Shown: in pieces, positions 1 through 57,638 of the stretch
Layout of the letters: the number at the start of each line of letters is the position of its first letter
Numbering within the stretch: the first letter of the stretch is position 1
Assembly (NCBI GenBank): GCA_030595715.1
Contig: JAUVCN010000002.1
Span: 1 to 57,638, forward strand
DNA: 57,638 nt
From: Thermoplasmatales archaeon
Lineage (GTDB): Archaea > Thermoplasmatota > Penumbrarchaeia > Penumbrarchaeales > Penumbrarchaeaceae
Reading direction: 5' to 3'
Notes under the pieces: model-generated
What the model was told of the DNA's origin: nothing
Seen by the model: the letters and a program-made list of their open reading frames with translations, nothing else
Databases searched by the model: none
Translations under genes and position numbers: made by a program

Positions 1-464
1 ACCTTATTTAGTACACTGGCCATAATAACACCCCTAAGGAAACTGTTGGAAACTGGACATTCAACTAGTATTCTTCAAGTTTATAACCATTGCTACTTAT
101 TAATATCGAAATATACGTCATTATCATAACAACATGTACATACATCCCATATGCTGGATGTTATCATTAACAGAAAATTTTTGAATTATATGATAATAAT
201 GGACATTCCTAACGTATTATTCTAATATTATTCCATAATATAATTCATTTTATGTATTTATAATGATCACAGGGGATAATACATTCATACCCAATAGGTG
301 AAGTCAAACATGGGAGAATGTGCAAGTGTTTATTTTTCTCGTGGTATTTCGGTGATACATCGATAATAACCATCCATTGCCCAAGTTGGTATAAATATAT
401 ACACAATAAATAGAACCAAAAAACGGAAATATAAAATGTATCTCTTTTATTACGAGGACAGCAT

Positions 465-3400
465 ATGAATACACCCGATGGAAAGTTCCCTGCGATCATT
501 ATCATGGTAATTATTCTGATCGGATCACCGGTATCTTCCTTGGCCGTTCTCGATGTTGATGATATCGATCAAAGGGTATTGGCTCGTTCAGACTATCTCG
601 AACGATCGCCCAAATTGAAGGGTTCTGTCGAATTGATGCAAGAAACAATAATAACTGAACTCGAGATAGTTTATATCACTCCCCAGGTTATGTCAATTCT
701 TACCCAGTACGGAGAACAGAAAGGATATTCTATCGATGGTGGAGGCTACAGGGAAGGCAAGCATGGGGAGATAGAGAGCTTCCTGGTACATGACATGTCT
801 TTCGATGGTCATTTGATAGATATACAGGTAGAATTCTCGGAAAAAATGAAATTGAGTGGAGAGCCGATCCCATTCGTTGTACCCTTCATTATCGGAGAAT
901 TACCGAAGGGAATAACCAAAGAATGGCAGGGAGCATATGGTTTTTCTTATGAGCCGTATTTTGAGGTAATGGAAAATGGAAAAGATATTTCGATCAGACT
1001 TTTTCCAATGGAATGGAGCAACATGGACCTGTCGTTATATCTGTCTGCCGAGATCAGTTATTCGATCCGACCGATATACCCTGAAGTGACATCATCCTCC
1101 ATTTCAGTTAAACCCACAGGAGACACGAAATATCTGATCGTCACCATAGAGGACCTGGAAGATGAGGTTATTCCTTTCGCACAATGGAAATCACAGAAGG
1201 GACAGTTCACCGAAATAGTAACCATCGAACAATTGAGGGAGGATTATCCAGTCGGCCCGGACCCTAAAAGGATAAGGGACCATGTGACCTCACTCGAGTC
1301 AATATATGATCTCGACTACCTTCTGCTGATCGGAGATCATGACAAGGTCCCTACCAGGATAACCGTCAATCTACACCCGGAGACCACGTATGGAGAACCA
1401 ACAACCTTTGCTTCTGATTCATACTATGCATGTGTCGATCAAGGTACGTCATGGGACCTGGATGGTGATGGTCATCATGCGGAGGTTGGAGAGCTAGATG
1501 ATGTTCATTTCGATCTGTCTGTCGGAAGACTTGCAATAAATGACGAGCATGTCCTCTCTTTGGTATTGGAAGGATTGATCGAGAGGGAAAGGAACATTTC
1601 CTGGAAAAGTGAAATGGCCGATGTTGTCCACATCGTCGGAGACCCTCATCCTGTTCCAGGTGATCCAACCAATACAATGGACCATTTCTGGGATGAATAC
1701 CTGGATGATCTATTCCCCTCGAGGGACACCATCTATTACGATGGGTCGGGAAATATGACATTTTCCTCGACCTCTTTCAAGTCCATTATGGGGCATAACC
1801 CCCAGGTAATGGGTTATTTCAGTCATGGGACGCAGACGGGAATTCCAAACCTGTTTTCAAATAACCAGATATCAACATTACCCTCGGTTGGACCCGATGG
1901 ATCCTTTTTCCTTATGGCATGTCTTACAGGCTGGTTCGATGACCCCAACCAGGGGAATATGGGATCCTTCAATGATTGTTTCGGTGAAACGATGACCGAA
2001 ACGCCGGAAAAAGGTGTTGTAGGCTACATGGGTGCCAGCCGTTTGGCTTTCGGGAGTATCGACACCCAATATAATGGGGACGCGCCTGGCTTGGAGGAGG
2101 ATTACTGGAGGGGGGTTAGAGAAGCTTATCTTGGAAACATTCCGTCCACGACAGGGGATATCTATCGTTATGCGATCAACCATTTTTCAACGAGTTTCTC
2201 TCCATTCCCAACATCCTATAACGGATATGCCGCCCAGAGGACATTCCTTGAATACAATCTGCTTGGAGATCCCGAGGCGCCTCTTTTTTTGAAGGATCCG
2301 GATGAATTGTTCCTCTCTTTCGATGTTCTGAACGACAATACGACCGTGAATGCCCATGTTTCACTTAAAAATGGCACACCTGTCGAAGGGGCTCTTGTTT
2401 CTATCTTCCGATGGCAAGAACTTGGCGTATATGCTGAAACTGACATATATGGAAATTGTTCCATTACGATCCCCCCATCGAATGGAGGTATCGTGAACAT
2501 TACTGCATATATACCGGGTCATCACATTGACCATTCAACTTTCATACTTCCAGATCTGATAGCGCCCACTCCCTTCCATACGATCGAACCCGGTTTTCCT
2601 GACGGATTGAACGAAACCTATGTAACAAGACCAAATGTCACGATAACCGCTGATGAGCCGTCCACGATATATGTTCGATCGAACGATATTGACATCGGAT
2701 CATTTGTTGACAGAACCTCAATTCACTTTCCGGAAGGGAACAACACAATGTCTTACAGGGCCATTGACACTATCGGCCATATATCCGAATGGAAGTATCT
2801 AACTCTGAATGTGGACATAACCCCCCCTGAATTGAACTTGATCACTGATCCTGAGTTCCCGGATGGATCGGATGGATATTTCATTTCAACACCCATGGTC
2901 TCCATTCAGGATCTGGAGCAATTGAATGATGTGATGTACAAGATAGATGATGGATACCTCGATCGATACTCCGGCCCTTTCATGATATCGGAAGGAAAAC
3001 ACTCTGTGTATATCGAAGCAAAGGATGATTCCGGATTGTTCAATTCAACTATCTCGATCTTCGAAGTCGATACAACAGGTCCTCTTTCGAGCCTTGAGAT
3101 CTCCCATGATCCTGATGGAGATAATGGTTATTACATCACACGACCGATGATCCGTATCAGATCCTATGATGAAAACCAGAACTCCTCCGCATTCTACAAA
3201 TGGAACGAGGATGCATGGACGGGTTATACCTCCCCCTTGAACGTCCCTCTCGGGATCAATAGATTGAGCTACTATTCGTCTGATGCTGCAGGAAATTCCG
3301 AACTCAACAAGGCGTTCAACACATTCAAATATGATCCATATCCACCGGATGTCTTTGTTAATATCACACCGGAAGTACCTGATGGGATGAACGAGACATA

Positions 3401-4454
3401 CATCTCCATTCCAGTTGTTGATGTCCATGTTTTCGATAACATCTCCGAGAGGGTGATGGAACAATACGTTCTGGTCCCTCCAGGTATAGGGTTTGAATGG
3501 GGTGTTGATTCGATACCCCTCGCCGGTCCTATAACGATACCCGAAGGAGAATGGAACCTTTTCATACTCGCACAGGACCTTGCAGGCAACCAAAAGGTCA
3601 TGAAACCCATACATTTTTCAGTGGACATAACCCCTCCCAGTATTAGCTTCGGTATATCACCTGAACAACCCGATGGTAACAATACATGGTACACTTCTTC
3701 TCCAAAATTGAGAATATTTGGATCACTTTTGGATAATTCCATATTCATATCGTTCGACGGGGGAGATATGGAGAGCATCACTGAGAATATAACACTCCCT
3801 GAGGGTATCCATGATATCGAAGTTCACGCGATAGATCGCTCCGGTATCAAGGGACAGGTCCATTCATTTTCATATAAATGCGATCTAACCGACCCTATCC
3901 CGATCATCACATCTATAAAAGGTATCTATCATGTCAATGAGACCATTTTGATATCAGCGTCATCCTCAACTGATCTTATGGGCATAGATATGTATCATTT
4001 CCATTTCATCGAGGATAATACAAGTACATGGTCGAAATCCTCGAATATTACAATGTCACGTTCCACACCCGGGAATTTATCGATACGGGTCGAAGCTATC
4101 GATATATCCGGTAGAAGTTCGATCTCTTCACCTCTGACCCTCCAAATAATCCCCATCCCGGAAGATCTTCCATTCAATGAGACAAATGGAACTGGAATTG
4201 TCGATGATCCAGATCCGAATACCAATATAGATGGAGATGAAAACATCATTACCGGCAATATGCTCATTGGAATGATCATTTTTTCAGTGGTCGTTCTTAT
4301 GGCATCAATTGGTTTCATTCTTTTTATGAGGAACAGGAACATCCAGGAGGTTGAATGGGAAGATGATGATGACTGGATGGATGCGGATTGGGTCGATGAA
4401 AATATCGAGGATGATGGAGAATTGGTCTCTGATGATCTATATATCATGGAATGA
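465..4454 (+). CDS. Membrane-anchored surface protein with a peptidase C25 (gingipain)-like cysteine protease domain, five tandem Ig-like modules, a C-terminal TM helix and an acidic cytoplasmic tail
   Basis: 1329-aa ORF. N-terminal hydrophobic anchor AIIIMVIILIGSPVSSLAV. C25-like motifs LLLIGDHDKVP, His context YFSHGTQTG (about nt 1819-1841) and Cys context FFLMACLTGWFDD (about nt 1905-1945). Five ~90-aa repeats each carry xPDGxN(E/G)xY..P (nt ~2590-3900). TM MLIGMIIFSVVVLMASIGFILFM is followed by a D/E/W-rich tail. Confidence 0.75.
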   Translation: MNTPDGKFPAIIIMVIILIGSPVSSLAVLDVDDIDQRVLARSDYLERSPKLKGSVELMQETIITELEIVYITPQVMSILTQYGEQKGYSIDGGGYREGKHGEIESFLVHDMSFDGHLIDIQVEFSEKMKLSGEPIPFVVPFIIGELPKGITKEWQGAYGFSYEPYFEVMENGKDISIRLFPMEWSNMDLSLYLSAEISYSIRPIYPEVTSSSISVKPTGDTKYLIVTIEDLEDEVIPFAQWKSQKGQFTEIVTIEQLREDYPVGPDPKRIRDHVTSLESIYDLDYLLLIGDHDKVPTRITVNLHPETTYGEPTTFASDSYYACVDQGTSWDLDGDGHHAEVGELDDVHFDLSVGRLAINDEHVLSLVLEGLIERERNISWKSEMADVVHIVGDPHPVPGDPTNTMDHFWDEYLDDLFPSRDTIYYDGSGNMTFSSTSFKSIMGHNPQVMGYFSHGTQTGIPNLFSNNQISTLPSVGPDGSFFLMACLTGWFDDPNQGNMGSFNDCFGETMTETPEKGVVGYMGASRLAFGSIDTQYNGDAPGLEEDYWRGVREAYLGNIPSTTGDIYRYAINHFSTSFSPFPTSYNGYAAQRTFLEYNLLGDPEAPLFLKDPDELFLSFDVLNDNTTVNAHVSLKNGTPVEGALVSIFRWQELGVYAETDIYGNCSITIPPSNGGIVNITAYIPGHHIDHSTFILPDLIAPTPFHTIEPGFPDGLNETYVTRPNVTITADEPSTIYVRSNDIDIGSFVDRTSIHFPEGNNTMSYRAIDTIGHISEWKYLTLNVDITPPELNLITDPEFPDGSDGYFISTPMVSIQDLEQLNDVMYKIDDGYLDRYSGPFMISEGKHSVYIEAKDDSGLFNSTISIFEVDTTGPLSSLEISHDPDGDNGYYITRPMIRIRSYDENQNSSAFYKWNEDAWTGYTSPLNVPLGINRLSYYSSDAAGNSELNKAFNTFKYDPYPPDVFVNITPEVPDGMNETYISIPVVDVHVFDNISERVMEQYVLVPPGIGFEWGVDSIPLAGPITIPEGEWNLFILAQDLAGNQKVMKPIHFSVDITPPSISFGISPEQPDGNNTWYTSSPKLRIFGSLLDNSIFISFDGGDMESITENITLPEGIHDIEVHAIDRSGIKGQVHSFSYKCDLTDPIPIITSIKGIYHVNETILISASSSTDLMGIDMYHFHFIEDNTSTWSKSSNITMSRSTPGNLSIRVEAIDISGRSSISSPLTLQIIPIPEDLPFNETNGTGIVDDPDPNTNIDGDENIITGNMLIGMIIFSVVVLMASIGFILFMRNRNIQEVEWEDDDDWMDADWVDENIEDDGELVSDDLYIME

Positions 4455-4473
4455 GGATGCATAGATTAAATAA

Positions 4474-5526
4474 TTGCAATCCATAGCAGTTCATATGAGA
4501 TGCAGGTGCCTTAAGGTGGGTACAAGTGAAGCAGAAAGGATCCGAAGGAAACTTCTTGGAATGGACCTGCTTGACCTCGATGTCCGGGTCAGATCGAAGG
4601 GAGGATCGATACTATTACCACTTAATGATATAGAAATTCCATATCTATCCGACATGGGTGAAGTTGTTACTGAAGAAATGGAACCTGTGAACAGACCTCC
4701 TAGGTCTTACAAAGATCTTCTGGATATACCTTCGGACCTTCACAAATTACTGCCATCATCTCATGATATCATCGGTGATGTGTGCATTCTTAAACTTCAC
4801 AGAGAACTCGAACCATACATAGGTGAAATCGGTAATGCCCTTCTTGAGGCAAAAAGGAACATCCGGGTAGTTGCTCTTGATAAAGGTGTCGAAGGAGAGT
4901 TCAGGATCAGGAACATCGAGGTTATCGCAGGTGATCCAAACCTTGAGACCACTCATGTGGAGAACAATCTAAGGTTCAAGTTGGACCCGTCATTGGTCTA
5001 TTTTTCACCAAGATTGGCCACAGAAAGGGCCAGGGTTGCCGGGATGGTCTCGGGAGGAAGGGTTCTGGATATGTTCGCAGGTGTGGGCCCCTTCTCACTT
5101 AACTGTTCAAGACATGGCAAACCTGATGAGGTAATTGGGATCGATCTTAATCCAGACTGCATCGAATATTTCCAGAACAACATTAAATTGAACTCCGCTT
5201 CAGACAATGTTTCGGCCTATCTAGGAGATGCAAACGAAGCATCTATCGGGATGGGGCCATTTGACCTAATAATAATGAACCTTCCTCATGGTTCGATGGA
5301 ATTTCTCCCAACTGCTTATCAGATAATGGATGAAGGACGTATCCATCTTTATTCCATAGTGGAAATGACAGATGTAAGATCGATGATAGCATCTATACTG
5401 AGTTCTTCCGACGGTTATGAAAAGAAACTGGATATCTCCGGAATGCGGGAAGTACACAATTACTCGGCAACCCGATCCATGATGGTGTTCGATATCATTG
5501 TCAAGCGAGATCCCTTATCAATATAA
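4474..5526 (+). CDS. trm5: tRNA (guanine37-N1)-methyltransferase Trm5 (Trm5/Taw22 family)
   Basis: 350-aa ORF. N-terminus CLKVGTSEAERIRRKL is typical of archaeal Trm5. SAM motif VLDMFAGVGPFS and NLPH catalytic motif are present. The true start may be the internal ATG (MRCRCLKV). Confidence 0.85.
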   Translation: MQSIAVHMRCRCLKVGTSEAERIRRKLLGMDLLDLDVRVRSKGGSILLPLNDIEIPYLSDMGEVVTEEMEPVNRPPRSYKDLLDIPSDLHKLLPSSHDIIGDVCILKLHRELEPYIGEIGNALLEAKRNIRVVALDKGVEGEFRIRNIEVIAGDPNLETTHVENNLRFKLDPSLVYFSPRLATERARVAGMVSGGRVLDMFAGVGPFSLNCSRHGKPDEVIGIDLNPDCIEYFQNNIKLNSASDNVSAYLGDANEASIGMGPFDLIIMNLPHGSMEFLPTAYQIMDEGRIHLYSIVEMTDVRSMIASILSSSDGYEKKLDISGMREVHNYSATRSMMVFDIIVKRDPLSI

Positions 5527-5732
5527 TCTCAAATTCCTTTCTGATCCTTTACCTCTGTCGTTCCTATCGATCCTTATTTCATGTCAAGGAAAGATCTTTA
5601 CATATGTTCAATATTGGAACCTTCCATCTGTTAAATATCCACATGAGATCCTCTATATGTATGGATCATGACCACTTCATGAATAAAGCGGTCTTCTTCT
5701 GACAGGAGAGAATTTATCCCGGGCAAACGTTC

Positions 5733-6281
5733 TCATCTGTAGGCCCTTCTCCTGCGGGGCCTTTCAGGTTCCGGTTCGCTCTCTGGTTCCTCCGGTTCCT
5801 CGAATTTCCTTCTCTTCTTTTTCATGGTCTTCTCATCGAGAAGTATCGGACTCCAGTATCTTGAACCACAACTGTCACATTTCTGTGAGTCCTCTTCAAC
5901 GGGTTTTAGACAGTTCGGGCATACATATGGATCAGGAAGAAGGTTCTCTCCACAATGCGGGCATTCCTTATCCCTTGGATCTACGGTTTCACCGCAGTTG
6001 GAACATTCATAGATACCAATGGATAGCCTTGAACCACAATGCGGGCATTCCTCGTCATAAGGGCTTACGTCCTCATCGCATTTGGAGCATTTTACGATCC
6101 TCCTTTCAAGGACCTCTGCTGCTTCCTCATCGAATGGGATCATTTCCCTCATGCCTCTTCTTGGAGCCTCATCTTCTATGGCCTCCACATTACCTTTCTG
6201 CTGTTTTGAAATGAACCAAATTATCATTATCAACGCGACCAGAAAGCCGAACACGATAAGTATCCAATATAGAATCTCCAT
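5733..6281 (-). CDS. Membrane-anchored protein with three tandem zinc-ribbon (CxxC...CxxC) modules and a charged tail
   Basis: 182 aa. N-terminal TM ILYWILIVFGFLVALIMIIWFI. Three CxxC-x(10-13)-CPHC/CDSC pairs. C-terminal K/R/E/P-rich tail. Confidence 0.7.
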   Translation of the reverse strand: MEILYWILIVFGFLVALIMIIWFISKQQKGNVEAIEDEAPRRGMREMIPFDEEAAEVLERRIVKCSKCDEDVSPYDEECPHCGSRLSIGIYECSNCGETVDPRDKECPHCGENLLPDPYVCPNCLKPVEEDSQKCDSCGSRYWSPILLDEKTMKKKRRKFEEPEEPESEPEPERPRRRRAYR

Positions 6282-6416
6282 GTGGTCTCACCCCATTACT
6301 TGATATGGAATGGACATATCATAGAAAAAACTATCCGAAAATATATCTCTTTATGCAAATAACCAATGAACGGATACACATGACCCACCAAAAGATATAA
6401 TACAAATCCTGACCTA

Positions 6417-7136
6417 TTGCAAAATGAGCCTAACATGACAGGAAGCAACGCCTCTGTTTATTCAGGTATCGGTCAGATCATGCACGATGTGAACGAGTTC
6501 ATCTTCATAAAGAACAAGAAGGTTACCTCCGGAATATCCATTATCCTGATCATTGGATTGACCTTCCTGGTATTCAATTCAGAAGCCAGCGCAAAGGCTG
6601 AAGAGATGCTTTACAGATCCGACATCCTGGAGATCCTCAGAACTGGTGGTGGTTGGGAAAAGACCTTCCCGGGTATCGAGGATAAGGTTGATGTACAGAC
6701 AACAAGGAGGGTTTCCGGAGATGTATCGGAGGGCCAATCCGCACCGGATGTTATCATCGAGAACACCAGAGAAAAGGTATTGAAATTTGTAAATATCGAA
6801 ATGACATGGGAAGATGAAAGCGATCCACCCGGTTTCCCCAAATTAAGGAACTATGAGAATGAACCAGATGTATTTTCTGTCAGCATCATCTCTCCAAACA
6901 AGACAACTATGATCAGCCAGACAGAGAGCAGTGGATCCATCTACGAAAAATATGAGCTATCCCTCGAGGAGATGGAAGGTGCATACGGAGCGGGTAACTT
7001 CACCATGAATATCAAGCTCGAATCAGCCGGGGACTGGGTTCCGTCAAATGGACCCGGCATCATTACATACAGGGATGTTGGAAATTCATACGAGATCGTC
7101 CTTACGATCATCCATCTTGAAAATGAAAATAAATGA
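6417..7136 (+). CDS. Hypothetical signal-anchored extracellular protein carrying an uncharacterised ~135-aa beta-rich domain shared with the CPBP protease at 11491-13086
   Basis: 239-aa ORF (TTG at 6417; ATG alternatives at 6435 and 6480). TM ISIILIIGLTFLVF. The C-terminal domain (W-EDE-DPPGF...N-PD-F...SGSI...ESAGD...D-GN) aligns by eye to the C-terminus of the 531-aa CPBP protein. Confidence 0.55.
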   Translation: MQNEPNMTGSNASVYSGIGQIMHDVNEFIFIKNKKVTSGISIILIIGLTFLVFNSEASAKAEEMLYRSDILEILRTGGGWEKTFPGIEDKVDVQTTRRVSGDVSEGQSAPDVIIENTREKVLKFVNIEMTWEDESDPPGFPKLRNYENEPDVFSVSIISPNKTTMISQTESSGSIYEKYELSLEEMEGAYGAGNFTMNIKLESAGDWVPSNGPGIITYRDVGNSYEIVLTIIHLENENK

Positions 7137-7154
7137 ATAAGCTGATCTTTCCAA

Positions 7155-7880
7155 TCATTCAACCTTTTCAAGCTGATCGATATCATCTTCTCCAATATAA
7201 TCTTCAGAAGGAAATACTTCCATGTTTTCCATCTCATCGGGTCTTTCCTTTATATTTTTTTTATTCTTGACATCAAGGATCCTATCTTTAAGTATTCTAA
7301 GTGATGATCTTGCTCTTCCATATGATGGGTCTATCTCCAATGCTTTTTTGAAACAATTCAGGGCATCTTTGAAATCACCGCTTTCCGACATTGCATCCCC
7401 TTTTCCCTTCCAGAATGTCTTGTCAAGAGGATCCAGATGCAATGCATGTTCAAAACAATTCCTTGCTTCCTTTGGATCTCCGGTCCTGAGGTTTGCCAAC
7501 CCGTTCAGATACCAGGTCTCTTTGTTCATGGGATTTGTCTTCAGACTATCTACGAACCATACGATGGCATCTTCATACATATTCAGGGCCATGAGGATCA
7601 TGCCTTTCTTTTCCTTGGCAATTGCAAAATCCGGGTCCAATTCTATTGCTACATCATAGGCGTGTAATGCCTCTTTGAACCTCTTCAGGGTCCTCAAGGC
7701 TTCACCTTTCTTGAACCATCCAGTTTTATAGTTCTTATCTACTTCAATAACATCCTCGTAGTATGACAGAGCTTTGAGATATCTTTTCCTCTGGAACATA
7801 AGGTCGCCCATATCAAGAAGTTCCATTCTCTCTTTTTCTATAAGTTGCTTCCTCTTTCTATTGGAAAATTCAGGGTCCAT
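7155..7880 (-). CDS. TPR-repeat protein
   Basis: 241 aa with repeated 34-aa A..Y..AI..DP.. units, for example ALHAYDVAIELDPDF and ALNCFKKALEIDPSY. Confidence 0.8.
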   Translation of the reverse strand: MDPEFSNRKRKQLIEKERMELLDMGDLMFQRKRYLKALSYYEDVIEVDKNYKTGWFKKGEALRTLKRFKEALHAYDVAIELDPDFAIAKEKKGMILMALNMYEDAIVWFVDSLKTNPMNKETWYLNGLANLRTGDPKEARNCFEHALHLDPLDKTFWKGKGDAMSESGDFKDALNCFKKALEIDPSYGRARSSLRILKDRILDVKNKKNIKERPDEMENMEVFPSEDYIGEDDIDQLEKVE

Positions 7881-8136
7881 TCAAAACCACTCTCTACACT
7901 CCAATATCTATTCGATAGAAATAATTATTCTTTGATCCCTTGCATTCCATAAGTTGTCTATATGATATTATTGCTATAGATGGATGTATCATCAAAAATG
8001 ATAGTGGGAAAGGGCCATCCTTACAAAAAGCTTAATACCTGGACCAACGATTTTATCCGGTCCCCCCGGGGTCGCCTGAAAGAGGTTACAGGAAATGTGT
8101 CATTCGGTCATTCTTGATTGATACCATTCCTTCAGG

Positions 8137-10695
8137 TTGGTGAGAGATATGAGAAAAACCGCCATTCTTATCATTTGCATATTGGCACTGTCGATATTGA
8201 CCACTCTTGGTGCATATGGAGAACCCACCAGGGATGAAACTCCTTCTGTACCTTTGAACGTATCTGCAGCCCCAAAGGACAACGCTGTCCTGATCACATG
8301 GGATTGCCCTTCCGGACTTACCGGAGATGATCTTCTGGGATTCACGGTCCTCAAGGGAACGACCGCTGGCTCTGTGGAACTTGCGATAAATTATCCAGGA
8401 CCCTTTATGACAAGTTATCTGGATGAGGCTGTTGTCAATGGCAATACCTATTTCTACAGTGTCCAGGCTATCAATGAAATCGGCTCGGGTCCTTCCAGTA
8501 CACCTGTATCCACCACACCAAGAGGACCCACATCACGTCCAACGGATATCACACCAAGTTACGATTCCAATGTTGTTTTCATCTCCTGGAGCCCACCAGA
8601 AGATGAAAATGGAGCACCTGTGACAGGATATGTAATATTCAAGGGTCTCAATAATCACAACATCACCATCAGGAATGATGTCCCATCAGGTAATGAATTC
8701 ACAGACTTTGGATTGACAAATGGTGTCACTTATTATTACCAGCTGGCTGCCATCAACGATTATGGCGATGGAAAACTTTCTGATATCATCGCAGTCTCAC
8801 CAAGAACAACACCTTCACCACCCTTGAACCTTTCAGCGGAATCCGGAGATTCAAAGGTGATACTCACATGGAACGGATCCCTTGATGATGGTGGAACATA
8901 CATTACAGGTTACAGGGTATTCAGAGGGTCCACCATCGAGGATATGGTACCAATCGCATATGCCGAGAGTACCAATACATATACGGATGACACCGCTGAG
9001 AATGGTGAAACATACCTTTTTTCCGTTGCTGGTGTCAACGGAGAAGGAGATGGTGAACTTGCCATTTCAGTCGTTTCAACTCCACTTGGACCTCCAGGCA
9101 AACCCCTCAATCTCACATTGACCCCGGGCGATGCTCAAGTAACACTTCAATGGAAGGTCCCGGAAAATACCGGTGGGTCCAATATACTTGGATACAACAT
9201 CTACAAGAACCAGCATGGGGAAGAGATGAAATTCGCCGTGGATGCCGGAGATACTCTCGAATACACGGTAACTGACCTTGATAATGGGAAGATATACTAT
9301 TTCCAGGTAAGATCCTACAATGCAGTCGGAGAAGGACCAGGATCGAATTCACCGATGATAAGACCGGAACCAGTTCCGAAAACACCTGAGAACTTCAGGA
9401 TAATGGACATGGAAGGAGAATTGAAGCTTATATGGACCAAACCGATCTATACGGGAGAGTACCCGTATGATGAGGTCCTCATCTACAGAGGAGAGACCGA
9501 GAGCTCCCTGGAATTTTACATGAACATATCGAACACCTTCTCATCACATTATGATCAGGACGTTCTGATCGGAAATGTGTACTATTATGAGATATCCATC
9601 AGATCTGCTATCGGAGAAGGTTACAGGACCCCAACTGTCACCGGAAGGCCGTACGGTAGACCTTCCATCCCCTTATCATTTGAGATCGAGACCAGCAGTA
9701 AAACAGCCATTCTAACATGGGAACGACCGGATGAGACCGGTGGAAGGGTCCTCGAGGGATACAAGATATTCAGAGGGACCGAACCCGATACCCTGACCGT
9801 CTTCAAAGAGGTTGACGGAACACATACATCATACAATGATGCCACCCTCACAGACGGCAGGATATACTATTACAAGATCTCAGCCTTCAACATGGAACTC
9901 GAGGGGTATCCGACCGATGTTATCGATATCATACCTGTAGGCCCTCCAAGGGACCCTGTAGGAGCGAAAGGTTTCAATGACCATAATAATGGAACCATCG
10001 TCATTGGATGGGAGGCTCCTATCAGTGATGGAGGAGATGAGGTGATATCATACAGGATATATCGCGGTTTTGAGAGGGATAACCTCTCTTTTTACAAAGA
10101 AATTAACGTTGGGGAAGATTTCATAGATGATGATATCGCACCTGGAATGGGATATTTCTACTCATTGAGCGCAGTAAATACAGAGGGAGAAGGTGTCAGG
10201 TCTTCGGTGATATACATAGAGGTCCCGTCCAAAGAAATATCTTCTAACGGTGGCGGTTCAAGCCCGATCATTTGGATCGTGATCATTGGAGTTGTCCTGT
10301 TGATAATGATATCGATCGTCATCCTTGCGATGGTCCAGTCCAATAAAAGGAAAAAGGAAGAAGAGGAACAGGATGACGCTCCGGAACTTGAGGAAAGTGA
10401 ATCGGAAAAAGAAGAAAGATTGATCATGGAAAGGAGGAAGATGATGGAAGAATTTACAGAAGTTTCCATCGATACGATAAGCGCCCATTCTCACGACCAT
10501 GATGGACATGCCAACTCTTATGAGGACCTCTATGGAAAAAATGAAGACGCTGTAACGGAAACCGTTGTTCAAAATCAGGAAGTATCTACAGGAATGGTCC
10601 AGGCAACGCCTGTTCCCGCGGAACCCACCCCTCAACAGACACTGACCGCAGCTCTTCCAGAACAACAGAAAACAGCCTATCAACCACCACAATGA
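8137..10695 (+). CDS. Surface protein with seven fibronectin type III domains, a C-terminal TM and a ~120-aa acidic/proline-rich cytoplasmic tail
   Basis: 852 aa. Signal-like N-terminus MRKTAILIICILALSIL. Seven repeats of P.nl.a..gd..v.L.W..P..dGG..I.gY.I(Y/F)RG ... Y.Y.V.A.N..GeG. TM IIWIVIIGVVLLIMISIVILAMV then KRKKEEEEQDD. Confidence 0.85.
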   Translation: MVRDMRKTAILIICILALSILTTLGAYGEPTRDETPSVPLNVSAAPKDNAVLITWDCPSGLTGDDLLGFTVLKGTTAGSVELAINYPGPFMTSYLDEAVVNGNTYFYSVQAINEIGSGPSSTPVSTTPRGPTSRPTDITPSYDSNVVFISWSPPEDENGAPVTGYVIFKGLNNHNITIRNDVPSGNEFTDFGLTNGVTYYYQLAAINDYGDGKLSDIIAVSPRTTPSPPLNLSAESGDSKVILTWNGSLDDGGTYITGYRVFRGSTIEDMVPIAYAESTNTYTDDTAENGETYLFSVAGVNGEGDGELAISVVSTPLGPPGKPLNLTLTPGDAQVTLQWKVPENTGGSNILGYNIYKNQHGEEMKFAVDAGDTLEYTVTDLDNGKIYYFQVRSYNAVGEGPGSNSPMIRPEPVPKTPENFRIMDMEGELKLIWTKPIYTGEYPYDEVLIYRGETESSLEFYMNISNTFSSHYDQDVLIGNVYYYEISIRSAIGEGYRTPTVTGRPYGRPSIPLSFEIETSSKTAILTWERPDETGGRVLEGYKIFRGTEPDTLTVFKEVDGTHTSYNDATLTDGRIYYYKISAFNMELEGYPTDVIDIIPVGPPRDPVGAKGFNDHNNGTIVIGWEAPISDGGDEVISYRIYRGFERDNLSFYKEINVGEDFIDDDIAPGMGYFYSLSAVNTEGEGVRSSVIYIEVPSKEISSNGGGSSPIIWIVIIGVVLLIMISIVILAMVQSNKRKKEEEEQDDAPELEESESEKEERLIMERRKMMEEFTEVSIDTISAHSHDHDGHANSYEDLYGKNEDAVTETVVQNQEVSTGMVQATPVPAEPTPQQTLTAALPEQQKTAYQPPQ

Positions 10696-10730
10696 TGGGG
10701 TGTATGGGTCAGGATACCATTGAACAATTC

Positions 10731-10767
10731 GAAAAATGACGTCTCTTTATATGGCTCTGTCATTTTT
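10731..10767 (+). terminator. Hairpin plus T-tract downstream of the FN3 gene
   Basis: aaaaatgac (10731-10739) pairs with gtcattttt (10758-10766). The 3' arm runs into a T-tract, 36 nt after the stop codon. Confidence 0.45.
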
Positions 10768-10826
10768 TATACTTCGAGTCATAGTGAATATTCGTTAGTT
10801 CAAATGTTTACACTATCTATAATCTA

Positions 10827-10946
10827 ACACAAACGTGAAAAAATCAAAATTTTACATGTCCCAATATTCACACCCTGCATTATCCATTCAAGGATCCTCG
10901 ATAATGAATAATGAATGGATAGAAAAGTGCAGGGAGAGGGATTCGA
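10827..10946. repeat. Direct repeat copy A: duplicate of the last 18 nt of tRNA-Leu plus ~100 nt of its 3' flank
   Basis: The core at 10855-10946 (92 nt) matches 11077-11168 with one mismatch. It contains gcagggagagggattcga (acceptor/T-arm 3' end of the tRNA) and the 10-bp-stem hairpin tatccattca/tgaatggata. Confidence 0.8.
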
Positions 10947-11048
10947 TACAGCCAAATCCTTACTGGATTTCGCGTACATTGAGGCATAGTTATTGAAGTG
11001 ATGCCTCAATGACCAAGGTTCGAATGTTTGCACAATCCCAGATTGTGC

Positions 11049-11168
11049 ACACACGTGAAAAATCTATTATTTTTCACATGTCCCAATATTCACACCCTGC
11101 ATTATCCATTCAAAGATCCTCGATAATGAATAATGAATGGATAGAAAAGTGCAGGGAGAGGGATTCGA
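11049..11168. repeat. Direct repeat copy B (the authentic 3' flank and 3' end of tRNA-Leu)
   Basis: Same sequence as copy A, 222 nt away. It continues into the intact tRNA. Confidence 0.8.
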
Positions 11169-11233
11169 ACCCACGAACCACTAAGGATCGGATCTTAAGT
11201 CCGACGCCGTTGGCCAAGCTAAGCTATCCCTGC
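11150..11233 (-). tRNA. tRNA-Leu (anticodon UAA), class II with a long variable arm; CCA not encoded
   Basis: The reverse complement reads GCAGGGATAGCTTAGCTTGGCCAACGGCGTCGGACTTAAGATCCGATCCTTAGTGGTTCGTGGGTTCGAATCCCTCTCCCTGC plus discriminator A. Acceptor stem is 7 bp. Anticodon stem TCGGA/TCCGA with loop CTTAAGA. T-loop is GGTTCGAATCC. There is one U-U mismatch in the T-stem. Confidence 0.85.
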
Positions 11234-11291
11234 AATATTTTTATTTCAGCAAAAGCAGGGATAGTATTTAGGGCCAACGGCGTCCCGAGAA
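11211..11291. repeat. 81-nt unit 1: tRNA-Leu 5' 23 nt, 21-nt spacer, and an inverted copy of the tRNA 5' half
   Basis: Inverted arms gacgccgttggcc...ctatccctgc (11203-11233) and gcagggatag...ggccaacggcgtc (11255-11284). The mismatched centre reads TAAATACTAT on the tRNA strand, a possible TATA box. Confidence 0.75.
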
Positions 11292-11374
11292 CTTCGTTCG
11301 AGGTTGTGACGCCATGATCGGTTTAGTGAAACCGATAGATTCCGTCAACGCTTATTACGAAATAAAAAGGGTTG

Positions 11375-11455
11375 TGGCCAAGCTAAGCTATCCCTGCGAT
11401 ATTATTTATTCTGCAAAAGCGGGGATAGTATTTAGGGCCAACGGCGTCCCGAGAA
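11375..11455. repeat. 81-nt unit 2: second copy of unit 1 with only a 23-nt tRNA 5' fragment
   Basis: 75 of 81 positions are identical to 11211-11291, at an offset of 164 nt. No tRNA body follows. Confidence 0.75.
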
Positions 11456-11490
11456 TATTTTGTGATGATCTAAGAAGCAAATCTATATAG

Positions 11491-13086
11491 TTATTTTATT
11501 AGTGTCTCGTAATATTCTATCTGAGCTATTAGGGTTATCTCATTTCCATTATCGGCCCTTCTTCTTATTCCAACAGGATCAACTATCGGTGTCTGATCTC
11601 CTGCTTCAACACATCTTATGTGCACTGACGCATCAACATTTGTCATGTTCATGGGATCTGATACCCACACAAATAATATCGATCCTGAATCTGTTGGTCC
11701 TTCTTCCATGATATCAGAACCTGTCACGTCGAATGTTGCAAAGAAAGAATCCGGTTGGTTGGAATATCTGAAACCGGTTGGATCCTCGTCCATCCAGAAC
11801 ACCGAGATCTTTATAGATGAGATCAGCCAGGTATCATTCATCGGTATATTCAGATTTTGTTCATCACCTTCTGCAACATAGATCGATTCCGTAAACGAGA
11901 AAATGATCCTGTTATCATCTATCCCATAAGGGTCCTCATTTACAATTATTAAACTCCCATCAGGAATGATGGCTCCGGGACCTGAAAGTAGCAAAGTTAG
12001 CATTACCACTATTACAACCGAAAATGTGGTCCTTGTCACCCTTGTACGAAATTTTAATTTACTTGAATCCATCGATCGGAACAATCCTATTAACCTTGTA
12101 TCAGAAAGATGGTCACCTATCCTATCAGAAATATCGGACAATGGTCTTATGGGACCCCATCCAAATGACCTGTCAGGTCTATCTTTCTTCCATAATGTGG
12201 AATATGCTATGTTCAACAGATAACCCGTAATGATAGCCACCGGGATCAATGCGGAAAGCCAAAGGATCTCTTGAATATGTCCCAATTCAAAAAAACTGTC
12301 CTTCAATTGGAAATTCAGTATCCATACGGAAAGGACCCAATCCCAGAAACCATGCATTATGATCGGACCCCATATGTTCCTTGATTGGAAGTAGAATATT
12401 CCCAGCACCGAGCCCATAGTGAAGGTCCAGCATAGGGTAAAGAGGACCTGTATCGGAGATAGACCGTATACAAGGAAATATATCGGGAGATGGGAAAGTG
12501 CAAACATCGCAGATGCTATCATCATTCCGGTGGATGGTTTGAAGGATCTGCCTACCTGGTCCTGAAGAAATGACCTGTACTGGAGTTCTTCTACCGGTCC
12601 AACAATGAAAAAGAAAGTGAATGTCATCAAAAGGAACCAAACCAGGTCACCATTTGCAACGGATGTTTTCCATAGTGAGATCATCCCCGTTGTTGATGGA
12701 ACTACCTGTCCGCTCACAACGAGGATCAACCAGTTAGCCCCCTGATAAAGGATCATAAGGACAGCAGCGGCTATAGCTCCAATCGTGACGGAAGTGAATA
12801 GATTCTTCTTTGTAAATTTCCAGGGAAGTCCTTTTTCCTTTGCAATGAACTTCCAGTATATCAGGATCGGTCCCAATCCAATAATAGGAGCGGCAAAAAT
12901 ATGGAATATGAAACCAATTCTGGAAAAAGCAGATTCAATGATGGGAAGTGAAAGATATCGGTATGTGGCCCATAACAACCATTCAACCAGAATGACACTC
13001 AATAATATCATCAAATGGGTCCATTTGTTCCGTATTGGCCTACTACCGACAGGTGGGACACCATTCCAAATGTCTCTATCTTCCAT
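11491..13086 (-). CDS. CPBP-family intramembrane glutamic endopeptidase (CAAX protease-like) with a C-terminal extracellular domain
   Basis: 531 aa and multi-TM. CPBP motifs VEELQYRSF (EExxxR), FALSHLP (FxxxH) and HGFWDW. A further TM precedes a ~170-aa beta-rich C-terminal domain. Confidence 0.8.
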   Translation of the reverse strand: MEDRDIWNGVPPVGSRPIRNKWTHLMILLSVILVEWLLWATYRYLSLPIIESAFSRIGFIFHIFAAPIIGLGPILIYWKFIAKEKGLPWKFTKKNLFTSVTIGAIAAAVLMILYQGANWLILVVSGQVVPSTTGMISLWKTSVANGDLVWFLLMTFTFFFIVGPVEELQYRSFLQDQVGRSFKPSTGMMIASAMFALSHLPIYFLVYGLSPIQVLFTLCWTFTMGSVLGIFYFQSRNIWGPIIMHGFWDWVLSVWILNFQLKDSFFELGHIQEILWLSALIPVAIITGYLLNIAYSTLWKKDRPDRSFGWGPIRPLSDISDRIGDHLSDTRLIGLFRSMDSSKLKFRTRVTRTTFSVVIVVMLTLLLSGPGAIIPDGSLIIVNEDPYGIDDNRIIFSFTESIYVAEGDEQNLNIPMNDTWLISSIKISVFWMDEDPTGFRYSNQPDSFFATFDVTGSDIMEEGPTDSGSILFVWVSDPMNMTNVDASVHIRCVEAGDQTPIVDPVGIRRRADNGNEITLIAQIEYYETLIK

Positions 13087-13098
13087 GGAGTATGATTG

Positions 13099-13935
13099 TC
13101 AGCCTTTCTTGAAAACCATTTCGCCTACATCAACACCAAGATCCTTTGATATGACATCACATTTAACAACCAGCAAGAAAAAGATGTCCTTGACCTCTGA
13201 GAGGCTTTCATAGTTACCCTGCCCTTTTACTATTATTATGTCGCTTTTATCGTTTTCAATATCCTCAGGGGTAACCCAGCCGTCATGATCCAGTTCAATG
13301 ATGTTGACACCATCTAAATCGTTCAATCCGGCATATTCTGCATCTTCCCTTGTGACATCATTCAGTAACGGGACCTTCTTGACATATGCATCTATCACGA
13401 TGTATGGATGATCCCTGATGATCTCCTTCATGAACGATCCATCAAGGATCACCTCTCCCGAATTATCTAGATAGTAGGATATCCTTCTTGCATTCTTCAA
13501 CTCATCCTTGAATTCATCCATGTCATCGATACCCAACCCTGATCCAACCGCCCTCATTAGGGTATGTTCAAGGTCCAATTGATTTGCTGCACCATAATCA
13601 ATAACATTTCCTGCAATGGCCATCAATGCGGATAGTCGAGATCGGTCTCCGGAATCATCAAGCATTCTATCGAGGTCGGGGATTATATCCTTAACATGGG
13701 AAGTAGAGGAGTCTTTCAGGTCCTTGTAAGGATCACGTGATACTCCCAGTTCAATAAGCCGGTCATGTAGAACAAGTGAAACTCCTACAGGGGGCAGGGT
13801 CATATCAATTTCCGAAAGGATCTTCAGTGATCCTCTCATCGCCAGGTCCATCTGTTCCTGCGACATATCTGACCCCTCCATCTCCATCAGGACCTGTTTT
13901 ATAAAACAGGGAATACATGATAATCTCATCTTCAT
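13099..13935 (-). CDS. DUF89 / ARMT1-like damage-control phosphatase
   Basis: 278 aa. N-terminal CIPCFIKQ, GNVIDYG, YYLDNSGE and KGQGNYES motifs are typical of the DUF89 family. Confidence 0.8.
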   Translation of the reverse strand: MKMRLSCIPCFIKQVLMEMEGSDMSQEQMDLAMRGSLKILSEIDMTLPPVGVSLVLHDRLIELGVSRDPYKDLKDSSTSHVKDIIPDLDRMLDDSGDRSRLSALMAIAGNVIDYGAANQLDLEHTLMRAVGSGLGIDDMDEFKDELKNARRISYYLDNSGEVILDGSFMKEIIRDHPYIVIDAYVKKVPLLNDVTREDAEYAGLNDLDGVNIIELDHDGWVTPEDIENDKSDIIIVKGQGNYESLSEVKDIFFLLVVKCDVISKDLGVDVGEMVFKKG

Positions 13936-14055
13936 TTACTACCCCTGTACTTGGAATGATTGTTCCAAAATAAACCTTTCTCCCAGTAGATAGTTGGAAA
14001 GAATAAATAACAATGATGTTATAATCGGCAGTTAATATACCTTGGGGGGCCAATC

Positions 14056-17000
14056 ATGAGAACCTACAAGACTCTGTTTATGTTTATATTGACCGCAATC
14101 CTGATATTCCCAGCATATATGATCGGATCAAGTGACCCTTCCACCAACGAAGGAAATATCATTACCCCAACAAGGGAGGGTGAATTGGACTTCCAGGTCA
14201 TAGACGAAACAATGATACCATCAACTACCGAAAAACCTCTGAACTCGACATATTTCATACCTATCCCCGAAGGATCAACGGTTCTATCAGCAAGCGCATC
14301 TGTTTCTGTAAAACCACTTACCGATGAAGGTGATGAATATCCGAACGATGCATGGATAAATGTCGCTGGAAGGAGCAAAGAGTATATCTTCAATAACGAG
14401 GAGGTATCCTTTCAAGGAGCATGGGGGAGGAACTATCAATCATCTGATGGTTTACTGAATACATCAGAGTTCACAACATCATCTGGATCCGAAAAGGTCA
14501 GGTTCTCTCTTCCGAAGAATGCATCTATAACAAGTGCAACATTCAACATCACCGGATATCAGAGGGCCGAGGAGATCATCGAGACGAATGTATCCGGCAT
14601 CACTGCAGGTTCCCATTTTGGCGAGGTAATAAGGGTTCTTGGAGATACGAACAATGCTGGCAGTGATGAAGTCCTTGTTTCAGCACCTATGGATAGCGTA
14701 GGTGCAGGAAGGGTCTATTATCTCTATATTGATACATTAACTGATCATGTAAGAGCATTATCATTCGCTTCCATTTCACAGTCCAACGCTAATTTTGGTG
14801 CTTCTATCTCTGGCGTGTTCAATTATCATGATTCGGTCAATGATTACATTGCGATCGGCGCCCCTTCAGACCAGTTGAACAAAGTTGGATCCGTCAGGGT
14901 CTATCAGTATCGTGCGAACATGGGATCGTCCGTTGTAGATATCATGATCATCGGGAATAATACCGGCGATCTGTTCGGGTCCGCTATCGAGGCTGCAGAC
15001 CTGAACGACGACGGAGAAACAGAACTTATCATTGGTGCCCCGGATGCAGAAGGCGGATTGGGTGTTGTGTATGTCTTCTCCATCGATAGCACTGGTGCAA
15101 AACTCTACACGGCAATTAACGGTTCATCGGGCGAAGAACACTACGGGAAGGATATCTCTGTTGGAGACATGAACGGAGACGGCATAGATGACGTTGCAGT
15201 AGCATCGGACTCATATGTCCGTGTCTATCTGGGAGGTTCCACCATCGATGTGATAGCTGATGCTAAATTCGATCCTGTAGGGGATTCGGGACAACAGGGT
15301 GGTGTAATCTCGTCCATGAAATTCATGGGCGATACAGGACCTGGTCTGGAGACACTTGCCGTGGGCATACCGATCTCCGTTTCAGGTGCCGTCGTGATCT
15401 ACAATGGAGGATCGACCATTGATACCATAATGGACCTTAAACTTGTTCCGGGAGTCAGGGTGGAGGAGTTCGGATCTTCCATCGGCTTTGGCGATATGGA
15501 CAATGATAATATCAACGAGATAATAGTAGGTTCTTCCTACTCAAGCGGAGGAGCCAATGTGGCGAAGGTCTTCAAGAGAAGTAGTTCAAGTGCCTGGAAG
15601 GACGTTCCCACAAAAGGGAATGTTGGTGATCGCTTCAGCTATTCCGTCGGCATAGCTGACCTTAGAGGGCATGATGACATATTCGGAGATGTGATCATCG
15701 GTGCACCACAATTCATCGGATCATCCACATCCGGACCGGGTAAGATCTACCATTTCGATCATTTCGATATATCAACACTTCCCAGTAATTCTCCTTTCAT
15801 CTCCATCAACGGAAACACCGTATGGACGTATCAAGAGGACCATTTGTATAGTACCGTAACATCAGGAGATGTATCCGCAAGTATCAATTCTTATCTATCA
15901 TCTACATCTCCAGATTATAATTCCGATCATGAGGGCTTTGTCTACATTGACATCTTGTTCGGTTCCCTTACAAGCCTGAACATTGAAAGATCTAACAGGT
16001 TCAGGGTATCCGGTTATGATATCAGATATGACGAGACGATCCTATTCGATGATATGACATCGGACATCAACACCTATATTAATCTTGAACTCGGAATTGA
16101 AAAAAAGATCGAGATAGATGGAAAGACACATATTATGGTTCCCTTCACATTCTCGGCCGCTACCCCTGGAAGGATATACATCGATACGATCTATATTGAA
16201 CTGGATGAAATTCCCTATTTCGAAGATCGCCCTGATATCATCCATGTTCTCGAAGATTCATTCAACGACAATGTTTTGGACCTTTATTCTGTCTTTTCAG
16301 ATGATCTTACTGCTGACCCTTATCTGAATATTTCCGTAACTGCAACTGGTACTGATTCCAAGTTCATTAATCTGTATATAAAGGATCACAGGTATCTCGC
16401 TGTAGACCTCACATACGGACCAGATACCAATGGTGACAAAGAAAGGGACAATGCGAACTGGACCGGTACTATCCCCATCTTGTTCACTGTCATTGACGAT
16501 ATTGGTGGAAGGTTCATCTCTCCACTCATAGATCTTACGGTCGATGGAGTGAATGATGCTCCCGCCATTTCTCAGGACCCACCCCGGATCATAGGGCAGG
16601 ACGATCTTTTCACATATTCACCCGGAGCAGTAGATGACGAGCTTGATGATATCAACTATACTCTGGACATGTCAAGAAGTCCTGAAAATATGTCTATCGA
16701 TCACGAATTTGGCACCGTCATTTGGAGACCCGGTCCCTGGGATGTTGGAATGAACAACTGGTCACTGGTACTCAGCGATGGTGTAGATGAAAGGAGATAC
16801 ACATTCTCCCTTGATGTCAACAACGAACCCGATGATCCGATATTCGTATCTCCCGCACCTGTAGTTCCTGATGGTGTATTGGTTGGATCAACATTCGAGT
16901 ATCAGTTCAGGGCAGTTGATCCCGACCCAGGTGATCGCCTTACCTATATTATCGTCTTCCCGGTCCAAGGGGCCGGAATTGAGATCCAGACGGGATTGTT

Positions 17001-18117
17001 CACATGGACGCCATCTCAGCATTATCCGGAACCGGTAGAATTCGTCATCAGGGCAAGGGATCCGGAAGGAGCTTCTGCCGATCTCTCATTCACGCTCAAC
17101 ACTACTTTCATTGACAACCCACCCGATCTTGTTGATCATCCAGACACAGTATTATTCGACACCCGGGAATGGGTATTCCCTTTCCAGTTGATCGATCCGG
17201 AGGAACACAGGATAGTTGTTAAGGTATTGGAAGCCCCGGAAGGGCTTGAATACAGTCTTGTCACTCAAAACATCACGTGGACACCTTCCGTTACCCAGAT
17301 CGGGTCCTTTAACCTATCAATGGAGGTGACCTCGACCAATTTCATTATCTATTTCAACTATACATTGGAAGTGATCCAGTCTCCAAGAGATTGGACCTTC
17401 ACATTGGAAGGACTCGAAACCGGTCAAACATTTAAAGGAAGTATACAGATCGGTGGTGAGCTCGTTCTCACTCCAAGTGAGATCGAAAAAGTATTGATCC
17501 GGATAGGTGAAGGAGAATGGATGGAGGCAACGTTTGCAGAAGGTAGATGGGCATATGACCTTGATACGACCAAATTCGAAGATGGGGAGTATACCATACA
17601 GATCAGGGCTTTCGATGGTGCTGTCTATTCCAATACGGAATCAATCACCGTCACATTCAAGAACGAGGTGGAAAGAACATCTCCACTGATATACATCCTG
17701 ATCGCCTTCATCATCCTGATCCTGATAGGTCTGATCGTAGGTGGTTTCTTGCTATTCCGAAGGGCTCAATCCAAAAAGGAAGAGGCAGAGGTCAAAGCAC
17801 GCCAGGAGGAAGCTTTGAATGCATCTAAGAGGTCAATGGATGTTTTCCTCGAAGAAACCGGCTCGGACCTCGACAGCAATATCGATTATTCATCATTGGA
17901 CCTGACAGAACAGGATGCCGAGGGGAAGGACATGTCCCAGATCGATGAGATCTTTCAGCCATTGAACATACCAAATGAGGAGTTGCAGGATAGTGATTTC
18001 GATATCCCGGAGGATCCTCTTTCAAATGTAGCCGTTTCAGAATCTGTTGTTCCATCCAGCGAACCTTTCATGGGAGAATCCATGCAGATCGAAGACATAG
18101 AGGATGTTTCCGGATAA
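14056..18117 (+). CDS. Integrin-alpha-like surface protein: FG-GAP repeat beta-propeller, He_PIG/cadherin-like Ig domains, a TM and a ~120-aa acidic cytoplasmic tail
   Basis: 1353 aa with an N-terminal signal/anchor. Repeated FG..h..gDhNgDG..DhhhGAP units (AADLNDDGETELIIGAP, VGDMNGDGIDDVAVAS, FGDMDNDNINEIIVGS). DGVNDAPAIS and FEYQFRAVDPDPGDRLTY are He_PIG-like motifs. TM LIYILIAFIILILIGLIVGGFLLF. Confidence 0.85.
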   Translation: MRTYKTLFMFILTAILIFPAYMIGSSDPSTNEGNIITPTREGELDFQVIDETMIPSTTEKPLNSTYFIPIPEGSTVLSASASVSVKPLTDEGDEYPNDAWINVAGRSKEYIFNNEEVSFQGAWGRNYQSSDGLLNTSEFTTSSGSEKVRFSLPKNASITSATFNITGYQRAEEIIETNVSGITAGSHFGEVIRVLGDTNNAGSDEVLVSAPMDSVGAGRVYYLYIDTLTDHVRALSFASISQSNANFGASISGVFNYHDSVNDYIAIGAPSDQLNKVGSVRVYQYRANMGSSVVDIMIIGNNTGDLFGSAIEAADLNDDGETELIIGAPDAEGGLGVVYVFSIDSTGAKLYTAINGSSGEEHYGKDISVGDMNGDGIDDVAVASDSYVRVYLGGSTIDVIADAKFDPVGDSGQQGGVISSMKFMGDTGPGLETLAVGIPISVSGAVVIYNGGSTIDTIMDLKLVPGVRVEEFGSSIGFGDMDNDNINEIIVGSSYSSGGANVAKVFKRSSSSAWKDVPTKGNVGDRFSYSVGIADLRGHDDIFGDVIIGAPQFIGSSTSGPGKIYHFDHFDISTLPSNSPFISINGNTVWTYQEDHLYSTVTSGDVSASINSYLSSTSPDYNSDHEGFVYIDILFGSLTSLNIERSNRFRVSGYDIRYDETILFDDMTSDINTYINLELGIEKKIEIDGKTHIMVPFTFSAATPGRIYIDTIYIELDEIPYFEDRPDIIHVLEDSFNDNVLDLYSVFSDDLTADPYLNISVTATGTDSKFINLYIKDHRYLAVDLTYGPDTNGDKERDNANWTGTIPILFTVIDDIGGRFISPLIDLTVDGVNDAPAISQDPPRIIGQDDLFTYSPGAVDDELDDINYTLDMSRSPENMSIDHEFGTVIWRPGPWDVGMNNWSLVLSDGVDERRYTFSLDVNNEPDDPIFVSPAPVVPDGVLVGSTFEYQFRAVDPDPGDRLTYIIVFPVQGAGIEIQTGLFTWTPSQHYPEPVEFVIRARDPEGASADLSFTLNTTFIDNPPDLVDHPDTVLFDTREWVFPFQLIDPEEHRIVVKVLEAPEGLEYSLVTQNITWTPSVTQIGSFNLSMEVTSTNFIIYFNYTLEVIQSPRDWTFTLEGLETGQTFKGSIQIGGELVLTPSEIEKVLIRIGEGEWMEATFAEGRWAYDLDTTKFEDGEYTIQIRAFDGAVYSNTESITVTFKNEVERTSPLIYILIAFIILILIGLIVGGFLLFRRAQSKKEEAEVKARQEEALNASKRSMDVFLEETGSDLDSNIDYSSLDLTEQDAEGKDMSQIDEIFQPLNIPNEELQDSDFDIPEDPLSNVAVSESVVPSSEPFMGESMQIEDIEDVSG

Positions 18118-18235
18118 GAGGATTCCGATCGAACCATCCTGGAACCTCCATGCCCCCTGAATGAAAAAACAGGAAAATGCCATCCAATTTCCCCACTATC
18201 ACCCCCATTCCATTGGATATTACAGTTATCCGGGG

Positions 18236-18252
18236 ATAAACTATATAATAAT
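18236..18252 (+). promoter_or_regulatory. Putative BRE/TATA element for sepF
   Basis: ataaactatataataat lies 55-70 nt upstream of the ATG at 18307. SD-like aggaggga at 18293-18300. Small 5' UTR hairpin gaaacc/ggtttc at 18272-18286. Confidence 0.4.
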
Positions 18253-18306
18253 AGAATCAAATCCCCTTCAAGAAACCGGTGGTTTCCCTTTCAGGAGGGA
18301 TTGTAA

Positions 18307-18708
18307 ATGGGTTGGTTCAGAAAGAAGGCAGAGTTGGAGGAGGATTATCCAGAGGATGATTACCATACAGGTAGAGCCTATATTGATCTAGGCCTCCTGA
18401 AAGGCAGAGAGACGGAGACTGCAAGATCGGGCGGTGGCCCTTTCATCAAGTTCGCCGATATCGATGGTTACAGGCAGATACCTGAACTTTCGAATATGGT
18501 TTACGAAGGCAACATCCTTGTTCTTGATTTCACACCTATAGCAAATGATGATCTTGAGTTAAAAAGGACCATCACCGAGCTAAAAAGGGTCGTTGAGGAC
18601 ATTCAAGGGGATATTGCTGGTATCTCTCAGAATCTCCTCATAATAGCCCCCAAAGGCTTTTGCATTGATAAAAAGAAGATGAAGAGACTTCAGAAGAACA
18701 GGTTGTAA
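18307..18708 (+). CDS. sepF: Cell division protein SepF (archaeal FtsZ membrane anchor)
   Basis: 133 aa. N-terminal amphipathic MGWFRKK. The core YIDL...IKFADIDGYRQIPELSNMVYEGNILVLDFTPI...ELKRVVEDIQGDIAGISQNLLIIAPKG matches the archaeal SepF pattern. Confidence 0.85.
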   Translation: MGWFRKKAELEEDYPEDDYHTGRAYIDLGLLKGRETETARSGGGPFIKFADIDGYRQIPELSNMVYEGNILVLDFTPIANDDLELKRTITELKRVVEDIQGDIAGISQNLLIIAPKGFCIDKKKMKRLQKNRL

Positions 18709-18734
18709 TACCGATTCACTGAAGATGATCGTTC

Positions 18735-19331
18735 ATGGATGAAAAGATCCACATAAATTGCCCTGGATGTAGTGATGCGTCCCTTGATATCATCAATGAC
18801 GAGATGACCATACCACATTTTGGAGATGTAATAATATCAACATTGATCTGCCAAAAATGTGGTTATCGCACCTCTGATGTCATTTCTGTTGGATCAAAAG
18901 AGCCCAACAGATATTCTATACATGTTACAAGGTCAGAAAATCTGTCGGTCAGGGTAATAAGATCATCCACCTCTGTCGTCATCATCCCGGAAATGGGTGT
19001 TCGAATAGATCCAGGGATCATTCAAGAAGGATACATTACAAATGTTGAAGGGGTTCTCCATCGAGTGCTTCCCATTCTTGAACAGATACTTCAGGATATA
19101 TCCCTTGATCCCGGATCATTCGATGATGCTGAAGAACGGATCAGTAGAACCGTAACTTTGATAGAATGGATCAAAATCGTCCTGGAAGAGAGAATGGAGC
19201 CTCAATATTATTTCCATCTTGTTCTGGAGGACCCAACCGGTAACTCCGCTATCGTCGATGAGAATACTGCAATTGAAAAAGAGTTGCTCACCGAAAAAGA
19301 GGTCGTTGAACTTACGGGTAATATCTCCTAA
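18735..19331 (+). CDS. ZPR1-type zinc-finger protein
   Basis: 198 aa. CPGC-x(25)-CQKC zinc finger followed by the ZPR1 A-domain-like beta region, as in the archaeal C4-type Zn-finger family. Confidence 0.8.
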   Translation: MDEKIHINCPGCSDASLDIINDEMTIPHFGDVIISTLICQKCGYRTSDVISVGSKEPNRYSIHVTRSENLSVRVIRSSTSVVIIPEMGVRIDPGIIQEGYITNVEGVLHRVLPILEQILQDISLDPGSFDDAEERISRTVTLIEWIKIVLEERMEPQYYFHLVLEDPTGNSAIVDENTAIEKELLTEKEVVELTGNIS

Positions 19332-19351
19332 AGTATCATTGATGATAACGA

Positions 19352-20041
19352 TCAAACACCCGTTCGATCAGGTGACCATATTACCTTATGGGTCTGTATC
19401 ATGACCCTGACCCTGGAAAAGATCGATCGTTCAGTTTCATCATCATGGTCCTTTATCTTATTGATCAGTTCTTCCACTATTCTGAAACCCTCTCTATTAT
19501 CGCAAGGGGTCATGATCAAATTGCATGAGGGTCTGTGATCCTTGATGAAAGAAATGGCATGAACAAGATCATTTTCATCTTTGATGATGAATTTTAACTG
19601 ATCATTATCCAGTAATTCGGATAGATTCCCCACAAGAAAGCTTTTTCCTTCGCCGGATGAAGGCAATTTCACATCCATCGATATCATGAGGTCATCTGTT
19701 CTTGTTTCAATGATGGAAATATCCTGAGCCCCATTGGTCTCAACATCCACACGATACCCTTCTTCCGACAAATAAAGTATCAATTGCATAACATCATCTT
19801 GCAATAGAGGTTCTCCTCCGGTTATGCAGACAAGATCGATCTTCAATGACCTAACACTATCCATTACTTCATGGACATCCATCGATTCTCCCGAATCCAT
19901 TGATAACGCATATTGAGTATCGCACCAGGAACATCTGAGATCGCATCCCGCCAATCGGATGAACGTGGTTGGTATCCCGCTGTGTATCCCTTCACCCTGT
20001 ATCGATGAAAAGATCTCATTTACGATCAGTACCATCTTCAT
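19352..20041 (-). CDS. queE: 7-carboxy-7-deazaguanine synthase (radical SAM)
   Basis: 229 aa. IFSSIQGEG, FIRLAGCDLRCSWCDT radical-SAM cluster and ITGGEPLL. Overlaps queC by 4 nt. Confidence 0.9.
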   Translation of the reverse strand: MKMVLIVNEIFSSIQGEGIHSGIPTTFIRLAGCDLRCSWCDTQYALSMDSGESMDVHEVMDSVRSLKIDLVCITGGEPLLQDDVMQLILYLSEEGYRVDVETNGAQDISIIETRTDDLMISMDVKLPSSGEGKSFLVGNLSELLDNDQLKFIIKDENDLVHAISFIKDHRPSCNLIMTPCDNREGFRIVEELINKIKDHDDETERSIFSRVRVMIQTHKVIWSPDRTGV

Positions 20042-20712
20042 TCCTCATATTCCAATGGATCATCCATACCTACTTCTTTGAAACCATTTGATCTGAACAA
20101 GCAGGTATCGCATCTTCCACACGCTTTTTCTCCTCCGGTATAACATGACCAGGTCAGGCCATAATCGATCCCAAGGTCGATACCTTTTCGGATTATATCT
20201 GCTTTCGACATATCGATGATCGGTGTTCTGATGTCAATGGGTTTCCCAAGAACACCTCTTTTTGTGGCAAGTGATTGGGCCTTATCGAAAGCCTCGATGA
20301 ACTCCAACCTGCAATCCGGATATCCGGAATAATCCATTGCAGTAACACCTATGAAAACCGCATCCGCATCAATAGCCTCGGCCCAGCTTACCGCCATGGA
20401 TAGGAATACCAGGTTCCTTGCCGGAACATATGTATTAGGTATTCCTTCCATTTCCGATACAATACGATCAGTTGGAACGTCTGAATCATATGTCAAAGAG
20501 GACCCTGAAAAGAGGCCGTTCGGAAGCTTCATTATCCTGTGTTCCTCCACCCCCACCGATCCTGCAATATCCTCTGCACTCTTTATCTCCCTGTCATGTC
20601 TTTGTCCGTAAAGTATGGTCAATGCATACAACTGGAATCCTTCCTTCTTTGCCATTGCCAGGACCGTAGACGAATCCAGTCCTCCGCTCAGAAGGACCAC
20701 TGCTTTTTTCAT
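20038..20712 (-). CDS. queC: 7-cyano-7-deazaguanine (preQ0) synthase
   Basis: 224 aa. PP-loop VVLLSGGLDSST and C-terminal Zn site SCYTGGEKACGRCDTC. Confidence 0.9.
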   Translation of the reverse strand: MKKAVVLLSGGLDSSTVLAMAKKEGFQLYALTILYGQRHDREIKSAEDIAGSVGVEEHRIMKLPNGLFSGSSLTYDSDVPTDRIVSEMEGIPNTYVPARNLVFLSMAVSWAEAIDADAVFIGVTAMDYSGYPDCRLEFIEAFDKAQSLATKRGVLGKPIDIRTPIIDMSKADIIRKGIDLGIDYGLTWSCYTGGEKACGRCDTCLFRSNGFKEVGMDDPLEYEE

Positions 20713-20715
20713 GCC

Positions 20716-21210
20716 TTATTCGCTCCTCATTTCTTGTGATGCCCAAGCTCCCTGTCCCAATCCTTCATCAATTCCAAGTTCGATCTTTGTGATATTGTCC
20801 TTGAACTCGAATTCATCGATCAATCTAAAAAGAAGATATTTGGACATCTCCTCAACGGTTGTTGTGGGTATGGGTAGATACTTCACGTCGGATGTTGGAA
20901 ACATGTATCGCTTTCCGGCCATGTTCACCGATACGGTAACATCATTTTCATCAATGCTTATGGATATATCCTTGTTATCTGTCGGTATGAGGGTCATATG
21001 GTCCAGATCATCCGCGAAATGCCTCAGGGCCTTCTTTATCTCTCCAAAATCTATCAACATGTTGTCTCTGTTCATTGATCCATGGATCCTCAAATGGATA
21101 CAGTATGAATGGCCGTGCAGCCTCGAGCATTTATCATGTCTCAGGAGCATATGGCATGCAGAGAACTTTATACCCGTTTTCCATCCATCGAGTTCCAGAC
21201 GCCTTTCCAT
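20716..21210 (-). CDS. queD: 6-carboxy-5,6,7,8-tetrahydropterin synthase
   Basis: 164 aa. PTPS motifs FSACHML and CSRLHGHSY. Confidence 0.9.
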   Translation of the reverse strand: MERRLELDGWKTGIKFSACHMLLRHDKCSRLHGHSYCIHLRIHGSMNRDNMLIDFGEIKKALRHFADDLDHMTLIPTDNKDISISIDENDVTVSVNMAGKRYMFPTSDVKYLPIPTTTVEEMSKYLLFRLIDEFEFKDNITKIELGIDEGLGQGAWASQEMRSE

Positions 21211-21231
21211 GGCCTTAATAGAGTCTCAATC

Positions 21232-22830
21232 TTAAAGATTGTTCTGTGTATCAACTCTTTTGATGAGCCATTTCCTTGCCGGAATGGCTATTATTAGCAT
21301 AATGATCGGTAACACAACTATGGGATTCAACAAAGGTAATTCGGCCAATCCTTGTTCGGACCCCTGTAGATTACCCGGTTCGAACTTCTTGTCGACATAC
21401 CTTTTGATCTTGCCATGTTCTTCATATCTTACAGAGTTGAACGATGTATCGATAACAACCTCAACGAATGTAGGATGTTTCATTGAGAAGTAATTGTAGT
21501 ATCTGTCCAGGTTGTATATGGTCCTACCCTTATCATCTTCGATATAGCTGCCATTATCTATCCAATCGGTTATCCTGAATGGATCCCGGAAGAGGAATTC
21601 GAAGTTAACAGGATCGATCGGGGCAATGACCGGTGTACTAGATCCTTTTTTAGGTATCACCACATTGAACCAGCCGTGACCGCCCCATTGCTGATTATAT
21701 GTGTCATATAGATATCCGATCTCAAGCCAGGCGGGGATACCCACTGCGCGGCAGAACGATGCCATGAGCAGCGATTGATCATCACAATCACCATACCAAT
21801 CGGTTAGACATCCTGATGCCCATTTCGGCATGTCACCATAGATCCTTGAATCCCTTATCCTCTCCTCATCGCTTGTATAGTTGAAATGGTCTGTCATCCA
21901 ATTATAGATGGCCTTCACTTTCCCATAGACCGTCGGCTCATCCCGGGTTATCGTTTCCGCAATTGACTTGATCTTTGGATGCGAAGGATTGTATCTGTAA
22001 TGGTCAGGTATGCCATTGTTATCCTCATCTTCAATGTCGCCATTCTTAAGGACCGGCCAATCATCTTGAAGATAGGTATTCTTGTATGATTGTGGAATAT
22101 CATCTATTGTACCAGAATCCTCTTCGGTCATTTTCCATTCATATGTATACAGCCTCATTTCATATCTAGCGATGTAATTGTACAAGCCAGGTACTCGGTT
22201 CTCCTGCCTCCATCCGGATAGCACATTGAACTCATTGTTAAAATCAACCTCTCCTTTCGTCGGTGGAGGCGTCATCAATATACTTTCCACATCCTGAACA
22301 ATGAAATCCCTAGTGCCGGTTTGCGGTTCCAGGGGAATATCAAAAGGTGTGGCTATCTGGATATCAATAAGATCGGCCGCTCCATTTCTTATGGTAACAT
22401 CGAAATTCAGTTCAACAGTTACATTTACCCATTCAGGAAGGTTCTGATAAGGTCTCATCAGGTCCTTAAGAGAATCCAATCCGGCCGCATCCCTGATATC
22501 AGTTAAAGGTTGGACAGGCGCAAACAAAAGAAAAACAACGATAAAGGTTATCAGGATCCTTCCTGTCCATTTAACAACAGGGTGTCCTATGAATGGCCTT
22601 AGACCCTTATCCCGTTTTTTCCGTCCTTTCTTCATAGAGCTCTTCTTCGAACCCTTCGACCCTTGTCTCCTTGAATTTGAATTGTTTTCTTCTTCATCAT
22701 CAAGATCTTCTTCTTCATCATCAATGATGTCATCTATCTCGTCTTCCTCTTCGATAATATCGTCCCAATCATCATCATCATCGAGGATGAGTTTCACCGC
22801 TTTCTTCCTGGCCATTGTATACCAACCCAA
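21232..22830 (-). CDS. Transglutaminase-like (Cys-His-Asp core) membrane protein with an acidic cytoplasmic N-terminus
   Basis: 532 aa. N-terminus KKAVKLILDDDDDWDD..., basic patch, TM, extracellular domain. TGase core WYGDCDDQSLLMASFCRAVGIPAW ... GGHGWFNV ... IDPVN. C-terminal TM. Confidence 0.8.
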   Translation of the reverse strand: MGWYTMARKKAVKLILDDDDDWDDIIEEEDEIDDIIDDEEEDLDDEEENNSNSRRQGSKGSKKSSMKKGRKKRDKGLRPFIGHPVVKWTGRILITFIVVFLLFAPVQPLTDIRDAAGLDSLKDLMRPYQNLPEWVNVTVELNFDVTIRNGAADLIDIQIATPFDIPLEPQTGTRDFIVQDVESILMTPPPTKGEVDFNNEFNVLSGWRQENRVPGLYNYIARYEMRLYTYEWKMTEEDSGTIDDIPQSYKNTYLQDDWPVLKNGDIEDEDNNGIPDHYRYNPSHPKIKSIAETITRDEPTVYGKVKAIYNWMTDHFNYTSDEERIRDSRIYGDMPKWASGCLTDWYGDCDDQSLLMASFCRAVGIPAWLEIGYLYDTYNQQWGGHGWFNVVIPKKGSSTPVIAPIDPVNFEFLFRDPFRITDWIDNGSYIEDDKGRTIYNLDRYYNYFSMKHPTFVEVVIDTSFNSVRYEEHGKIKRYVDKKFEPGNLQGSEQGLAELPLLNPIVVLPIIMLIIAIPARKWLIKRVDTQNNL

Positions 22831-22910
22831 TGAAGAATGAATTCCATTCCGTATGAATAAAGAGAACTGGACAGCTATTTAGACTTTAGGAGTAAAATAT
22901 CATATGAACA

Positions 22911-23819
22911 TCAGAGCTTCAAACGGATGGGGACTTCCAATCTCGCCTCATTTCCCTTTCCATCCCTGGCACTGTACACGACCCTGAAATTCTCGAACTC
23001 TGATGTACTGGATAATGAGCCATTTGCGACAGACAAGCTTACGATGTACATGTGGTCCGATCTTACATCATCTTCTGATATGAGCCACCTTTCATCCAGT
23101 TTGTTGGATACATTCTTATCCTGATCGAAATCCCCATCGTACCTGCCGATCGTGATATTCATCGAACCACCCTCCTCCATGTTTACCCAGCTTCCATCCG
23201 AATTTTGTCGCTGGAAGATAACACTCTTTTCATCAAGTTTCCAGTTGTCGGTGATCGTTGAATATATCCTTATCTCTTCGATATCTTCGATGTCGGTAAT
23301 AGAAATGAAATCGGTCTTCTTATCATCTAGATACATATCGTCTCCAAGATAGTGATAGACATGATCGTCTGCAACCATCACTTCTATCAGTGGTTCCGCT
23401 ATCGTAGGGTCGGCAAAATCCGAAAATGGGGGGTTCATGGACAAAAGCCATACAGCGAACCATGCAACAACATACATGAATCCGTTCTCCAACCATTTCT
23501 TCCATTCAAGGTTCTTCACATCGATACCGAACCTGGTGAACATATACACAGCGACAAATGCGAAGATAACGGGTATTATCAAGGGAATTGTAAATAGCCC
23601 TCCCACACCCATAGAATGTAGCAGGGTCATGAATCCAAAAGTAACGATCCCCGCGACAAGAGCGGTTGCTAGTGAGATATAGATCAACTTGGCTGACCTG
23701 TTCTCTGTCTGGAGGAATTCTGTCTCATCGAATTCCGGGGGTTTAAAGGCCGGACGTTTCTTGTCCTCTTCCGGTTCTTCCTCCTCGGATTCCTCCCTGA
23801 TTATCCTTCGCTTTGCCAA
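22911..23819 (-). CDS. Hypothetical 3-TM membrane protein with an extracellular beta-rich C-terminal domain
   Basis: 302 aa. Charged N-terminus MAKRRIIREESEEEE, three hydrophobic helices, ~170-aa C-terminal domain. Lies co-directional between the HerA-like and TGase-like genes. Confidence 0.65.
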   Translation of the reverse strand: MAKRRIIREESEEEEPEEDKKRPAFKPPEFDETEFLQTENRSAKLIYISLATALVAGIVTFGFMTLLHSMGVGGLFTIPLIIPVIFAFVAVYMFTRFGIDVKNLEWKKWLENGFMYVVAWFAVWLLSMNPPFSDFADPTIAEPLIEVMVADDHVYHYLGDDMYLDDKKTDFISITDIEDIEEIRIYSTITDNWKLDEKSVIFQRQNSDGSWVNMEEGGSMNITIGRYDGDFDQDKNVSNKLDERWLISEDDVRSDHMYIVSLSVANGSLSSTSEFENFRVVYSARDGKGNEARLEVPIRLKL

Positions 23820-23888
23820 AATGTCTCACCCACCGGATGTGTGTCGGGACCATTATATCAAAGATTAAAAACTTTTAGGTGACGAGGA

Positions 23889-26800
23889 TCAAAGGGCCAT
23901 ATCAGGAGAATCCATGATCTCTTTCAGGAAAGGTGTCATTGCGTTATCAACCCTACCTGAAACTCCGTCGACCGCCACAAGGCGGATCCTTCCTTTCCCC
24001 GCTATCTTTGCGATATAGTAAGGATACATTATCTCATCTAACTGAAGTATGGTAAGATCATCGGATAATATGCCGATCAACTTTTCTCCATCCTTTCTGG
24101 TAATAAATGGCTTAATGAACGGTTCTTCCAATCCTTCCACCCAATCAGGATGGATATTCGGATCCTTTGACCAGGGCTTCTTAGGTATATCCATATCATC
24201 GGAAAGAAAGAACAGGTTGACATTTCCCTCCAATGACGTCCTATCGACAATTCCCTTCTTCTGTAACGAAGTTAGGGACCTTCTCACGTCCTTCAGGGCA
24301 AGCTTTGCTCTTCTCGCGATCGTGAGATCTTCCCTTTTCCGGTGGTTGACCGCACCGTATACCTTTGCCTCGATATCTGTCATCTTCAACAATTTCAATA
24401 GTCCCTTCGATCGATCCAATCCGATCCTTGAACCGATCACTATCTCGCCTGATATCGCATCGATAAAGAGGTCACCTTCCTTCTGGTCCCTGAAAAGTGA
24501 CCCCTTGTATCCGAGAAGGAATCGATACAGGGGGATATAGGCCGGAACTATCTCCTCTAGATTCTCTTTTGGACCTCTGAGAAGTGATCTCTTGATGGTC
24601 TTCTTAGCAGATTCCGATGCGGTCTTCGAACCGATGATGGGGATCACAGCAACCGCTTGCTTACCTCTTTTAAGGACCTTCTTCTTCATCTTATTATGTT
24701 TCCTCTCAGCCTCTACTGGCGGTAAGGCCTTTTGAGGACCCACTGGTTCTTTCTTCCTTTGTACCTTTTTAATAGATCTTGCTCTTACATCTATGGTCTC
24801 ATCCTTTTTCTCGTGAATGTCCATTCTTTCTTTCATTTCCTTCAATTCGGATCTCAGGATCGATCCCATCAGATCAAGGCGATCTATGTTCTCTTTCCTA
24901 TCGGCCTCCATCCTCTCAAGTATCTTGATCAGAGCCTGGTCCCGGATATCATCACGGTGATAAGGTATCAGCTGCACCTCCTTCTTCATATTCTCCACTT
25001 CGGAAATGAGCTCCTTCAATTTCCTGTCACTCTTCCTTTTCATTTTCTTGTTGGACTCGTCATCCCATTTGAGGACCATACCCCTGACGCTTGTTTTCCT
25101 GCCGGTTTTGCCCTTTGATTTATCTTTTTTCAATTTATCCTCAAGCTCGTCGATCTTTCTGACCAACTTCTCATTCTCCTCTCTCGCTTCTTTGGTAGTG
25201 TCTACGAGGTCCTGGATTCGGTCCTCTTTATTGATCGATCTGTCATCTTCCGTTTTTATAAGTTCCTCTTCATGATCCAGTATCCTCTCGAGCAGTTTTC
25301 CTTCATTTCCATCCTTTGACAGACCAAGGACATCACACATCCATCTGAGATCTTCCTTCAAAAGTCCTCCTTCATGTTCTGGTTTGACCTCATCGATTTC
25401 GACTTTTACCCCTATCTCATCTTTACTTGATCCCGGATCGATCATGTCTTCCAGAGATCCGATCCGGATATCGGCCTCGGAAGCTATCATCGCTATGGTA
25501 TCTTTATCCATCCCAAGGTCAGCTCTCATTATCAGGTTCCCTTCGTTCACTATTACCTTCTCATGCAGGATCTCCAACAATCTTTTTACGGGTTCCTTTC
25601 CATTGTTGGCAACTATATAATCGAGTCCATCAAGCAATATGATCCTCTGTTTACTGCCAGAAAGGAATGAACCGGACTCCATGGAAATATCCTGAAGGGA
25701 TGTTGGAGGAATATTATCATCACCGGGTGTGGATGATAACCAGAATCTCTTTTTTATCTCTAGTGCAGTGCCAACAGGATATAGGTCCGGAGGCATCCTC
25801 GAGAACAGTACCGCGTTTCTATCAGCAGGAAGAGAGTCAAGAAGCTGGACCATAACCTCCTTTGATTGGTCGGTCACAAGGATGACCTTGCCTTTTTCAA
25901 TGTGAACTGTTGGATGTGTCTCCAAAACATCCTTGGGTCCCTTTGCCATGATCCCTTTTCTTATTGTTGAACCTGAGCCATCGGATCTTTGTATTGCTGT
26001 TGGTCGTGAAACGTCCGACCTTCCTTCGGATATGGTGTAATCACCTGAAATTGGGACCTTCTGAATATGTTCGACCTTCCTCTCTATGAAGGCCTTGGGC
26101 ATCGCTGATGATCCTGCATGATGGGAGAACCTTGGTCTTATCTTTAGCAGGAACGATCTCTGCTGTGTCCTCTGGTCTGCCATTATCCCCGTACCAACCG
26201 GTATTGCCCTTATGAAATCCGAATTGGCAAATTCTGCAGGAAGTTTTGCAGGCACCCTTCTTCTGAGAGCGGTCATATCATCTTCAAGAGCGAGATTGTG
26301 TCCGATCAGAAGATCGACCTGAGATAGGATCTCATCCGATGTAGAGGCTGGCCGTTGGGTTGCAAGGACCAGTGCGCAACCTGGTCTCCTACCCTGTTTG
26401 GCGTATTCAACCAAGGCCTCCGTAGCAGGTGTCTGACCTTTATGTGGAAGGATAATGTGTGCCTCATCGATCAGCAGCCAGGTCACAGGAATGATATCCT
26501 GGTCAAGTTCATCGTAATCCTCTCTTTCTTCCATTCTGGCAGAATGTATCCTTGCAGACAGTATCTTTCTTGCGACTATTCCTGTTATCAAACTTCTTTT
26601 CTCATCACCCAATCGTGGATCGCTTACATCGAGGATCGTTACTCTATTGGATGAACTGACCTCCTTGAGAGGTGTTCCTTCAACACTGAAAACACCCCAT
26701 GCTGAAGCCGCGTTGAACCTTGCAATGATAGATCTTCTTGTCTGCGGTGTGAATCCACCCGTTTTGCTGGTTATCGTGATGGATGTTTCTATACACTGGA

Positions 26801-27554
26801 TTATATCACCTATCGAATAAAGGTTCCTCCTTCCGGAAACATGGACTATCCTTCCTTCGTTCACTGAATCGTAACCCTTTCTAATCTGATCAATGACAGA
26901 CCCTATCAAAAGACCCTGGGTCTTGAACCTTGTAACATCAAATACCTGGCACCAATCTTCAGTTTCCATCTCGGAGACGCTTATCGAAAATATGCCATCT
27001 ATCGATGATGTGGTCTCCCCGAGTGAACCTTCCGGAACAAGAACCTTGACCTCTGGAAATGAATGCGGTTCCAGCCCCCATCTTTTCAATATCTCCTTTT
27101 CCTTCTTCGACCTGTTCTCGTTCTTCATCGACCAGAATATCCCGATCGGGTCGATCATAACGACCCCGACACCAATTGATGATCTTATTAATTCCTCTGC
27201 GAAGATCCCCAGAGTATATGATTTACCACTTCCCCTTTTTCCGCAGATGAAAATGATATGCGGAAAAGCAGCGTCGAGGAATACCTTTTTACCAAAAAGG
27301 TCCACTCCGGTGTCCTGATGTTCCCCTACTGCACCTATCTCGAGAAGTCCCTTCCTTCTCCATTTTTTGTGAGCCGATCCATTTCTTCCCAATACAACAT
27401 AGCCATCTTTATCGTCGATCAGGGGAACAAGAGGTGCTCTAACCCTTAGTATTCCTTCCTCTTCAATATCTATCGTCCACGGATCATCCATGTTATCTTC
27501 CTTTGAAGCCGGTGATCCCATGTCAGATCCTTCTACCCCATCCGAATGATCCAT
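23889..27554 (-). CDS. Multidomain HerA/FtsK-superfamily (DUF87-like) ATPase fused to a DUF835-like module, a possible SAP/HeH motif, a long coiled coil and a C-terminal wHTH-containing region
   Basis: 1221 aa. Walker A FICGKRGSGKSYTLG (aa 103-116), Walker B WLLIDEAHIILP (aa 359-370), ATQRP. DUF835-like RIILLDGLDYIVANNGKEPVKRLLEILHEKV (aa ~600-700). LRWMCDVLGLSKDGNEGKLLERIL (aa ~736-760). K/E coiled coil aa ~770-930. wHTH-like LTIARRAKLALKDVRRSLTSLQKKGIV (aa ~1076-1103). Confidence 0.8.
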   Translation of the reverse strand: MDHSDGVEGSDMGSPASKEDNMDDPWTIDIEEEGILRVRAPLVPLIDDKDGYVVLGRNGSAHKKWRRKGLLEIGAVGEHQDTGVDLFGKKVFLDAAFPHIIFICGKRGSGKSYTLGIFAEELIRSSIGVGVVMIDPIGIFWSMKNENRSKKEKEILKRWGLEPHSFPEVKVLVPEGSLGETTSSIDGIFSISVSEMETEDWCQVFDVTRFKTQGLLIGSVIDQIRKGYDSVNEGRIVHVSGRRNLYSIGDIIQCIETSITITSKTGGFTPQTRRSIIARFNAASAWGVFSVEGTPLKEVSSSNRVTILDVSDPRLGDEKRSLITGIVARKILSARIHSARMEEREDYDELDQDIIPVTWLLIDEAHIILPHKGQTPATEALVEYAKQGRRPGCALVLATQRPASTSDEILSQVDLLIGHNLALEDDMTALRRRVPAKLPAEFANSDFIRAIPVGTGIMADQRTQQRSFLLKIRPRFSHHAGSSAMPKAFIERKVEHIQKVPISGDYTISEGRSDVSRPTAIQRSDGSGSTIRKGIMAKGPKDVLETHPTVHIEKGKVILVTDQSKEVMVQLLDSLPADRNAVLFSRMPPDLYPVGTALEIKKRFWLSSTPGDDNIPPTSLQDISMESGSFLSGSKQRIILLDGLDYIVANNGKEPVKRLLEILHEKVIVNEGNLIMRADLGMDKDTIAMIASEADIRIGSLEDMIDPGSSKDEIGVKVEIDEVKPEHEGGLLKEDLRWMCDVLGLSKDGNEGKLLERILDHEEELIKTEDDRSINKEDRIQDLVDTTKEAREENEKLVRKIDELEDKLKKDKSKGKTGRKTSVRGMVLKWDDESNKKMKRKSDRKLKELISEVENMKKEVQLIPYHRDDIRDQALIKILERMEADRKENIDRLDLMGSILRSELKEMKERMDIHEKKDETIDVRARSIKKVQRKKEPVGPQKALPPVEAERKHNKMKKKVLKRGKQAVAVIPIIGSKTASESAKKTIKRSLLRGPKENLEEIVPAYIPLYRFLLGYKGSLFRDQKEGDLFIDAISGEIVIGSRIGLDRSKGLLKLLKMTDIEAKVYGAVNHRKREDLTIARRAKLALKDVRRSLTSLQKKGIVDRTSLEGNVNLFFLSDDMDIPKKPWSKDPNIHPDWVEGLEEPFIKPFITRKDGEKLIGILSDDLTILQLDEIMYPYYIAKIAGKGRIRLVAVDGVSGRVDNAMTPFLKEIMDSPDMAL

Positions 27555-27685
27555 ATCTGATCTCTCCAGGTCCCTTGGGTCCTTGTGGGTGATAGTTATC
27601 TGATGACTAATTATTTTCCATTGGAAGTTATTTGATTTTTTAATATATCATTCATCATAATGTTCCTTGAAATGATAATTCTCTT

Positions 27686-27700
27686 AAAAAATTATATAAA
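27686..27700 (+). promoter_or_regulatory. Putative TATA box for the K/E-rich coiled-coil gene
   Basis: aaaaaattatataaa lies ~70 nt upstream of the ATG at 27766. Strong SD ggaggtga at 27754-27761. A second TATA-like element for the divergent HerA-like gene is at ~27636-27650 (tgatatattaaaaaa on the minus strand). Confidence 0.45.
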
Positions 27701-27765
27701 CTGATTGTTCCGTTAACGTCTGTCTTACGAATGGGAGTGAGCACACTTCACATGGAGGTGAAAAT

Positions 27766-29457
27766 ATGCCGAGGAAGGCCAATGTAAAATGGGCGGAAGA
27801 AGATGATGAGATGGAAAAGATAACTTCCAGGAAAAGAAAATCAAGATCCAAACCTAAAATTGAGGTTGAATATGACGATGCGGAAGAGGTAATTGCCAAA
27901 CCCAAAAAAAGGACAAAGGGTGCGATCGTGATCGAGGACGATGATGAGGACCCGATCGTTGAAAAGAAGGTTAAGAAGGCAAAGGTCATCGTCGAGGATG
28001 AACCGGAAGATATTGAAGAGCTTCTCGAGGAGGAAGAAGACCTGGAAGCCTATAGAATAAACGAGGATCTCAAAAAAGCCTTGGAAATGAAAGATGAGAT
28101 CGAAGCATCCTATGAATCCATTATCAAGGAAAGAACATCTCTCATCAGCAATGAAAAAGGCCTTCTTTCGAAGATGGAGAGTTACATCAAAGCTCATCTT
28201 CTCTCAATTCAAGATGATAGAGAGGACCTTGAAAAACGTGAGGAACGCATCAAGAAAGAGAGAAAGGACCTCATGGACAAGAGGGAGGACCTTCTCAAGG
28301 AGATCAAAGACCTTGAAAGTGAAAGAGATGAGTTCCTCGAACTCAGAAGTAACATCGAGGAAGAGAGAGAGACCTTCGAGGCACAGAAATCAGAGATCGA
28401 GAAAGAGTGGAAAGGCCTGGGAAAAGATAAGAAATTACTCGAAGAGAGGGAAATGCATCTGTTCGATGAGAAAGAAAAGGCCAAGAAGGAAAGGGAAGAA
28501 CTCACAGATGTAGAGGGCAAGATCAAGAAAGAGAGAATGCTCATCGACAAGGAATCAGAATCACTTGAGAGAAAGAGGGAACTATATCAATCCGACGTGG
28601 CTGAATTCCAGAAAGAAAGACAAGACCATGAGACCAAGTTCGATGAGTTCCATGAGAGATATAACAAATTCCGTGTGGAGTTCAAAGAATATGAAAGGGG
28701 ACAGGCCAAGCTTGAATCCTGGGAAAAGAGGCTTTCTGATGAAGAAGAACAGCTCATAAATGAGCAGAAGAAGCTGAAAAAGGAAAAGGATTCACTTGTC
28801 AAGGATCAGATGGAACTTGACAATTCTCGTGAGGATATCATTTCAGAAAAGAAGGACATGGAAAACAACAAGAAACTCTTTGATAAAGACAAGAACAGGA
28901 TCCTCTTGAAGGAAGAGGAGATCGAAGATGAGATGAAATCCATCAGGAACGAGAGAAAATCCCTTCATGAGGATCTCGATTCATTCGATGAAAGAAAGGA
29001 CAATTACATCTCGATCGATGATCACAATTCGGAGATCGAGGAATTGAAGGAGAAGATAGCCGATCTCGAATCCGTCAAGCACTCCGAAAAGGAAGACATG
29101 AAGGTTCCAAAGAAGAAGTTTATGAAGAAGAAGGCAAAGATAGAAGTTGAACCGGAACCTGAAGACGATGATGAAGAGATCATCAGCAGGCCCAAGAAGA
29201 AGAAGAGGAAGAAGGCTGCAGTTGTAATCGATGATGAGGATGAAGAAGACGATGATTACAACCCTTTCCTCGTGAAAAAGAAGGAAGAAAAGAAAACGGT
29301 TGAGCCCGAGGAAGAACCGGAGGAAAAGAAGTATAAACCGAAGGTTGTGAAATGCTCAAACAAAGATTGCGGCGCCAAGATAGTGGTCAAATCATCCAAG
29401 AGGCCTATTATCGTCAAATGCCCGAAATGCGGAAAGAAGGGAAAGCTCACAAAATAA
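27766..29457 (+). CDS. Highly charged K/E-rich coiled-coil (or single-alpha-helix) protein with a C-terminal zinc ribbon
   Basis: 563 aa. About 400 aa of uninterrupted E/K/R/D-rich helix-type sequence. C-terminus CSNKDCGAKIVV-x(13)-CPKCGKKG. Repeated basic-hydrophobic-acidic motifs at both ends. Confidence 0.75.
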   Translation: MPRKANVKWAEEDDEMEKITSRKRKSRSKPKIEVEYDDAEEVIAKPKKRTKGAIVIEDDDEDPIVEKKVKKAKVIVEDEPEDIEELLEEEEDLEAYRINEDLKKALEMKDEIEASYESIIKERTSLISNEKGLLSKMESYIKAHLLSIQDDREDLEKREERIKKERKDLMDKREDLLKEIKDLESERDEFLELRSNIEEERETFEAQKSEIEKEWKGLGKDKKLLEEREMHLFDEKEKAKKEREELTDVEGKIKKERMLIDKESESLERKRELYQSDVAEFQKERQDHETKFDEFHERYNKFRVEFKEYERGQAKLESWEKRLSDEEEQLINEQKKLKKEKDSLVKDQMELDNSREDIISEKKDMENNKKLFDKDKNRILLKEEEIEDEMKSIRNERKSLHEDLDSFDERKDNYISIDDHNSEIEELKEKIADLESVKHSEKEDMKVPKKKFMKKKAKIEVEPEPEDDDEEIISRPKKKKRKKAAVVIDDEDEEDDDYNPFLVKKKEEKKTVEPEEEPEEKKYKPKVVKCSNKDCGAKIVVKSSKRPIIVKCPKCGKKGKLTK

Positions 29458-29479
29458 TACCTGAAATCGAGAGACCCCG

Positions 29480-29520
29480 GGCCAGTTCTTTTTGAACTGG
29501 CCTTTTTTTATTTTTTTTAT
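29480..29520 (+). terminator. Stem-loop plus long T-tract terminator
   Basis: ggccagtt (29480-29487) pairs with aactggcc (29495-29502), followed by T7-A-T8. Lies 23 nt after the stop, between convergent genes. Confidence 0.5.
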
Positions 29521-29592
29521 TTTTATTTTCATGTAAGAGCATTAGCTACTGTTGAGTAGAATAGAATTAATCCCGGGTGATCGTATGAGGGA

Positions 29593-30864
29593 TCAGGCTC
29601 TGAGGTCCTTTATTATCTCATCCCTTGCTATGGCAGCTTCCACGAAATTGGGATTGAGCGCCAGTGCCCTATCGAATGACTCCTTTGCCCTGATAACTCT
29701 ACCCTTTTCATATAATATCACGCCTTTGTTGTAATGATACTCTGAATTATCAGGTTCAAGCATGAGGGCCTTGTCAAAGCAACTAATGGCTTTTCTGAAC
29801 TTCCCGAGAGCATCATATGCGTTACCCATGTTGAACCATGACAGCGAGTTCTTTGAATCGTGCTCCAGGACCTTTTCGTATACCTTGATCGATTCCTCGA
29901 TCCTTCCAAGGTTCTTCAAAGCTGCCCCTTTATTTGCCAGAGCATCCCATTTATGCGGGTTCAGTGATAGTGATTTATCAAAACACTCTATGGCCTTGTG
30001 CAGCTTCTTCATATCCATGAACACATTTCCCATATTGTACCAGACCTCTGATTTCTTCGGTCTTATCTTCAACGATTTCTTGTAGCATTCAAGTGCTTCT
30101 TCGTGTTTCAGTATGATATGCATTGTATTTCCATAAGCGAACCATGCATCCGGGTTGCTCGGATTTAGCTCCAATGCTTTGTTGAAACAGAAAATAGACC
30201 TGTCAATATCCTGGTCGATCATGAACTTTGAACCTCTATCCAACCATTCGATATCTGTTACGAGCTTACCTTCTTCATCTGTGTCATACATCGAGAATAC
30301 ATCCACATTGTATCTCTTGTAGGACTCATCATCCACGGTGACCTTCTCCGAAAGAGCTTTTTCGAACCATGTTTCCGCTGCCTTTTTATCCCCCATGGCC
30401 TCGGAAACCACACCCTGGTTGTACATCACTTCGGTATCTCTAGAATCCACCGCAAGGACAGCGTCGAAACAGACTACCGCATCCTTTGCCCGTCCATACT
30501 TTGCCAGAAGAACGCCCTTGTTATACCACGCGTCGGAATTGTTCTTGTCAATTTCCGTTACTTTGTCAAGACATTTCATGGCATCTGCCGCTTCTCCCAT
30601 CCGCGCAAGGATCGACCCCAGATTGTTCCATGCCTTTATGTTCTTCTTGTCGATCTTGATCGCTTTCTTGTAAGCTTCCACGGCTTCTTCATCCCTCATT
30701 AGGTTCTGAAGAACTATAGCCTTATTGTACCACCCGTCCCCATTTCCGGGATCGGTCTTTGTAGCTTTTTTATATTCATCAAGAGCAGCATGGTAGTCCT
30801 GATTCTTGAAAGCAAGGCCACCTTTGGTCATCCTTGCCTGGAACTCGTTAGATGCCATCATCAT
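29593..30864 (-). CDS. TPR-repeat protein (about 11 repeats)
   Basis: 423 aa. Many W(Y/F)N(K/M)G..L...G....A...(Y/F).KA(L/I)..(D/N)P units. Confidence 0.85.
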   Translation of the reverse strand: MMMASNEFQARMTKGGLAFKNQDYHAALDEYKKATKTDPGNGDGWYNKAIVLQNLMRDEEAVEAYKKAIKIDKKNIKAWNNLGSILARMGEAADAMKCLDKVTEIDKNNSDAWYNKGVLLAKYGRAKDAVVCFDAVLAVDSRDTEVMYNQGVVSEAMGDKKAAETWFEKALSEKVTVDDESYKRYNVDVFSMYDTDEEGKLVTDIEWLDRGSKFMIDQDIDRSIFCFNKALELNPSNPDAWFAYGNTMHIILKHEEALECYKKSLKIRPKKSEVWYNMGNVFMDMKKLHKAIECFDKSLSLNPHKWDALANKGAALKNLGRIEESIKVYEKVLEHDSKNSLSWFNMGNAYDALGKFRKAISCFDKALMLEPDNSEYHYNKGVILYEKGRVIRAKESFDRALALNPNFVEAAIARDEIIKDLRA

Positions 30865-30985
30865 CCACCAGTCCCCCTGAAAGCTGTAGTATTTATTTAA
30901 GATTACTATGGTTAGAACCTTTTTTCTTCTCTTTTATCCCCTTGATCGTTACCAACGATAAGGAAATGAGGTCATCCTCCGATCA

Positions 30986-31603
30986 TCATTTGGATCCTTG
31001 TGACAATCTTATGATAATAACGTCGATCCTCTTCTTCTCTGATCTATGGAAATCATATCTGGCAGGTATCTCGAGTTCATCCTTCCAAAGAAGTTCGAGG
31101 TCCTTATTCATGGACCTTGCCATTTTCCGGAGAAAATCGAGGGAATTACCGTTATGTATGGAGTAACAGACGGAAGATGATCCAATGGCCCTTTCTATGA
31201 AAACCCTATCAGCATGTTTGTTCTGAGCACCAAAAGGTGGATTCATCAGGGTTGTATCGAATTGCATGGGGAATGGAAATGGATCACGAACATCATGTAC
31301 CATGAACTCCAATTCAGATGAAGGAGGGGTCTTCAACCTGGATGCTATATCGACCAGGTTCTCCTTGGCTATTCTTATCGCATCTTCATCTATGTCAACA
31401 CCTAGTACCTCTTTTGCTCCGAGTATCCAAGAACCTATCGCAAAAGGAGATGGACCACAACCAAGTTCACAAACCCTTCTATCAATGATATCATTTCTGT
31501 ACCTGGCCTCGTAAAGGACATCACAAACCATCGATGCAGGTGTCCTGTACTGTTCGAGTTCTGATCGGGGTTGCGGCATATCCTTCATGGATGATATCAG
31601 CAT
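30986..31603 (-). CDS. METTL5-like N6-adenine RNA methyltransferase (NPPF motif)
   Basis: 205 aa. LEQYRTPA, SAM motif VCELGCGPSPF, GVDIDEDA and catalytic LMNPPFG. Confidence 0.75.
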   Translation of the reverse strand: MLISSMKDMPQPRSELEQYRTPASMVCDVLYEARYRNDIIDRRVCELGCGPSPFAIGSWILGAKEVLGVDIDEDAIRIAKENLVDIASRLKTPPSSELEFMVHDVRDPFPFPMQFDTTLMNPPFGAQNKHADRVFIERAIGSSSVCYSIHNGNSLDFLRKMARSMNKDLELLWKDELEIPARYDFHRSEKKRIDVIIIRLSQGSK

Positions 31604-31626
31604 CTCCAGTTTCTTCCTCTTCAGTT

Positions 31627-32562
31627 TTACTCCTCCTTTCCAATTCCCAGTTCATCCAACAAGAGGCATCCTCTGCAAATAGGTTTTTCTCCTTTCTCCA
31701 CAACCGCTTCTCCGCATCTGGTACATGATGACACATGGGACCTCCCTCTCGGGATCAGAGGTGAGATATGGTCTCTGAACTTCAGTAGAGAATGTCTTGT
31801 TCCGGGTGTCTCCTCTTCAGCCTTCAACAGAAGATCCCGGTAATGCCCTCTCTTGGCCGTTTCCGCATATGGACATTCCTCACCATGTATGGGTATTCCA
31901 AGCAGCAATGCACAAAGATATGTCTCGGTCTCCGGTGTGGTTCTGAGCGGCATGGACCTCGGTATCAATCCTGGTATGGGATCCATATGCGGACCCAATC
32001 TGGCCAATCTTTGTACATCCGCCTGCATTACGTTCATAAGCACCGTCTGGGCCATATCATCAAGATTGTGACCGGTAACAAGAACACCACAATCAGCTTC
32101 CTTTGCAGCTCGATTAAGTGCATTCCTTCTGAGTATTCCACATATCGAACAAGGACCCATGTCACTTTCCTTCACCATGTCATCCAGATCCTTTCCGAAA
32201 AGGTTCCTGTAATCGCTCAGGTGCCATTCCACGCCCAATTCCTTCGTTATTCCACCTGTGATATCCAGTGATGAGGGGCGGTATCCTGCGATACCCTCGT
32301 CTATGGTCAGAGCAACAATATCAACATCCCTGAAAGGTCTTACAATCTCATTGACCATACGGAGGACCACAAGCGAGTCCTTCCCCCCGGATACTGCGAT
32401 CCCTATTCGTCTACCCTTTTCTATGGTATGTTGGGCCCTCATCTCCTTTTTGACCCTTCTTCCAACAAGGTCCAGGAAATGATCACTACATAGATGCTGC
32501 CCGCTGTACCTGAGGAAATGTATCGGAGGTTCGCTGCATCGGTCGCATTTGGATGCCATCAT
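31627..32562 (-). CDS. tRNA 2-thiolation PP-loop ATPase (TtuA/Ncs6 family)
   Basis: 311 aa. N-terminal CDRC...C..H zinc finger, PP-loop IAVSGGKDSLVV, CSICGILRR, C-terminal CTRC...CRGC. Confidence 0.8.
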   Translation of the reverse strand: MMASKCDRCSEPPIHFLRYSGQHLCSDHFLDLVGRRVKKEMRAQHTIEKGRRIGIAVSGGKDSLVVLRMVNEIVRPFRDVDIVALTIDEGIAGYRPSSLDITGGITKELGVEWHLSDYRNLFGKDLDDMVKESDMGPCSICGILRRNALNRAAKEADCGVLVTGHNLDDMAQTVLMNVMQADVQRLARLGPHMDPIPGLIPRSMPLRTTPETETYLCALLLGIPIHGEECPYAETAKRGHYRDLLLKAEEETPGTRHSLLKFRDHISPLIPRGRSHVSSCTRCGEAVVEKGEKPICRGCLLLDELGIGKEE

Positions 32563-32600
32563 ACGGTATATGATATGGATAGATTATATCTTTCCTGTTA

Positions 32601-33284
32601 TTATGATTCGTTCTCCTGGATCTTGTTATTACACCAGGTGCAACGGTGGTTCCACAATCCAGAGAATGATGGATCATCAGGAGGAAGTACCCTGTATGGA
32701 GCTCCGCATCTCGGGCAATGTCCTACTCTCATACGGGTGTAATCGAGCCTGAACTTCTCCTTTGACATTGGAGGTTCAACCTTTACTGGTTGTCTGTATA
32801 CCCTAACAGGTTCCTCAACGGGAATGAGGATGTCCTCTATCACAAGTGTCCTCAATCCCGAGTCAGAGAATTTCTGCCTGTCATCTTCTGCATTGCTTCT
32901 TCCGACTATAAGGTCGATGAACGGTCCGAATAAAGGAACGATATTTGTAATATTTCTACCAAGGGCCTGCCCGAAAGAAGCACCCCCATCGGGTGATATC
33001 ACGATCAGTCCGAAAATCAACTTTCCTATCGATCGTCCAAAACCTGCTTCCATGATCGTCTTGTAAATGAAGGTCACAGCTCCGGAGATAGCAACGATAT
33101 AGGCCCAGTTCAAAGCATCATTCAGGTCCGCTTCCAGTGCATAGAATCCAATAATTACAGCGAAAGACGCGATCACCAGGTCAAGAAGATATGCACCGAT
33201 CCTTTTGGTCATATATCCATCGGTCTTTGGAAAATCCTGCGGGTCCCATTCTTCACCTTCGTCTCGGTATTCCATCAATCCCAC
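32601..33284 (-). CDS. RDD-family membrane protein with a C-terminal zinc ribbon
   Basis: 227 aa. KRIGAYLLDLVI... with 3 TM helices typical of the RDD domain. C-terminus CPRCG-x(23)-CTWCNN. Confidence 0.75.
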   Translation of the reverse strand: MGLMEYRDEGEEWDPQDFPKTDGYMTKRIGAYLLDLVIASFAVIIGFYALEADLNDALNWAYIVAISGAVTFIYKTIMEAGFGRSIGKLIFGLIVISPDGGASFGQALGRNITNIVPLFGPFIDLIVGRSNAEDDRQKFSDSGLRTLVIEDILIPVEEPVRVYRQPVKVEPPMSKEKFRLDYTRMRVGHCPRCGAPYRVLPPDDPSFSGLWNHRCTWCNNKIQENES

Positions 33285-33346
33285 CTTATACCATTATTAA
33301 TAGGGATAATATTTAACATATTGGGTAAAAACCGAAGATATGGAAA

Positions 33347-34627
33347 TCATACGGAAACATTCTTTGAATCCTTCTTCAACTCGAAAAGAAGCTCCTTTTC
33401 GATCATATCGGTCTCTTCTTCCAGGTCAAGGTCCTCATATGGATTCTCTGCATCAGGTTTGTCCAGACCACTTCTGGCATATCTCTTGTGCTCTTCCATT
33501 TCTACCTGTTCTTCTCTCTTCACTATCTCCTTCTTGTGTAAAACTCCGTGAAGGACCTTCCTGACCAATGTCACGGTTATTGGTTCCTTCATCAGATCCG
33601 CATAAGCGGTCACCCGATTGAAACCACCTTCAAGTTCCCTTACGGACACATCTAGATAGAATGCAAGGTAATCCATGACCTCCGTGGATATCGAGAAACC
33701 ATTTCTCTGTGAAAGATTGAGAAGTATCTGTCTTCTCCCCTCGAATGTTGGAACCTGTATGTCAATGATCAGACCTCCCTCAAAACGTGACCTTAGCCTT
33801 GTTTCCAGTTCCTTTATATCAGTAGGGGGCCTATCACTGCAAAGTACGATCTGTTTTCCCGAGTTGTATAGATGATTGAACATGTGGAAGAACTCTTTCT
33901 GGGTAGCTTCCCTTCCTGATAGCATCTGGATATCATCGATCAATAGTACATCGATATTACGATACATTTTCCTGAAACCGATAATATCGTCATTCGATAG
34001 GGACCTGATAAGTTCATCCGTGAATCTTTCCGTGGAAGAATAGAGTACTTTCAGTTCAGGATCATTGGAGATCATCCTATTTGCGATAGACTGAAGTAGA
34101 TGGGTCTTCCCAACACCAACTGGACCATAAACAAAAAGGGGATTATACCGCCTGCCCTCTCCTGTAGCGACAGCTTCTGAGGCAAGATAGGGGAACCTGT
34201 TCGAATCATCCACAACGAAATTCTCGAATTTCTTATTCAACAGGATCGGGGAAGTTATCCTCTCAAAAGGGTCATCTTCATCCGGAGTATCCTTTGGTCC
34301 ATCCATAATTTTTAATGATCGTGGTTTGGAGATAGGTTCTTCAGCTGAGCGTTTACCGGCTACCAGTATACTCTTCATTGCTGAACGCTGATTGTCAAGG
34401 GTCCTGTTCCATTTTGTCTGAAGCGTGTTGAAGCGTTCTTGCATCTCCTTGATCTTGGTCTCCCGATCCCTGTTCTTTTCTCTTTCTATCTCCAATTGCT
34501 TCAATATTTCCTTGTTCGTTTCAGCCTGTTCATCACTGATCCCAACTCTATCTCCGACCGATACTGATGAAAATTTGGTAGATCTACCCTTTTTTCGTTT
34601 CCCGGTTAACCAGTCAAACAGCCCCAA
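33347..34627 (-). CDS. DnaA-type AAA+ ATPase (DnaA domain III only; no domain IV) with an N-terminal amphipathic motif and coiled coil
   Basis: 426 aa. FENFVVDDSNRF...YNPLFVYGPVGVGKTHLL (Walker A, aa 168-175), VLLIDDIQMLSGREATQKEFFHMFNHLYNSGKQIVLCSDRPP (Walker B and the DnaA signature), RLRSRFEGGLIIDIQVP (box VII), SVRELEGGF (sensor II). The C-terminal 65 aa are acidic with no HTH. Confidence 0.8.
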   Translation of the reverse strand: MGLFDWLTGKRKKGRSTKFSSVSVGDRVGISDEQAETNKEILKQLEIEREKNRDRETKIKEMQERFNTLQTKWNRTLDNQRSAMKSILVAGKRSAEEPISKPRSLKIMDGPKDTPDEDDPFERITSPILLNKKFENFVVDDSNRFPYLASEAVATGEGRRYNPLFVYGPVGVGKTHLLQSIANRMISNDPELKVLYSSTERFTDELIRSLSNDDIIGFRKMYRNIDVLLIDDIQMLSGREATQKEFFHMFNHLYNSGKQIVLCSDRPPTDIKELETRLRSRFEGGLIIDIQVPTFEGRRQILLNLSQRNGFSISTEVMDYLAFYLDVSVRELEGGFNRVTAYADLMKEPITVTLVRKVLHGVLHKKEIVKREEQVEMEEHKRYARSGLDKPDAENPYEDLDLEEETDMIEKELLFELKKDSKNVSV

Positions 34628-34746
34628 TATGCATCCCTTGCCACATCTAACAGATGATCATTTCTACTACAATTATTATCATTCCATTATTTGGATATTA
34701 AAGTTTTCTACATTTTTTTATTAATATCATAAACTGATAATTGATA

Positions 34747-35808
34747 TCATTTTTCGTATCCCCTTAACAATTCTGCAGTAAGTCCTGTTATCACAGGTTC
34801 TGCATACTTGAGATCATCAGATGAACCTTTTCCTGCTAAAAATACGGCAGCCCTTAACTCCTCAATTATCATGCTGATCTCCTTCACCAGCTCATCGTAA
34901 CCGACCGAAGCCGCTTTAAGAAGATGCCTTGCCATACCTCCAGCAGATGCTCCCAGTGATAGGGCCTTTGCAATATCAAGCCCATTCCTCAGACCTCCAG
35001 TGCCTATCAATGGAATTCCAACATTGGCCCATTTCAGTGAGATAGGAGTTGGAATACCCCAATCCCAGAAAGTCCTTCCAAGCCTTTCAGATCTTCCTTT
35101 AGGATCGTGTCTATATGATTCAATGCCGGAGAAAGTCGTACCTGACATCCCACCCACATCAATGGCTGCAACTCCCATCGCATCCAGTTCCAATGCATCT
35201 TTTCTTGATATTCCCCCTCCAGTCTCCTTTGCCACGATAACGAATTCCGATGTTACCTGTTTGAGGACCTCCCTGAAGCCTATGATATAATTATCTCCCT
35301 CAGGTTGAACTACCTCCTGAAGGTAGTTCAGATGAATGCATATGGCATCAGCATTGATCATGTCAACAGCTACCCTTATCTCATCAATTCCATATTTCCC
35401 ATCCTCGATCCCATTTGAAAACTGTGGAGCACCAAGGTTGCCAAAAACCAATGGGATATCATATTCCTTGACGATATCGTAGCTTTGTCTGAGCTTCGTA
35501 TCCTCGATTCCAGCTCTCTGTGAACCAACACCCATGGCGATCTGGAACTCCGAAGCGGCCTTTGCCAGCATCTCATTGTACTTCTTGGCCTGGGGACTTC
35601 CACCTGTCATGGATGCGATCACGATGGGAGCTGCAAGCTCTTTACCAAGGAGAACGGTCTTCAGTTGAACATTCTCCAGGTCCGTTTTTGGCAGTGCCCT
35701 GTGGGGGAGATGGACATCATCCCAATGATTCCTGGTCGCTATCACATTCTCTTCCAATGATATTCTGATATGGTCCTCCTTTCTTCTTACTATCTCCACT
35801 GGTCCCAC
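34747..35808 (-). CDS. fni: Type 2 (FMN-dependent) isopentenyl-diphosphate delta-isomerase
   Basis: RRKEDHIRISLEEN, ASMTGG, FGNLGA, VAKETGGGIS and GTGGLRNG motifs. The ATG at 35901 would overlap ipk by 92 nt. A GTG at 35808 sits 1 nt after the ipk TGA stop and is the more likely start. Confidence 0.85.
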   Translation of the reverse strand: MGPVEIVRRKEDHIRISLEENVIATRNHWDDVHLPHRALPKTDLENVQLKTVLLGKELAAPIVIASMTGGSPQAKKYNEMLAKAASEFQIAMGVGSQRAGIEDTKLRQSYDIVKEYDIPLVFGNLGAPQFSNGIEDGKYGIDEIRVAVDMINADAICIHLNYLQEVVQPEGDNYIIGFREVLKQVTSEFVIVAKETGGGISRKDALELDAMGVAAIDVGGMSGTTFSGIESYRHDPKGRSERLGRTFWDWGIPTPISLKWANVGIPLIGTGGLRNGLDIAKALSLGASAGGMARHLLKAASVGYDELVKEISMIIEELRAAVFLAGKGSSDDLKYAEPVITGLTAELLRGYEK

Positions 35809-35809
35809 C

Positions 35810-36652
35810 TCACAATGACTGTTGCTGTTCTCGTGACGGAAATCTTGTCCCCGCTCTGCCTCCGGATAATACCGTTTCAAGGTTATTTCCAATATCTCCA
35901 CCTATCAAGAACGTTTCTATCCCATTATCAGCAAGTTCTCTGCAAACAAGGACCTTACCCCAGATCCCGCCGCTTACATCACCCTGGTTGTTGTAGATAT
36001 GGCTCTTCCACTCCTCCTTCTTTCTTTCGAACATGAATTCGTTGATCTCTCCCACAACCTTTCCTGTCTTTGGATCTATAAATCCTTCCTTGTCCATTAT
36101 CATGATAACTTTATTGATATCCTCTCCGTTCTGTCTCTTTTCACTAGATATCTTTCTTATCAGTGTATCACCTGAGACCACGGACCAGCCTCCATTTACA
36201 TCCGGTACGAAATCACCTCTCAGAACAGGAACACAATCCCTTTCAATGATATTTTGGATCAGTTTCATTGATATTTCAAAAATATGTCCTGAATCGGATA
36301 TGACGATATCAGAAGTTGGTATGGAGATCGTTGGTACCTTCTCCTCACCCATTACCCTGACGAGTGTAGCGGTCAATTGGTCCATTCTCCATTTGACCTC
36401 CCATGCCATCATCGGTACGGATCCTTTTGTTACTCCCTCTCTCCATCGTACTACGGTCCTGTGGCCATGGGTCCCTCCACCATGAATCAGAATCACCTTC
36501 TTATCACGATGTCTTTTAATAACCTGGGCCACCTTTCTTATCAGGTCTTCCCTTATCCGGTATCTCCTGTGGATCTCGTTTCCATTGTAAGGAGGAAGAC
36601 AATCATCCTTCTTGTATGTGATGAAGGATCCGCCCAGTTTGATCAAGATCAT
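35810..36652 (-). CDS. ipk: Isopentenyl phosphate kinase (amino-acid kinase fold)
   Basis: 280 aa. MILIKLGGSFITYK, ILIHGGGTHGH, VLRGD and SGDTL motifs. Confidence 0.85.
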   Translation of the reverse strand: MILIKLGGSFITYKKDDCLPPYNGNEIHRRYRIREDLIRKVAQVIKRHRDKKVILIHGGGTHGHRTVVRWREGVTKGSVPMMAWEVKWRMDQLTATLVRVMGEEKVPTISIPTSDIVISDSGHIFEISMKLIQNIIERDCVPVLRGDFVPDVNGGWSVVSGDTLIRKISSEKRQNGEDINKVIMIMDKEGFIDPKTGKVVGEINEFMFERKKEEWKSHIYNNQGDVSGGIWGKVLVCRELADNGIETFLIGGDIGNNLETVLSGGRAGTRFPSREQQQSL

Positions 36653-36710
36653 TTCATTTTCCCCTTTCTCAAATATATTAATCTTTGAATATATTCATTT
36701 TAGGGTGAAA

Positions 36711-37322
36711 TCAATGTTGAATACGGAGACCGATCGCTTCCAACCTCTCACCGTCGATATCTCGTGTAGAAATAATTTCAACATCCCTGTCATAGATATT
36801 CATTGGATCCATATCATCTATTCTCCATTGAGGATACCTCAGTATTATTATAATCCCATCCTTCCTCAGAAATCTGTGAGCTGATGAAAGGAATTTCGCT
36901 GACAGCTCCCATCCGATCTTCCCACCGACCAGGGGAAGATCCGTTCTTCTATCGAGGATGACCCGACCCAAGGGAAGATAGGGAGGATTGAAGGATATGA
37001 TATCGGCCCAACCATTGTATGACCTGGGTATTCCATCGAAAAGATCCGATATCATCGGTCTGGCGGAAATATCATTCAGCTTCAGGTTATCCCTCAAGAG
37101 TCCGAGTGCTGCCGGTTCCCTGTCTATCGACAGGACGTTAAAACCTTCTTTCGCAGAAACCAGGGTCAGTAGACCACTCCCGCAACCCATGTCTATCAAC
37201 TGACCCGTGCCATTGAACTTGGACCTCACCGCACCTATAAGAAGTAATGAATCCTCTTCAACTGGATATACGGGATCCGTATAAAGGTAACTCAAGCCTT
37301 CGTACTCGTAGACGATCTCCAT
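36711..37322 (-). CDS. HemK/Mtq2-like SAM-dependent methyltransferase (NPPY motif)
   Basis: 203 aa. LIDMGCGSGLL, ISFNPPYLP. Confidence 0.75.
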   Translation of the reverse strand: MEIVYEYEGLSYLYTDPVYPVEEDSLLLIGAVRSKFNGTGQLIDMGCGSGLLTLVSAKEGFNVLSIDREPAALGLLRDNLKLNDISARPMISDLFDGIPRSYNGWADIISFNPPYLPLGRVILDRRTDLPLVGGKIGWELSAKFLSSAHRFLRKDGIIIILRYPQWRIDDMDPMNIYDRDVEIISTRDIDGERLEAIGLRIQH

Positions 37323-37415
37323 GACAGAGTAATGTGGACAGAATAGATCAAACTTTCATTACTTCTTGAAAAGATTTAAGAAACAAGATGACTTAGATTG
37401 GAGCAGTGATACCAC

Positions 37416-38396
37416 TTGTCTCCGAAAGTGTTCATGAAGGATCCGATCGAAAAGGCTGATTTCGCGCCAAAGAGGTTCAGGGCATTCATAGACCTCGTTA
37501 GGCCATTTACACTTCTGGCTCCGCTCTTCGGTGGATTATCGGGTTCATTTCTTGGATTGATCGTGGAAGGAAAACTGTCAACACCATATTTAACCATCGA
37601 ACCACCATTTTTCATATGGGGCGGTCTACCGTTCATAGAGATGCTTTCAGGTATCGTTTCCCTTGTACTTCTCAACGCCGCGTCCAACACATTGAACCAG
37701 GTATATGACAGGGATATCGATAAGATCAATAAATCATATAGACCCATCCCGGCTGGCATTGTCAGTGCCAAAGAGGGGCTCTGGATCGCCATCCTTCTTT
37801 ACGGTTTTTCTCTCTGGAGGGCTGCTCTGATCAATCGGTGGTTTTTCGGTATGGTCCTGGTCTTGGTGCTCTTCACAATATTCTATTCGGTTCCCCCGCT
37901 CAGATTGAAAAAGAGATTATGGATAGCGAACCTATCCATAGCCATACCAAGAGGTATAATGGGATTTGTTGCTGCCTGGGTAATAACAGCCGATATCTAC
38001 AATCCGATCCCCTGGCTGATCGGATCGATCATGTGCATTTTCCTGATCGGATCGACAACAGCGAAGGATTTCACCGATATGATCGGTGATGAGAGATTTG
38101 GAATGAGGACCCTCCCGGTCGTATATGGAAAGAAAAAAGCAATATTCCTCTCTATTCCATTCCTTATAATCCCATTCCTTGTCCTCGGGATATACTGGGC
38201 AATGGGGCTGATGCCACCCGGAACCATCGTCATGGTGATAGTTCTTCTTGTATGGTCCTTGATGATCATCTGGATGTTCACCAAGGAGGCTGACAAGGAG
38301 GACGAGCATTTCGAGAATTCGGCTGTATGGATCCATTTCTATCTCATCCTGTTGGGAATGCAGATCGGATTCCTTTTGGTCTACATATTCAATTGA
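37416..38396 (+). CDS. UbiA-family prenyltransferase, probably digeranylgeranylglyceryl phosphate synthase
   Basis: 326 aa, about 8 TM. NQVYDRDIDKINKSYRPIPAG (NxxxDxxxD) and a second Asp-rich region KDFTDMIGDERFG. Adjacent to ipk and fni. TTG start, with an ATG alternative at 37434. Confidence 0.7.
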   Translation: MSPKVFMKDPIEKADFAPKRFRAFIDLVRPFTLLAPLFGGLSGSFLGLIVEGKLSTPYLTIEPPFFIWGGLPFIEMLSGIVSLVLLNAASNTLNQVYDRDIDKINKSYRPIPAGIVSAKEGLWIAILLYGFSLWRAALINRWFFGMVLVLVLFTIFYSVPPLRLKKRLWIANLSIAIPRGIMGFVAAWVITADIYNPIPWLIGSIMCIFLIGSTTAKDFTDMIGDERFGMRTLPVVYGKKKAIFLSIPFLIIPFLVLGIYWAMGLMPPGTIVMVIVLLVWSLMIIWMFTKEADKEDEHFENSAVWIHFYLILLGMQIGFLLVYIFN

Positions 38397-38433
38397 AGAC
38401 CAACCATAATAAATAGAATATCTTTCTAGGGTT

Positions 38434-39912
38434 GTGACCGAACCCGAAAAATGTATGGATGTATCAAACAGATTGGACCTGGTACTGAAAACTTCACTTA
38501 AAGCCCTGGAAAAGGACCTTTGCGATCGTTGTCTTGGAAGATTGTTCGCCAGATCCGGATTCGGCCTGACCAACAAGGACAGGGGATCATCCATCAGGAC
38601 AATGATAGCTCTGGAATTCGAATCAAATAAAGACCTTGACCTTGGATCCTACCAGATCGATTCCAGTGGAATACCCCTCCATGAGAAGGAACCTTCAAAA
38701 GAAAAGGGGGCCGTTGAAGATCCAGATTTGGATGATACATGGTCATCACCGATCACTCCATCTTTTCAGAAACCATGGACCAACGAAAAGCATAGCGAAG
38801 TATCCTGCTGGTTATGTAAGGATGTATTCACCAAGATCGATGAACTGGCCGGGATCATCAAGGGATCCGCATCAGAAATGGAATTCCATTCATTTCTTGT
38901 TGGATGCAGGATCGACCCCCACACTTCTGAAAGGGAGCAGCTTCTCTGGCAAGATTGCGACCCTCCTTCACCAGAACCATTGAAGGAAGAATTGAACAGA
39001 GCCATTGGAAAGGTTTTCTCTAAACTCATGCCAGATAAAGAGTTCAGCAGATCTGATCCAGATATTGCGTTCATCATCGATCCATTATACAGGACCGTGA
39101 CCATGCAGATCAAACCAGTTTTCATATTTGGCAGATACAGAAAACTGGTAAGAGGAATACCTCAGACGAGATGGCCCTGCAATGTGTGCAGAGGAAAAGG
39201 TTGCCAGAAATGTGATGATACAGGTAGAATATACCAGACCTCTGTGGAGGAATTGATCGGGGAGATCCCAAAAAAGATCACAAATGGTGAGGACTTCAAA
39301 CTTCATGGGATGGGGCGAGAGGATGTTGATGTCCTATCACTTGGAGATGGGAGGCCTTTCATATTGGAGATAACAAGACCGGTAACAAGGTCTATCGACC
39401 TTGGAGGTCTTGAAGAGATGATAAATGGTTCTACAGACGGAAGGGTCGAGGTACATTCCCTTCGTCTCTCCAACAGGAAGGAGATACCTAGGATCAAGGA
39501 AGGAACCACAAGGAAAAGATACAGTGCCACCATATCAATAAATGGGAACCTGGATGAGGAAATCCTTAAATACAATATCTCTTTACTTGCCCAAAGCCCC
39601 ATAAAGCAGAGGACGCCAACAAGGGTTTCTCACAGAAGGGCCGATAAGGTGCGGACAAGAAATGTCTATGAAGCATCTGTCGACATCCTTCCCGAAGGAA
39701 AGGCTGTTGTTCATCTCCTCACCGATGGAGGGCTCTATATCAAAGAGCTCATGCATGGTGATGGTGGAAGAACGAAACCTTCCCTGTCCTCACTTCTCGA
39801 CAGGGAAGTGACCGTTGAAACGCTTAATGTAACAGGAGTCCTCTACGATGATGGGGAAGAAGATACAGGGGTTGAATCTCATGGTGAGAAGATCCAAGGG
39901 AATAATGGTTAG
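38434..39912 (+). CDS. pus10: tRNA pseudouridine(54/55) synthase Pus10
   Basis: 492 aa. N-terminal CDRCLGR Zn site, CNVCRGKGCQKCDDTG, REDVDVLSLGDGRPFILEI, HGDGGRTKPS. Confidence 0.85.
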   Translation: MTEPEKCMDVSNRLDLVLKTSLKALEKDLCDRCLGRLFARSGFGLTNKDRGSSIRTMIALEFESNKDLDLGSYQIDSSGIPLHEKEPSKEKGAVEDPDLDDTWSSPITPSFQKPWTNEKHSEVSCWLCKDVFTKIDELAGIIKGSASEMEFHSFLVGCRIDPHTSEREQLLWQDCDPPSPEPLKEELNRAIGKVFSKLMPDKEFSRSDPDIAFIIDPLYRTVTMQIKPVFIFGRYRKLVRGIPQTRWPCNVCRGKGCQKCDDTGRIYQTSVEELIGEIPKKITNGEDFKLHGMGREDVDVLSLGDGRPFILEITRPVTRSIDLGGLEEMINGSTDGRVEVHSLRLSNRKEIPRIKEGTTRKRYSATISINGNLDEEILKYNISLLAQSPIKQRTPTRVSHRRADKVRTRNVYEASVDILPEGKAVVHLLTDGGLYIKELMHGDGGRTKPSLSSLLDREVTVETLNVTGVLYDDGEEDTGVESHGEKIQGNNG

Positions 39913-40174
39913 CACCCGAAATATAATGAGGAAGAAGCCCAGGGACAGAGGCAACCCACCGATCACAAAGTACCTCAGAAAATTCGAGATCGGAGAAAAA
40001 GCAAACATAGTGATCGAATCATCCAGTCAGAAAGGACAACCTCATAGAAGATATCATGGCAAGGTAGGAACGGTCATCGATAAAAGAGGCGATGCCTACA
40101 TCGTTCGTGTTCAGCTTGACAAGTCCCATCGGGACCTCATTATCAGACCAGAACATCTCAAACCGACCAATTGA
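39881..40174 (+). CDS. rpl21e: 50S ribosomal protein L21e
   Basis: MVRRSKGIMVSTRNIMRKKPRDRG...YHGKVGTVIDKRGDAYIVRV. The ATG at 39881 lies within the listed ORF 39848-40174. Confidence 0.9.
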   Translation: MVRRSKGIMVSTRNIMRKKPRDRGNPPITKYLRKFEIGEKANIVIESSSQKGQPHRRYHGKVGTVIDKRGDAYIVRVQLDKSHRDLIIRPEHLKPTN

Positions 40175-40299
40175 ATGATCTATCGATCTTTTTCCGGTCC
40201 AGCATTTGAGAAAGTATTAATATCGCCAATATACATACCTTCTAAAGCTGGTCAAACTGGGGAATAATCTAAGTAAAACCTAAGAAAAGAGGAATAAAT

Positions 40300-40740
40300 A
40301 TGCCCATTGAGGAAGAAAACGAGAGGCTTTTAACGAGTTCGGAAGTAGAAGAGATACTTCAAGAATCGATGAAGAAGCCTGACAAGATCTACCACGGCCC
40401 TGAAGAGGATCAAGCATCCTACAGATACATCCACGACGATACTGTATCCGAGGAGGGGGAAGAAGTAGAGGTCGATCCGCTTGCAAAGCTCAGCTTTGAA
40501 AAGAGAGCGACCATGGACCATGTTGTCAGTTTTACCAGGATCAGTAAAAAGAAAGGAGAAGAGATGATCAAGGAACTTGTCAAGATAGAACGGGTATCCA
40601 GGATCCATTCCTACAAGATGGCTGAACTGATGCCAAGGGATGAAACTGAGCTTAGACCAATATTTGCCAAGGATAGATTCACTCTTGAACCTGAAGAATT
40701 GAAGCAGATATTGGATATCATTGACAAATTCAGAGTTTAG
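40300..40740 (+). CDS. rpoF: DNA-directed RNA polymerase subunit Rpo4/F
   Basis: 146 aa. Rpb4-like C-terminal helical region (IHSYKMAELMPRDETELRPIFAKDRFTLEPEELKQILDII). Conserved archaeal gene order L21e-RpoF-DUF655. Confidence 0.75.
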   Translation: MPIEEENERLLTSSEVEEILQESMKKPDKIYHGPEEDQASYRYIHDDTVSEEGEEVEVDPLAKLSFEKRATMDHVVSFTRISKKKGEEMIKELVKIERVSRIHSYKMAELMPRDETELRPIFAKDRFTLEPEELKQILDIIDKFRV

Positions 40741-41308
40741 ATCGACCTTAGGAGGATTGACCTTGGAGGACTATGCATACATACTAGATTATCTGCCACA
40801 GGGCCATCCGGAAAGAAAAACGTTCAAGAGAGAGCCCATTGCCTTCGGTCTCGGTGAGACCGAATTCAAAATACTGGAACTTTCTCCCAAGGACAATGTC
40901 AGTCTTATCATTGGTGAGAAGGTTTACATTGGGAAGGAGCTGGATCAGAGGAATAAGGTCCAACATGTAAAAAGAAGGGTCAATTATTCCGACCTGACAG
41001 CTGCAGCCCATTCCGAACTACCCTACATCATCCAGGAGATAATAAAGAATGAGGAAGAAAAGTTCATTCGATTCTTCAACGAGGCCCAGGCCATCTCCAC
41101 AAGACTTCACATGCTCGAATTGATCCCTGGTCTTGGAAAGAAGACCATGTGGCATATAATCGAAGAAAGGAAAAAAGGAAATTTCAAGGATTTTGATGAC
41201 CTTCATGTTAGGACACATCTCCATAATCCGGAAAAACACCTCACCGAGAGGATCATCCAGGAGATGGAGGACAATTCCCAGAAATACCACCTATTCATAA
41301 AGGGGTAG
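40721..41308 (+). CDS. DUF655 protein (OB fold plus helix-hairpin-helix, RNA-binding)
   Basis: LEDYAYILDYLPQGHP ... FFNEAQAISTRLHMLELIPGLGKKTMWHIIEER are typical DUF655 motifs. Confidence 0.8.
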   Translation: MTNSEFRSTLGGLTLEDYAYILDYLPQGHPERKTFKREPIAFGLGETEFKILELSPKDNVSLIIGEKVYIGKELDQRNKVQHVKRRVNYSDLTAAAHSELPYIIQEIIKNEEEKFIRFFNEAQAISTRLHMLELIPGLGKKTMWHIIEERKKGNFKDFDDLHVRTHLHNPEKHLTERIIQEMEDNSQKYHLFIKG

Positions 41309-41335
41309 ATATTCTTTCATACTTACCTCTTCACA

Positions 41336-41353
41336 TTTTGTTTTTTTTCTTTA
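41336..41353 (+). terminator. Oligo-T terminator after the rpl21e-rpoF-DUF655 unit
   Basis: ttttgttttttttcttt lies 28 nt after the stop codon. Confidence 0.4.
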
Positions 41354-41587
41354 ACTGTTGATGGATTTATTATTTTTTAATCAATAATGTTAATGTATGA
41401 CTTTTAGTGGACCATTACTTATAGATTTGCTTTAGAGAGAGAGTTCTCCGAAAGTTATATTTAATATATGAGGCATGTAGGTCTTACCTTTGTCTGACCA
41501 TATAATGTCAGAGGGGGGAAATAGGGATGCCATGCGGGGGGTAGGAAATACCTAACCCATTGATACGGGCACCATGAAGGTGGACCG

Positions 41588-42043
41588 ATGCCACGACTGA
41601 CCAGTAAAATGACATTGAAGATCGAACCGGAGCTCCTGCGACGGATCCAGGCCAAGGCCGAATCCAGGGGAGTGTCGGTCAGTTATTACGTCAGAGAAGC
41701 AGTGATCGAGCATATCCGGGAAACGGAGGAAGAGATCTCGCCCAGCACCATGAGGATCAATATGACCCTCATGGAAACACATGTCCTAACGCAACTGATC
41801 AGGATAGGAGCAATGACCGAGCCTCAAGAGATGTTCCACAAGGCTTTCGATTCATATGTATCGAACGATCTTGAAAGGACCCTCAATTTCGCTCATGGTC
41901 TCAAGGACATGAGAGAATTTCCCTCCATGGTACCGCTTACAACCCGTAGATCCAGGACCATGAGATTCAATGACCTGGAAATAGATGACGACCTTGAAGG
42001 GGATATCGAGAGAAAGGATCGAGATAAAACGGGGTCCGGTTAG
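41588..42043 (+). CDS. Ribbon-helix-helix (CopG/MetJ-like) DNA-binding protein, possibly a tandem RHH
   Basis: 151 aa. MTLKIEPELLRRIQAKAESRGVSVSYYVREAVIEHI is a canonical RHH. A second weaker unit is MRINMTLMETHVLTQLIRIG. SD aaggtgg 5 nt upstream. Confidence 0.6.
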   Translation: MPRLTSKMTLKIEPELLRRIQAKAESRGVSVSYYVREAVIEHIRETEEEISPSTMRINMTLMETHVLTQLIRIGAMTEPQEMFHKAFDSYVSNDLERTLNFAHGLKDMREFPSMVPLTTRRSRTMRFNDLEIDDDLEGDIERKDRDKTGSG

Positions 42044-42084
42044 GGGAACCTGACCCCGATCCCCTCCGCAGGAATGGGATCGCA

Positions 42085-42744
42085 ATGAAAAATTCAAATG
42101 ATGCTGGTATAAGTTCAGATCAGAATATGATCCATCTGATTTGCATGAAAGGAAATATTGAAGATATCGTCAAATGTTCCGATTCAAGAGGAAGTAGAAG
42201 AACGATCGTTAAGAGAGCAATAGATATTTTGATAGGTCTATCACTTAAAGGATATGAAGGAAGGGTAATAGGTGCGATATACCTTGTTGGCGATATTGAA
42301 CGGGTCAAGAAAAACTCCACCCAGATGATCATAAATCCATTCAAAGGATGGAAAAATGTGAACATCAAGGATAACAAGCAGCTACCAACTATAGAATCGT
42401 TCACTCAACTTGATGGAGCCATTGTCTTTGATAACAGAGGCCTGGCCCATTACGCAGGAAGGATGATCAAGGTCAAAGAAGATGAATGTGAAAGGGAAAA
42501 TAAGGATTTCAATAAGAGAAGTGGAAAAGGATCCGGGACCAGATGGAGGGCTGCCAGGTTCATCACAGCGAGGACAGGAACGATCGCACTTACACTTTCC
42601 AGTAGCGGCAACATCACTGTATTCAGGGATGGCAAGGCAATTGGACGATTGGAAAGAAGATTGTGCAGTATGAATGTGAAGGATGTTCCCATTTATCTGC
42701 ATCCACAGAACGATGATCGATCGATAATAACCCATGATCCCTGA
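42085..42744 (+). CDS. DisA_N/DAC (diadenylate cyclase) domain protein with a non-canonical RWR motif
   Basis: 219 aa. VIGAIYLVGD, LDGAIVFDNRG (DGA at nt 42412-42420), GSGTRWRAARFITARTGTIALTLSSSGNITVFRDG (RWR at 42541-42549 where DAC enzymes have RHR). Confidence 0.7.
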   Translation: MKNSNDAGISSDQNMIHLICMKGNIEDIVKCSDSRGSRRTIVKRAIDILIGLSLKGYEGRVIGAIYLVGDIERVKKNSTQMIINPFKGWKNVNIKDNKQLPTIESFTQLDGAIVFDNRGLAHYAGRMIKVKEDECERENKDFNKRSGKGSGTRWRAARFITARTGTIALTLSSSGNITVFRDGKAIGRLERRLCSMNVKDVPIYLHPQNDDRSIITHDP

Positions 42745-42860
42745 TATATCAAATTTCGACCTGTGTTTCACGAAATAGAATATTATCTAGGAAAATATTA
42801 TATCTATATCATACCAAATCATTTAGAAGAAGTGTATGGTTTCGTGGCTGGTGGTTTGAG

Positions 42861-45245
42861 TTGTCCGAAGATGAAAATGAAGGAACATCAAAAGCGGAAG
42901 AAAAAGAAAACCCCACTGTGGAAGATGATACCATCCATGAGGATGTTCTATCCGATGAAGATGACGATAATGAGCTTTTCAAGAAATTGATGCAAAAGGT
43001 ACAAGACGCGGGCATGCTGGAAGAAGAGATCAGTTCTAATCTGTCCAATCTATCCGACAGGGTTGAAGATGTGATCGATTCCGTGGACCGAATTGAAAAG
43101 ATCGAGAGGCCCAGCCTGGCGAATATGGCATTCAAGGATGGGGAAGAGAACAAACCTATGGAAGTTGGACAGGAACCCGTTGAAAAACCAGCCGAACCTG
43201 AGGTAGTTGAAGACCCTGGTGAAACCGTTTTTCCATCCATTTATGACAAGGCATCCATTGGACAGATGCAGATATTGACCACTTCACCTTATGAAGAGGT
43301 CGGAAAGGGAGGTTACCATCCTGATGAAGAATCCCAGATCATCAGCCATTATTCCAGCGAGGCAAATAGCATAATCTCCAATTTCAGAAGATTGATCATG
43401 TTAAAACTTGATAAGGGTAACAAGGAAGAGGCCATGGATCTTTTCAATATGGCAAGATCAATCGGAGGATCCAATCCGACATTCGCCGATGAGTTCTCTT
43501 CCGTTATGAGTTCACTCGGTATCGAAAATAATTCCAGTATTGAAGTGTCAACAATGATTCCCGAGGAGACCGAGACGAAGGTACTGGACCCGGATCTTGC
43601 CGAAGGGATAGATATCCTTGAGAAGAAAGCCAGGTCCGCTCTTGAACAGTTGAATTCCATGATGGATACATCTAATCTCTCCAAAGCCATGTTCAATTCG
43701 GTCAAGGAAAATTATGTGGAAGCAAAAGCCCTTTTCAAAGAAAAGAGGTTTCACAAATCCCATCAGATCGCTCTTGAGGGATTTAAAACCATAAAGGACA
43801 AGGTACATGACGACCTGGATAATATGATCCAAGATACTCTCTATCGCGTAAAGGAAATGATAGAGGAGATGGAAAAGAGCAAAGATCACAACGATCCGGC
43901 CCTTATGGATGAATTGAAAGGTGAGATTGATATTGCCATGAAGGCATATCTAACGAATGAATATGAAAAGGCCGATCTACTGTCAAAAAAAGTGATGAAC
44001 AAGGTACTGGAGATCCAAGAACCTGATGCGGCCCCTCTGCTGGAAAGGGCAAAGGAGATAAGAACGGCAATCGACACCCTGATCGAAAAGAACATACTAC
44101 ATGAAGAGATCGCCGACATCTCCTCGATCCTCAAATCAGCTGATCAATTGATCAAAAGAAAGGACCGCAGAAGTGCAACGAAAATACTCGACCAGATCTC
44201 CCCAATGCTCGAGGAACTCCGGAAAAAGGCAGAAACATATGTTGCCGCAAGGGAAATAGAGATCAAATTGACCAACAGGATACAGAGAATGGACGAAACA
44301 GGCCATGATGTCGAGGAACCGAAAAGAAAATTATCCCACATCAAGAACTACCTGAAGGACGACAGGTACGATGATGTTCTGATCATAGGAGAAGAACTGG
44401 AAAAAGAGCTTTCATCGAAAGAATACCTGAACGATGAGATCGAGATCAGGTCCATGCTTGAAGATATAAAAAAGCTCATTGAAGGGGTTGCTGAACTTGA
44501 TGAGGACCATTCATTCAACGATAGATACGATCAATTGATCGAACAGCATGAGAAAGGTATTACCCAAGATGTCCTGAAAAATGGCAACGAACTGATCAAT
44601 GAGTTAAAGGCCAGAAAGAAGACCCTAAATGTGGAAAGAGGAAAAAGGATCGCAATAGGGGTCATCAACATCAAGATACTTACAATGAAGATGCGCTCTA
44701 TGAACCTCGATCCTACCGAGATGGAGAGAAGATCAAGGAATATCAAGGCCCGTTTGAAGGTCGGAGATTATTTCGATGGTCTAAAGGAACTGGATCAACT
44801 TGTACATGATCTGAAAAAGACGATCAATGGTCATCTTGTGATGATGAAGAAACTGACGAGCATCCACAGGGACTCACTGGAAGTCGTTATGGATAGGCAC
44901 AGGGATCAACCTGTTATCTTCCACATCAAGAACAGACACATACCTGTCTTGAGGAAAATGGAGGATCTTGGAAGGTTCCGATCAGCGATCGATGGATACA
45001 GGAAGCTTGGGAACAAGTTCTCTGGCATGATACTTCCCGAGGACAGAAAGAACCTTGTTGAGACCGAGCTCACCGAGTGTAAATTCGAGATATACAAGAG
45101 AAAAGAAGAAGGTTTGGACATATCTGAACCTCTTTCCCTGTATACGAATGCACAGAAGATTTTCTCTTCAGGAGATGTCGTGCCAGCAGAGTTCCTTGTC
45201 GAGATAAGCAAGAGATATTGTGATCAATTCCTTCCCCGATCATAA
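42861..45245 (+). CDS. Hypothetical 794-aa all-helical / coiled-coil protein with an acidic N-terminus
   Basis: Long ORF with a TTG start and no motif I recognise. Repeated ~60-70-aa helical units. Own TATA-like element at ~42793-42810. Confidence 0.65.
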   Translation: MSEDENEGTSKAEEKENPTVEDDTIHEDVLSDEDDDNELFKKLMQKVQDAGMLEEEISSNLSNLSDRVEDVIDSVDRIEKIERPSLANMAFKDGEENKPMEVGQEPVEKPAEPEVVEDPGETVFPSIYDKASIGQMQILTTSPYEEVGKGGYHPDEESQIISHYSSEANSIISNFRRLIMLKLDKGNKEEAMDLFNMARSIGGSNPTFADEFSSVMSSLGIENNSSIEVSTMIPEETETKVLDPDLAEGIDILEKKARSALEQLNSMMDTSNLSKAMFNSVKENYVEAKALFKEKRFHKSHQIALEGFKTIKDKVHDDLDNMIQDTLYRVKEMIEEMEKSKDHNDPALMDELKGEIDIAMKAYLTNEYEKADLLSKKVMNKVLEIQEPDAAPLLERAKEIRTAIDTLIEKNILHEEIADISSILKSADQLIKRKDRRSATKILDQISPMLEELRKKAETYVAAREIEIKLTNRIQRMDETGHDVEEPKRKLSHIKNYLKDDRYDDVLIIGEELEKELSSKEYLNDEIEIRSMLEDIKKLIEGVAELDEDHSFNDRYDQLIEQHEKGITQDVLKNGNELINELKARKKTLNVERGKRIAIGVINIKILTMKMRSMNLDPTEMERRSRNIKARLKVGDYFDGLKELDQLVHDLKKTINGHLVMMKKLTSIHRDSLEVVMDRHRDQPVIFHIKNRHIPVLRKMEDLGRFRSAIDGYRKLGNKFSGMILPEDRKNLVETELTECKFEIYKRKEEGLDISEPLSLYTNAQKIFSSGDVVPAEFLVEISKRYCDQFLPRS

Positions 45246-45311
45246 TGATATGACAATATCCTTCGATATCGTTAAGTAATCTATCACCTTGACACTCGAT
45301 GAGGGTTTCCA

Positions 45312-47207
45312 ATGAAGCTTCTGCTCATCCACTCGGATCACATGGAATACCATGTCACCAAGGCTATCAAGAAACTGGCTGAAGAGGGCATGAAGGACCA
45401 AGACAGGATGGAAGAATGCCTGGTAGTATTCTGCACCGTTGAGTCACGGGACCATGAGTTCATGGAAGATGTGATCAACGGAGCCGTTTCAAACATCATC
45501 GAAACTGCTGGCAAGGTGAACACGGATCGCGTGATGATCTATCCGTATGCTCATCTATCATCCGACCTGGGAAAGCCATCCGAAGCAGTTCCTATCCTAA
45601 AGGCTCTCGAGAAAAAACTGAACAATAGTGAGATGGAGGTGAGAAGATCTCCATTCGGTTGGTACAAATCATTTGAAATATCCTGCAAGGGACATCCCCT
45701 CTCCGAACTTTCAAAGGAGATCCGACCATGGAAGGATCTTAAAAAGAAGGATGATGTCTCAAAGGCCCTGAAGAGCGAGGAGACCGTAAGGTCCGAATGG
45801 TTCGTTCTTGACCTTGATGGAAGATTACATCCCGTACGTGATGAAAACGGAAAGGTAACCGGGTTCGATTTCAAACAATACCCGGACCTTGGAAGGTTCC
45901 TTCAATATGAAATATCAAAGACAAGGGCAGTTACAGAAGAACCTCCCCATGTCAAGTCCATGAGGGCGCTGGAGATCGCTGACTACGAACCTGGGTCCGA
46001 TCCCGGGAACCTTAGATTCTACCCGAAGGGCAGATTGATCAAATCACTTCTTGAGAGATATGTGACCTCAAGGGTCAAGGACTATGGTGGAATGGAGATC
46101 GAAAGCCCAATAATGTATGATTTTGAACATCCTTCGCTGAAATCATATCTGGACAGGTTCCCTGCCAGGCAGTACACGATCGATACTCCGGATAAACGTG
46201 TCTTTCTAAGATTCGCAGCATGCTTTGGTCAATTCCTGATGGCCCATGATGCTACCATGTCATACAGGCAGATGCCCTTGAGGTTATATGAGCTTACAAG
46301 ATACAGTTTCAGAGTTGAACAGAGAGGGGAATTGGCTGGCTTGAGACGGCTCAGAGCATTCACGATGCCGGATTGCCACGCATTATGTGCAGGAATGGAC
46401 CAGGCAAAAGAAGAGATGATGGTAAGGTTCGAACTTGCCAAGTCCATCCTCTCCGAGACCGGTTTCAAAATGCCAGAAGGACTTCAGATGGCCATCAGGG
46501 TCACAAAGGATTTCTATGAGGAGAACAAAGAATTCGTTAACAATATGGCCAAAGCATATGGCCAGCCTATCGTGGTTGAGATGTGGAGGGAGAGGTTCTT
46601 CTATTTCCTTCTCAAATACGAATTCAATTTCATAGATGCAATGGGCAGGGGGTCCGCCCTGACCACCGATCAGATCGACATCGAGAACGGGGAGAGGTAC
46701 AACATCACATATACAGATGAAAATGGTGGGTCCCAATATCCATATATTCTTCATCTTTCACCCTCCGGAGCAATAGAGAGGAAAATGTATGCTTTGCTTG
46801 AGAAAGCTCATCTTGACTCATTGAAAGGGGAACCAACAAGCCTTCCATATTGGCTTTCGCCCACTCAATTGAGGCTCATACCAGTCAATGAGAGCCATAT
46901 CGGTCACTGCCAGGAAATTGCTGACGATCTGGAAGGGGTAAGAGTTGATATCGAGGACTCAGACAGGACCGTTGGCAGAAAGATCAGAGATGCCGAAAAG
47001 GAATGGATACCATACATTGCGGTCATCGGAGAAAAGGAGATCGGATCAGGATCCCTCACCGTTAGAAAGAGAGAGAAGGGGAAACCACAGATCGAGATAA
47101 CTCTGGATGATCTAAGGAAAGAACTTAAGGAAAAACAGAGAAACATGACATGGGATACCCTTTGCATGCCAAGATTGGTCTCCCTAAGACCCAAGTTCGT
47201 CGGATGA
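45312..47207 (+). CDS. thrS: Threonine--tRNA ligase, archaeal type with an N-terminal DTD-like editing domain
   Basis: 631 aa. MKLLLIHSDHMEYHV editing-domain start. Class II motifs FRVEQRGELAGLRRLRAFTMPD and GAIER. C-terminal anticodon-binding domain. Confidence 0.9.
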   Translation: MKLLLIHSDHMEYHVTKAIKKLAEEGMKDQDRMEECLVVFCTVESRDHEFMEDVINGAVSNIIETAGKVNTDRVMIYPYAHLSSDLGKPSEAVPILKALEKKLNNSEMEVRRSPFGWYKSFEISCKGHPLSELSKEIRPWKDLKKKDDVSKALKSEETVRSEWFVLDLDGRLHPVRDENGKVTGFDFKQYPDLGRFLQYEISKTRAVTEEPPHVKSMRALEIADYEPGSDPGNLRFYPKGRLIKSLLERYVTSRVKDYGGMEIESPIMYDFEHPSLKSYLDRFPARQYTIDTPDKRVFLRFAACFGQFLMAHDATMSYRQMPLRLYELTRYSFRVEQRGELAGLRRLRAFTMPDCHALCAGMDQAKEEMMVRFELAKSILSETGFKMPEGLQMAIRVTKDFYEENKEFVNNMAKAYGQPIVVEMWRERFFYFLLKYEFNFIDAMGRGSALTTDQIDIENGERYNITYTDENGGSQYPYILHLSPSGAIERKMYALLEKAHLDSLKGEPTSLPYWLSPTQLRLIPVNESHIGHCQEIADDLEGVRVDIEDSDRTVGRKIRDAEKEWIPYIAVIGEKEIGSGSLTVRKREKGKPQIEITLDDLRKELKEKQRNMTWDTLCMPRLVSLRPKFVG

Positions 47208-47371
47208 TATACTTTTCAAGCCCATGTTAGTTTCTGGGATGGTCGTTAGATAACATTCCTTCAAGATTAGAAGAAAAGGAACCAGTGATCCAAGTTTCAA
47301 CATAATACTGTTATCTTGACATAGAAAGTGACATCATTTTTCATTAACTGGCAGAAAAGATTATAAGTCAA

Positions 47372-49432
47372 GTGATTTCTAAAATGAAGGGAGACCTTTT
47401 TCATCTCCAGGCTGGCCGATCAATGGGATCCATCGCAAGAGATCACAGTTTAGAGGCTATAGAGGTAAGAAGACCTTTGAAGGCCAGACTGTACATTACT
47501 GTGGCCACCATAACTATCATGATCATGCTCCTTGGTTCTGCTTTCTCTATATATGTTCTCGACAACAACGGAATTAATGATCCGGGAATTCCAAGTGATA
47601 AAAAGGGGTCCAACGATCTTGAGATCAAGATAACACAGGGAATAGATCAGCTCATTTCAAACAAACAGATGACCATCAAAGGGAAAGTCGAAAATGGCGA
47701 TGGCTTCTTCATGGATAACGCTAAGATCTCTGCTAAGGTTCCCCTCCTTACATCAAATGTCTACAGGTCCTTTACAGATCCGAATGGCCAGTTCGAACTC
47801 AACATGGTCCTTCCACCTTTTGATGGTTCGGGAAATTATACTCTAGAGATACTTTCTGAAAAGGATGGATATAACCCGGATGTTGTTGATCTTTACCTGG
47901 AATATCTGAGACCGCCAAAATGGACCTTCATGGTATACATGAGCGATTGCGACCTGGAAACATGGGCCTTGAAGGATATAAACGAGATGGAGACCATAGC
48001 TGGAAATGAGATGGTAGACATCGTCGTCCAGCTCGACAGATGGGAAAGCCTATCTGTCAAGGATGACAGGAGCGATGGCAACTGGACCACGGCAAAGAGG
48101 TTTCTGATAGAGGAGGATGTCCAAAACAGCATCATCAGATCCACCGAGGTGCAAGATATTGGAGAGATCAATTCAGCAGAACCGGAGCAGCTTGTTGATT
48201 TTTCAACATGGGCCATGGAGGAATATCCCGCTGACCATTATGCACTGATACTCTGGAACCATGGATCGGGAATTGACGGGATCTGCTGGGAGCAGAGCCT
48301 CGAGACCGAGGAGGTCATATCCATCAATGAACTGGGATGGGCATTGACAAGGATCTCCGACATATCCGGTCAGAACCTGGACATCATCGGTTTCGATGCC
48401 TGCCTGATGTCAGCAATGGAAGTAGCATATGAGATCTCGGGAACATCGGATATAATGATCGGATCCGAGATAACAGAACCCGCGTACGGATGGGATTATA
48501 CAGTGATCGATGATCTGGTCGATGATCCGTATATGACCCCCATGCAGCTGAGCAAGAATATCGTGGAGTCATACATTTCCCAATTGGGAGATATCGGATC
48601 AAAGAAATCAATGAGCCTCGGTGTTTATGATCTATCCAAAATGGAAGACCTTGCAGACGCATTGAACGATCTGTCAACGACCATTAGCAATGCTGGTTCC
48701 AGCGAACTCTACAATATGAGGATCGCACGAAAATATGCTCAACCGATACAGGAAGGACATTCATCCGATGCAGTTGACCTGTACGATTTTGTCGATAACA
48801 TAGGAAAGACCACCGACAATTCCATTGTGAGGGAGAAAGCGGCAATCGTACTTGATCGAATAGGCTCATGTGTCATCCATTTCGACAAGATACAGGTGGG
48901 GGGCTTCTCAATCGATGGTCTCAACGGTCTATCGATCTACGCCCCCGATTTCAAGGATGTTCTGAACTCCAATGAGGATTATGACGACCTGAAAATGTCA
49001 TCGGATGTTTCCTGGAAGGACCTGCTCATTGATTATTACGATTCCATGAACGATCTTATCGAGGACAAGATACTGGATTTCGATGTCGCCCTTCTTTCCT
49101 GTTCAACATCCGATAAGGACAATGACGGCCGCATGGACACCATGAAGTACCATTTCTCAGTCCATTCAAAAGAGGACAATGTGGATGCATTCTTGGGGAT
49201 CAACATCTACGATCTAAGAGGGGACCATATTTCATCTATAGGACACAGCTTCGTTGTCTCATCCGAGAATCATAAAAGTTTCACCGTATCATTTACATTG
49301 GATGCAGAGGACGGAGGACCTGGCATGTACAGGGTGACCGCATATCTCTGCAAGGGTAACTCGTTTGACCAGAGATTTTTTCAGGATTATACAAGGTCAA
49401 GTTACAGATGGTTAGAGATATACAATGATTAG
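47372..49432 (+). CDS. Clostripain-like peptidase C11 family secreted/anchored cysteine protease
   Basis: 686 aa. N-terminal TM ITVATITIMIMLLGSAF. LILWNHGSGIDG (His, nt 48254-48265) and IIGFDACLMSAMEVAYE (Cys, nt 48392-48403). Confidence 0.8.
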   Translation: MISKMKGDLFHLQAGRSMGSIARDHSLEAIEVRRPLKARLYITVATITIMIMLLGSAFSIYVLDNNGINDPGIPSDKKGSNDLEIKITQGIDQLISNKQMTIKGKVENGDGFFMDNAKISAKVPLLTSNVYRSFTDPNGQFELNMVLPPFDGSGNYTLEILSEKDGYNPDVVDLYLEYLRPPKWTFMVYMSDCDLETWALKDINEMETIAGNEMVDIVVQLDRWESLSVKDDRSDGNWTTAKRFLIEEDVQNSIIRSTEVQDIGEINSAEPEQLVDFSTWAMEEYPADHYALILWNHGSGIDGICWEQSLETEEVISINELGWALTRISDISGQNLDIIGFDACLMSAMEVAYEISGTSDIMIGSEITEPAYGWDYTVIDDLVDDPYMTPMQLSKNIVESYISQLGDIGSKKSMSLGVYDLSKMEDLADALNDLSTTISNAGSSELYNMRIARKYAQPIQEGHSSDAVDLYDFVDNIGKTTDNSIVREKAAIVLDRIGSCVIHFDKIQVGGFSIDGLNGLSIYAPDFKDVLNSNEDYDDLKMSSDVSWKDLLIDYYDSMNDLIEDKILDFDVALLSCSTSDKDNDGRMDTMKYHFSVHSKEDNVDAFLGINIYDLRGDHISSIGHSFVVSSENHKSFTVSFTLDAEDGGPGMYRVTAYLCKGNSFDQRFFQDYTRSSYRWLEIYND

Positions 49433-49663
49433 GCCTTCCGTTCGGAACGTTCATTTGCGTTTTCCGGACAATGAACTGTGCCTTGTATTGGATGACCGGT
49501 CCGTTCGAGAAATGATCAAATTCGTATCTATCTGCCCATTTCCTCTTACAGTCTTATGGTATTCCACATTGAAAACTTGTTTACAAATGCCTTTTTTCCA
49601 GATGTAATTGGCCGGAAATATTGGATCAACATACAGACCATTTTCCAGTACTGGTCTTTATTA

Positions 49664-50800
49664 TTATTCGACCTTTAGATCGAACGCCTTCTTTATCAAT
49701 GGATGATGGACGAAACTCTTTATCCAGATCGCTTCAGAAAGGGAATGGTTCCTTACATTGAGGGGCTTTGATATGTGATCATGCCCTTTCAGAAATTGAT
49801 TGAACATTGACATCCCTTTATTGTAATGTGGATAGTTCTCGTAAACTGCGACCATTATGAGTTCCGTCGGTCTGGAGACGAAAAATATCGTATCATCTTG
49901 TAGCAGTTCTTTTCCACCGCATCCATCCATATCAAGAGGTCTCTTTGGATCTATCTTAACATGAAAAAGGGAAAGCCATGAATAATCCAGCTTTAACATA
50001 TCAGGAACCCTCATACAGGCCATATAACCTTCATCGATGAGCATCTCCTTCACTCTTGATATGGTATGTCTGGAATGCGGCACCATAGTGGCAATTCTGG
50101 ATGCAGAGATATCAGGATATTTCATCAAATAATACAGTATCTCCAGATGTTTCTTGCTCAGATCAAGGTCCGATGGTCTCTTGATCGAACTTGGAACTTC
50201 CGTCTGAAGTATGGTATCCTTGGCATATATGTCGTCTTCCATACCCGGGATATCGTGTATCAGAGAGGAGGGATCGGCTGAAATTTTACGATAAATAAGT
50301 GGTGCAAGGTTAAAAAAACGATGTACCTTTGACAGCTCGAATGGAAAAATGACCTCCTGTGGGATCTCAAGGAGGTTGAGGTCCGCAAGTGTCCTCATCC
50401 TCTCGTTGGATATCTTCATTATGTTCGTTACGTTCTCAGCCACCGAGACGGAGAATCCACGGTGTGATTCTCCCATGGAAAGGATCATCTCCGAATATAT
50501 CTCAACGTTCTTTCTTGTTTTAGCTATTCGTTCAGCTACTGAAACAGAGGGATTGAAATCACTGTAAACTGCAGCAATGAGCTCGAAACCGAGGTTCGGA
50601 AAGATCGGTATGTATGTTTCCTTGAAAAAACCTTCAGCCATTAACCTTGATTTTACAGAGGCAAATGTGGAATTGGGTAATGAGAGTATACTTGCGATTT
50701 CCGTGTCCTTCTTGTCGGGGTATGTCACAAGACCCATAAAAACAAGGTTCTCGGATTCGGAATTGCCTTTCATTTTATACCAACTTTTCCTCCAAGGCAA
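49664..50800 (-). CDS. Putative transcriptional regulator with two winged-HTH-like segments
   Basis: 378 aa. DTEIASILSLPNSTFASVKSRLMAEGFF and ILYYLMKYPDISASRIATMVPHSRHTISRVKEMLIDEGYM resemble MarR/TrmB-type wHTH. Divergent from the aconitase gene. Confidence 0.55.
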   Translation of the reverse strand: MPWRKSWYKMKGNSESENLVFMGLVTYPDKKDTEIASILSLPNSTFASVKSRLMAEGFFKETYIPIFPNLGFELIAAVYSDFNPSVSVAERIAKTRKNVEIYSEMILSMGESHRGFSVSVAENVTNIMKISNERMRTLADLNLLEIPQEVIFPFELSKVHRFFNLAPLIYRKISADPSSLIHDIPGMEDDIYAKDTILQTEVPSSIKRPSDLDLSKKHLEILYYLMKYPDISASRIATMVPHSRHTISRVKEMLIDEGYMACMRVPDMLKLDYSWLSLFHVKIDPKRPLDMDGCGGKELLQDDTIFFVSRPTELIMVAVYENYPHYNKGMSMFNQFLKGHDHISKPLNVRNHSLSEAIWIKSFVHHPLIKKAFDLKVE

Positions 50801-50895
50801 TACTACTATTTAACAATGGCGAAATATTGTGCAATATATATTATTGGACTTACCATCATTCCCGTTATCATGATAAATATTCATAATTCAGTAAT

Positions 50896-50928
50896 CTTTT
50901 TATAGACCTTCAAGAATAGACCTTCAAG
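50896..50928 (+). promoter_or_regulatory. TATA-like element plus a tandem 12-bp direct repeat (candidate operator) upstream of aconitase
   Basis: ctttttata at 50896-50904. TAGACCTTCAAG at 50903-50914 and again at 50917-50928 (period 14), 32 nt upstream of the ATG at 50960. Confidence 0.4.
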
Positions 50929-50959
50929 CCCTTGTAGGCTATAATAACGGAGGCTTCAA

Positions 50960-52882
50960 ATGGGACTCACATTGGCTCAAAAGATCCTGAGAGAACACCT
51001 TGTAGAAGGTGAGGAGAAGATCGGTGAAGAGATCGCTATCAAGATGGACCACACATTGACCCAGGATGCAACTGGGACCATGGCGTATCTTCAGTTCGAG
51101 GCCATGGGACTCGACAGGGTCCAGACAGAGCGGTCTGTCTCATTCATCGATCATAATATGCTACAATCCGATTTCAAGAATGCCGATGATCACAGATACC
51201 TGCAATCCATTGCAAAGAGGTATGGTATAACCCTTTCAAAAGCTGGTAATGGAATATGTCATCAGGTCTTCCTCGAGAGGTTCTCCACCCCCGGAAAGAC
51301 ATTGATAGGGTCCGACTCGCACACTCCGACAGCAGGAGGCATTGGACAGATATCCATTGGGGCCGGTGGCCTTGATGTTGCAGTCGCAATGGCAGGTGGT
51401 CCTTTCAAGCTGAAATATCCAAAGATCATGGGTATCGAACTTACCGGAGAACTCCCGGACTGGGTTTCGGGAAAAGACATCATACTGGAAATACTAAGAA
51501 GGATCGATGTCAAGGGCGGTCGCGGTTATATTCTCGAATATTTCGGACCCGGCATCAAAAAACTCTCGGTCCCGGACAGGGCCACTGTGACCAATATGGG
51601 AACTGAGACCGGCTGTACCACATCCATATTCCCATCCGATGAGAACACAAAAAAGTTCATGGATGCAATGGGAAGGGGAGCTTACTGGAAAGAGATGAAA
51701 GCAGATGATGATGCAGAATATGACGATACCATGGAGATCGATCTTTCTTCACTGGTCCCCCTTGCAGCAAAACCACATTCACCCGGAGCAGTTGTTCCGG
51801 TCACCGAGTTGGAGGGAATGAAGGTCGATCAGGTTAGCATCGGATCATGCACCAATTCCTCCTATCGCGATCTAATGACAGTTGCATATGCGGTCAAGGG
51901 GAAGAAGATCCACGAGGACATATCCGGAACCATCTCACCCGGGTCCAGGACCATTATAAGGGAGATGGTAAGAACGGGTGCCTATGGTGATCTCGTTGAA
52001 TCAGGTTTCAGGATCCTTGAATCCGGATGCGGCCCCTGCATCGGGATGGGGCTCGCACCGAGATCGGGAGGTGTATCCGTGAGGACATTCAACAGGAACT
52101 TCAAGGGCAGGACAGGGACAATGGATGCGGAAGCTTACCTTGTTTCCCCCGAGGTTGCAGCGGCTGTTGCTCTTACCGGAGAGTTCTCCGACCCAAGGAA
52201 ACTTGGTAAATATCACAAGGTCGAAGAACCCACCTCCTACCTGGTCGATGATAACCTCTTCATCTTCCCCCTCCCGAAAGAACAGGCAGCAAACGTTGAG
52301 ATCGTAAGAGGACCTAATATCAAACCACTGCCCGAATTCAATGAACTTCCGGCAGAACACAATGGTAAGGTCCTGATCAAGGTCGGTGATAATATCACAA
52401 CAGATCACATCATGCCAGCAGGTGCGAAGATCCTTCCGTTCAGGTCAAATATCCCTGCGATCTCGGAGTTCGTATTCTCGCAGGTGGATCCTGAGTTCCC
52501 CGCCCGTGCAAAGGAATTGGATGGAGGATTCATAATTGCAGGTGAGAACTATGGACAGGGATCATCAAGGGAGCATGCTGCGCTCGCGCCGAAATATCTT
52601 GGTGTAAAGGCGGTAATAGTGAGATCCTTTGCAAGGATACACAGGGCCAACCTCGTCAATTTTGGCATTCTCCCGCTGACATTCAAGGATCCTTCGGATT
52701 ATGAAAAGGTGGAACAGGGAGATCAGCTTCACATGGACCTGTCGGACCTTTCCGGAGACATCATTCTTGATGTCAATAACAAGGACCTGAAAATCACATT
52801 GGAGCACGATCTCTCCCCGAGAGAGATCGAGATCATCAAACAGGGTGGCACGCTCATATACACCAAGAATCAGTTGTCTTGA
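50960..52882 (+). CDS. acn: Aconitate hydratase (fused ~640-aa Aquifex-type aconitase family)
   Basis: MDHTLTQDATG, GSDSHT, Fe-S ligand contexts IGSCTNSSY and SGCGPCIGMG, swivel-domain GENYGQGSSREHAA. Context with citDEF and icd. Confidence 0.85.
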   Translation: MGLTLAQKILREHLVEGEEKIGEEIAIKMDHTLTQDATGTMAYLQFEAMGLDRVQTERSVSFIDHNMLQSDFKNADDHRYLQSIAKRYGITLSKAGNGICHQVFLERFSTPGKTLIGSDSHTPTAGGIGQISIGAGGLDVAVAMAGGPFKLKYPKIMGIELTGELPDWVSGKDIILEILRRIDVKGGRGYILEYFGPGIKKLSVPDRATVTNMGTETGCTTSIFPSDENTKKFMDAMGRGAYWKEMKADDDAEYDDTMEIDLSSLVPLAAKPHSPGAVVPVTELEGMKVDQVSIGSCTNSSYRDLMTVAYAVKGKKIHEDISGTISPGSRTIIREMVRTGAYGDLVESGFRILESGCGPCIGMGLAPRSGGVSVRTFNRNFKGRTGTMDAEAYLVSPEVAAAVALTGEFSDPRKLGKYHKVEEPTSYLVDDNLFIFPLPKEQAANVEIVRGPNIKPLPEFNELPAEHNGKVLIKVGDNITTDHIMPAGAKILPFRSNIPAISEFVFSQVDPEFPARAKELDGGFIIAGENYGQGSSREHAALAPKYLGVKAVIVRSFARIHRANLVNFGILPLTFKDPSDYEKVEQGDQLHMDLSDLSGDIILDVNNKDLKITLEHDLSPREIEIIKQGGTLIYTKNQLS

Positions 52883-52894
52883 AATGAAGGCGAT

Positions 52895-53185
52895 ATGATG
52901 ACACATACATATAAACTGAAGAGAGAAGGTACCGCTGGCACCGAGGGGAAAGAGGACTGCATCGTGAGATTATCCCCTGCAGAACCCGGTTCCGGGATCA
53001 CAATAGATCTCGAAGGCAAATCCAGGGATGTTTTCCGTGATGACGTGTTCAAACTCTTCAATGAGACGCTCAAAGGTATGGGCATAGAGGATGTGGCCGT
53101 ATGGTCGAAGGGATCGAGCCCTTTGAACTTCACCATTATCGCAAGGACCAAAGCTGCAGCGATCAAAGGAGGTGCCTTTGAATGA
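52895..53185 (+). CDS. citD: Citrate lyase gamma subunit (CitD acyl-carrier)-like protein lacking the prosthetic-group serine
   Basis: 96 aa. AGTEGKEDCIVRLSP aligns with E. coli AGTLESGDVMIRIAP, placing Lys19 (aaa, nt 52949-52951) at the Ser14 position. Overlaps citE by 4 nt. Confidence 0.7.
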   Translation: MMTHTYKLKREGTAGTEGKEDCIVRLSPAEPGSGITIDLEGKSRDVFRDDVFKLFNETLKGMGIEDVAVWSKGSSPLNFTIIARTKAAAIKGGAFE

Positions 53186-54081
53186 AGCTCAGAAGGTCCA
53201 GATTGTATGTTCCGGGTAACAACCCCAAGATGATCCCCCCTGCCGGCCTTTACGGTGGAGATGTCATCTCCCTTGACCTCGAGGATGCTGTTCATCCTGA
53301 TTTCAAGATAGATGCAAGGATGCTTGTCTCCGAAGCCCTGAAGGTAGTGGATTTCGGACCTACCGTCGAGGTAACGGTCAGGATCAATCCGATAAACACC
53401 AGATGGGGCAAATGGGACATCAAACAGATAGTATGCGAGAAACTCGATGGCATATACATCCCCAAGGTGGAGGCACCGGAAGATGTCATCCAGGTCGATG
53501 AGCTCGTGACCGAGATGGAAGATAAAAAGGGGCTCGAGATAGGCAGGATAAAACTCTTTGCCACGATGGAGACAGCCAAGGGAATACTCAACTCCAAGGA
53601 TATTGCCGTCTGTTCAAAGAGACTTGCCGGGATCACCATTGGCGGCGAGGACCTGACTGCGGACCTTGGCGGTGTAAGATCCTCTGATGGACTTGCCATA
53701 CACACATCAAGACAGCTCATCATCCTTGCTGCCAGAGCGGCAGGTATCCAGGCCATTGACACAGTATACTCCGATTTCAGCGATACCGAAGGCCTGAAGA
53801 AGGAGACAGAAATGATCAAAAAGATGGGGTTCGATGGCAAAGCCTGTATCCATCCATCACAGATCGAGGTCATACACGATGTGTTCGATCCATCCGAAGA
53901 TGAGATCAAGTATGCGGTCAGGGTCATGAAGGCCATTGAGGATGCAAAGGAGAAGGGGTCCGGAGTTATAGCACTCGGGAAAAAGATGGTCGATCGACCG
54001 ATCGTTCTGAAGGCAGAGAAGATCCTTGCACTTGCAGAGGCCGCTGAACTGCCTGTCCCTACCTTCGATGAGGTGGAATAG
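53182..54081 (+). CDS. citE: Citrate lyase beta subunit / citryl-CoA lyase
   Basis: 299 aa. MKLRRSRLYVPGNNPKM, DLEDAV, MIETA-like FATMETAKG, GGEDLTADLG, KACIHPSQI. Confidence 0.85.
   Translation: MKLRRSRLYVPGNNPKMIPPAGLYGGDVISLDLEDAVHPDFKIDARMLVSEALKVVDFGPTVEVTVRINPINTRWGKWDIKQIVCEKLDGIYIPKVEAPEDVIQVDELVTEMEDKKGLEIGRIKLFATMETAKGILNSKDIAVCSKRLAGITIGGEDLTADLGGVRSSDGLAIHTSRQLIILAARAAGIQAIDTVYSDFSDTEGLKKETEMIKKMGFDGKACIHPSQIEVIHDVFDPSEDEIKYAVRVMKAIEDAKEKGSGVIALGKKMVDRPIVLKAEKILALAEAAELPVPTFDEVE

Positions 54082-57638
<3,557 letters not shown>

Follow-up and report, generated by a model that had tools for sequence, protein, structure and literature searches.

The 1221-aa protein encoded at positions 23889..27554 (minus strand) of the window, the 57,638-nt stretch of DNA analysed here, belongs to an uncharacterised family of HerA-clade ring ATPases that spans the archaea and is vertically inherited, and it represents the form that this family takes in Thermoplasmatota. 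The ORF call is accompanied by orthologues, and the protein has several domains. The reading that we tentatively prefer is that it translocates DNA as a hexamer, in a core role in chromosome function or division. A first-pass annotation listed a HerA-type P-loop, a DUF835 domain, a SAP-like motif, a charged region, and a winged helix-turn-helix (wHTH) between two related beta modules, and this inventory is right. The four open reading frames that it reported are real; their coordinates, lengths, and gaps and the 211-nt AT-rich region were all reproduced exactly. It knew of no described system with this fusion, and no published description of the family was found in the searchable literature. 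The fusion is not a singular case: the ATPase core recurs among the archaea of GTDB, in at least 579 species.

Domain architecture of the ATPase

The 1221-aa protein carries a HerA-fold motor that is predicted from its motifs and fold to be catalytically intact. The motor, a beta region at the N-terminus followed by a RecA-like core (residues ~22-481; 26112..27491, minus strand), is assigned from Pfam, AF2, and Foldseek, and its DUF87 match scores 39.1 bits (cut-off 23.2). Walker A (G105-S112, GKRGSGKS; 27219..27242, minus strand) and Walker B (L360-H366, LLIDEAH; 26457..26477, minus strand) can be read directly from the sequence. Across 20 distant homologues (alignment A1), G105, R107, G108, G110, K111, and S112 of Walker A are invariant, as are D363 and E364 of Walker B. 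The AF2 model of residues 22-720 has a pLDDT of 89, with the ATPase domain mostly above 90, and its top 50 Foldseek matches are all HerA (among them 9x1m at 1e-18, 7wrx, and 4d2i). Target-normalised TM-scores of these matches are 0.38-0.58, and identity to solved HerAs is only 13-16%. Pfam HerA_C is matched in relatives of the protein. The NCBIfam HerA equivalogs all fail on the protein itself (26-37 bits against cut-offs of 800-970), and Pfam FtsK_SpoIIIE, at 11.4 bits, falls far under its cut-off of 24. In the syntenic loci with Pfam annotation, no NurA, Mre11, or Rad50 was found within ~9 kb, which bears out the earlier statement that NurA is not nearby.

The motor is followed by a region that varies within the family. 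A predicted disordered linker (residues ~483-555; 25890..26108, minus strand) is poorly conserved and has an AF2 pLDDT below 50 over model residues 462-525. Next is a DUF835 domain (residues ~556-706; 25437..25889, minus strand), which passes Pfam with 55.8 bits against a cut-off of 33.1, as DUF87 passes its own, and is modelled at pLDDT 90-98 as a compact unit of alpha/beta fold. The domain lacks a P-loop (KVILVTDQSKE) and retains a Walker-B-like strand (IILLDGLDYIV); DUF835 has been classed as 'iKaiC', an inactivated KaiC-like domain (PMC5847659). The SAP/HeH-like motif (residues ~733-765, LKEDLRWMCDVLGLSKDGNEGKLLERIL; 25260..25358, minus strand) has no Pfam match in the 1221-aa protein, but orthologues pass at the aligned position (P0030 with 26.4 bits against 23.9, P0045 via SAP_new25). 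A K/E/R/D-rich region (residues ~770-960; 24675..25247, minus strand) varies among orthologues and is missing from short family members. The first-pass annotation saw a K/E coiled coil here; the charge is confirmed (51% of residues), and a coiled-coil spacer is plausible from the partial heptad pattern. The DUF835 domain, SAP motif, and charged region together form an insertion specific to Thermoplasmatota.

The C-terminal part is a wHTH flanked by two PepSY-like modules, and its AF2 model (residues 961-1221) has a pLDDT of 95.4. Module 1 is a beta-alpha-beta unit (residues ~965-1048; 24411..24662, minus strand) with pLDDT above 90, and module 2 (residues ~1137-1196, YPYY...VDGVSGRVD; 23967..24146, minus strand) has invariant P1178 (P218 in alignment A6), D1196, and G1200. 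The two are homologous to one another (HHalign 93%, E=3e-7), and PepSY matches in relatives are weak. The wHTH (residues ~1052-1117; 24204..24401, minus strand) is below the Pfam TrmB threshold in the 1221-aa protein (E=0.02) but above it in orthologues P0045 and P0077. The C-terminal model matches winged helices of the MarR/ArsR/Fur/TubR type in Foldseek, and no PDB counterpart was found there for a wHTH flanked by PepSY-like modules. The module is present in 778 protein clusters and nearly always forms one chain with a DUF87 ATPase, as a fusion (59 of the 68 scanned).

Distribution of the family and its gene neighbourhoods

The constant part of the family is the ATPase, joined in euryarchaeal and DPANN members by the C-terminal wHTH module. 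Full-length orthologues in Thermoplasmatota MAGs are 43-60% identical to the 1221-aa protein. The core is 33-82% identical in its carriers, which belong to the Thermoplasmatota, Hadarchaeota, Methanofastidiosia, DPANN, and Asgard. The ATPase tree tracks taxonomy, indicating vertical inheritance, and the loci lie amid housekeeping genes. Inteins, which are typical of DNA-metabolism enzymes, are found in some members. The downstream co-directional gene varies by lineage (family F8 in Asgard, F37 in Methanofastidiosia, F1 in Thorarchaeota, and others elsewhere). It is often translationally coupled to the ATPase, with gaps of -11 to +16 nt, and no nuclease or other enzyme signature was found in the downstream proteins.

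In the window the ATPase is followed by two co-directional genes, with gaps of 69 and 80 nt. The first (22911..23819, minus strand) encodes a 302-aa membrane protein with a charged N-terminal tail, an EMC6_arch-like TM region (44-125), and a C-terminal domain of ~175 aa. It was described earlier as a 3-TM protein; two to three TM segments are found, and its Pfam family, EMC6_arch (28.5 bits against 26.7), had gone unrecognised. Homologues of it are confined to the clade of the window and lie on contigs that also carry the ATPase. The EMC6_arch family has been proposed to be the housekeeping partner of archaeal YidC (PMC8675477); the 302-aa protein is not a CedA-like channel. The second gene (21232..22830, minus strand) encodes a 532-aa transglutaminase-like membrane protein, a predicted cysteine protease. 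As the first-pass annotation proposed, it matches Transglut_core (E=2.7e-16) and has two TM segments (~92-110 and ~498-516); the catalytic pattern GDC...GHGW...D can be read in it. Like the 302-aa protein, it has a long charged N-terminal tail.

A 563-aa K/E-rich protein (27766..29457, plus strand) is encoded divergently from the ATPase. Its description as a charged protein ending in a zinc ribbon stands: it is 54% charged, and the C-terminal four-Cys ribbon (C-x(2-4)-C...C-x2-C) is kept in all nine full-length orthologues. The 211-nt region between the two genes (27555..27765) is AT-rich, with 33.6% GC against ~44% in the whole window, and a promoter scan with a bacterial-type promoter model gave results at chance level.

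The EMC6-like, transglutaminase-like, and zinc-ribbon genes are probably syntenic neighbours, that is, bystanders and not dedicated subunits. In the window clade a block of ~20 kb is collinear and includes the unrelated QueD/C/E, TtuA, Cdc6, ZPR1, and SepF together with the ATPase and its neighbours. Linkage of the three genes to the ATPase is unproven because this whole block is syntenic. SepF and orc1/cdc6 lie 5 kb and 6 kb from the ATPase, and their proximity carries little weight for the same reason. The three genes had been taken as possible partners, and they are indeed conserved beside the ATPase within one clade; they are absent in all other lineages, including the next outgroup, where the neighbourhood is not conserved.

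The Asgard loci have a different context. The order Snf7-ATPase-(F8)-Snf7 is found in 15 of the 20 Asgard-type loci and also in L089, giving 16 Asgard loci. Vps4 adjoins in the Hel-type loci, and the outer flanking genes vary between lineages. This position between two ESCRT-III genes, of which no mention was found in the searchable literature, suggests a function connected with cell division. The Thorarchaeota orthologues do not adjoin Snf7, and neither Snf7 nor Vps4 is found in the window or in the loci of its clade. The Asgard forms have no wHTH module, so DNA tethering is not universal in the family; their C-terminal domain is of another kind, and a helical extension is present at the N-terminus.

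Possible functions

The preferred reading is a DNA translocase that handles the chromosome. By its fold, the ATPase would form a hexamer like HerA and move double-stranded DNA through the pore. The wHTH and SAP modules may serve to load the ATPase onto chromosomal DNA or to tether it there, and the DUF835 domain and charged spacer could act in regulation or in higher-order assembly. In the cell, the protein may carry out core chromosome handling coupled, as in FtsK, to membrane scission or cell division, a coupling suggested by the Asgard orthologues embedded between two ESCRT-III genes next to Vps4. Counted in its support are the HerA fold with intact motifs, the taxonomy-following tree, the housekeeping context, and a motor strongly conserved across phyla yet just 13-16% identical to solved HerAs. 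The fusion to the C-terminal module, the wHTH, the orthologue SAP motifs, the inteins, the Asgard Snf7/Vps4 context, and the proximity of SepF and orc1/cdc6 in the window clade were counted likewise. Counted against it are the Asgard forms lacking the wHTH, the Thorarchaeota loci without adjoining Snf7, the window clade without Snf7 or Vps4, and the protein-binding winged helices of ESCRT systems.

A somewhat unlikely alternative is that the ring remodels proteins or polymers and, as a second activity of the Vps4 type, threads or takes apart polymers that are ESCRT-III-like or coiled-coil. Protein-binding adaptors would then be the wHTH and PepSY-like modules or, in Asgard, the helical N-terminal extension, and in the window the K/E zinc-ribbon protein would be substrate or partner. 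The Asgard location between two Snf7 genes and beside Vps4 fits this proposal, and winged helices in ESCRT-II and CdvB bind proteins, not DNA (PMC11188069). The Asgard extension resembles helical repeats, a Thorarchaeota neighbour has sub-threshold MIT/TPR matches, and in the window clade the ATPase has a divergent neighbour that is helical and highly charged. However, that protein is clade-restricted and unrelated to Snf7 by HHalign, many ATPase-bearing lineages show no ESCRT genes nearby, and the 50 closest structures in Foldseek are all HerA. The solved HerAs among them, such as 4d2i and DNA-bound complexes, are called DNA translocases by their depositors. The usual ligand of SAP and MarR-type wHTH domains is DNA.

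Less likely still is a DNA-repair or end-processing variant of HerA whose lineage-specific effector is supplied by the variable downstream gene. HerA pairs with NurA, Sir2, or DUF4297, and the fold, the inteins, and the tight coupling of the downstream gene would suit such a pairing. The downstream proteins lack nuclease or enzyme signatures, however, and in the window clade the gene encodes a membrane protein. The absence of NurA, Mre11, and Rad50 nearby and the low NCBIfam HerA scores also argue against it.

It is improbable that the window genes form a real operon in which the ATPase docks at the membrane on the charged cytoplasmic tails of its two neighbours, EMC6-like and transglutaminase-like, for instance in the biogenesis or quality control of membrane proteins or in the processing of surface proteins. 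The co-directional arrangement and short gaps, the tails on both neighbours, and adjacency kept down to 43% ATPase identity are compatible with it. This adjacency does not discriminate, because the gene string runs on into QueD/C/E at even shorter gaps and the 20-kb block is syntenic. Downstream membrane proteins also occur in unrelated lineages (L004, L012, L014, L016, L052, and L084), but they are not homologous to those of the window. The partners are missing outside the clade, and EMC6-like proteins are proposed to be general YidC partners (PMC8675477).

A Ced-like or conjugation-like DNA transfer machine, the analogy drawn in the first-pass annotation, is very unlikely. A HerA/FtsK-superfamily ATPase with DNA-binding modules does adjoin membrane proteins, but its fold is that of HerA and not VirB4 or TrwB (Foldseek), and the neighbours, with two to three TM segments each, include no polytopic channel protein. 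The context is a syntenic housekeeping block close to orc1/cdc6 that lacks integrase and mobile-element genes; the ATPase is inherited vertically, and the neighbours do not stay with it outside the clade. The other role suggested there, in membrane or chromatin organisation, is closer to the evidence. Least probable of all is anti-phage defence of the HerA-plus-effector type: the PADLOC mad8 and HerA models match the ATPase core (E=1e-18 to 1e-7) and the downstream genes vary, but these matches are generic to the core, no partner gene matches any defence model, the NCBIfam antiphage HerA models reach 30-37 bits against cut-offs of 800-850, and a vertically inherited motor 45% identical across phyla in a housekeeping context is unlike defence islands.

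Comparison with known systems

The family shares its fold over the ~460-aa motor with HerA, known from the HerA-NurA DNA end-resection helicase and from the defence complexes Sir2-HerA, DUF4297-HerA, and TdpAB. DUF87, HerA_C in relatives, the Walker motifs, and basic residues are common to both. The 1221-aa protein differs in having 740 extra residues not known from HerA (DUF835, SAP, charged spacer, and PepSY-wHTH-PepSY) and no NurA, Mre11, Rad50, Sir2, or DUF4297 partner, and its family is separate, 33-82% identical across archaeal phyla and 13-16% identical to solved HerAs. Its DUF835 domain passes Pfam and has no P-loop, which fits an inactivated KaiC/RecA-like domain (PMC5847659). In the response regulators of archaea such 'iKaiC' output domains are fused to REC or PAS, whereas here the domain forms an insertion within a HerA-type ATPase. 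The Ced system (CedA/CedB) for DNA import in Crenarchaeota also pairs, conceptually, a HerA/VirB4-like ATPase with membrane proteins. No homology has been demonstrated; the window neighbours are EMC6-like and transglutaminase-like, with two to three TM segments each, their linkage is not conserved, and the context is one of housekeeping genes.

Vps4/CdvC and the present family are both ring ATPases, and the Asgard orthologues are directly flanked by Snf7 genes, as is Vps4. Vps4 is an AAA+ protein, whereas the 1221-aa family belongs to the HerA/FtsK ASCE group and has no MIT domain. FtsK/SpoIIIE is of the same superfamily and likewise joins a motor to a winged-helix module that recognises DNA (the gamma domain of FtsK). 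Unlike FtsK, the 1221-aa protein has no N-terminal membrane anchor, its structural neighbours are HerA, and its wHTH is flanked by PepSY-like modules. The genomic link to the scission machinery in Asgard points to a possible functional analogy with FtsK, in which the ATPase would clear DNA at division.

Domain structure and distribution of the ATPase family

At the level of fold, the predicted structure of the 1221-aa ATPase (23889-27554, minus strand) places it in the HerA clade of the FtsK-HerA superfamily. The DUF87 family of Pfam is matched at 39.1 bits against a cut-off of 23.2. Residues 22-720 were modelled with AF2 from an alignment of 62 sequences (mean pLDDT 89), and the model divides into a motor (about 22-481), a disordered linker (about 483-555), and a compact alpha/beta DUF835 domain (about 556-706). 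The motor consists of an N-terminal beta domain and a RecA-like core with a HerA-type helical insertion. Its best 50 Foldseek matches in the PDB are all HerA proteins, with 430-538 aligned columns and E values down to 1e-18. They include the HerA-NurA complex of T. kodakarensis (9x1m, E=1e-18), the HerA proteins of D. radiodurans and S. solfataricus (4d2i), and several antiphage HerAs, and the identity to these solved HerAs is just 13-16%. The Walker A motif G105-S112 (GKRGSGKS), the Walker B motif L360-H366 (LLIDEAH), Q400, and the arginine-finger candidates R389 and R433 are invariant in 20 distant homologues from different phyla. The conservation of both Walker motifs and several arginines across phyla suggests that the motor is active.

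The remaining domains fall between the motor and the C-terminus. DUF835 (PF05763) scores 55.8 bits at residues 564-690, against a gathering score of 33.1, and its sequence lacks the P-loop pattern GxxxxGK[ST]. Foldseek results for the entire 22-720 model are dominated by HerA-domain matches. A published classification (PMC5847659) places DUF835 among output domains, as an inactivated KaiC-like or "iKaiC" domain. Pfam gives no SAP match in the window protein, and SAP is above the cut-off at the aligned position in the orthologues P0030 and P0045. Charged amino acids make up 51% of residues 770-960, the heptad pattern there is partial, and a coiled coil is plausible from the sequence.

The C-terminal region forms a newly defined, conserved module, useful for annotation, whose fold is predicted with confidence and has no counterpart in the PDB. 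The AF2 model of residues 961-1221 (pLDDT 95.4, pTM 0.90) has a winged helix at about 1052-1117 between two beta-alpha-beta modules. The winged helix matches MarR, ArsR, Fur, and TubR in Foldseek; in Pfam the wHTH is below threshold in the window protein and passes in orthologues. HHalign identifies the flanking modules as homologues of one another (93%, E=3e-7). They bear a PepSY-like "[YF]P[LY]...D..xG" signature, and their beta-alpha-beta-beta topology is consistent with PepSY. All of the Pfam matches to PepSY are below threshold, with E=0.007 for the relative P0077 and others in 4 of 68 relatives, and Foldseek returned the wHTH only. Foldseek searches of the PDB and BFVD with the whole module found no counterpart, the wHTH part alone being matched. 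An exhaustive profile search found the module in 778 clusters. All the matches listed have it at the C-terminus or no more than about 35 residues away, and 59 of the 68 proteins scanned carry it fused to DUF87. Overall, Pfam, AF2, Foldseek, and HHalign bear out in substance what the first-pass annotation had described for this protein.

The fusion is not confined to one protein; it belongs to an archaea-wide family with three architectures. When one genome of each GTDB species was scanned, relatives turned up in at least 579 species, DPANN lineages among them. Protein searches gave full-length orthologues with 43-60% identity in Thermoplasmatota MAGs. The motor alone (about 450 aa) is 43-57% identical in Theionarchaea, Methanofastidiosia, MAGs labelled Methanomicrobia, Hadarchaeota, and several Asgard lineages. 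Judged by its sequence identity, which is about 45% between Asgard archaea and Euryarchaeota, the motor is among the better-conserved archaeal proteins, and its neighbor-joining tree tracks taxonomy. The short forms of euryarchaea and DPANN, at about 800-900 aa, comprise the motor, a linker, and the C-terminal wHTH module (HHalign 100%). The long Thermoplasmatota forms have the same plan and carry an insertion made up of DUF835, SAP, and the charged spacer. The Asgard forms have a helical N-terminal extension of about 250 aa, the motor, and a different C-terminal domain, which is related to that of the Thorarchaeota forms (HHalign 98.9%). Among relatives P0201-P0299, two or three of the 68 relatives contain inteins (Intein_splicing / LAGLIDADG_3). 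Inteins are typical of essential DNA-metabolism enzymes. All traced members belong to uncultured lineages, come from metagenomes, MAGs, or single-cell genomes, and have generic names, and look-ups of cluster members for a cultured host returned metagenomic entries only. Public annotations read just "DUF87", "DUF835", or "ATP-binding protein". We found no description of the family in the papers searched on HerA/DUF87 with ESCRT or Asgard, on DUF835, or on EMC6 in archaea.

Gene neighborhood in Thermoplasmatota

ORF calling placed the four genes of the locus exactly where the first-pass annotation had them. The ATPase gene is followed on the minus strand by genes for a 302-aa EMC6-like protein (22911-23819) and a 532-aa transglutaminase-like protein (21232-22830), with spacers of 69 and 80 nt. 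The gene for the 563-aa K/E protein (27766-29457, plus strand) is divergent, and the 211-nt spacer has a GC content of 33.6% vs. about 44% for the window. The K/E gene has a likely transcript end at 29479-29503 (plus strand), where a strong GC-rich hairpin of 10 bp, with a T-run after it, lies 22 nt past the stop codon. A scan with bacterial promoter and terminator models, which are not informative for archaea, gave chance-level results.

The 302-aa protein passes the EMC6_arch model (PF19094) marginally, with 28.5 bits against a gathering score of 26.7 over profile positions 6-84 of 87, and most of its orthologues also match. In a survey of nine diverse archaeal proteomes by Lewis and Hegde (PMC8675477), every proteome had exactly one EMC6-like protein, which they modelled as a partner of archaeal YidC; this makes a housekeeping identity plausible for the gene. 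The 532-aa protein matches Transglut_core at 60.2 bits against 23 (E=2.7e-16), and the pattern GDC...GHGW...D can be read in its sequence. The K/E protein is 54% charged and has only weak zinc-ribbon matches in Pfam; its four ribbon cysteines are kept in all nine full-length orthologues.

The neighborhood was surveyed by calling and clustering ORFs in 86 loci. The window order of K/E protein (divergent), ATPase, EMC6-like protein, transglutaminase-like protein, QueD, QueC, and QueE occurs in ten of the 86 loci, all in a single Thermoplasmatota clade. Two further members with ATPases only 43-45% identical retain an entire block of about 20 kb. This block begins with AA-kinase, FMN_dh, Cdc6, RDD, TtuA, a methyltransferase, a 423-aa protein, the K/E protein, and the ATPase, and continues with the EMC6-like and transglutaminase-like genes, QueDCE, ZPR1, SepF, and an FG-GAP protein. 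Conservation of the neighborhood in relatives holds inside the syntenic clade and fails outside it. The next outgroup (locus L088, 36% identity) and other DUF835-bearing Thermoplasmatota have different, non-homologous neighbors. Homologues of the 302-aa protein are confined to the window clade, where they lie on the ATPase's own contigs.

A genuine membrane operon of the ATPase with the EMC6-like and transglutaminase-like proteins is improbable. The three genes are co-directional and stay together throughout the clade, but adjacency cannot show a functional link here, because clearly unrelated genes of the block are equally conserved and have even shorter gaps. QueE, QueC, and QueD are 7-deazaguanine/archaeosine precursor genes, and they follow the transglutaminase-like gene on the same strand (19352-21210, minus strand), where the junctions are two gaps, of 21 and 3 nt, and one 4-nt overlap. 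Since their spacing is even tighter, co-directional spacing at this locus does not imply shared function. The apparent operon with membrane proteins is not evidence for a machine.

Profile comparisons did not link the neighbors of different lineages. HHalign among the downstream genes of families F13, F8 (Asgard), F1 (Thorarchaeota), and F37 (Methanofastidiosia) and the singletons from loci L004, L012, L014, L016, L021, L080, L084, and L088 gave nothing above 55% probability, and neither did the K/E protein against Snf7 or family F42. The sole hint is a generic zinc-ribbon match (55%) of the K/E protein to an L088 protein of the DUF5817 family. Small DUF5817-type zinc-ribbon proteins are found near the ATPase in two contexts (L001:5537-6019 and L088:7458-7997, both minus strand). 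Their ribbon is similar to the one at the C-terminus of the K/E protein, which may be accidental or may mark a weak association that recurs.

Several other features of the window lie near the locus. A SepF gene (133 aa) directly followed by one for a ZPR1-type zinc-ribbon protein (18307-19331, plus strand) is 5 kb from the ATPase, and the pair keeps its position in all syntenic relatives. SepF is a membrane anchor of FtsZ. An Orc1/Cdc6 gene (33347-34627, minus strand) is 6 kb away on the other side. The cumulative GC skew is lowest near 38 kb, a hint of a replication origin; a search of 34.5-38.5 kb gave no convincing or ORB-like family of repeats. The window also encodes three very large predicted surface proteins on the plus strand, of 1353 aa (14056-18117), 1329 aa (465-4454), and 852 aa (8137-10695). 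The largest has a TM segment and an acidic tail at its C-terminus, and its orthologues have FG-GAP and He_PIG repeats.

Linkage to ESCRT-III genes in Asgard archaea

The strongest neighborhood signal comes from Asgard archaea. Snf7/ESCRT-III genes flank the orthologue on both sides in 15 of the 20 Asgard-type loci, with ORF clusters, a Snf7 HMM, and Pfam in agreement. A contig labelled Lokiarchaeia (L089) brings the total to 16 (L002, L003, L024-L027, L029-L032, L034, L038, L039, L041, L047, and L089; ATPase at about 8001-11000 or 10001-13000). Three of the five Asgard-type loci that lack an adjacent Snf7 gene run into a contig end. In Hel-type loci Vps4 is directly upstream and a ubiquitin/E1/E2/UEV cluster adjoins. 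Downstream of the ATPase in Jord-, Frey-, Heimdall-, and Hod-type loci comes F8, a soluble protein of about 345 aa, in translational coupling. The F8 genes (L024:8802-9839, L026:12315-13382, L030:3885-4922, L031:9179-10231, L039:11918-12946, and L089:11067-12107) are spaced -11 to +16 nt from the ATPase gene. F8 has no Pfam or PDB match in profile searches and may be a dedicated partner of the Asgard ATPase. Because the genes outside the Snf7/ATPase core vary by lineage, this linkage carries far more weight than the block synteny of Thermoplasmatota.

The linkage is not universal. The Snf7 HMM was built from the Asgard loci and run on all ORFs, in six frames, from the window and from every locus. 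It found nothing outside Asgard except one weak match to a Thorarchaeota 775-aa protein (E=0.005), and it had no match in the window or in the loci of its clade. The Thorarchaeota loci (L060-L082) have a conserved context free of Snf7, with TrmI divergent upstream and a 121-aa protein downstream. Upstream there are also a wHTH protein with weak EAP30/Vps36 similarity, a 123-aa protein, the 775-aa helical protein, and V-ATPase subunit I. Of 11 members of the 775-aa family, 8 have sub-threshold MIT/TPR matches. Nothing significant came from searching the PDB and Pfam with profiles of F8, F1, and the 775-aa protein; the MIT/TPR matches below threshold were all that appeared.

Two loci carry labels that do not fit their contents. 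L029 (DATKTP010000243.1), labelled as the bacterium Candidatus Deferrimicrobium, has an Asgard-type ubiquitin/Vps4/Snf7 cluster, and L028 (DATKZI010000013.1), labelled Bathyarchaeia, has Heimdall-type neighbors. Both are likely to be mis-binned contigs in public MAGs.

Asgard ESCRT machinery is closely studied as a precursor of eukaryotic membrane remodelling. No HerA, DUF87, or P-loop gene is mentioned in the ESCRT comparative-genomics and Asgard gene-cluster literature that we examined, and one such study plotted the Hel_GB_B cluster, which contains the ATPase gene, without mention. If the Snf7-ATPase-Snf7 arrangement beside Vps4 reflects function, the ATPase would be an unrecognised component of Asgard ESCRT. 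Iyer and colleagues are said to have proposed in 2004 that HerA-like pumps do the job of FtsK in archaea, and a functional linkage would make this proposal testable. The window locus alone is of moderate interest; the presence of a conserved motor inside Asgard ESCRT-III operons, apparently undiscussed, raises that interest at the level of the family.

Possible roles and relation to known systems

Our leading interpretation, held tentatively and at somewhat less than an even chance, is that the ATPase is a hexameric dsDNA translocase with a core chromosome-handling role that would be coupled, by analogy with FtsK, to division or the scission of membranes. Its wHTH and SAP modules would load or tether it on DNA, and the iKaiC domain and charged spacer would serve in assembly or regulation. 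The intact HerA-fold motor, the wHTH (with SAP in orthologues), the wide vertical conservation among housekeeping genes, and the embedding among Asgard ESCRT-III genes argue for this role. Against it are the Asgard forms without the wHTH module, the absence of Snf7 and Vps4 near the ATPase in the window clade, and the finding that winged helices of ESCRT systems bind proteins (PMC11188069). A bolder and unlikely version makes the family the archaeal counterpart of FtsK, a HerA-clade pump that would clear or segregate DNA in step with scission and would be wired to ESCRT-III/Vps4 in Asgard archaea, while euryarchaeal forms like the present one would act alongside division based on FtsZ/SepF. 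Its DNA-loading and regulatory apparatus would be PepSY-wHTH-PepSY, joined in Thermoplasmatota by SAP and iKaiC. If true, it would be potentially ancestral to the eukaryotic coupling of ESCRT abscission with chromatin clearance.

A Vps4-like remodeller of proteins or polymers is equally unlikely; the protein-binding winged helices of ESCRT systems and the position among ESCRT genes in Asgard loci speak for it, and the HerA fold and the DNA-binding type of the SAP and wHTH modules speak against it. Less likely again, although ahead of the membrane operon, is a repair-type HerA with lineage-specific downstream effectors. The fold is that of HerA and the downstream genes do differ among lineages. 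Membership in the canonical HerA-NurA-Mre11-Rad50 repair helicase fails on scores and neighborhood. The ATPase reaches 26-26.4 bits against NCBIfam equivalog cut-offs of 800 and 970, and no NurA, Mre11, or Rad50 gene was found up to about 9 kb away in the syntenic loci annotated with Pfam, or in the remaining locus types.

The other known systems are more distant. Membership in FtsK/SpoIIIE itself is ruled out by a Pfam FtsK_SpoIIIE score of 11.4 bits against 24 and by the missing N-terminal membrane anchor; the ATPase has no TM segment, and its sole hydrophobic peak is a core beta strand. Ced-like DNA transfer, which the first-pass annotation had put forward as one hypothesis, is very improbable, as the membrane-protein neighbors have two to three TM segments and match EMC6_arch and Transglut_core, and no polytopic CedA-type channel is among them. 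Anti-phage defence of the Sir2-HerA, DUF4297-HerA, or MADS kind is the least probable of all, since PADLOC matches are generic to the ATPase core and include no neighbor, and NCBIfam antiphage HerA models score 30-37 bits, far below their cut-offs of 800-850. The ATPase belongs to a distinct, uncharacterised family, in which the C-terminal module is new and, in Thermoplasmatota, the iKaiC/SAP insertion is new as well.

Follow-up and report, generated by a model that had tools for sequence, protein, structure and literature searches.

A DnaA domain III protein without domain IV, conserved in a class of Thermoplasmatota archaea

The DNA analysed here, referred to throughout as the window, is a 57,638-nt stretch of contig JAUVCN010000002.1 from assembly GCA_030595715.1 of a Thermoplasmatales archaeon. 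It encodes a 426-aa protein related to DnaA (Table 1). DnaA is the hallmark of replication initiation in bacteria, and Orc1/Cdc6 that of archaea and eukaryotes. An earlier note on this DNA had described every neighbour of the gene as archaeal, and the neighbours identified here agree: they include an archaeal-type isopentenyl phosphate kinase (IPK), a type-2 IPP isomerase (IDI2), a UbiA-family prenyltransferase, Pus10 with an archaeal THUMP domain, Rpb4, DUF655, EMC6_arch, a ThrRS with an archaea-specific editing domain, and SepF (18307-18708), which begins MGWFRKK as had been reported. The gene had also been taken to head a co-directional run. A tight run does follow it, with the previously given gaps of 62, 38 and 23 nt correct by the coordinates, but the run continues upstream through IDI2, IPK and a methyltransferase. 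The 119-nt gap to IDI2 exceeds the gaps within the run, and this region is predicted to hold the probable promoter of the gene itself. Further downstream lie a TtuA/NcsA-like gene and a methylase gene, both of the ordinary kind that serves tRNA/rRNA modification and both inside a wholly syntenic block.

Table 1. Features of the DnaA-like gene, its product and its nearest neighbours in the window.
Feature	Coordinates	Strand	Remarks
DnaA-domain-III-only gene	33347..34627	-	426 aa, stop codon included; TTG start; from ORF list and Pfam/NCBIfam
N-terminal conserved peptide, aa 1-13 (MGLFDWLTGKRKK)	34589..34627	-	hydrophobic/aromatic patch and polybasic stretch
Coiled coil, aa 32-91	34355..34534	-	one AF2 helix of 60 residues, pLDDT ~75-93
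Disordered variable linker, aa 92-119	34271..34354	-	pLDDT <50 at aa 93-117; length and sequence vary in alignment
DnaA domain III, aa 120-360	33548..34270	-	AAA+ IIIa with initiator-specific motif (ISM), and lid IIIb
Charged connector helix and acidic variable linker, aa 361-401	33425..33547	-	where DnaA domain IV would start
C-terminal acidic helix, aa 402-422 (LEEETDMIEKELLFELKK)	33362..33424	-	conserved; AF2 helix; family hallmark
Upstream intergenic region, 119 nt	34628..34746	-	AT-rich; TATA-like TTTAATAT and TTAATAAAAAAA elements
Type-2 IPP isomerase (IDI2)	34747-35901	-	TIGR02151, 349 bits, above cutoff; directly upstream; syntenic in all loci
Archaeal isopentenyl phosphate kinase (IPK)	35810-36652	-	NF040647, 124 bits, above cutoff; upstream; syntenic in all loci
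RDD-family membrane protein with C-terminal zinc ribbon (CPRC...CTWC)	32601..33284	-	Pfam RDD PF06271, E=1.2e-12
TtuA/NcsA-like tRNA 2-thiolation enzyme	31627..32562	-	Pfam TtuA_LIM_N and PP-loop; NCBIfam NcsA and TtuA below cutoff
Small SAM-dependent methyltransferase	30986..31603	-	Pfam PrmA/MTS; syntenic neighbour

The central claim of the earlier note, that a bacterial DnaA-type domain III, distinct from Orc1/Cdc6 and without domain IV, resides in an archaeal genome, is borne out by HMMs, PDB and fold searches, a tree and a survey of metagenome-assembled genomes (MAGs). The 426-aa protein groups with DnaA and not with Hda, DnaC/IstB or Orc1/Cdc6. Pfam Bac_DnaA (PF00308) matches aa 133-289 with 204 bits (E=1.8e-60), and the same Pfam search of the protein gave, as had been predicted, no match to Cdc6_C, Orc or domain IV (PF08299); domain I (PF11638) was not matched either. 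The DnaA model TIGR00362 reaches 311.3 bits over positions 44-343 of its 437, short of the curated equivalog cutoff of 343.9 because domain IV is missing; the Hda model TIGR03420 gives 102 bits and does not reach its cutoff of 194.8. IstB_IS21 (PF01695) scores 36 bits, above its cutoff, and NF038214, at 54 bits, stays under its cutoff of 200. A phmmer search of the PDB returned B. subtilis DnaA at 236 bits, E. coli Hda at 36 bits and DnaC/IstB/DnaI at about 25 bits. When the predicted model was compared by Foldseek, the top 11 matches were all DnaA (the best being 8bv3, with 49% identity) and no Orc1/Cdc6 structure appeared among the top 50. Identity to canonical DnaAs is 45-52% in an exhaustive search. 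The phylogeny agrees: neighbour joining of 102 domain III sequences (100 bootstrap replicates) puts the family inside the DnaA radiation with Hda as the outgroup at 100%, the archaeal clade being supported at 96%, the DnaA/Hda split at 100% and the deeper nodes at 0-7%.

The remaining DnaA domains were sought directly. A purpose-built HMM detected no domain I, and six-frame translations of the window and of 33 related loci contain no domain-IV-like ORF and no cryptic domain I. On the points at which the earlier note had considered its reading vulnerable, no archaeal AAA+ family accommodates the protein, no cryptic helix-turn-helix is found in its C-terminal tail, which in the AF2 model consists of a linker helix plus one short helix, and the contig is not chimeric, since synteny is identical in independent assemblies and GC content is uniform. 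The protein is derived from a bacterial DnaA of which only domain III, the AAA+ module with ISM and lid, survives. In place of domains I-II the protein has a conserved hydrophobic/polybasic peptide at its N-terminus, then the coiled coil and the disordered linker; in place of domain IV, the DnaA-box-binding helix-turn-helix, it has a charged linker and, at the C-terminus, the conserved acidic helix.

As judged from the alignment, three predicted elements are the hallmarks of the family outside domain III: an N-terminal MG-hydrophobic-DW peptide with a polybasic stretch, the 60-residue coiled coil and the C-terminal acidic helix. Translated from the TTG start, the N-terminus reads MGLFDWLTGKRKK. 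This start is supported because an MG[LFI][LF]DW N-terminus aligns across 29 homologues; the same codon position is ATG in 15 of the 17 orthologous loci. Within the peptide G2 and D5 are nearly invariant, W6 is present in 26/29 sequences, and the first 16 residues carry a net charge of about +4. The N-terminus had been called amphipathic and likened to membrane-targeting helices, which in the MinD/FtsA/SepF type are short, amphipathic, basic and lipid-binding. The hydrophobic patch and basic stretch are conserved in the family; the hydrophobic moment, 0.34 in this protein and 0.52 on average in the family, is no more than moderate beside the 95th percentile of 0.67 for this protein's 8-mers. 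Model confidence (pLDDT) is low over the peptide. P0141 and P0180, which are distant relatives, carry the same peptide. It is a candidate for binding the membrane or a partner, and membrane targeting through it is plausible.

A coiled coil of about 45 residues had been proposed. The coiled coil is present and this length was too short, as AF2 predicts one helix from aa 32 to 91. Its heptad register runs N L N I F W Q I at a and I E R M L T A A at d, with L45, E48, M62, E63 and Q70 kept across the family. Beyond domain III, the connector helix (aa 362-385) has a pLDDT of ~50-60 and leads into a disordered stretch; the sequence is variable in the alignment, and Pfam gave no match at aa 361-401. 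The tail is acidic, as had been noted, with 20 D/E against 12 K/R in the last 66 residues. Its terminal helix has the family form LEEETDxIEKELLxELxK, in which L402, E405, E410, L413, L414 and E416 are invariant, and the motif is also found in the divergent orthologues described below and in P0141, P0144 and P0217. A MIT-interacting motif (MIM1) was considered for this helix and rejected, since only 3-4 of its 6 consensus positions match by eye.

The DnaA motifs quoted in the earlier note are all present and invariant in the family alignment. In all 29 sequences the Walker A lysine (K174), the Walker B aspartates (D231/D232), sensor I (D265), box VII (R277), the arginine finger (R281) and sensor II (R330) are unchanged, as is E200, the equivalent of E. 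coli E204. The AF2 model places the two ISM helices at aa 199-211 and 215-223. In B. subtilis DnaA the DnaA-trio is contacted by E183, I190, I193, R202, K222, E223 and E228 (PMC10721633). The corresponding residues here are E200, I207, L210, R219, R/K239, E240 and E245, all at conserved positions, and most of the ssDNA-contact residues of DnaA are invariant in the main clade. Among the substitutions, R245 of the E. coli B-motif is Ala here, B. subtilis having Gln there, and two base-contacting Asn of DnaA are replaced by Asp. The term "DNA-binding-less" used in the earlier note is correct in that the dsDNA-binding domain is lacking, but it is overstated, because the ssDNA-contact residues of domain III are conserved; a protein of this sequence is not necessarily without DNA binding. 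Three divergent orthologues at the same syntenic position (P0180, P0209 and L063) have lost D232, R277 and several ssDNA-contact residues; the lid and the C-terminal helix are retained in them, as is the N-terminal peptide or the coiled coil. Given these losses in Walker B, box VII and the ssDNA-contact positions, the conserved function of the family may not need ssDNA binding or hydrolysis.

The ~20-kb archaeal block that contains the gene recurs with identical synteny in 17 GTDB species genomes of Thermoplasmatota, from the class EX4484-6 / Ca. Penumbrarchaeia, and in further metagenome contigs. Approximately 45 homologous clusters with 50-80% identity occur in Thermoplasmatota MAGs. Domain III is 72-76% identical within the main clade, and the flanking genes are 40-66% identical to the copies in the window. 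The gene is vertically inherited, specific to an archaeal lineage and under purifying selection. As for a bacterial donor, no single phylum is favoured: the named closest canonical DnaAs (50-52%) come from the unrelated Patescibacteria and Aquificota, with B. subtilis DnaA (49%) and a Roseiflexaceae DnaA (48%) almost as close.

The survey of Thermoplasmatota MAGs proposed in the earlier note recovered not only orthologues but also a conserved linkage to the RDD gene. In the loci of this lineage the RDD gene always lies immediately downstream. Its product scores 48.7 bits against the RDD model PF06271 (cutoff 24.1), and in an AF2 model built with database homologues transmembrane helices span aa 24-49 and 57-82 and a short helix lies at aa 120-131; the model also has a disordered linker and, at the C-terminus, a small beta-hairpin domain. 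RDD orthologues are confined to the same lineage: 52 clusters score at least 229 bits, followed by 119 and then by at most 44 bits. Adjacency alone is weak evidence, as synteny in this narrow lineage extends over the entire ~20-kb block, but a shared narrow range together with constant adjacency makes the RDD/zinc-ribbon protein a likely partner of the DnaA-like protein. Weak support of the Rosetta-stone type comes from DnaA-III modules elsewhere that carry a fused C-terminal zinc ribbon. The lineage-specific coupling concerns the RDD gene only and not the whole downstream run. P0217, a more distant relative from a Thermoplasmata archaeon, has no RDD neighbour.

Compared with bacterial DnaA domain III (B. 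subtilis PDB 8BV3/8BTG; Aquifex 2HCB/3R8F), the archaeal protein has in common the AAA+ initiator-clade fold with its two-helix ISM and lid, the Walker A/B, sensor I, box VII, arginine finger and sensor II motifs, and most of the residues that contact ssDNA (DnaA-trio), at 49% identity over about 235 residues. It differs in that domains I, II and IV are missing, and with them DnaA-box binding and an N-terminal interaction domain of the DnaB/DnaD type. The N-terminal peptide, the coiled coil and the C-terminal acidic helix are new additions, and the gene is archaeal and beside neither dnaN nor oriC. The best guess from these features is a membrane-associated, ATP-dependent, self-assembling module that binds ssDNA, all of these properties, ATP binding and oligomerisation included, being attributed by homology. 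Such a protein would act as the filament half of DnaA without the half that recognizes the origin. With ATP bound, protomers would oligomerise head to tail through the arginine finger, the ISM imposing an open helical assembly rather than a closed ring, and in the main clade this assembly would hold or open single-stranded DNA through DnaA's own residues. Targeting would depend not on sequence-specific dsDNA binding but on dimerisation through the coiled coil, the N-terminal peptide and the adjacent RDD/zinc-ribbon protein, which together would bring the assembly to the membrane on its cytoplasmic side. The acidic helix at the C-terminus could serve as a partner-binding or auto-inhibitory element. 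As for the role in the cell, one may guess at an accessory ATP switch that serves DNA replication, DNA maintenance or the handling of DNA near the membrane, and that works beside the archaeal Orc1/Cdc6-MCM machinery and does not replace it. A lineage-specific DnaA-III protein of this kind is put forward, tentatively, as the best explanation overall.

The strongest competitor, doubtful but with an appreciable chance of being right, is an AAA+ switch or adaptor that acts between proteins and not on DNA, for instance in the KaiC/iKaiC-type regulatory networks of archaea or in a membrane process with the RDD protein; the DnaA module would have been co-opted as a unit for ATP-dependent oligomerisation or signalling. 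DnaA-III modules without domain IV also occur in other archaea in several other architectures: some are fused to DUF835, which serves archaeal signalling as the 'iKaiC' output domain (PMC5847659), and others adjoin KaiC-like ATPases (PF06745) and proteins with DUF835. In the present lineage a HerA-DUF835 protein is syntenic five genes downstream, but this link is at the level of the neighbourhood only and lies inside a wholly syntenic block. A DNA-free role would also fit the membrane-lipid and membrane-protein genes nearby and the divergent orthologues, which gave up ssDNA and ATPase residues while keeping their termini and lid. Against it, the main clade and three other lineages of the coiled-coil type conserve the ssDNA-contact residues no less strictly than the catalytic residues, and retention this strict is hard to explain without a nucleic-acid ligand.

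A bolder proposal, which appears unlikely, holds that archaea domesticated the ATP-dependent, ssDNA-stretching filament of DnaA, its origin-melting module, as a membrane co-initiator or regulator of chromosome replication. It would operate through the RDD partner, beside or, in some lineages, instead of Orc1/Cdc6, and the DUF835/iKaiC- and zinc-ribbon-fused versions would then mark a widespread and so far unrecognised archaeal system derived from DnaA.

A helicase loader akin to DnaC or DnaI would use the coiled coil or the C-terminal helix to grip a helicase, MCM or another, and load or remodel it by means of an AAA+ spiral on ssDNA with ATP. The design logic of DnaC/DnaI/IstB is indeed the same, namely an initiator/loader-clade AAA+ module with ISM that forms an ATP-dependent spiral on ssDNA, a partner-binding N-terminal region and no dsDNA-binding domain. 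Furthermore, the PF01695 match is above its cutoff, the PHROG 'DnaC-like helicase loader' is matched at E=1e-18, and DnaI and DnaC are among the PDB matches. These similarities are weak next to those with DnaA (Pfam 36 vs 204 bits; PDB about 25 vs 236), no helicase or transposase gene is linked at the locus, and archaeal MCM is loaded by Orc1/Cdc6, which makes a loader quite improbable.

In bacterial RIDA, Hda is a DnaA-related inactivator of DnaA. A negative regulator of this kind would use its arginine finger to speed up ATP hydrolysis in a replication initiator. An Hda-like regulator was among the options of the earlier note and is now disfavoured as very unlikely. Hda/HdaA likewise belongs to the DnaA family of AAA+ proteins, lacks domain IV and conserves the arginine finger, and NCBI names some members of the archaeal family 'DnaA/Hda family protein'. 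Yet Hda models and structures score far under DnaA (NCBIfam 102 vs 311 bits; PDB 36 vs 236) and Hda is the fully supported outgroup of the tree. In sequence the archaeal protein stands much further from Hda than from DnaA; it has kept ISM ssDNA residues that are missing from E. coli Hda and carries long extensions at both ends. The N-terminal sliding-clamp-binding motif of bacterial Hda (QL[SP]LPL-like) or an archaeal PIP box is found in 0/29 sequences, and no full-length DnaA was seen among the close homologues listed or in the loci examined.

Could the protein itself be the initiator, replacing or duplicating Orc1/Cdc6, with origin recognition supplied in trans, for example by the zinc ribbon of the RDD protein? 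The full set of filament, ATPase and ssDNA residues of DnaA is conserved, and the gene lies within the conserved core block of the class. Orc1/Cdc6, which belongs to the same AAA+ initiator clade at the superfamily level and is also archaeal, differs from this protein, which has no winged-helix domain and no Cdc6/Orc HMM match. Orc1/Cdc6 is absent from the window and related loci, but this means nothing because only ~60 kb of genome is visible. Neither an origin-like region nor dnaN or dnaB is found near the gene, the DnaA box TTWTNCACA has 2 matches against 3.85 expected by chance, and the decayed active site of the divergent orthologues makes an essential initiator role unlikely. Altogether, this role is highly improbable.

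The bacterial sequence affinity and the automatic label 'chromosomal replication initiator protein DnaA' might suggest that the gene comes from bacterial contamination or a chimeric contig, is decaying into a pseudogene, or belongs to a mobile element, a virus or a defence system, but on these data the chance of this is negligible given a gene order identical in 17 independent species-level MAGs and several metagenome contigs, the uniform GC, an intact ORF with invariant motifs, no meaningful family match in PADLOC or PHROG, and no members found on viral contigs or in phage records. The PADLOC, PHROG and viral-record results give no support to a viral, plasmid or defence origin.

The significance lies in a true DnaA ATPase core that has long been fixed in an archaeal class, with both targeting domains replaced and the catalytic, oligomerisation and ssDNA-contact residues preserved. 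If the protein acts on DNA, it would be a natural experiment that separates the filament and melting activity of DnaA from origin recognition, and a case of replication machinery reused across domains. If it does not, an initiator AAA+ module would have been redeployed as a generic switch. Domain-IV-less modules in several other archaeal contexts make the phenomenon broader than one lineage. A literature search on DnaA in archaea/Thermoplasmatota, EX4484-6, PF00308 and DUF835 found no description of this family, nor was any literature found on the other archaeal domain-IV-less modules. The automatic label carried by family members is misleading for the annotation of archaeal MAGs, for origin prediction and for contamination screens.

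Two other groups were compared. Uncharacterised Gemmatimonadota proteins of ~640 aa, named 'DnaA/Hda family protein', consist of domain III without domains I and IV and have the highest total bits after the archaeal family. They were rejected as nearest relatives: they are bacterial, with two AAA+ modules in tandem that inflate the bit scores, each module being 35-44% identical, which is below canonical DnaA, and they have no terminal motifs in common with the archaeal family. The SSV-type 'DnaA-like' ATPase of archaeal viruses (arCOG07960) resembles the window protein in archaeal context and in name; it is virus-associated and named for remote similarity only, whereas the window protein has true DnaA-level identity and no viral link.

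The 426-aa product of the DnaA-like gene is, with near certainty, a DnaA domain III from which both flanking DnaA domains have been lost. Its reading frame is intact, and the TTG start is credible because the N-terminal MG[LFI][LF]DW aligns in the 29 homologues of alignment A1; in 15 of the 17 orthologous loci an ATG occupies exactly the same start codon. As an earlier note on this DNA had forecast, the Pfam model Bac_DnaA (PF00308) matches and Bac_DnaA_C and Cdc6/Orc do not; the match covers residues 133-289 (E=1.8e-60), and DnaA_N gives none either. Against TIGR00362, the NCBIfam DnaA equivalog, the protein reaches 311 bits (model positions 44-343 of 437); it misses the cutoff of 343.9 for want of anything matching the model's final quarter, domain IV, and the NCBIfam Hda model gives only 102 bits. 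Foldseek searches of the PDB return DnaA in all of the top 11 places (best, B. subtilis domain III, 49% identity), then Hda and then generic AAA+ proteins, with Orc1/Cdc6 absent from the top 50 matches. Searches of PDB sequences with phmmer give 236, 188 and 156 bits for the DnaAs of B. subtilis, Thermotoga and Aquifex, respectively, versus 36 for E. coli Hda and about 25 for DnaI.

The gene is descended from bacterial DnaA. When 1.84 billion representatives were searched exhaustively with HMMER, 20,626 relatives emerged; the window protein shares 45-52% identity with canonical single-module DnaAs, and the nearest of these to carry a name belong to unrelated phyla. In a neighbor-joining tree of 102 domain III sequences, the family and its divergent syntenic orthologues form a clade (96% bootstrap) nested among the DnaAs, Hda being the outgroup (100% bootstrap), with no sister group of the clade resolved. 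Gemmatimonadota proteins of ~640 aa topped the first search, but at only 35-44% identity per module they were rejected as nearest relatives. Each joins two tandem DnaA-III modules through a linker, lacks domains I and IV and is annotated solely as 'DnaA/Hda family protein'; tandem DnaA-III proteins (database matches P0047-P0120, e.g. P0089 and P0065) number 99 among those fetched.

All of the window is archaeal by gene content, with genes for Pus10 with an archaeal THUMP domain, threonyl-tRNA synthetase with an archaea-specific editing domain, Rpb4/RpoF, DUF655, SepF (which begins MGWFRKK, as had been observed), ZPR1, EMC6_arch, archaeal isopentenyl phosphate kinase (IPK), type-2 IPP isomerase (IDI2) and a UbiA-family prenyltransferase. 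Every close homologue (50-80% identity, 400-460 aa) comes from a Thermoplasmatota MAG, and among GTDB species, scanned at one genome each, the family occurs in 17 genomes, all Thermoplasmatota, two of them with EX4484-6 in their isolate names. The EX4484-6 class was lately named Ca. Penumbrarchaeia (PMC12220078), in a paper that does not mention the DnaA-like gene. Gene order is the same in 17 of 17 loci and in further contigs: Pus10 and UbiA point one way, and methyltransferase, IPK, IDI2, DnaA-like, RDD, TtuA-like, methyltransferase and TPR genes the other, followed in conserved order by genes for a 563-aa conserved protein and a HerA-DUF835 protein. The gaps of 62, 38 and 23 nt quoted earlier for the run from the DnaA-like gene onwards agree with the coordinates. 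Such identical order shows that the gene is vertically inherited; with an intact reading frame and GC content even over the gene and its flanks, it essentially excludes an artefact, including the chimeric contig that the earlier note had contemplated. Inside the main clade, domain III is 72-76% identical, versus 40-66% for flanking genes of the same loci against the window copies; the AAA+ module is thus under strong selection. Further downstream, the TtuA/NcsA-like and methyltransferase genes resemble ordinary RNA-modification genes.

Alignment A1 and an AlphaFold2 model (mean pLDDT 76) divide the protein into six parts, which are listed below with the other features of the window. The first 16 residues carry a net charge of about +4, and the hydrophobic moment of the N-terminal peptide is only moderate. 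The long helix has hydrophobic residues at the a and d positions of its heptads and a conserved Asn at one a position, and is probably a dimeric coiled coil.

Coordinates of features in the window (nt) and in the DnaA-like protein (aa)
Feature	Coordinates	Strand	Description
Large-protein cluster	465-4454, 8137-10695, 14056-18117, 47372-49432		C25 peptidase with Big_13; FN3 repeats; FG-GAP with He_PIG; C11 clostripain
HerA-DUF835 protein	23889-27554	-	1221 aa; HerA/DUF87 ATPase domain and DUF835
563-aa protein	27766-29457	+	no Pfam match; synteny kept across the class
RDD gene	32601-33284	-	immediately downstream of DnaA-like gene
DnaA-like gene	33347-34627	-	DnaA domain III
GC-skew minimum	~36000-38000		cumulative skew
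Orientation flip	37322 to 37416		minus to plus across 93-bp gap
Ribbon-helix-helix protein	41588-42043	+	ahead of DAC protein
DAC protein	42085-42744	+	diadenylate-cyclase domain
794-aa protein	42861-45245	+	no Pfam match
GC-richer stretch	52001-56000		aconitase and next ORFs; GC about 0.50
N-terminal peptide	aa 1-13		conserved, hydrophobic/aromatic, with polybasic run; low model confidence
Long helix	aa 32-91		single helix; pLDDT ~75-93
Linker	aa 92-119		disordered, variable
Domain IIIa/IIIb	aa 120-360		initiator-specific motif (ISM) helices at aa 199-211, 215-223
Charged helix and acidic variable linker	aa 361-401		starts at domain IV's expected position
Acidic conserved helix	aa 402-422		LEEETDxIEKELLxELxK; six invariant positions

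When functional residues of the E. coli and B. subtilis proteins are mapped onto the family, the catalytic apparatus is invariant in all 29 sequences: Walker A K174, Walker B D231/D232, E200 (equivalent to the catalytic E. coli E204), sensor I D265, box VII R277, arginine finger R281 and sensor II R330. A cryo-EM structure of B. subtilis DnaA identifies the residues that hold the single-stranded DnaA-trio (PMC10721633), and the family keeps these contacts: E183 corresponds to window E200, I190 to I207 (I/L/V in the family), I193 to L210, R202 to R219, K222 to R/K239, E223 to E240 and E228 to E245. The exceptions are N187 and N196, both Asp in the family; E. coli R245 is replaced by Ala, the B. 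subtilis residue there being Gln. The protein lacks the dsDNA-binding domain but, judged from these residues, retains the determinants of ATP-dependent self-assembly and ssDNA engagement. The earlier description of it as "DNA-binding-less" is thus too strong.

The RDD-family membrane protein encoded next door has two clear transmembrane helices, a short third helix, a Pro-rich disordered linker and, at its C-terminus, a zinc ribbon under strong conservation (CPRCGAPYRV...LWNHRCTWCN). A profile search with it found 52 clusters at 229-363 bits, the named ones all Thermoplasmatota, after which scores plunge to 119 and then to at most 44 bits for generic bacterial RDD proteins. For many of the 52, the contig matches in length one that bears the DnaA-like gene. 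The RDD gene comes next after the DnaA-like gene wherever the contig reaches, including where the orthologue is divergent (31-39% identity). As evidence of coupling, the narrow phyletic range common to both genes and their constant adjacency are better than synteny of the whole block, yet fall short of proof, since in a Thermoplasmata archaeon the more distant relative P0217 is not accompanied by an RDD gene.

Three divergent orthologues (P0180 at locus L056, P0209 at locus L054 and an ORF at 604-1737 of locus L063) fill the slot of the DnaA-like gene in the syntenic block, but their active sites have decayed. This side branch has lost Walker B D232 (DD to DN or ED), box VII R277 and several ISM and ssDNA-contact residues, and one member the arginine finger as well; Walker A, the lid, sensor II, the C-terminal helix and the N-terminal peptide or coiled coil are retained. 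Function in the side branch cannot depend on hydrolysis or canonical ssDNA contacts.

Among the 150 best representatives there are at least five other DnaA-III architectures without domains I and IV. Three proteins (P0141, P0144, P0217) share the peptide, coiled-coil and C-terminal-helix design; three (P0170, P0174, P0222) have an MGFIDKL-type N-terminal peptide and a coiled coil and end right after domain III; six (P0140, P0175, P0168, P0261, P0220, P0202; loci L053, L059) are fused at the C-terminus to DUF835; two (P0161, P0167) end in a double zinc ribbon; and a separate family bears another conserved C-terminal domain. Very large proteins of up to 1990 aa (P0161, P0167, P0158, P0234; P0121, P0123) hold one or two DnaA-III modules, and some end in a double zinc ribbon, a fusion that echoes the zinc ribbon of the RDD partner.

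In archaeal signal transduction, DUF835 serves as an output domain, an inactivated KaiC (iKaiC; PMC5847659). Two of the five architectures lie on clearly archaeal contigs. The gene for P0175 adjoins PolD DP2 and a KaiC-like ATPase (PF06745); that for P0174 (within 6045-12078 of locus L069, on a contig with LSM, RpoK, S2, Cbf5 and Nep1) is directly followed by a DUF835 protein, a KaiC-like ATPase and a Ras/Roc-DUF835 fusion, which suggests a recurrent DnaA-III/iKaiC/KaiC neighbourhood. The HerA-DUF835 protein of the window, syntenic in all related loci five genes downstream of the DnaA-like gene, fits this theme loosely.

Our preferred reading, offered tentatively, is an assembly that associates with the membrane, is switched by ATP, engages ssDNA and plays an accessory part in the replication or maintenance of DNA. 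Subunits would stack head to tail, dependent on ATP, in the open spiral that the ISM imposes on DnaA, DnaC and Orc, with ssDNA bound inside; the coiled coil would dimerise the protein, the N-terminal peptide and RDD protein could tether the assembly to the membrane or a partner, and the acidic C-terminal helix may bind partners or be auto-inhibitory. This mechanism is the more doubtful part of the reading. Its main rival, which we regard as unlikely, is a protein-protein switch that does not act on DNA and is tied to iKaiC/KaiC-type networks or the membrane protein; the KaiC neighbourhoods and the decayed side branch speak for it, the ssDNA contacts kept across the main clade against it. Less likely than such a switch are a loader-like factor, improbable despite the ISM shared with DnaC, and, slightly more improbable, an Hda-like factor, Hda falling outside the family clade. 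A sole initiator is the least probable of these. The sequences themselves are not new, as public pipelines already label them "chromosomal replication initiator protein DnaA" or "DnaA/Hda family protein". We found no description, discussion or test of an archaeal DnaA-derived, domain-IV-less family in the literature, where the only archaeal "DnaA-like" entity found was arCOG07960, virus-associated and unrelated.

The cumulative GC-skew minimum near the orientation flip probably reflects coding-strand bias, since the gap there is too short for an origin. The DAC and ribbon-helix-helix pair is kept in related loci. The clustered large proteins are probably secreted or at the surface, in keeping with the proposal that the class lives by degrading proteins. 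Outside the GC-richer stretch, GC content is about 0.44.
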